DNA of 27,331 nt, from positions 1 to 27,331 of IMG/VR virus record IMGVR_UViG_3300005805_000377; one strand, written 5' to 3'. This document shows positions 1-27,331 of the stretch, in pieces; position 1 is the first letter of the stretch; each line of letters starts with the position of its first letter. Position numbers and translations under genes: made by a program. The notes beneath the pieces are model-generated. The model ran no database searches. It worked only from the letters and a program-made list of their open reading frames with translations, and was not told the origin of the DNA. Origin of the DNA: a virus. Taxonomy: Duplodnaviria; Caudoviricetes.

Positions 1-1
1 T

Positions 2-619
2 GCTACAAGTACTGCTGCTGCCCCCACGCCTGTAGCTGCTGCGCCAGCGCAGCGTGAGTTCTCACTAAAAACCATCGGGGAGGATATCCGTGCAGGGAGA
101 ATACCTAATCCTAATCCCGATCTTCCACTCGTCCTATTTGGGACTGGACCTGTTGGTCTTGCAAATCGTGCTTATCCTGCTATGCAGCAGTTCTTGCGAC
201 AGCGGACGATGGACGCTATGCGACAGAACCCCGCACGTCCGCCGTCGAACATGCTTAACCAAGCAGGTGAAGGCTTTGATGAAGCATTGGCTGCACGTAC
301 GCAAGCAGGACAGCGTTCTACTTACCGTGGTGAAGGAGTAGATGACTTCATTCAAGGTGGTAATGCACAGACTCCTGCGACCTCTGCTCCTGCATCGTCT
401 GTAAAGACGAACACGCCTATGTGGAAGGGAGAGAGTGATCCGTCCGCGCCGATGGGCGCACGGAACACTGCTACTCCACAAACTACACAATCTAACACTG
501 CTACTCCCCGCAGTGGTGGCAGTGCTGATACCGCTGGTGCTGGTGCTGCGATTAAACAATCGCTGACTAAGCGTAAGCAGATGGCTGCTAGTAAGAGTAC
601 ACGTAAGAGCAAGGACTAA
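2..619 (+). CDS. Hypothetical Ala/Thr/Pro-rich phage protein, 5'-truncated by the window edge
   Basis: The frame of ORF 182..619 is open back to position 2 (ATSTAAAPTPVAAAPAQREF...). Low-complexity sequence with a basic C-terminus. Its stop overlaps the next start (TAATG). Confidence 0.7.
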   Translation, partial: ATSTAAAPTPVAAAPAQREFSLKTIGEDIRAGRIPNPNPDLPLVLFGTGPVGLANRAYPAMQQFLRQRTMDAMRQNPARPPSNMLNQAGEGFDEALAARTQAGQRSTYRGEGVDDFIQGGNAQTPATSAPASSVKTNTPMWKGESDPSAPMGARNTATPQTTQSNTATPRSGGSADTAGAGAAIKQSLTKRKQMAASKSTRKSKD

Positions 620-1197
620 TGGCCAAGCTACCTGATGCTAACGAACCGTTACGGCTACCAGATGGGACAGTTGTTGTCCCATCGGTAGCTTCTACGTTTA
701 CACGTGTGGCTGTTCCATCGAATAGCCAAGCACAGCGGTTAGTGTCTAACACGCATCGTAAGTTAGCTGAGCTACCTGCACTGCCTAAGCAGTTGAATAG
801 CTATGCAGCTATCCTTGTCTACACAGCTAGTGGACTCTCTGATGCAGAGATCAGTGTAGCTACTAAGTTCACTGTAGAGCAGATTACTCTGCTCCGTGCA
901 CAGCCTGCATACTCGCAGTTAGAACAGTTCATCATTGAGACTGTGAAGCAGGAAGCTGCTACAGAGGTAAAGAGTATTCTACTCAATGGTGAGGTAAAGG
1001 CTGCTACACGTGTAGTCGAACTCATCGACAGTGAAGATGACAAGGTAGCATTAGCTGCTAGCAAAGACTTACTAGATCGTGGCGGACACAAGGCGGCAGA
1101 GAAGCTCGATATCCGTGCTGACATGCTCAATACATTCCGCATTGAGGTAGTGGACAAACGAGGCAATGTGCCTACTATTGATATGGAGACGTGCTAA
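619..1197 (+). CDS. Putative terminase small subunit (HTH-containing)
   Basis: 192 aa with an HTH-like segment (GLSDAEISVATKFTVEQI) and a C-terminal 'VALAASKDLLDRGG' motif typical of TerS-like proteins. Lies upstream of TerL, with AAGGA before the TAATG start. Confidence 0.6.
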   Translation: MAKLPDANEPLRLPDGTVVVPSVASTFTRVAVPSNSQAQRLVSNTHRKLAELPALPKQLNSYAAILVYTASGLSDAEISVATKFTVEQITLLRAQPAYSQLEQFIIETVKQEAATEVKSILLNGEVKAATRVVELIDSEDDKVALAASKDLLDRGGHKAAEKLDIRADMLNTFRIEVVDKRGNVPTIDMETC

Positions 1198-3443
1198 TGG
1201 CTACTGTCATTGACCTCGCATGGGGTGGTTCTGTTCCAGGGAATATGTCTATCCGACCGATTGATCCATCGTTGACGGATAACTTCCTTACTAGCGGTGC
1301 AGAATACTATGAACCGAAGCGTGACTTCAATGCTATCGGTGATGGTAGCACTGATGACAGTGTAGCAGTTAACCTCTGCATTGCAGCAGCATTGGCTGCG
1401 GGTCATCGTAAGATGGAGATTGCAGAGGAATACTACGTACCGACTATGAGCAAGGAAGCTGCTGATCTCATCTTCGTTGGTGATGGATCACTTGTTAGCT
1501 CTCCTGTACTCAAGCCTATCATCCCCAAGGATGCGTCACCGCCTCGTCCTCCATTGACTACATTCCGTGCTTCGCAGCATTGTCCTATGGGATCAATCGC
1601 AGCCGCACGTGGTGAAGTTACCATTGTACTAATGGGAGACTCTGTTTCCACACCGCAGGTTAATGGTGTATCGTTCATCGGTAATTTCCATGGTAAGCTG
1701 CGTGAAGCATTCGAGCGTGACAATCCTGGTGTAACCATTAACTGGTACAACCGTGGCATCGGTGGGATGAACTGGGACACGCTCCCAGATAACCACTTCG
1801 GTACTGTTGTGCAGCAGTGGTATGACGTTAATCAGCCATGGCTTGATTACGTCGAAGACTTAGCTCCTGATGTAGTCATTGTTAGCTGCGCACGCAATGG
1901 TGGCGTCAGCTTCCAGATGAAGCACATCCGTGATGCACTTGCTATTATGCAAGGGTGGGCGAAAGTGCCGGATATCATCATGACGAATAGCATTGGTGAG
2001 ACACAGACAGAGGCTACTACTTCAACAGTGCTCACTGCGGCGGAGACGCGCCAACGCTACATGTATGCTGCTGAGGGCATCCGCTCTTACGCATTAGCTA
2101 ATGGCTATGGACTCATTGACACTGAGACACAGTTCAGTCAACTGAACCTCGGCTTTGCACAAGAGAACCTTCCACTGCTCCGTGATGGTTCTATCATCGG
2201 TGAAGCTAATACTGGTAACTATGATGTAGTCATGCCATGGACAGCATCTGTGCCTGTCTACGGCTGGGGCGGCGCATTCCGTGTTGGTCTTGGTGACTGG
2301 ACTACCATGGGTAATGAGTTCTCATTCCAGATCGGCGGTGCGAAGTCTGATGAAGCCAAAGGTTGTCGCTTCTGGCTGAAGCGTGATGGCGGTACGTTTG
2401 AGATTTCATATCGTATTACAGTAAGCCGCACCGCTGAGGGTGGGTCTGAGGACTACACATTCGTAAATTGGACTGCTACAGGCGTTACATGCACTGAGTC
2501 ACAGTTCTTCTCCTTCACCTTCCATCAGCAAGGTTCACGTGTCTATCTAGGATACCTCACTCCTGGCAGCAGCCCTGCTACTCCTGTGAACATTGCGAAC
2601 AATGCGTACGCTATGTTCCATGGCTACGTACCGCGTTGTGGTGGGGAGTACACTCCTACGATTACATGCACCGCTGGTGCTGCATCTAACGTACTGACGT
2701 GGACAGGTGCCACGGATGAATACGCATCACTGACGCAGATGCTGCATCCTCGTGCATTGAATATGCCTGAACTCACAGACCGTGAGTTTGCATCACCTGA
2801 CATTGTTCCACTGCTCCCATGGGGAGGCGGTGGTCCGCACCAAGGCACACTTGCTGCTGAGCTAATCATCGAGCGTGCTATTCAGCTTAATGACTTCAGC
2901 TTTGCCACAGCAGACGCTGCACCATTAGGCATTCGTTCATCCTTCACTTCGTACTACACATCACCTGTGATCCTTCTGTCTGCTACGACTGCTGCAATGA
3001 TTGCTAATATATTGTATGCGCAGCCTATCAGACTGCCTAACTCCACCATTGATCGCATTGGGATCAATGTCACTACAGGTGCTGCTGGTGCCTGTCGTCT
3101 AGGCATTTATAGTAACAAAGACAACGGCACTAATGCTGGTATGCCAGATCAACTACTCGTTGACTGTGGCACAGTCGATACGACTAGCATCGCATTTGTA
3201 GAAGCTAGCTTCACCGCATTGAAGCTGTCTAGCCGTTTCGTCTGGCTAGTCGCAGTGTTTAATGCTACTCCGACTTGTACCATTGGTACAGGTGCTAACA
3301 CCGCACTACTCGGTGCATCTAGCGTCACTGGTGCGTCACGTGGACTACTTGGCACCTTCACATACGGAGCATTGCCTACTACGTCACCGACTATCACAGG
3401 CTTCGCAGCGCAGCCTCCTGTCATGTACGTTCGTAAGAGCTAA
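1197..3443 (+). CDS. Tailspike/virion-associated SGNH (GDSL) hydrolase-domain protein
   Basis: N-terminal 'FNAIGDGSTDDSVAV' motif seen at the start of tailspike domains. SGNH block I 'VLMGDSVS' and block II 'NRGIGG'. Beta-rich middle and C-terminal regions. Start placed at ATG 1197 (TAATG overlap, GGAG upstream) rather than GTG 1191. Confidence 0.65.
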   Translation: MATVIDLAWGGSVPGNMSIRPIDPSLTDNFLTSGAEYYEPKRDFNAIGDGSTDDSVAVNLCIAAALAAGHRKMEIAEEYYVPTMSKEAADLIFVGDGSLVSSPVLKPIIPKDASPPRPPLTTFRASQHCPMGSIAAARGEVTIVLMGDSVSTPQVNGVSFIGNFHGKLREAFERDNPGVTINWYNRGIGGMNWDTLPDNHFGTVVQQWYDVNQPWLDYVEDLAPDVVIVSCARNGGVSFQMKHIRDALAIMQGWAKVPDIIMTNSIGETQTEATTSTVLTAAETRQRYMYAAEGIRSYALANGYGLIDTETQFSQLNLGFAQENLPLLRDGSIIGEANTGNYDVVMPWTASVPVYGWGGAFRVGLGDWTTMGNEFSFQIGGAKSDEAKGCRFWLKRDGGTFEISYRITVSRTAEGGSEDYTFVNWTATGVTCTESQFFSFTFHQQGSRVYLGYLTPGSSPATPVNIANNAYAMFHGYVPRCGGEYTPTITCTAGAASNVLTWTGATDEYASLTQMLHPRALNMPELTDREFASPDIVPLLPWGGGGPHQGTLAAELIIERAIQLNDFSFATADAAPLGIRSSFTSYYTSPVILLSATTAAMIANILYAQPIRLPNSTIDRIGINVTTGAAGACRLGIYSNKDNGTNAGMPDQLLVDCGTVDTTSIAFVEASFTALKLSSRFVWLVAVFNATPTCTIGTGANTALLGASSVTGASRGLLGTFTYGALPTTSPTITGFAAQPPVMYVRKS

Positions 3444-5002
3444 TGGCTGGTACGTATAAGTTAATCTCTGGTAGTGCGGCTGAGGCATTCCACCTCAGTC
3501 GTAAGAAGATACGTCTCTACGGTGGTGGTTTTGCTAATGGCAAGACCACTGCCTTAGTAGCTGATGCACTGCGCATCGCACGGGATTACCCTGGTGCATC
3601 TATGATGCTCGGTCGTGCATCTTATCCTAAGTTAAACAGCACGCTACGTAGAGAGTTCTTCAAGTGGTGCCCTAGCTCATGGATCAAGTCCTTTAACAAA
3701 CAGGATAACACCTGCGTACTACGCAATGATACAATCATTGACTTCAGGTACATTGAACAACGTGGTGGCGCAGACGGAGAGTCTACTAGCAACTTGCTAT
3801 CGGCCAACTACGACTATGTAGGCATAGATCAGATCGAAGACCCTGAGATTACAGAGCATGACTTTGAGCAGTTACTAGGTCGTCTACGTGGTAACGCAGC
3901 ATACGCTGGTGACGATGATACCATGCCGTTGACTGGTCCACGGTACATGTCATTAACATGTAATCCCACCCTCGGTTGGGTGTACAAACGTCTAGTGAAG
4001 CCATTGCATGACTTACGTGCAGGACGGTTCAATCCTGATCTGATCTGTGAAGTAGACAATGATGGTAGACCTGTTCTAGTGAACGGTCAGCCTATTCCAC
4101 TAGTGGAAGTCTTTGAGGCATCCACGTATGAGAATGCGCAGAACCTCGAAGCAGATTACATTAAGACGCTAGAAGCAACATACCGCGGTAAGATGCGTGA
4201 CCGTTACCTACTAGGTAAGTGGGTAGCATTCGATGGTGTCGTCTATGACGAGTTCGATGAAGCTGTGCATGTCATTGCACATGATACACTCGTACGACAC
4301 ATCGCTGATCTACGTCAGGAAGGTTATCGTTTAACAATCATTGAAGGCTACGACTTAGGCATCACTGCTCCGTCATGTTACTTACTTGCGTTAGTAGATG
4401 CACTTGGCATTACCTACGTTGTAGGTGGGTTCTATGAACGTGACATGGGCATTGGTGCGCAGGCTGATGCAATCAACACACTCCGTGCGGAGTTAGCTGG
4501 TCCTGAGCTTATCGTCCGTGACACTGAGCCAGAAGTGTTAGCTGATCCAGCTATCTTCCGTCGTACCAACGCAGGACAGGTTACAGGACAGACTACAGCT
4601 GCAATGTTTGTAGACAATGGCATTCGTATGCGTAGAGGCAACAATGCCATTCTCAATGGCATCATTAAGGTGAAGCAACACTTACACATCCGTGAGACTG
4701 TACTCAATCCATTCACACATGGCTACGGTTGTCCATCACTGTTTGTCAGTGATAAGCTCACATGGTTCCATGATGAGATGTCTACATGGCGATGGAAGCG
4801 TGGTAAGGATGACACTGCTATCGACATGCCAGTGGACATGAACAACCATGCCATGGATGCTTTAAAGTATATGTTGACTGACACGCCACAGCCGGGTACA
4901 TTAATAACGACTACTAGAAGGCCACTGCCTCCTAAGCTCCGCATGTGGAATGAGATGGAAGCAGCTACTGTAGATAACAGATCACATAGGTACATGCGAT
5001 GA
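3443..5002 (+). CDS. terL: Terminase large subunit
   Basis: Walker A 'YGGGFANGKT', Walker B-like 'YVGIDQIE', coupling motif 'LTCNP', RNase H-like nuclease motifs 'GYDLG' and 'NNHAMDALKY'. Confidence 0.93.
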   Translation: MAGTYKLISGSAAEAFHLSRKKIRLYGGGFANGKTTALVADALRIARDYPGASMMLGRASYPKLNSTLRREFFKWCPSSWIKSFNKQDNTCVLRNDTIIDFRYIEQRGGADGESTSNLLSANYDYVGIDQIEDPEITEHDFEQLLGRLRGNAAYAGDDDTMPLTGPRYMSLTCNPTLGWVYKRLVKPLHDLRAGRFNPDLICEVDNDGRPVLVNGQPIPLVEVFEASTYENAQNLEADYIKTLEATYRGKMRDRYLLGKWVAFDGVVYDEFDEAVHVIAHDTLVRHIADLRQEGYRLTIIEGYDLGITAPSCYLLALVDALGITYVVGGFYERDMGIGAQADAINTLRAELAGPELIVRDTEPEVLADPAIFRRTNAGQVTGQTTAAMFVDNGIRMRRGNNAILNGIIKVKQHLHIRETVLNPFTHGYGCPSLFVSDKLTWFHDEMSTWRWKRGKDDTAIDMPVDMNNHAMDALKYMLTDTPQPGTLITTTRRPLPPKLRMWNEMEAATVDNRSHRYMR

Positions 5003-7182
5003 GCGACACACTTCCTCAACCGATTGAACGTGCATTAGATGCAGAGGCTCCCATCGCACCTGTTGACGCAGGTGAGCCAATGTATCGCATTGATCCAAGC
5101 AGCAAGGTGCCTGTTAGTAAACAGCATGGTAAGCTGTGGAAAGGTCGCATAGCTGCTGCACGTTCTGCACGTAAGGTGCATGAGGAAGCATGGGACGAGT
5201 CTATCCGTTACTACAATAACAATCAGCTAGAGCACCGTGAAGGTCGCGATAGCATGAGTGGTAACAGATACTACTCTAAGCGTCGTAACAACAAGTGGTC
5301 TGAGACAGAGAACATTGTCTACGCCAATGTGCGTGCAATGATGCCTGCATTGTATGCGAAGAACCCTCAAGCAGAGTTTACCACTCCTAATGAGGACATG
5401 AAGGACTTCGTACAGCAGGTAGAAGATGTAGTCAATGCTCTCGCAGGACGTAAGCACGCACCTGGGCTGAATTTGAAGACACATGCTAAGCAGGCTGTAC
5501 TAGCTGCTGAGCTGTGCAACCTCGGTTGGATGGAATACGGTTACACTCTACGTCAGCAATCCATCCTTGCCGCGCAGGATGACATTCAACGCCTATCGAC
5601 TGAACTAGCCGATGCTAAAGACACTAAGACTATCCGTGAAGTAGAAGGACAGCTACTCGCATTGGAGGAAGAATTAGATGTTCTTACGCCACCAGGACCG
5701 TTTGTCAAGTATCGTACGCCACAGGATGTACTCGTCGATGCGGATGCGTCGATGCCAGATTACAGTGATGCGAAATGGATGGCTATTCGTGAGATTTACC
5801 CCACTGCGTACCTGAATGCACGGTATGGTAAGAAGGGTGAAGATGGACAAGTCATGTCCTTGTACGAGCCTACGCATGTGCTGCTAGGTGACGCATCAGG
5901 TGATGATGACATTAAGAACTTTAAGCTGTTCGAGACAGATGCGTCTGCTCATCAGTACGGTTACGAGAGTAAAGCGCAGCTAGAGAAAGCACAGCGCACC
6001 ATGTGCTGGCGCATCTGGGATCGCATTACACGACGAGTGTACTTGTACACTGATAACCGTTGGGACTGGCCTATTTGGGCAGAGAATGATCCGTACATGC
6101 TGCCTGGGTTCTTTCCACTCACGGCATTAGTGTTCAACACTACTGTCGTAGGTGCATTAGCTCATAGCAATGTCACGTACTACCTAGATCAGCAGGATGC
6201 GATCAATGAGATACACGATGAATTCCGTCGTGCTAGGCAGGACGTGAAGGAGAACATCCTTTACAACAACAAGTTTAACCGTGATAGCGTCATTGCATGG
6301 CTCACTGGTGGTGGACCTAACGCTGTAGGTGTGGAAGTACCAGAAGGTACTAACATGCGTGACATGATCGTAGAGAAGCCTAACAGTATGTTAAAGGCTA
6401 TGCAGCTATTCGATCTGCAACGTCCATTCCAATCCATTGATCGTGTCAGTGGCGTCTCTGACGTTATGCGTAACGTACAGTTCAAGACGAACACGACTAA
6501 CAAGGCTATTGAGAACTACAATAGTGGCACTGCACTACGCTTAGACGAGAAGATCGACGCTATCGAAGATGCGTTAGGCATTGTACTGTACAACATCGGT
6601 TACCTCTGTGCGCAATTCATGGAAGCTGATGCAGTCCGTGCATTGATCGGTGCTAAACGTTCTATGAACTGGCAACCACGTGTGCCAGAGGAACTGCGTG
6701 ATATGTTCCAGTGTCAAACTGTAGGAGGTTCTACACAGAAGCCTACTAGTGCTGGTAAGAAGCAGCAGGCATTAGAAATGTCTGAGATACTTGGTAAGCT
6801 GGCACAGTTTGCACCTAGCGTTGTCATTGAGACAATCCTTACTATCCTCGAAGAAGCGTTCGACGAACTTAACCTCCCTGCGGATGCGTTTGAACGCATG
6901 AAGGAGGAAGTTGTAGTTGCAATGCAGAGGGGGAATAGCACACAAGGTGCTGGTGGTGGTGAAGGAGCTACTGCTCCGACTTCACCGACTGGTGCTCCAT
7001 CACCACAAGGTGGTGGTGGAATGGCACTAGAAGAATTGGCTGCAATGATTGACGCATTGCCGCCGCAAGCAAAGGTCGCACTTGGTGAGATACTTGCTAA
7101 GGGCGTACCTGTAGCTGAGGCTTTGCCTGAGGTACTCAGCATGGTTCAACAAGGCAACACTACAGCAAATGGAATGATGTAA
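4999..7182 (+). CDS. Portal protein
   Basis: 727 aa directly after TerL and before scaffold/MCP. Helical podoviral-portal-like size with a low-complexity C-terminal tail. Confidence 0.8.
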   Translation: MSDTLPQPIERALDAEAPIAPVDAGEPMYRIDPSSKVPVSKQHGKLWKGRIAAARSARKVHEEAWDESIRYYNNNQLEHREGRDSMSGNRYYSKRRNNKWSETENIVYANVRAMMPALYAKNPQAEFTTPNEDMKDFVQQVEDVVNALAGRKHAPGLNLKTHAKQAVLAAELCNLGWMEYGYTLRQQSILAAQDDIQRLSTELADAKDTKTIREVEGQLLALEEELDVLTPPGPFVKYRTPQDVLVDADASMPDYSDAKWMAIREIYPTAYLNARYGKKGEDGQVMSLYEPTHVLLGDASGDDDIKNFKLFETDASAHQYGYESKAQLEKAQRTMCWRIWDRITRRVYLYTDNRWDWPIWAENDPYMLPGFFPLTALVFNTTVVGALAHSNVTYYLDQQDAINEIHDEFRRARQDVKENILYNNKFNRDSVIAWLTGGGPNAVGVEVPEGTNMRDMIVEKPNSMLKAMQLFDLQRPFQSIDRVSGVSDVMRNVQFKTNTTNKAIENYNSGTALRLDEKIDAIEDALGIVLYNIGYLCAQFMEADAVRALIGAKRSMNWQPRVPEELRDMFQCQTVGGSTQKPTSAGKKQQALEMSEILGKLAQFAPSVVIETILTILEEAFDELNLPADAFERMKEEVVVAMQRGNSTQGAGGGEGATAPTSPTGAPSPQGGGGMALEELAAMIDALPPQAKVALGEILAKGVPVAEALPEVLSMVQQGNTTANGMM

Positions 7183-7184
7183 CA

Positions 7185-8315
7185 ATGAGTGAAACACTCG
7201 AAGCACGCGTTGACCGTATGTTTGGATTAGAAGCGCAGGATGACACTGCTACTACTAGCACAACTACGGAGACGGATAATGTCAGTACGGAAGGTCAGGA
7301 ACAGGCCACTACAGGTGCGTCAGCAGTCGCAGGGAGCAGCAATCAGAGCACGACCGCTACTCCTGGATCAGACAAGTCAGCAACTGGCGCTGTCACTGGA
7401 ACTGACGCTAGCAAAGAACACGCAGCCGAGCGGCAAGTTGTTAAAGCCTACACACCGGGCCGCCAGCGTCTACCTGCCGACGCAGAAGGCAACCTAGTTG
7501 ATCCTGCTACGGGACGTATTGTTGCCAAAGCAGGTAACGAGCGTGCTCTATACGAGTCTGCGCGTAACTTCCATACACAGATGCAACAGCATCGTGGACA
7601 AGCGGAGACACTACAGCGTGAGTTAGACAAGACTACTGCCCACCTTACTGCGTTCCGTGAAGCTGCACAGCTTCCTACGCAGCTAGGACTACAGCCTCAG
7701 GAAGTGACTACTGCCATGCAATTCATGGCGCACTTTAAGGCAAATCCCGTCGAGGCAGCGAAGAAGGTCTTGACAGAGGTACTAGCCCTGGGGCATAATC
7801 TAGAGGACCTTAAAGGGTCTGTAGACATGGCCGCTATTCAGCGCATGATACAGACAGAAGTTGCACCGTTTAAGCAGAACCTGTCTACGCAGCAGCAGCA
7901 GTTAGAACAACAGCAGCAGTTGCAGCAGTTTCAAGCACAAGCGGATAGAGAACTAGAGGAACTGTTTGACACGTTCCCTTGGGCCGAGCAACAACAGGTT
8001 GAACTCCAACGTGTATTAGAAGCTGACGAGCGGTTACCACTGCGCGAAGCTACATTGATGCTTCAAGCCTGGGCGTACAAGAACGGTTATGATCTTAACC
8101 GTCCTCTCTCAGCACAGCATGAAGCAGCAGCGACCCGTCAGCCGCAACAGCAGCAACAGCCGCAGCGTATGAACGCAGCACAGGTTGTCGCTCCTAGCGG
8201 TTCGACTAATGGCACTGTAGTTCCACGTGTGAACACAGCAGTTAACCATGATCGCAGTATGCGAGACATTGTTAGCGAAACGCTGCGTGAACACGGCATC
8301 AACGTTAACCGCTAA
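7185..8315 (+). CDS. Putative capsid scaffolding protein
   Basis: Lies between portal and MCP. Disordered T/S/E-rich N-terminus and Q-rich coiled-coil segments. Confidence 0.65.
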   Translation: MSETLEARVDRMFGLEAQDDTATTSTTTETDNVSTEGQEQATTGASAVAGSSNQSTTATPGSDKSATGAVTGTDASKEHAAERQVVKAYTPGRQRLPADAEGNLVDPATGRIVAKAGNERALYESARNFHTQMQQHRGQAETLQRELDKTTAHLTAFREAAQLPTQLGLQPQEVTTAMQFMAHFKANPVEAAKKVLTEVLALGHNLEDLKGSVDMAAIQRMIQTEVAPFKQNLSTQQQQLEQQQQLQQFQAQADRELEELFDTFPWAEQQQVELQRVLEADERLPLREATLMLQAWAYKNGYDLNRPLSAQHEAAATRQPQQQQQPQRMNAAQVVAPSGSTNGTVVPRVNTAVNHDRSMRDIVSETLREHGINVNR

Positions 8316-8327
8316 TAGGTAGCAACA

Positions 8328-9302
8328 ATGATTAACACTTCTTTAGCTGCTAATGGTACTCTCGATACCATTGTGCATTCCATGCTGGACAAGTCCCGTC
8401 GTAAGCTCATCATGGCTAGTATTAAGAGCAACGCTCTTATGGCCTGGGCCTTTGCGACTGAACGTGTCGAGACCGAGGATGGTGGTGCTAACATCACCAA
8501 TCCTATTACAATGAGTCGTAATCCTAACGTCGCATCGTATCAGTACTACGATGAACTGCCTGTTGCGCAGACGAGTGAGTTCAGCACGATTGGTTACGGC
8601 TGGTCGCGTGTTGCAGGCTCACTGATTATCAGCGATCAGGAAGTGGACGAGAACACTGGTGAAGCTGCGTTGTTCAAGCTGCTCACTGCTAAGCTCGATG
8701 TGCTTGAAGAAAGCATCGGTGAGAAGTTCAGTGAGTACCTCTACGGCGCTGGCGCTGGTGTCGATCCTCTCGGATTGGAAGCTCTCATCCCTGATGATCC
8801 TACCACTGGCACGCTTGGTGGCATGAACCGTGGTACGGAAGTGCAGTGGCGTCCGTCTGCGTACGACTTCGCTGGTGGCCTTGATGCTACGAACATCGAA
8901 GAAGCCTTTGATGACGTGCTCATGGATTTGAAGTTGAAGACTGACAAGCCTGATCTGATCCTCATTGGACGCAATCTTATCCGTTCGTACCGTCAGGCTG
9001 TGCGTGATAAGGTTATGATCCCACTGGATCAGAGCAAGAAAGGCAAGGGCATGTATGACCTTGGCTTTGAGGGTGTCACGCACAATGGCATCCCCATGCT
9101 CTACGACGAAGACTGTAACGTTGATAAGGCGTACTTCATCAACAGCAAGTATCTGCGTATGCACATCCTCAAGGGTGTGAACATGCGTGTGAAGAACCTT
9201 GTTGCTCCATGGGCCATTGATGCTATCGGCAAGCGAGTCGTGTGGCAGGGTAACTTCTGCTCTTGGCGTCAGTTCCGTACGCACGCCGTTGTGATGAACT
9301 AA
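8328..9302 (+). CDS. Major capsid protein
   Basis: 324 aa after the scaffold. Segments 'GGANITNPI', 'WSRVAGSLIISDQEVDENTGEAALFKLL' and 'YFINSKYL' resemble podoviral major capsid proteins. Confidence 0.85.
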   Translation: MINTSLAANGTLDTIVHSMLDKSRRKLIMASIKSNALMAWAFATERVETEDGGANITNPITMSRNPNVASYQYYDELPVAQTSEFSTIGYGWSRVAGSLIISDQEVDENTGEAALFKLLTAKLDVLEESIGEKFSEYLYGAGAGVDPLGLEALIPDDPTTGTLGGMNRGTEVQWRPSAYDFAGGLDATNIEEAFDDVLMDLKLKTDKPDLILIGRNLIRSYRQAVRDKVMIPLDQSKKGKGMYDLGFEGVTHNGIPMLYDEDCNVDKAYFINSKYLRMHILKGVNMRVKNLVAPWAIDAIGKRVVWQGNFCSWRQFRTHAVVMN

Positions 9303-9314
9303 GGAGTACAGCAC

Positions 9315-9653
9315 ATGGCATTGAGTAAGAAGTTTCAGATTGAAGTAGTCAAGGACCGCGAGCTTACGTCTACTGTCTATACCACTGTTAAGGGTAAGGA
9401 TGGTAAGCACCTTGGCATGAAGTCTGAGCAAGTCAGCCGACTTGTTCCTGAGAGCTTCATGGTCTACTTCCCTGGTGGACACAGTGTGTGGTTCGAGACG
9501 CGTGCTAAGATGGCTGCTGCTGGCATCCTTGAACATGCGAATGAGGAAATTGACCTAGAGACTGGTGAGCCTGTGCGTGCACCGGACTATGTTGATCTTA
9601 AATCACTCGTGGGCAAGCGTACGCAGCAGCCTGCTATGTTAAGGAGTTTGTAA
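9315..9653 (+). CDS. Hypothetical protein downstream of MCP
   Basis: 112 aa ORF with a strong SD (AAGGAG) 8 nt before the ATG. Confidence 0.75.
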   Translation: MALSKKFQIEVVKDRELTSTVYTTVKGKDGKHLGMKSEQVSRLVPESFMVYFPGGHSVWFETRAKMAAAGILEHANEEIDLETGEPVRAPDYVDLKSLVGKRTQQPAMLRSL

Positions 9654-9654
9654 G

Positions 9655-10344
9655 ATGACGCGTCGTGTTGCTTCATTCTGGCCGCAGCGTGTGAACAATT
9701 GGTTCAACCATGCGGTGATCGGTTCGTTCGGCGCTGTTGGCTCTCCTGACATTGCTGTCATGGACATTGGTGTGCTGAATGCACTCGATTTCAATGGCAT
9801 CCTTGCTGCTAATAGCATCGCCACTGCTGGTATGACTACCACATTTGCTTCTACGTACACGGGTAGTCTAGCGCAGTGGGGCATGTATGGTCGTAACGTC
9901 ACTGTCCGTGCATCTGGTGCCGCTACGACTTTAGTTCGCGTGCAGGGCCGTGACTACATGGGCCAGCCCATGACGGAAGCATTGACGCTGAATGGTACGA
10001 CTACCGTTCAGGGCGTTAGAGCGTTCCGTTACATCGACCGTGTGAGCTGGGAGGCTACAGCTGCTACGACTATCGACGTTGGCTGGGGCAACTACCTCGG
10101 TGTGCCGTATCGCAGCTTGTTGCTGGTTGCGGAGGTGAAGAATAACACTGCCGCAGCTAATGCTGGTGCGTTGACCTCGGGCCTTCCTGTCACTTCTACC
10201 GCAAATGCGACTAACGCTGACCCTCGTGGTCTGTACCTGCCTTCGACTGTTATCCCCAATGGCAGCGTTAACTTTGTTATCCGCTGTATTGTGGACAAGA
10301 CCCACCTGTACGGTGTTCAGCATTACTTCACTCTGCTGACCTAA
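9655..10344 (+). CDS. Putative virion structural protein (capsid decoration-like)
   Basis: 229 aa, Ala/Thr/Gly-rich and beta-rich, with AAGGAG SD. Lies before the terminator that closes the capsid cluster. Confidence 0.55.
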   Translation: MTRRVASFWPQRVNNWFNHAVIGSFGAVGSPDIAVMDIGVLNALDFNGILAANSIATAGMTTTFASTYTGSLAQWGMYGRNVTVRASGAATTLVRVQGRDYMGQPMTEALTLNGTTTVQGVRAFRYIDRVSWEATAATTIDVGWGNYLGVPYRSLLLVAEVKNNTAAANAGALTSGLPVTSTANATNADPRGLYLPSTVIPNGSVNFVIRCIVDKTHLYGVQHYFTLLT

Positions 10345-10367
10345 GTAGGTAGGTGCTGTAGTAACTT

Positions 10368-10400
10368 GCTCCACTGTGTCATACACAGTGGAGCCTTTTT
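10368..10400 (+). terminator. Rho-independent terminator after the capsid cluster
   Basis: GCTCCACTGTGT-CAT-ACACAGTGGAGC is a perfect 12-bp stem followed by CTTTTT. Confidence 0.85.
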
Positions 10401-10425
10401 CGTAAGTAGAGTGTAGGAGTATAGC

Positions 10426-11136
10426 ATGGCATTCTACTCACACAGTGATTTAATACAGCGGACTATCGTCCGTCTACGGCAGGTAGCAGGCCCTAGCACA
10501 CAGTTGTATGCTGAGGATGCTATTGGCATGTTGATTGAAGAAACGTATGAGCTAGTGCGCTCACGTAGATGGTGGGACAATCTCACTAAATGGGAGACTA
10601 GGCAACTAAATGGTAGTACAGGACTCTGTACAGCAGCGTTCATTGGAACACGTGAGGGGTTCCGTGATGTGGATCGCGTGTGCTACGGTAGTAACAGTAC
10701 TCCACTGCCTATTCTATCTAGCAATATCAATCCTTACAGACTTACTGGAACGTCACCACGTTATGTAGAACCACTACATGCGTCAGATGATGTACAAGGC
10801 TGGGCACCTGCGGGACAGAACCTGTTTCGTGTATGGCCATTAACGGCTACTACGTCCGTTGCACAACCATTACGCATTCATATCCGCTTAGACCCTGTTG
10901 ATCTGTTCACCGATCCATCAGTGATTGTACCATTCGATGCTTCATGCCTCATTAACGGCGCCGCTGCGAAGTACGCAGCAGATGATGGCACTAACCCTGC
11001 TACTGTAACTATGTTACAGCAGTCATTCGAGAATAGGCTACAGCAGTTAGAACAGCAGCATGACAGTGCTAAATTGATCCTTGATCCACGGATGAATGAT
11101 CCTATGCTACTCAATGAGTGGGTGGAGGGTCACTGA
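10426..11136 (+). CDS. Putative head-tail adaptor (tail tubular protein A-like)
   Basis: 236 aa with AGGAG SD. Its size and position before the nozzle-like gene fit podovirus gene order. Confidence 0.6.
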   Translation: MAFYSHSDLIQRTIVRLRQVAGPSTQLYAEDAIGMLIEETYELVRSRRWWDNLTKWETRQLNGSTGLCTAAFIGTREGFRDVDRVCYGSNSTPLPILSSNINPYRLTGTSPRYVEPLHASDDVQGWAPAGQNLFRVWPLTATTSVAQPLRIHIRLDPVDLFTDPSVIVPFDASCLINGAAAKYAADDGTNPATVTMLQQSFENRLQQLEQQHDSAKLILDPRMNDPMLLNEWVEGH

Positions 11137-12818
11137 TGCGTAAGATTAAGCTACCTGCTGTAGATAAGCTACAAGCTGCTGTAGCACGGGACTTCCGTGG
11201 AGGGTTGAACACATTCGACTCTCCACTGAACTTGAATAGTAAGTATCTCACTGACGTACGCAATCTGTACCCAGATAGTAATGGTAAACTGTCTGTACGC
11301 TACGGTACGTCACCATTTGCTGATGTTGAGGAAGATCAGGCTACCACTGCTGCGATTGATGAAATCATAGGCATGGAGTACTATGCTGGTGCGCTCGTAG
11401 TTGTAGGAGCCAATGGTAAGATTGTTACTGTAGACGCCTCTGGCGTTGTAAACCTGCGGTGGAGCACTGCTATTGCAGCATTACTTCCCGGTGCCCCAGC
11501 AGGCTGGACTAATCCTATCACATACACATCGTTCACACAGTTTGCTGGACAGCTTATCATCTGCAATGGTGTAGATAAGCCAGTGACTATGGATGAACTG
11601 TACGCAGTGACGTATGTACAGGACCCTGTATCAGGGACTAATACTAATACGCCACGTGCGAAGTATTGTACTACACACGATGGCCATCTAGTGCTGGCTG
11701 TCACTCCCACGGATACATACACTGTCTACGTCAGTGGACAAGGTGTTACATCGTTCGATCCTGATGCAAGCACCAATGGTGCTAACATGGACACGTCCAT
11801 TTACATTGACCGTGGTGTCCCTGTTATCACAGGATTAGCTACGTACCGTGATCGACTGGTAGTTACCTACCAAGAGGCAATCCTTGCTATACAGTTCATC
11901 CTTCCCACTTCCGCTCCTGTAGAGTTCGATGTAACTGATATTGTCAGTGGCTACGGTGCCGTAAGCCATAAGGCTATTACTGTCATCGGCGATGACATGT
12001 TAGTGCTAGACACTAGTGGTGTCATCAGCATTAAGCGCACGGCATTAGGTACTGACTTCATCCCTGAGCCAGCTAGTTCACTCATCAATACTGATGTACA
12101 GCGTGCATTAGCACGGTTCAGTAACACACAGTTAACTGAACACGTGTTCAGCGTCCATGATCGCATAGCGCATCAGATACAGTTCTTCATCCCTGTCATT
12201 GACACGGTGACAGCTACTACGCAGAATGACGTATTCGTCTATTGCTATGACAAGTCACAGTGGTTCAAGGCATGGACACGGTACGATGCTATGCCGTACA
12301 GAGCAGCCTGTAGGACTACAGAAGGTCGCGTCTTCTACGGTGCAGGTACATCAGTGCGTTATTATCATAACGCTTATGAACCTCAGTATACCGATGCAGG
12401 CGCCATTGGACAGCAGAACTGGGACGACGGTGACGCATGGGACGATGGCACAGGATGGGAAGAAGGTACAGAGGACCTGCCGATTAACTTCTACATGAAC
12501 ATGCCATGGGCGGACTTCAAGCAGCCATTGAATAACAAGATGAGTAAGTACGTATCTACATTCAGTGAGGGCACTGGCAGCTATACAGTAGACATGTACA
12601 TAGATGAGTTCACTACTCCATCACTGTCCATGTTCTTCATGCAAGAGAGTGGCCCACATGCTGCATCGTATGAACATCGTCCACCGAATAATGAACAGTT
12701 ATACGCTTGGCCACAGAAGTTCATGCGTATGCGCTTCCGTATCAGTGGCAGTACCTCTAGCGCATTCAGCATCATTGCTGTAGGTATTCTATACCTCACT
12801 GGCTCAGTTAGGAGATAA
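11136..12818 (+). CDS. Putative tail nozzle / stabilisation protein (tail tubular protein B / P22 gp10-like)
   Basis: About 560 aa, beta-rich, with N-terminal 'DFRGGLNT' and 'NLYPDSNGKLSVRYG' motifs typical of this family. Start at ATG 11136 (TGATG overlap, GGAGG SD). Confidence 0.75.
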   Translation: MRKIKLPAVDKLQAAVARDFRGGLNTFDSPLNLNSKYLTDVRNLYPDSNGKLSVRYGTSPFADVEEDQATTAAIDEIIGMEYYAGALVVVGANGKIVTVDASGVVNLRWSTAIAALLPGAPAGWTNPITYTSFTQFAGQLIICNGVDKPVTMDELYAVTYVQDPVSGTNTNTPRAKYCTTHDGHLVLAVTPTDTYTVYVSGQGVTSFDPDASTNGANMDTSIYIDRGVPVITGLATYRDRLVVTYQEAILAIQFILPTSAPVEFDVTDIVSGYGAVSHKAITVIGDDMLVLDTSGVISIKRTALGTDFIPEPASSLINTDVQRALARFSNTQLTEHVFSVHDRIAHQIQFFIPVIDTVTATTQNDVFVYCYDKSQWFKAWTRYDAMPYRAACRTTEGRVFYGAGTSVRYYHNAYEPQYTDAGAIGQQNWDDGDAWDDGTGWEEGTEDLPINFYMNMPWADFKQPLNNKMSKYVSTFSEGTGSYTVDMYIDEFTTPSLSMFFMQESGPHAASYEHRPPNNEQLYAWPQKFMRMRFRISGSTSSAFSIIAVGILYLTGSVRR

Positions 12819-12820
12819 CA

Positions 12821-13552
12821 ATGACAAGTGCCATTGATCCAAACTTCATCACTACTGATCCAGTCAGTAAGAGTGGAATGCGTACGCAGCTACAGACTGC
12901 GAAGGATGAAATCAGTGCATTGCAGACTAGCGCTACTACATTAAGTAGTGCTAAGTTTGATAAGGCTGGCGGCACCATTACTGGTGACATTTGGCAATCT
13001 AAAGCTAGCCCAGCATTCACATTTCGTAGAAGTGCTGCTGGGCAGAATGTGTCTCTGACATCGCAGATAGGCACTGCTACACGTTGGGCACTACTCTTTG
13101 GTAATGCTACCGCGGAGAGTGGTTTTAATGTAGGCAGTGATATCGTACTCAGCCGTTATTCTGATGCAGGAGCATTGCTTGCTGCTGTCTTTACTATCAC
13201 ACGTTCTACAGGTGTAGTTGCATTTACTGAGTCTCCTACAGGACCCACACGTGCGATTGGTAATGATACCACTAGCTTAGCTACCACAGCATTCGTACAG
13301 AATGAATTAGATCAACAGATCAGGCGTGGCATAGGCACCACTACCAACGGTGTTGGTAGTGTGACTATCTCACCTGCGTTTAGTACATCTATTGATAACA
13401 TTCAGCTTACTGTAGCTGCTGGTAGTGGTGCATTAACTGCTGGTGCAGCTATTCCACTAGTCGTAGGAGCTACTCCTACTACCGCAGGCTTCAATGTCTA
13501 CGGTGACGTAACACAGTCAGTGAGCTTCTATTGGGTAGCAGTAGGTAGATAA
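12821..13552 (+). CDS. Short tail fibre protein
   Basis: 'KAGGTITGD' and 'PTRAIGNDTTSLATTAFVQ' tail-fibre motifs, C-terminal 'FYWVAVG' ending, AGGAG SD. Confidence 0.7.
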   Translation: MTSAIDPNFITTDPVSKSGMRTQLQTAKDEISALQTSATTLSSAKFDKAGGTITGDIWQSKASPAFTFRRSAAGQNVSLTSQIGTATRWALLFGNATAESGFNVGSDIVLSRYSDAGALLAAVFTITRSTGVVAFTESPTGPTRAIGNDTTSLATTAFVQNELDQQIRRGIGTTTNGVGSVTISPAFSTSIDNIQLTVAAGSGALTAGAAIPLVVGATPTTAGFNVYGDVTQSVSFYWVAVGR

Positions 13553-13588
13553 GAAACGAGTAGAAACGATGGACGGGACGACACTGTA

Positions 13589-13837
13589 ATGTCAGACGAT
13601 CTTGAAAGTAGGTTACGTGCTACGGAACGGCGTTTAGATACGCATGAAGCAATCTGCGGTGAGCGGTACAATAGTATCATTACTAATGGCAAGGAGTTAA
13701 CTGACAATGTTAAGACATTACACTCTGCTCTACAGAAGCGCATCGACTATTTAATAGTCGGCATAGTACTGCTCGCATTTGTAATGGCAGTAGGGCCAGA
13801 GATCGCAGAGCGATTGCTCGGTGGTATTGCGAAGTAG
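13589..13837 (+). CDS. Small coiled-coil membrane protein, holin-like
   Basis: 82 aa: coiled coil with 'HEAICGERY', then one hydrophobic helix (YLIVGIVLLAFVMAVG). Confidence 0.55.
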   Translation: MSDDLESRLRATERRLDTHEAICGERYNSIITNGKELTDNVKTLHSALQKRIDYLIVGIVLLAFVMAVGPEIAERLLGGIAK

Positions 13838-13840
13838 CAG

Positions 13841-13887
13841 TAGTACTGATGCGATTGCGTGCTATGTTTGTGATTTCATCAGTACTA
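13841..13887. repeat. Inverted repeat / long hairpin just after the holin-like gene
   Basis: TAGTACTGATG (13841-13851) and CATCAGTACTA (13877-13887) are perfect 11-bp complements. The stem extends inward with G-U pairs on the plus-strand RNA. Confidence 0.75.
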
Positions 13888-13926
13888 TTATCAACTCTGT
13901 TGACTCCCCCCTCTCGCTTTTACTAT

Positions 13927-13955
13927 ATAGCAAGATAACATATTTATCTTGCTAT
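13927..13955. promoter_or_regulatory. Palindromic operator-like site
   Basis: ATAGCAAGATAA-CATAT-TTATCTTGCTAT is a perfect 12-bp inverted repeat with a 5-bp spacer. Confidence 0.7.
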
Positions 13956-13960
13956 GTCAA
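13932..13960 (-). promoter_or_regulatory. Sigma70-type promoter, antisense to the structural operon
   Basis: The minus strand reads TTGACA-N17-TATCTT with an extended -10 TGn (TGT TATCTT). Confidence 0.7.
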
Positions 13961-14041
13961 TCCCCTCTGTGGTATAAACTGCCTAATCCATAGGCATCTA
14001 GGCCATATTTCAGGCCCAGTAACAAAAGTTGATGAGGCACC

Positions 14042-14488
14042 ATGCTGGTCCGGCCCCTGCGGTTCTCTGATGGATACGAGTGTATACGCTTAGGTAAGCT
14101 GATGCACGCAGAGAGTAAGTATGCACACATACCGTTCAGTGAGGACAGTGTGTGGCATATGATGTATGCCGTAGCTAAGGACGCTGTGCGTGGATGGTGT
14201 GTTGAGTCGCAGGATGCGAGGCTACAGGGGCTAATTGCTATCAGTACTACGCCGTACTACTTCTCTGAACTAATCACTGCTAGTGACTTAGCATTCTTCG
14301 TACCCGAACGTGATCCACGTATCACATTCGCATTGATGAATGCGGCTGAGACATGGTGTCAACAGAATGGTATTCATTCACTTACACTAGGTGTGACTGC
14401 GCCTGCTGAGACGTTACCGATTGGTAAAGTGTACGAACGTAAAGGCTACGCACGTTGGGGTGAAGTATACCGTAAGGAGTTTGTGTAA
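14042..14488 (+). CDS. GNAT-family acetyltransferase-like protein
   Basis: 148 aa with 'VRPLRFSD', 'ALMNAAETWCQQNGIHSLTLGV' and 'VYERKGY' GNAT patterns. Precedes the internal-virion genes as in many podoviruses. Confidence 0.8.
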   Translation: MLVRPLRFSDGYECIRLGKLMHAESKYAHIPFSEDSVWHMMYAVAKDAVRGWCVESQDARLQGLIAISTTPYYFSELITASDLAFFVPERDPRITFALMNAAETWCQQNGIHSLTLGVTAPAETLPIGKVYERKGYARWGEVYRKEFV

Positions 14489-15429
14489 TGTGTGGTAGCG
14501 GCGGCAGTAGTGGTATTTATATACCTCCTGAGGATAATACTCTAGAGCTAGAGCGTATGCGTCAAGAAGAAGCTAACCGTAATCGTATCCGTGAGGATGA
14601 GAGAGCGGCACAGCTAAGGGCTGAGCAGGAAGCAGCATTCAGCACGAATGTTAACAACGCAGAGACAAGTGCTCGTAACCGTGCACAGCGTGCACTGGCG
14701 CAGCGTGGACTTAATCCACAGGATTATATGAGCCTCATTAATAGTGCCATTGCTGACCAGAGCTTCATGGTGCCGCATCGTGATCCGAACCCTGCACAGT
14801 ATTACACTGATGACTTCATCAACAATGTGTTAATGAATGAACAAGCTGGTAAGCGTAGTCAGTACATCCGTGATGTAGACAAAGTGTACTCACCGGGGTT
14901 CGAGAATAATCTTATCCAAGATACAGTCGATGATCCGTATATCATGGATGTATTGAACACGCAGCGTACTGCTGCACAGCAGCAGCTAGACCGTGCTAAG
15001 GCACGTGGTAATCTCGATACCACAGGTTACAGCGGTGCGTTGTCACGTCTCGATGAGATGTTCAAAGCAGGCACTGCTACAGGACAGAAGCTAGGTGGTT
15101 CTGTGTTACAGGGCTACAAGGAGAGGCTCCGTGGTATCGGTGATACCGCACGTGCAGACGCAGGACGCTATGAGTTAGGTGGATCATTCGATCCGAATGT
15201 ATATCACACACAACGTGATAACACGTTCAAGGATATTACAACTAATCTAGAAGGCGATCTACGCGGCGCGTTGAGTGGCACTAACTTCTTCGATATCGGT
15301 GATATCATCACACAAGGTGGCATTGCACAAGGTGCAACTAATCCACGACTGGAACAGCCTGCTATCCTTGCGCAGCGTAAAGAGAAGCAGGATGCACAGC
15401 GTGGCCTAGGTGGACAGGGGACATTCTGA
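14488..15429 (+). CDS. Putative internal virion (ejection) protein
   Basis: Starts 'MCGSGGSSG', typical of the protein following the GNAT in podoviruses. Helical and Q/R-rich. Confidence 0.6.
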   Translation: MCGSGGSSGIYIPPEDNTLELERMRQEEANRNRIREDERAAQLRAEQEAAFSTNVNNAETSARNRAQRALAQRGLNPQDYMSLINSAIADQSFMVPHRDPNPAQYYTDDFINNVLMNEQAGKRSQYIRDVDKVYSPGFENNLIQDTVDDPYIMDVLNTQRTAAQQQLDRAKARGNLDTTGYSGALSRLDEMFKAGTATGQKLGGSVLQGYKERLRGIGDTARADAGRYELGGSFDPNVYHTQRDNTFKDITTNLEGDLRGALSGTNFFDIGDIITQGGIAQGATNPRLEQPAILAQRKEKQDAQRGLGGQGTF

Positions 15430-16439
15430 TGTTTGAAGCAATCGCCGCAGGTGTGGGTGCATTAGGTGGATTAGCTAGTGGCATTGGCAGCATTTTTGGT
15501 TCTAGGAATAAGTCTAAGGTAGACACCGCAGCAATCGCTGCACAAAATGATATCAACTTCCGTAACTACTACTTACAGCGACAGATCGCTGCTAGACAGC
15601 AGGAGATGGCACAGGCTGGCACACGCGATGCACGTGGTGATGTAACTGAATACGTCCCAGGTGTGGGATGGGTTAGTCGTCCGACGGATACCACACGTGG
15701 TATCATCAGTGCTAGTGATAATGAGGAGCGCACCCGTCTCACACGTGATGCTATTCAGCAACGACTACAACGTGGCAACCAGTTTGATCGTCAGCTACGT
15801 GAAGGTGCTGATGCTGATGTACAACGTACTGACGCAGGCGTAGGTCGTCAGACACTGGATGATATCCGTGGTACACTGATTGCACGCAATGCTGCTAGAG
15901 CCAACTCTGGCAGGCTGAATGCTGCGTCTACTGTAGGTATCCGTTCACTACAAGGTGCAAGTGGTGCTGATGCTATCCGTGAGATGAGCCGTACCGCGGC
16001 TCCTGACTTACGTACTGCTATCACAGAAGCAGAGGCTGACTCTAATCCAGAGTTTGAAGCACGCCGTGCTGGTCGTGAAGGTAATTCACTGAACAGGTAC
16101 AATGTACTAGCAGGACGTGCTACTACACCTGTTGGGCAACAGTCTGCTGTCACTGACATTGACAACAACCTGTCCTCGCTGCTAGCTAATCGTAGCTATG
16201 CAGGCACCATGGGGATGCAAGGTGTAGGACGGGGCATGACGCCGTTTGAGGTTAAGAGTATGCCTACTTCAAACTACGGTTTGGATATCAGTAACATATC
16301 CAATGCAGTACAAGGTGGCATTAAGTCTGCATCAGAGAGTGCATGGTTGCGTAATCTATTTGGTGACCCTGGTAGTCGTAACTACACCTCTCCTGCATCA
16401 TTCGTGAGTGCTGACGGTCGCCACGTAGGAGGCACCTAA
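15429..16439 (+). CDS. Putative DNA ejection/pilot protein
   Basis: Gly/Ala-rich hydrophobic N-terminus (AIAAGVGALGGLASGIGSIFG) followed by a Q/R-rich helical region. Confidence 0.6.
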   Translation: MFEAIAAGVGALGGLASGIGSIFGSRNKSKVDTAAIAAQNDINFRNYYLQRQIAARQQEMAQAGTRDARGDVTEYVPGVGWVSRPTDTTRGIISASDNEERTRLTRDAIQQRLQRGNQFDRQLREGADADVQRTDAGVGRQTLDDIRGTLIARNAARANSGRLNAASTVGIRSLQGASGADAIREMSRTAAPDLRTAITEAEADSNPEFEARRAGREGNSLNRYNVLAGRATTPVGQQSAVTDIDNNLSSLLANRSYAGTMGMQGVGRGMTPFEVKSMPTSNYGLDISNISNAVQGGIKSASESAWLRNLFGDPGSRNYTSPASFVSADGRHVGGT

Positions 16440-16440
16440 G

Positions 16441-17334
16441 ATGGCTAACGCATCTTCACTGAATACACTATACAGTTTAATCAATGGACCTAATGCCGAT
16501 CGCATCGGTGGGTTCATTTACAATGCACAAGTAGACGACGCTGCTAGACAGCGTGAGGCCACACGTCAGGCTGATGCGAGCATCGCATTAGGCAACAAGC
16601 AAGCTGAATACAGCTTAGCTAGTGCGCTGTCGCGCTCACCTGAGACGGCTGCCATGTTCCAGCCAGGGCGAGAAGTGTTAGCTCCTGATATGCAGGATAT
16701 GGCATATAGTCTGGCACAGAATGTGCCGGGTATGCAGACCGCAGAACTTGCGGGTAAGAAAGCTGACACTACATACAAACTAGCCGCTGCGGGTAATATG
16801 CAACGGTTAGCATCTGGTGGAGGCGGAGGTACTGCTGCGCCTAAAGTTGTTGCAGATGCTACTGATAAAGATCAGGCGCGTATTGTTGCACAATACAGCA
16901 CAGCTATGAATAGTCTTACAACTAGACAGGCTGACTTAGAGAAGTTCGCTGCTAAGCAGTTAACTGAAATTGATGCACAATTAGCAACCAGCCCTTCCGC
17001 TAAAGCTGCGGCTAAAGCCACTGTTCAACGTAATCTGTCTCAACAGATCGCTGGACTTAATGAAGAACGTAATCGTACTACGCAACTGTTTACTCCATTG
17101 ATTAAGAAAGGTGTGCCATCGCCTGCAGGCAGTGCGCCAACTGGCGAGGGTCTCGTGCCGCCTACGGCCGCGCCACAGGCTAGTACAACTGCCGCACCGC
17201 AACCATCTGCTGAACGTGATCTACGCTTATCACAGCTTAAGGCAGCCTTACCTAAGGCTACTCCTGAGCAGCGTACCAAGATGCTTGGCATGGCAGCACA
17301 GTATGGTATTACACCAGAGGATTTAGCTAAGTGA
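16441..17334 (+). CDS. Putative internal virion protein
   Basis: 297 aa, Ala/Gln-rich coiled coil, located within the ejection gene cluster. Confidence 0.55.
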   Translation: MANASSLNTLYSLINGPNADRIGGFIYNAQVDDAARQREATRQADASIALGNKQAEYSLASALSRSPETAAMFQPGREVLAPDMQDMAYSLAQNVPGMQTAELAGKKADTTYKLAAAGNMQRLASGGGGGTAAPKVVADATDKDQARIVAQYSTAMNSLTTRQADLEKFAAKQLTEIDAQLATSPSAKAAAKATVQRNLSQQIAGLNEERNRTTQLFTPLIKKGVPSPAGSAPTGEGLVPPTAAPQASTTAAPQPSAERDLRLSQLKAALPKATPEQRTKMLGMAAQYGITPEDLAK

Positions 17335-20300
17335 GCGATAATCCATTCGAGAACATTCTCAATGAGAATGACGATCCCTTCGCAGCATTGCTGACTGATG
17401 CAGTTAAGCCTAAGAAAGGTTTAGCTGCATTAGGTGTTCCATTGTATGCACGTGATGCAGTGCGTAGTGTCGCATCTGTGCCGTCTGATGTAGCACGCCT
17501 AGTCGGTATGACTGGTGCAGAGACAATCGGTGATTGGGGTAATCGTACTAACGAATGGATCAATGAGAATATTTCACCCGAAGCACGCTTCGATCAGGAA
17601 CCTGGACGTGCTGCGATCCAGTTAGGCGCACAGGCGCTTATTCCTGTTCCAGGATTAGGCTTGGCTACTGCTGGCGCAAGGATGGCTCCTGGCGCAGCTA
17701 AGGGTGTAGTGCAAGGTCTTGCACGTGGTACAGAGCTAGTCCTCCCTGGGACCGCACCGTTTAGTAAAGGCAATGTAGCATTGAATGCTGCAACTGCTGT
17801 TGGCTTAGGTGCGGGCACAGAGGAACTTGTAGATCAAGCGTATCCGCAACAGGTACCTGTACCGCAGCCTGATCGTGCTGCCGCACCAGAGATTGATGCG
17901 CCACCACGCGTGACTGTGCCTAATGTACAAGGACAAGCTGCTGCTGTGGATGATCCGTTCGCATCACTACTTGATGTAGCCCCAGAGGGTAATCCATATG
18001 CACGGTTTATTGTGGATCAACTACCCTGGGCATTACTTCTCGGTGGAGGCGCAGCAATCACTGCTGCGGCTCGTGGTGGTATGCGTCGTGGTACGGCTGC
18101 TGATGTGGCTAATACGCAAGGTATGACACAGCCTGGGACACCGAATACGATTACATCATCTAATACGATGGGTGAAGGATTAGAAGCGGGTATTTTTAAT
18201 AACTTAGAAACACTTACTAATCGTCTCAACGATGCTGTGAAGGTGGGTAACATCCCACGTGAAGCTGCTGATGCACAGATCAATGCTAACTACATTAACC
18301 TACGTGAAGCAGTGAACAATGACCGCATGTCAGAGTTCATGAACACTGGTATCTTAGATAACACACATCGTGTGGATATCAGTCCTCGGACGATGTTCAA
18401 TGAAGCAGCATTGCTTACACCTGAGCAGCGTACGAAGTGGTCTGATCTAATGGCAGCTGCTGATGAACATGATGTTCGTCAGGAGAACATCGTACGCGGT
18501 AAGATGAGTAACACAGGTGAACCTGATCGTGTAGCACTCGGTGATAAATCATACGCAGAGTTGAAACAACTCATTGCTGACGGACGTGCTGATCCTACGA
18601 TCGCAGCGTTAGAGCAAGCGTACCGTGCTATCAATAACAAAGTGTTAGACTTCGCTGCTGCTCGTGGCACGTTCAGTGTTGATGAAATTGCTGCCATGCG
18701 AGCTAAAGGTCCTAACTATATGCACCGTGTAGTTAAGGATATGACTATCCAACGTAACAACGGTGCAGGTATGCCACTGTCTACAGGTGTAGAGGGTAAC
18801 TCTCCACTCAATGCACGTAGTCGTGCAGAGGACGCAGGTCCATTGCGTATGCAAGACCCTGCATTAGCGATGGAAGACGGCATCCGTCAGACACTAGACT
18901 TCATTCATCGTAATGAAGCAATCAGAGACTTTGCCAAGTCTACAGCTAGTAATATGCTAGACCCTGCTACTGGCACATACGTACCGCGTGGCAATGACAT
19001 TCGCGGTGTAGGACGCATCCTACCTGCATCAGCTAGAGCAGCTGATGGCTACGTAGGCATTAAATTCAATGACGGTGCATCGAAGCTGCAAGTAGAGTTA
19101 GACCAAGGACTCGCTGCTGCGGCTATGCCGTATCCTCGTACAACTGTGCCCATCTTTAATGGGCTACGTATTCTAGAGCAAAACGCTACTACTGGTCTAG
19201 TAGGTGCGTTACTTGGCAACGTACAAGCCTTCGTTAGCACACTGACTAGCGCAGCTACCGCAATGGTAACGGCTCCATCGAAGCTGCGAGCAGGCTACAT
19301 TGATGCTGCTATCCGTAAGATGACAGGTGGCACTGTTAACATTCGTCAGTTAGGTATCACTGATCCTACGTTTGCACTGCAACTAGTTGACTCTGTGATC
19401 CGTGATCTAGGCGCACATACTGCTGCGTCGCTAGCTGACACGTTATCACGTTCTGTGAACAAGAATGGCTACGTAGCCAGGATGCTTGGACCGCAGCGGG
19501 CACAAGACATTGCTACAGCAATGACACGTGCTTATGAAAACTCATGGACGCATTACATGCGTCGTGAGGGATTGCTCAGCCAAGGCATTGCATATGCTGC
19601 TGACAGTCGTCCTACACATACTAACATTGCTAACATGTCAGCAGAATACGCGCAGAGTATGCCGTACGGAGGCAATGCTGCGTCTATCTTCGATGTACGT
19701 AGTAAAGCGCAATTCGATGAATGGATGGCTAAGACTAGCAACCGTGCTATTTCGCCGTCACTGCGTAGGGCATGGCACTTCTATAGCAGAGCATTAGACT
19801 TAATCTCTAACTCTCCGCAGAGTGCACTATTCCGTGCTAACATTAACCACATGGCGGGTAAGGAGAAGGAACTTGTTGGACTAGCACGCACAGTGGTTGG
19901 TGATGCAGCACAGTACGGTGGGTACAAGGGTGTACAAGCTGCTACGTCCATGCTGACGTATCAGAACATTGCTATGCAAGCAGCGCATCAAGTGTTCAAG
20001 TCAGCACAACGTGAGCCGTTGGCCACTGCCGCACGCATGGGCACACTTGGATCAATGTTATCATTGATTATGCTGCATTCAGCTATATCCTCTGATGAGG
20101 AAGCACTGGCTGAAGGTCGTCCTGCTAACTCTGTAGCACACATGGTTACACGTGATGCTAATGACGCCGCACGGTCATTCCGTTTCTACACTGGTAGTGA
20201 GAATCCAGAGGACTCTATCCGCATCCCCATCGACGGTGCGTTGTCACCATTCTTCTCTGCTATCCTAGCAGGACTGACTGAAGCATTCGATGTAACTAAT

Positions 20301-21224
20301 CCAGAGTTCTACACTGACCGCTACGCACCACTGCGTAATAGCATTGAGACATTGCTAGACGACGGTACGTGGTCACGTATCCGTGCTGGCATTGGTGTTG
20401 CCGGTGTAGACATGTCTACGCCATCACTGATCCGTGGAGCAGGACAGCTATTTGCTGGTGCAGATATGCGTAACGCATTGAGCCTAGCATCAGGACCACG
20501 TATCAATGATACACGGGATGCTCCTGGCTATACGCAGTCGTCCTTGAACAAGGACCCTGTTAACAAGTACGCTGCTACGATACTAGAGACAATGGTTGGC
20601 CTAGGTGGTCAGACACTACTAGAGCTAATGCGTACCTACGGATACTCGTATGAGATCAAAGGTAACGCAGGAGCCATGTCTGCTGTAGCAGAGCAGTATG
20701 GGCTAACTGCTACTAGCAGCGGCTCATCCCGTATCCTATTCGGTGGTAACCGTCGTCTACGTGTCAATGACATGGTAGGTGATGAAGTACGTAAGAGTGA
20801 GGAAAAGCTGCAAGCTATTGGTAAAGACTTTAGCAACATTGCAGGTGAAGGTACCATTGGTAACATGAGCACTGCTCGTCCTAGTCCGTACGGTGCAGGT
20901 AAGGAAGGTGTCCCACCTGATATGATTGAACCGCTTGCAGCGTTCAAGGACTTGTACAATAAGCTATCACCACTGCGTGATATGCGTAAGATGCAGAGTG
21001 ATGAAATGCGTGATGCAATGTCCAGTCCGCAGCTACGTAGTAATCCTACGCAACTGCGGAAGGTACAGAATGAACATGCAATGAACATTCGTAGCATCAA
21101 TGCAGGCATCTATCATCACATAGATGCAATGGAGAAGCAGTTACAAGCACGGACTGGAAGGGCCGTGAGATTACAGGACCTAGACCCGTTGAAGGGACTA
21201 GATCAGTTCGCTGTGTTGGAGTGA
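17331..21224 (+). CDS. Large putative internal virion (ejection) protein
   Basis: 1297 aa, last gene of the virion arm. N-terminal NPF/DPF repeats (DNPFENIL, DDPFAALL, DDPFASLL) and Ala-rich helical composition. GTG start overlaps the previous stop. Confidence 0.65.
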   Translation: MSDNPFENILNENDDPFAALLTDAVKPKKGLAALGVPLYARDAVRSVASVPSDVARLVGMTGAETIGDWGNRTNEWINENISPEARFDQEPGRAAIQLGAQALIPVPGLGLATAGARMAPGAAKGVVQGLARGTELVLPGTAPFSKGNVALNAATAVGLGAGTEELVDQAYPQQVPVPQPDRAAAPEIDAPPRVTVPNVQGQAAAVDDPFASLLDVAPEGNPYARFIVDQLPWALLLGGGAAITAAARGGMRRGTAADVANTQGMTQPGTPNTITSSNTMGEGLEAGIFNNLETLTNRLNDAVKVGNIPREAADAQINANYINLREAVNNDRMSEFMNTGILDNTHRVDISPRTMFNEAALLTPEQRTKWSDLMAAADEHDVRQENIVRGKMSNTGEPDRVALGDKSYAELKQLIADGRADPTIAALEQAYRAINNKVLDFAAARGTFSVDEIAAMRAKGPNYMHRVVKDMTIQRNNGAGMPLSTGVEGNSPLNARSRAEDAGPLRMQDPALAMEDGIRQTLDFIHRNEAIRDFAKSTASNMLDPATGTYVPRGNDIRGVGRILPASARAADGYVGIKFNDGASKLQVELDQGLAAAAMPYPRTTVPIFNGLRILEQNATTGLVGALLGNVQAFVSTLTSAATAMVTAPSKLRAGYIDAAIRKMTGGTVNIRQLGITDPTFALQLVDSVIRDLGAHTAASLADTLSRSVNKNGYVARMLGPQRAQDIATAMTRAYENSWTHYMRREGLLSQGIAYAADSRPTHTNIANMSAEYAQSMPYGGNAASIFDVRSKAQFDEWMAKTSNRAISPSLRRAWHFYSRALDLISNSPQSALFRANINHMAGKEKELVGLARTVVGDAAQYGGYKGVQAATSMLTYQNIAMQAAHQVFKSAQREPLATAARMGTLGSMLSLIMLHSAISSDEEALAEGRPANSVAHMVTRDANDAARSFRFYTGSENPEDSIRIPIDGALSPFFSAILAGLTEAFDVTNPEFYTDRYAPLRNSIETLLDDGTWSRIRAGIGVAGVDMSTPSLIRGAGQLFAGADMRNALSLASGPRINDTRDAPGYTQSSLNKDPVNKYAATILETMVGLGGQTLLELMRTYGYSYEIKGNAGAMSAVAEQYGLTATSSGSSRILFGGNRRLRVNDMVGDEVRKSEEKLQAIGKDFSNIAGEGTIGNMSTARPSPYGAGKEGVPPDMIEPLAAFKDLYNKLSPLRDMRKMQSDEMRDAMSSPQLRSNPTQLRKVQNEHAMNIRSINAGIYHHIDAMEKQLQARTGRAVRLQDLDPLKGLDQFAVLE

Positions 21225-21229
21225 TGTAG

Positions 21230-21445
21230 TCATTCTACATCCTCCAATCCATTCTTCCTTAACCACCAATCCGCAATGCGGATATCTTCATCTTTGACAA
21301 CAAGGTCGTCACCGCCTTCGCATACACTGCGTGGTACCCACACAGGCATGTCTGCGCTCTCTAGTATTAGAAGCACAGCCTTCGGTGTGCATCGTTCTAC
21401 AATGCCAGCCATGGCAATGTACTTGACTTCATCACGCTTACTCAT
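21230..21445 (-). CDS. Small hypothetical phage protein
   Basis: 71 aa with a 'TPKAVLL...VWVPRS' pattern common in small phage proteins. ATGA overlap with the upstream stop. Confidence 0.7.
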   Translation of the reverse strand: MSKRDEVKYIAMAGIVERCTPKAVLLILESADMPVWVPRSVCEGGDDLVVKDEDIRIADWWLRKNGLEDVE

Positions 21446-21768
21446 ACTTCATCCCTTCCCATCATAGCGAACCATCGCCGATGGTTTGCCTTCTTACGTT
21501 CAACACGTTCAGTAATCGCATCAGCATTGAGTCCGAAGTGTTCGATTGCTAATTCAGACAACACACGCACATCAGCTAGTTCCTCTTGCAGCCAGAGTCG
21601 GTTGACTTTACCTGTAACAGGTTCTACTTCATCCAATCCTTGAATAAATGCTCGTGCGGTTGCTGAAGTAGCTTCACCAAGTTCCTCTAACAACTTACCT
21701 ACGAGCTTCTTATCCACAGGATTTGTCATGAGTACCCATGGCGATACAGTATCACTCATACTTCATCC
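21440..21768. repeat. 15-bp direct repeat flanking the MazG-like gene
   Basis: ACTCATACTTCATCC at 21440-21454 and 21754-21768. On the minus strand this is GGATGAAGTATGAGT, containing the start codon of the following gene in each case. Confidence 0.85.
21442..21759 (-). CDS. MazG-like NTP pyrophosphohydrolase domain protein
   Basis: 'KLLEELGEA...LQEELADV' carries the paired EExxE / EExxD acidic motifs of the MazG/all-alpha NTP-PPase fold. Confidence 0.7.
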   Translation of the reverse strand: MSDTVSPWVLMTNPVDKKLVGKLLEELGEATSATARAFIQGLDEVEPVTGKVNRLWLQEELADVRVLSELAIEHFGLNADAITERVERKKANHRRWFAMMGRDEV

Positions 21769-23002
21769 TCTCTAACACAGTCTGTTGTAGTGATCTCACT
21801 AATAACTTATTCGTACCACGCCATATGGTCTTAGCACGACCATGTGTCTTCACCTCGAACCGAGATACCATCTCTAGCTCATTCATGATAGTCAATGCGT
21901 ACTCTAACTCACGTGAGCGTAGTGCATTGCGTACCTTGTAGCTAATCTCATTCTGGCTTAGTCCTGCCGCACCGGCGTTCGCCAGTAACAGGCGGAGTCT
22001 ATCGACGCCATTGACCAATTTGTGCGAGTCTCTATCCGCTCCGAATAGATCAGTGGCACCGTCCTTGTGGTGCTTGATGATCCGCACAGCGTGTCTGATG
22101 TGGAACACATCAATGATAAATGATCTATCGTTAACTGCAAGCAGCCCTGCGAGTCGTAATATGTGATGGTCCTCTCTCGCTTCAAATGAAGTGGTGAATG
22201 GATCATGTGTATCTGGCTTACGTCCTTCGTACCATCGTACGAACTCTGCTTTAGCGTTATCTGTAAGGGTGATACCTCTGTTACTGTATCTGCGCACATC
22301 CTCTTGTATCCTATGCAATGAGTTAACGCAAGTGCTAACGTAATCAGCACCTGCTGATGGATCAGGCCATGCTACTACACGTTTACGCTTTTCTTCAATG
22401 ATGAACAAGCACCGTGAAGTGAACCCTCCTTCGATTACATCAGGATTGATAGCACGTACTAGCCAGCTAGGAGTACTAGCTGCTAGGAAGGATACAAAGA
22501 TATCACGGATAGCCATATTCTCACTGCTGACACGCTTTACATCACGTATGTCAGGACAGTCATACAAGTCTGTCAACAGTCCTGGCATACCCATGGTATA
22601 GTGTTCCTTACCAAGGAATGTAACTAACTCACTGACAATAATGTTAGCATTAGCAGGTAAGTCTGTGGCTGTTCGCACTAACAGTTCTGCTGTCAACGCC
22701 TCTGGACTACATGAGCCAGTAATGATAGCAGCCTGATTATCCAATCCTGCCTTACGGTACACTGCTTCGCATCTACGGATAGCACTACTCTTACGAGTAG
22801 TACCTGCATCAGCGCAGAGGATGGCATAGACATTCATGAACACAGGTGCATGTGGACGCTCTACACGCATGTTACGTGCTACAGCAGAGCTAAGCAGCCA
22901 TAGGCCGCACCAGAAGTCATAGGCTACTGGTGTTTCCAGTGGGTCCATGTAGGACAGATACTGTGCAAGGAATGTGTCATCCTTGACTGCCTCTCGGAAC
23001 AT
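21752..23002 (-). CDS. DUF3987/YfjI-like P-loop ATPase, probable replicative helicase-type protein
   Basis: 'NVYAILCADAGTTRKSSAI' (Walker A-like), 'SPEAL', 'IIVSEL', 'LLTDLYD' and 'GGFTSRCLFI'. Possible C-terminal winged helix. Confidence 0.7.
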   Translation of the reverse strand: MFREAVKDDTFLAQYLSYMDPLETPVAYDFWCGLWLLSSAVARNMRVERPHAPVFMNVYAILCADAGTTRKSSAIRRCEAVYRKAGLDNQAAIITGSCSPEALTAELLVRTATDLPANANIIVSELVTFLGKEHYTMGMPGLLTDLYDCPDIRDVKRVSSENMAIRDIFVSFLAASTPSWLVRAINPDVIEGGFTSRCLFIIEEKRKRVVAWPDPSAGADYVSTCVNSLHRIQEDVRRYSNRGITLTDNAKAEFVRWYEGRKPDTHDPFTTSFEAREDHHILRLAGLLAVNDRSFIIDVFHIRHAVRIIKHHKDGATDLFGADRDSHKLVNGVDRLRLLLANAGAAGLSQNEISYKVRNALRSRELEYALTIMNELEMVSRFEVKTHGRAKTIWRGTNKLLVRSLQQTVLERMKYE

Positions 23003-23519
23003 GCAATGGTTCCTTTACTTTAACGCTGTGTCGATATCTTGCACCACCATGTGTTCCTTTTCTATACTGTGGGAATGGGTGTGACTCTATGTACTGTACC
23101 CACGGCTGCAATGCTGTGAGTAGATAATCCGGTGGACTGGTCCATCCATTCCACCATCCACGCACAGCGTGTGGTGAGCATTGACAATGATATGCTATTT
23201 GCGAAGGTGTTAACTTAACTACATCCATGTAGTGATGTAGCAATGCACCTAGCGCAGCTACTTCTTCACGAATGACTGCACCCTGCCTGTGTCTATGTGG
23301 CACATGCGGTAACGGATGTTCAGCAATGAATGCTGCGAAGTCTGCAACAGCTTGTGCTACATCTAATGGAGCATAGACTTCTGCATAGAACCACTCTCGT
23401 GGTCCTGTATAGCTAGGATCACCTAGCAGTGTAGCTAACTGCTTAGGCTTCCATGTAATATAACGCATGTTAGCTACGAAGTCATCGACTACATCTTCAA
23501 CTTCTTTAAGTTGCTCCAT
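22977..23519 (-). CDS. Hypothetical protein with XRE-like HTH; start uncertain
   Basis: 'LTPSQIAYHCQCSPHAVRGWWNGWTSPP' is an HTH-like segment. The ORF fills the gap between the polymerase and ATPase genes. Confidence 0.55.
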   Translation of the reverse strand: MEQLKEVEDVVDDFVANMRYITWKPKQLATLLGDPSYTGPREWFYAEVYAPLDVAQAVADFAAFIAEHPLPHVPHRHRQGAVIREEVAALGALLHHYMDVVKLTPSQIAYHCQCSPHAVRGWWNGWTSPPDYLLTALQPWVQYIESHPFPQYRKGTHGGARYRHSVKVKEPLHVPRGSQG

Positions 23520-24286
23520 CGGTGCATACCTTGTTCATCTGCGAATGACTCCTTGAAGTCGGCAGGGATGATTAACTGCTCACCTTTGATTATCAATGGT
23601 GCTTCAGCGTACTTACGCAGTAGTCTAGCTACTAGTTGTACATCCTTCTCACGACACATTGCAGTCAATGAGTCATGATTGTTGAATGGTACTCTAGCAT
23701 AGAGTGGCCACTCGTCATCCTCCTGCACTTTCCACTGTACACCGCATACGAAGTCACCAAGTGTAGACTGTGGCTTGAATGCAATGATGCTATCAATGAG
23801 AGACTCATCTATCCTTGATCCGAGGAACTCCATTCGTCTACCGAGACATGTATAGAGTACTCTAGTTGCTTGTACTTCATTGATAATGTCATTCCACCAG
23901 CGTCGGAGTTCAGGAGTTGTACGATGATATAAATCAAAGGCGATGTTAGCTTCTGTAAGCGACATACCAGTGACTCCGGCAAGCCTTGCAGACTGCATCC
24001 GGTAATTAAGTCCATGACGGCACCTCTTGCTAATGCCGCGTAGCGTGAGCTTTCCGTCCGCTTCATAATCATACGTTGGTACGTCACCATAGGATATGTT
24101 GAACATTTCAGACGCAAGCGCAATATGTGCATCGTACGATCCTGGGTTAAGTCTTGCATTCTCAAACTGCTCCTTCCACTTAGCTATGTTAGCTTCATAT
24201 GCCACGATACGTGCCTCTGCCTGCGCACCATCGAAGTATACGAAGTGTAGCTGTTCTTCACGGACACGTTGAATGTGTGCCATCAT
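23489..24286 (-). CDS. polA: Family A DNA polymerase, C-terminal part (motifs A, B, C)
   Basis: Motif A 'YFDGAQAEAR', motif B 'RGISKRCRHGLNYRM', 'TCLGRR', 'PQSTLGD' and motif C 'NNHDSL'. Confidence 0.9.
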   Translation of the reverse strand: MMAHIQRVREEQLHFVYFDGAQAEARIVAYEANIAKWKEQFENARLNPGSYDAHIALASEMFNISYGDVPTYDYEADGKLTLRGISKRCRHGLNYRMQSARLAGVTGMSLTEANIAFDLYHRTTPELRRWWNDIINEVQATRVLYTCLGRRMEFLGSRIDESLIDSIIAFKPQSTLGDFVCGVQWKVQEDDEWPLYARVPFNNHDSLTAMCREKDVQLVARLLRKYAEAPLIIKGEQLIIPADFKESFADEQGMHRWSNLKKLKM

Positions 24287-24504
24287 TACTCGCTGCGACG
24301 AATGTTACTGATATCCTTTAGAGCATATGTCCGTGTTACTTCACGGTCAATATTATATGCTTCTAGCAGCCATTGTGGTTCAGGATGATACTCATTGCTG
24401 CCGAAGTATAACTGTTCAGTTAGGACACGACACTCTGACACTTCTCCACGATAGTTCTTATACGTGAAGGTTAGATACTCACCATCTGTGATGCGCAGCA
24501 ACAT
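24286..24504 (-). CDS. Stand-alone WYL-domain protein inside the split polymerase locus
   Basis: 72 aa 'LTFTYKNYRGEVSECRV...LYFGSNEYHPEPQWLLEAYNIDREVTRTYALKDI' matches the WYL SH3-like pattern. GAGGG SD and TAATG overlaps at both ends. Confidence 0.8.
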   Translation of the reverse strand: MLLRITDGEYLTFTYKNYRGEVSECRVLTEQLYFGSNEYHPEPQWLLEAYNIDREVTRTYALKDISNIRRSE

Positions 24505-24533
24505 TACATGCCCTCATGTTGAATGTGTGCCAT
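24504..24533 (-). other. 9-codon mini-ORF MAHIQHEGM (Pol-C start joined to Pol-N end)
   Basis: ATG GCA CAC ATT CAA CAT GAG GGC ATG TAA, preceded by AAGGA. Its stop overlaps the WYL start codon. Confidence 0.6.
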
Positions 24534-24726
24534 TGTATTCCTTCAACGCAGCAACAACTGCTTTAGCAGCTTCTGATGGATCAAAGCGTTTTGACATAGC
24601 ATAGAGGATCGAATGTGATTGTCCAAAGATAGGACTAAGATATTGTCCCCAAGCATTGGGTTGAGAGTAGATCGTGTCTACGTAATGTTTAGCAAAGTCT
24701 TGTACTGACCACGCACTGATATTCAT
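24514..24726 (-). CDS. Hypothetical 70-aa protein inside the split polymerase locus
   Basis: MNISAWSVQD...EYNGTHST. The ATG at 24726 has GGAGGG 8 nt upstream, so it is preferred over the track start at 24774. Confidence 0.7.
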   Translation of the reverse strand: MNISAWSVQDFAKHYVDTIYSQPNAWGQYLSPIFGQSHSILYAMSKRFDPSEAAKAVVAALKEYNGTHST

Positions 24727-24727
24727 G

Positions 24728-26413
24728 TTACATACCCTCCGGTATCTTAATCTTCGGTGCAATGAACATGCCACGCAACCGCTCAGGTTGGTTCTGTAAG
24801 TTCATACCACTACCCCATAGTGTCTGACTAGATGATAGCCGTCCAGGCACGAACTGTGTGCCGTACTGCTTGTAGTCACTGCGCATACGTCCGTCAGGAT
24901 CGACAGCAGCAGTGATGTATGTGCTATACAGCTTATGCTGTTCCTTGAACTCATTAAGTAGCACTAGCATACGCCGTGCATCCTCAGGTGTACGAGGGTT
25001 CTCAATCATTGTATTACGGTTAGCTTCATCAGTCGATGTAGTCTTACCGATAAGCCGTAGCTTCTGGAACAGCAGTAAGCCTAGCTGCTTAGGCGAGAGA
25101 GGGTTAACATCCAACTCTGGATCGTTAGCAGCAATGCGTGCAGCAGCTTTGAACTCAGCCGCTAGACGGTCTACTTCTAATCCATAGTCATGGTTAAGCT
25201 GCTCACGCATACGTAGGTCTACGTCATTACCTAACACTGTAGCAGTGATAAGGTGCGGCTGTAGTCGCATAACATGGCCATGGAAGAAGTCCCACATCTG
25301 TTGCTGACGTAGCTCAGCCTCTAGCTTACGTGCTACCTCCCAGGTGATGCAACAGTCTTTGACGTTGTACATCCAGAAGGTGGAGATATCTCCGCCTTCA
25401 CGCCATTCATGTATGTCATCCTTGTAGTATGGATGCGAAGTGTACTGCGCGGTGAGAAATGCAAGATTATGTGGCCACGTTGGGTGGAGTGTGTGATGAG
25501 CAAGTAGTGTATCGAGCCATAACGCTTTCGATCGTATCCGATCCTTATACCATAACCATCCACAGTCAAATCCACCATTTTGTGCAACGATCCGCGTTGA
25601 TGCGTGACGGAGTACCCGTTGAATACCTCGTCGAACTTCACGTTCTTCAGAAAGCGACCAACGATTGTCAGTACGTGATCTGAAGTTAATGCACATTCCA
25701 ATGTGAGCATCATTGGCCAAGCCTATACATGCAGTTTCACCAGCAGTAGTCTCAATGTCTAATGCAATAGGCTTGCCTTCCTGTATCATACGATCACACC
25801 ACTGTATCGCCTCCTTCGGTGAAGGATCGTACAAGTGTTCGATCTGATACTCAGACCATTGCCCACGCATGACTGCATCTAACTTAGATACATCTAGGTA
25901 GAAGATGGGTTCTAAGTTAGGCTTACGCATTAGCAATGCAGGATTGTATGAGATAACGTACGTACGCTTACCGTCATTGACTACAGAGCCACGCCACTTC
26001 TCAATGCCAGTGTCACCGACTAGTGCTTCGAGTGCTAGGCCACCGAGGACTAACACATACTTAACATTAGGTAACTGTGATAGTTCCCAATCTAGCAGTG
26101 CTTTCCAATGACTAAGCTCATTCTTCGATAGACCCTCCTTACCCTTCACTCCATCGACTAACTGCTTCTTCACTACATTGGTAATGTAGCAATGCTGTCT
26201 GCGTAAGTTAAACTGTGCTAGCACTTTCCACAGAAACTGTCCACTCCCCCCTACGAGGGGGAGCTTAAGCTGCGTCTCACGCGGCCCTGGTGCCTCGGAT
26301 ACAATGACAACTTCACTATTGAAGTTGCCATCACCGAGGCAGTCATAGGACAGTCCTGCTGCTGTAGCACGTTCTACGAACTTACGGTTCAGCTCTCCTG
26401 TGCTTCCAACCAT
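24728..26413 (-). CDS. polA: Family A DNA polymerase, N-terminal part: UDG-like domain, 3'-5' exonuclease and thumb region
   Basis: Family-4 UDG-like motifs 'IVSEAPGPRE...PLVGGSG', 'YITNVVK' and 'SYNPA'. ExoI 'LDIET', ExoII 'QNGGFD', ExoIII 'YNVKD'. Polymerase motifs 'PGRLSS' and 'NLQNQP'. Ends FIAPKIKIPEGM-stop, before motif A. Confidence 0.9.
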   Translation of the reverse strand: MVGSTGELNRKFVERATAAGLSYDCLGDGNFNSEVVIVSEAPGPRETQLKLPLVGGSGQFLWKVLAQFNLRRQHCYITNVVKKQLVDGVKGKEGLSKNELSHWKALLDWELSQLPNVKYVLVLGGLALEALVGDTGIEKWRGSVVNDGKRTYVISYNPALLMRKPNLEPIFYLDVSKLDAVMRGQWSEYQIEHLYDPSPKEAIQWCDRMIQEGKPIALDIETTAGETACIGLANDAHIGMCINFRSRTDNRWSLSEEREVRRGIQRVLRHASTRIVAQNGGFDCGWLWYKDRIRSKALWLDTLLAHHTLHPTWPHNLAFLTAQYTSHPYYKDDIHEWREGGDISTFWMYNVKDCCITWEVARKLEAELRQQQMWDFFHGHVMRLQPHLITATVLGNDVDLRMREQLNHDYGLEVDRLAAEFKAAARIAANDPELDVNPLSPKQLGLLLFQKLRLIGKTTSTDEANRNTMIENPRTPEDARRMLVLLNEFKEQHKLYSTYITAAVDPDGRMRSDYKQYGTQFVPGRLSSSQTLWGSGMNLQNQPERLRGMFIAPKIKIPEGM

Positions 26414-26964
26414 AGGTTAACTGCCGCCTTGACATTGTATTCGTAGTCACGAATGGAGCCGCTGTTTACCAGCTTGATAGTCTTCACACCAGGGAGTGTG
26501 ATGTAGCTACGACTATCCTTTGTGAAGTCACAGCCGTCACGGTATACTTGTACAATGAGCATGTTCTGCGGACCAACTAGGTCTAACAGTGGGATAGCTT
26601 CCTCAATGAAGCCGCAGTCACTACAGATGTGTAGCTTTGATAGTGCATTCTCAATGCGTCTACGTGCTAGGCGACCGAATACGTCACGACCGAACTTAGG
26701 CTTAGCACATTCTTCACTGAACCATATCTGTAGTTCACGGAATGTGTTATCAAACAGTAGCGGTAACTTGTTATCTTTGTGCTGCTCAATGACTTTAGCA
26801 TCTGTGCTATTCAGTGTGAAGAACGCTGATACCATATCCTTCAATGGCTGCGACATACGGAACCAATGAATGAATGGGTTAGCACTGTAGATGAAGGATG
26901 CAGCAGTGTCCTTACCACTACGTGGTGGACCATTGAATAGGATGATACGCTTTTGCATACTCAT
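26389..26964 (-). CDS. Deoxynucleoside monophosphate kinase-like protein
   Basis: P-loop 'NGPPRSGKDTAA', plus 'SQPLK', 'FRELQI' and 'SDCGFIEE', matching T4 gp1-type dNMP kinase patterns. Confidence 0.8.
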   Translation of the reverse strand: MSMQKRIILFNGPPRSGKDTAASFIYSANPFIHWFRMSQPLKDMVSAFFTLNSTDAKVIEQHKDNKLPLLFDNTFRELQIWFSEECAKPKFGRDVFGRLARRRIENALSKLHICSDCGFIEEAIPLLDLVGPQNMLIVQVYRDGCDFTKDSRSYITLPGVKTIKLVNSGSIRDYEYNVKAAVNLWLEAQES

Positions 26965-27331
26965 TTACTAAACACCTTCGGTTCTTTAGTTGTTACACTC
27001 ATGCTCAATGACGCCATGTCAGTAATCAATGTAGCATGTTTCCTTGCTCGTGTCAAGGCTGTATACATGTTCTTACGGTTCATCATCGCAAGCATTGACT
27101 TGTTCAATACATATACGATGTGATCGTACTCACTGCCTTGTGCTTTATGCGTAGTCACTACGTAGGCTAGGTAGATATCACGTTGTGGATAACCAACGGT
27201 AACCTTGTTATTATACACTAGCTGAACAGCAGGAGGGATACGACAGATACGATCATCGAAGTCTACGACTACTTCCTCTACGTCACTGACTTCGATTACC
27301 TTACCCACTTCACCATTGAACACGCCCTTAC
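26961..27331 (-). CDS. RecD/Dda-like SF1B helicase, C-terminal fragment (start lies beyond the window)
   Basis: 'GVFNGEVG', motif V 'AYVVTTHKAQGSEY' and motif VI 'YTALTRAR'. The frame is open to the window edge. Confidence 0.9.
   Translation of the reverse strand, partial: KGVFNGEVGKVIEVSDVEEVVVDFDDRICRIPPAVQLVYNNKVTVGYPQRDIYLAYVVTTHKAQGSEYDHIVYVLNKSMLAMMNRKNMYTALTRARKHATLITDMASLSMSVTTKEPKVFSK

Follow-up and report, generated by a model that had tools for sequence, protein, structure and literature searches.

An uncultured phage from lake-water samples encodes its DNA polymerase as two genes, with the cut falling just before the catalytic centre, a few residues ahead of the motif A aspartate. 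The locus raises the question of whether the two genes yield one chain, two chains that work together or a dead enzyme. The window, meaning the whole 27,331-nt stretch of DNA analysed here (its own viral record is 61% complete), had been read in a first-pass annotation as encoding either a two-subunit PolA whose junction serves as a gene-insertion hotspot or an enzyme rejoined by a non-canonical mechanism. Our analysis favours two subunits: a UDG-PolA gene is cut at a turn, and its parts are very probably translated separately into chains predicted to assemble non-covalently into one working polymerase.

Layout of the split polymerase locus

The two polymerase genes, polN and polC, their new ends and their neighbours are as follows:

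24728..26413, minus strand: polN, 561 aa, with a family-4 UDG-like domain, a 3'-5' exonuclease, the thumb and the first palm strands
24728..24757, minus strand: polN C-terminal tail, nine new residues and the stop, without counterpart in one-chain relatives
23489..24286, minus strand: polC, 265 aa (264 from the second ATG, 24283), with the palm core and fingers and motifs A, B and C
24251..24286, minus strand: polC N-terminal head, 11-12 new residues
26389-26964, minus strand: upstream deoxynucleoside monophosphate kinase (Pfam and PHROG searches)
26961 to the window edge (27331), minus strand: upstream, end of a RecD-like helicase
22977-23519, minus strand: downstream 180-aa ORF, occupying a second variable slot
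21752-23002, minus strand: downstream primase-family gene, after the 180-aa ORF

The polN protein ends in GMFIAPKIKIPEGM followed by the stop, polC begins MMAHIQRVREEQLHFVYFD, and the gap between the genes (24287-24727, 441 nt) holds two small genes. ORF70 (24514-24726) starts 1 nt past the polN stop, a 72-aa ORF (24286-24504) starts 9 nt past the ORF70 stop, and the stop of the 72-aa ORF shares 1 nt with the first ATG of polC, so that the coordinates, end sequences and gap of roughly 440 nt in the first-pass annotation hold. A single contig spanned the whole gap in four of eight lake-water runs, with 1-2 differing letters and no joint, and three of these four bridging contigs may be from the same source as the window DNA. 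Stronger evidence that the locus is genuine and free of misassembly comes from diverged relatives, as the same cut is found in other samples at identities down to ~63%.

Pfam matches in polN covered UDG (27-166), DNA_pol_A_exo1 (209-368) and positions 25-149 of the DNA_pol_A model, while polC matched positions 149-355 of the same model, so no conserved part has been lost. In the alignment columns, family A polymerase motifs A, B and C and the exonuclease acidic residues were all intact; polN residues D219, E221, D283, Y349 and D353 were invariant in 53 of 53 aligned rows, and polC residues D19, R83, K87, Y95, H204 and D205 in 54 of 54. Position 157 in the UDG domain of polN, which we take to be the counterpart of the family-4 UDG catalytic His, carried Asn in 47 of the 53 rows, with His missing from the three commonest letters. 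Compared with the one-chain relative L011 (FIADPKYVYVYFD), three turn residues have given way to the nine-residue tail of polN and the 11-12-residue head of polC. The turn of L011 aligns with the Klenow turn FIAPEDYVIVSAD, which agrees with the earlier view that almost nothing is missing and that the break lies in the turn before motif A. The EE-x-L end of the polC head was found again in most split relatives.

The window has no clear Shine-Dalgarno sequence before polC, so initiation would depend on the 1-nt stop-start overlap. A search for an internal promoter or terminator for polC returned four promoter-like sites against 3.1 expected, and zero terminators.

Relatives, gap contents and probable leftover stubs

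Split loci at the same turn made up 12 of the 80 related viral loci kept, the other 68 running through, and L092, L100 and L101 are three further split loci. In a protein search limited to lengths of 145-464 aa, where most entries had a protein only and no DNA, the best 28 of 89 polC matches (62-96% identity) carried a novel head and started 8-34 residues before the motif A tyrosine. Both halves are kept by purifying selection: dN/dS across the two ranged from 0.023 to 0.108 once saturated half-gene comparisons were set aside (17 of 26 remained). The two halves were also the only DNA_pol_A matches in all four split records that are at least 95% complete.

A distant second lineage, represented by L119 (located by pattern), acquired its cut at this turn independently: its three near relatives L116-L118 are whole, and a single clade uniting both split lineages was rejected (p-AU 1.6e-128). 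The three viral loci nearest to P0068 are likewise one-chain, and the DNA of P0068 itself was not found. The one-chain L011/L012 nests inside the split loci, which consequently form no clean clade, and a single-origin story requires reversal or recombination. A single clean origin of the split with L011 placed outside was rejected (p-AU 0.003), using a group named before that tree but after an earlier quick tree. Searching genome contigs gave three matches, all on metagenome-bin contigs, and the two strong ones were whole enzymes.

The gap varied freely among split relatives. It holds zero to three small unrelated genes, and its contents were unrelated even where the enzymes were 98-100% identical; in L002 the halves are 100% and 99% identical to those of the window, yet the cargo gene is unrelated. 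The 18 cargo ORFs of this lineage fell into 10 unlinked groups. Across 13 loci, 46-841 nt separated the N stop from the motif A tyrosine, and the frame of C relative to N was 0 in five, +1 in three and +2 in five. L100 has no gap gene: its halves overlap by 8 nt, leaving 46 nt from the N stop to motif A, and seven cargo genes start at the same 8-nt overlap as polC of L100. Such variation in sequence, length and frame, together with the empty L100, is hard to reconcile with splicing, bypass or inteins. Two chains and the uptake of genes between them fit every test, but they do not single the junction out as a special hotspot, because the polC-primase boundary is another variable slot.

Cargo groups were reshuffled among L006, L008, L010 and L014, and L119 has a direct repeat of ~36 nt at the opening of each of its two cargo genes. 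In the window, the gap is composed of the following:

24514..24726, minus strand: cargo gene 1 (ORF70), 70 aa, no known family
24286..24504, minus strand: cargo gene 2, 72 aa, a stand-alone WYL-like protein common in unrelated phages
24515..24533, minus strand: stub B, a remnant that duplicates the opening 19 nt of polC, 18/19 identical to 24265-24283
24504..24515, minus strand: stub A, a probable remnant that duplicates the final 12 nt of polN, 11/12 identical

Homologues of ORF70 sit in the same gap of L001, L003 and L101 (identity is 87% with the cargo of L001 and 51% across 43 aa with that of L003), and searches returned no Pfam or PHROG match and Atlas matches only at 0.85, the chance level. 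For the 72-aa ORF, earlier called WYL, the Pfam WYL match falls below the cut-off (E 6e-4, 20.1 bits against 21.8), whereas the match to phrog_3715 (E 4e-19) and homologues in 215 phage records, some annotated WYL, speak for the assignment. The gene was present in none of five related split-polymerase records.

Stub B makes up the final codons of ORF70, and a match of 16 nt exact or 19 nt with one mismatch was reached in 0 of 500 shuffles; in L001, the counterpart of ORF70 reads into the genuine polC start. The stop of stub A overlaps the start of the WYL-like gene, just as the cargo gene of L002 is joined to the genuine polN end via a 1-nt overlap. For this stub, which is short and was picked after being seen, a 12-nt one-mismatch match arose in 1 of 500 shuffles, and the exact 6-nt match by itself is at chance level (427 of 500). 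Judged by these sequences, the window gap resembles a stack of two alleles of one gene each, between which copies of both polymerase edges have been left behind. The one-gene WYL-only allele that the stacking model predicts was absent among the loci fetched.

The ancestral split state may have resembled L100, the two genes sharing 8 nt and translation of polC presumably being coupled to the polN stop. Once present, the cut would have acted as an ordinary gene boundary inside a tightly coupled operon, where small genes could insert and take over the coupled start. In the window, unequal crossover between the polC start of one phage and the polN end of another likely stacked two alleles, and stubs B and A would be the remains of that crossover.

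A two-chain enzyme whose cargo is moved by a dedicated mobile mechanism, by homing or by site-specific recombination at the stubs, is suggested by the position of stubs A and B on the flanks of cargo in the window, by the L119 repeats and by the reshuffling in L006, L008, L010 and L014. We consider such a mechanism unlikely, since the repeats copy gene edges and vary between lineages, the polC-primase boundary is variable as well, and no endonuclease or recombinase family was matched by any of the 16 gap proteins scanned, a set without the four from L092 and L119. No cargo excision joint appeared in eight runs, read as contigs, which can drop rare forms, and from the sequence a deletion between either stub pair would not restore a single frame.

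One chain or two

For the split polymerase of phages MEP401/MEP402, the gap has been read as an unusual intron removed from RNA to restore a single frame, and phage polA genes commonly carry introns (PMC10580990). Applied to the window, this reading is very improbable: gap sequences are unrelated between near-identical enzymes, L100 has only 46 nt from the N stop to motif A, and each half has an encoded tail, one finished by its own stop and the other opened by its own start. Rfam gave no credible match in 23000-27331 (one match, E 2.8), the fold of the gap RNA did not stand out from shuffled sequences (z −0.63, with 25 of 100 as good), and the search for a group I or II intron core found no conserved folded RNA in a gap that is unrelated or absent in relatives. 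None of the 24 runs listed for the locus is RNA. Together with the short tails and the lack of family matches, these results accord with the earlier description of a gap free of homing endonuclease, intein termini and intron core.

Ribosomes could alternatively bypass or frameshift over the gap to give one chain, in the manner of T4 gene 60, where matched codons accompany a 50-nt hop. The window does have polN ending in an ATG codon and stop, polC beginning with ATG and both in one frame, and L100 would need just a +1 shift close to its overlap, which could in principle yield some full-length protein. However, the matching codons are not conserved (the final residue is Val in L003 and Asp or Glu in others), gaps extend up to 841 nt with all three frames represented, and no conserved hairpin was found in the gap, leaving this explanation with very little credence. 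Joining of the halves after translation by a split intein or similar protein-splicing remnant would have a parallel in the fractured phage replication genes with split inteins that are on record (PMC2677866). It is extremely unlikely here, as neither half and none of the 16 gap proteins scanned matched an intein or Hint family, and the tails differ among subclades. In the loci read, the tails measure 5-9 and ~5-19 residues, far short of an intein fold. The chance that the polymerase is dead or the locus misassembled, with the phage relying on the host enzyme, is close to negligible, for although the window's source may also have supplied three of the four contigs that bridge the gap, dN/dS is 0.02-0.11 in both halves, the catalytic residues are invariant and relatives from other samples have the same cut. 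Non-canonical rejoining is thus disfavoured by a gap that varies freely in sequence, length and frame and by a relative that has no gap gene.

Two separately translated chains would need to bind each other, and co-folding of the halves gave a score of 0.88 compared to 0.00 for the best of three controls. Of 157 solved complexes, 116 reach the mark applied, as do 2 of 215 mismatched pairs; the co-fold was run on alignments we supplied, for which the score calibration holds only roughly. Runs agreed in at least 95% of contacts, with partner pLDDT of at least 89. The predicted interface includes polN residues 547-559 and 561 and polC residues 6-15, and the new short tails are predicted to pair mutually, lengthening the cut hairpin. 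Resemblance to solved one-chain PolA structures would by itself lead one to expect the pass and may account for it, and binding is a prediction of the model. A precedent for activity is provided by the split gp43A/gp43B, which co-purify and polymerise (PMC2988022).

More tentatively, the turn could be a reversible PolA joint, with at least three independent openings (this lineage, L119 and MEP401) and at least one closure (L011/L012). The tails would then act as a beta-pair clasp, a recombinase-free cassette array would grow via unequal crossover at gene-edge stubs, and cargo would lie within the translation-coupling chain that feeds the catalytic subunit. If this possible scheme is true, cargo in the coupling chain would be shielded from careless loss and could tune polymerase supply.

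Comparison with known systems

The cut before motif A is already in print via MEP401/MEP402. What this lineage adds to that loose published observation, for which an intron was suggested, is a natural series open to testing inside a single phage group, comprising one-chain enzymes, a split without insert, splits with one to three inserts and a likely re-joined form. Apart from the OM43 paper, literature searches turned up nothing published about this lineage or about a cut that recurs before motif A, and the recurrent cut within the palm is under-described. The turn is a natural split site for engineering two-part polymerases, and caution is warranted in that polA marker surveys and annotators will call such genes broken or intron-bearing.

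UDG-PolA fusions of N4-like cluster 17 and SPO1 type have a family-4 UDG ahead of exonuclease and polymerase, as here, and are described as single chains (PMC10201439). The window enzyme shares only ~21-29% identity with cultured phage enzymes. PolA gene fission in which the chains are predicted to associate non-covalently and the new termini are free has been described for S-SBP1-like T7-type PolA (PMC10201439) and the LUZ24/phiEco32 type (PMC3517423), with the cut between the exonuclease and polymerase domains, the only split reported in the accessible part of a 2023 survey of family A polymerases. The window cut, unlike the S-SBP1 type, falls within the polymerase domain, so that the thumb stays with the N chain (model 25-149). 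In T4-related Aeromonas and Acinetobacter phages, gp43A/gp43B is a two-chain replicative polymerase shown to be active, with an intercistronic stretch that varies from 2 bp to 3 kb (PMC2988022, PMC3061061). That enzyme belongs to family B, is cut in the finger tip and sometimes has a homing endonuclease in the gap, whereas the window enzyme belongs to family A and is cut in the palm, with no endonuclease found.

The cultured Vibrio phage vB_VspS_VS-ABTNL-3 (MF497422) has a related PolA in two genes with one unknown 184-aa gene between them. Its cut lies about ten residues earlier, after the NLQN motif, placing the FV(P) strand on the C chain, and is likely a separate event. The cultured marine OM43 phages MEP401/MEP402 (Zobellviridae; OP830906, OP830907) carry a family A polymerase gene that is split in two at the same turn (the N half ends FLSRYGE and the C half starts MILNAD), with a small unknown gene tightly coupled between the halves. 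Most group I genomes of that study are split, and the split was put forward as a possible intron, without a test (PMC10580990). The MEP401/MEP402 PolA represents a different lineage, with an N half of 387-389 aa that was unmatched in tblastn searches from the window, and compared with it the loci described here also show an allele without cargo, cargo that varies, another origin of the cut and a one-chain relative nested among split ones.

The split polymerase locus

The window, a 27,331-base phage contig with 61% completeness, has its virion genes on the plus strand; the minus strand carries a replication operon comprising a RecD-like helicase, a nucleotide kinase, the polymerase and a primase-family gene. 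Two genes spaced 441 nt apart encode the polymerase, with ORFs of 70 and 72 aa between them.

24728-26413, minus strand, polN, N-terminal half, 561 aa
24514-24726, ORF70, 70 aa
24286-24504, WYL-like gene, 72 aa
23489-24286, minus strand, polC, C-terminal half, 265 aa

The Pfam DNA_pol_A model was covered at positions 25-149 in polN and 149-355 in polC, which with the coordinates confirms the two-ORF PolA interrupted by two small genes described in the first-pass annotation. Across the cut site the one-chain relative L011 reads FIADPKYVYVYFD, and this site aligns with the Klenow turn preceding motif A, in agreement with the earlier view that the break falls in that turn and that almost nothing is missing. 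No conserved polymerase sequence is lost, and a short tail has been added to each half.

In motif B, polC His91 (24033 region) was invariant in 54/54 rows, at a position that is Phe or Tyr in most PolA, and may affect nucleotide choice. The UDG-like domain of polN (25933-26413) had Asn in 47 of 53 aligned rows at position 157, presumably the site of the catalytic His in family-4 UDGs, with other motifs well kept, and the UDG of polN is likely altered or inactive. Two large ORFs also lie in the window: 17331-21224 (1297 aa) had no Pfam or PHROG match, and 1191-3443 (750 aa), between terminase subunit genes, had only PHROG matches of unknown function.

Artefact, decay and assembly of the halves

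All 24 runs recorded as carrying the stretch were lake-water metagenomes, nine of them flagged as possible sources of the window. A single contig bridged the whole gap without joints in four of the eight lake-water runs checked, although three of these four may be the window's own source. Among the best 80 of 89 related viral loci, 12 (including three near-duplicate pairs) have the cut at that turn, and the remaining 68 are continuous across it; pattern searches added the split loci L092, L100 and L101. The best 28 of 89 protein matches, from a length-limited search of proteins rather than DNA, open with a novel head and begin 8-34 residues ahead of the tyrosine of motif A. Because diverged relatives share the cut, they independently support a real split, and misassembly was not borne out. 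Nor was decay: of 26 half-gene comparisons, 17 escaped saturation and gave dN/dS values of 0.023-0.108, catalytic residues were invariant in the exonuclease (53-row alignment) and polymerase (54-row alignment), and the two halves were the sole PolA matches in all four split records at least 95% complete. These patterns indicate that both halves are intact genes under purifying selection. A short contig end in run X13 (window 24783-24817) matched the polN end of L006-type relatives, such that this subclade and that of the window may share one habitat.

Co-folding of the halves, a check proposed at first pass, scored 0.88, with the best of three controls at 0.00. The score passes a mark attained by 116 of the 157 solved complexes and by 2 of the 215 mismatched pairs; runs agreed in at least 95% of contacts, with partner pLDDT of at least 89. 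We read this as likeness and not binding, because the halves of split genes are prone to pass such a test through resemblance to structures already solved. The predicted interface lists the new tails (polN 547-559 and 561, polC 6-15), a lead that they may pair with each other.

With the cut inherited, both halves selected and no rejoining signal, the two-subunit branch of the earlier proposal is favoured: the window's UDG-PolA is a real, inherited two-gene enzyme, very probably working as two chains.

Gap content and its origin

The gap of relative L001 held only an ORF70 homologue. L002 matches the window's two halves at 100% and 99% identity, yet its cargo was an unrelated 86-aa gene. Other split loci had one to three cargo genes, and BLASTP placed 18 cargo ORFs from 11 loci into 10 groups. 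L014 may have a third cargo ORF, Cys-rich and outside the 18, at 4906-5070, where it runs over the start of polC in a different frame. In the cargo-free split locus L100, the stop of N and the start of C share an 8-nt overlap, and the first cargo gene begins at the same overlap in seven other loci, which suggests that cargo took over the start once feeding polC.

The distance from N stop to motif A was 46-841 nt, in all three frames; an Rfam search of the locus gave no credible match, gap RNA folded no better than its own shuffles, and none of the 16 cargo proteins scanned matched endonuclease, intein or recombinase families. The gap thus carries no rejoining signal common to relatives; the first-pass statements that it lacks a homing endonuclease, intein and intron core held, and non-canonical rejoining was not supported. 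The proposed insertion hotspot stood as regards variable cargo but not special status, since the polC-primase boundary varies likewise (from 1 nt in L011 to roughly 230-850 nt elsewhere), and the gap may be an ordinary gene boundary, nothing more. In this second slot, a 180-aa ORF (22977-23519) with a weak helix-turn-helix match (E 0.04) overlaps the polC end by 31 nt and was present only in L001-L003 among 80 loci.

At the ORF70 end, 19 nt duplicate the start of polC (24515-24533; reached by 0/500 shuffles). Directly after them, 12 nt duplicate the end of polN (24504-24515; 1/500), with a stop that overlaps the WYL-like gene start. The ORF70 homologue in L001 continues into the true polC start, and the L002 cargo shows the same kind of coupling to the true polN end. 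The simplest reading of these copies is that an unequal crossover placed an ORF70 allele and a WYL allele in tandem in the window. No WYL-only allele was found; the WYL-like gene was common in unrelated phages (215 records) and absent in all five related records searched.

Lineage history and known systems

The trees were built without a mixture model from 32 N and 51 C halves, hand-picked among the loci and proteins collected, with the split state of related proteins inferred from their heads. For either half, one-chain L011 and L012 clustered with L013, which is split (N tree, 100/97; quick C tree, 99), and they have a turn of ancestral length (L011:4956-5030), making them a candidate natural re-fusion. 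The likeliest account is that a one-chain gene was restored, through a deletion or through recombination with an uncut relative; two origins of the split are a less probable alternative. Split rows as one group without L011/L012 were rejected (p-AU 0.003). In the one-chain relatives L049 (4964-5001) and P0052 the turn at the cut site is 7-11 residues longer, and it therefore tolerates insertions. Locus L119, with 44-49% identity, has its cut at this turn too. Its gap (reverse complement 3070-3483) has two small Cys-rich genes that both begin with the same direct repeat of ~36 nt, containing the ribosome-binding site and first codons. L116-L118, close relatives of L119, have uncut genes, and a tree placing the two split lineages in one clade was rejected (p-AU 1.6 × 10−128); the L119 cut is an independent event. 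The window's lineage offers a useful natural series of alleles.

Literature searches found no paper on this split UDG-PolA lineage. UDG-PolA fusions and an exonuclease/polymerase split are described in PMC10201439, and LUZ24-type phages have separate exonuclease and polymerase genes (PMC3517423). Split gp43 is active, with variable intercistronic DNA (PMC2988022, PMC3061061), a two-gene family B-like enzyme has a solved structure (PMC13648687), a split cyanophage polymerase is named in a preprint (10.1101/325100), and fractured genes are defined in PMC2677866. PolA of cultured Vibrio phage MF497422 (L081:1703-4837) is cut ~10 residues earlier than the window's, and an unknown gene of 184 aa lies between its two parts. 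In the cultured OM43 phages MEP401 and MEP402, PolA is split by a small unknown ORF, for which an intron was suggested (PMC10580990), and their records (OP830906 and OP830907) place the cut at the same turn as in the window. Two-gene phage PolA with this cut is thus already known, and the window's lineage adds one more case.
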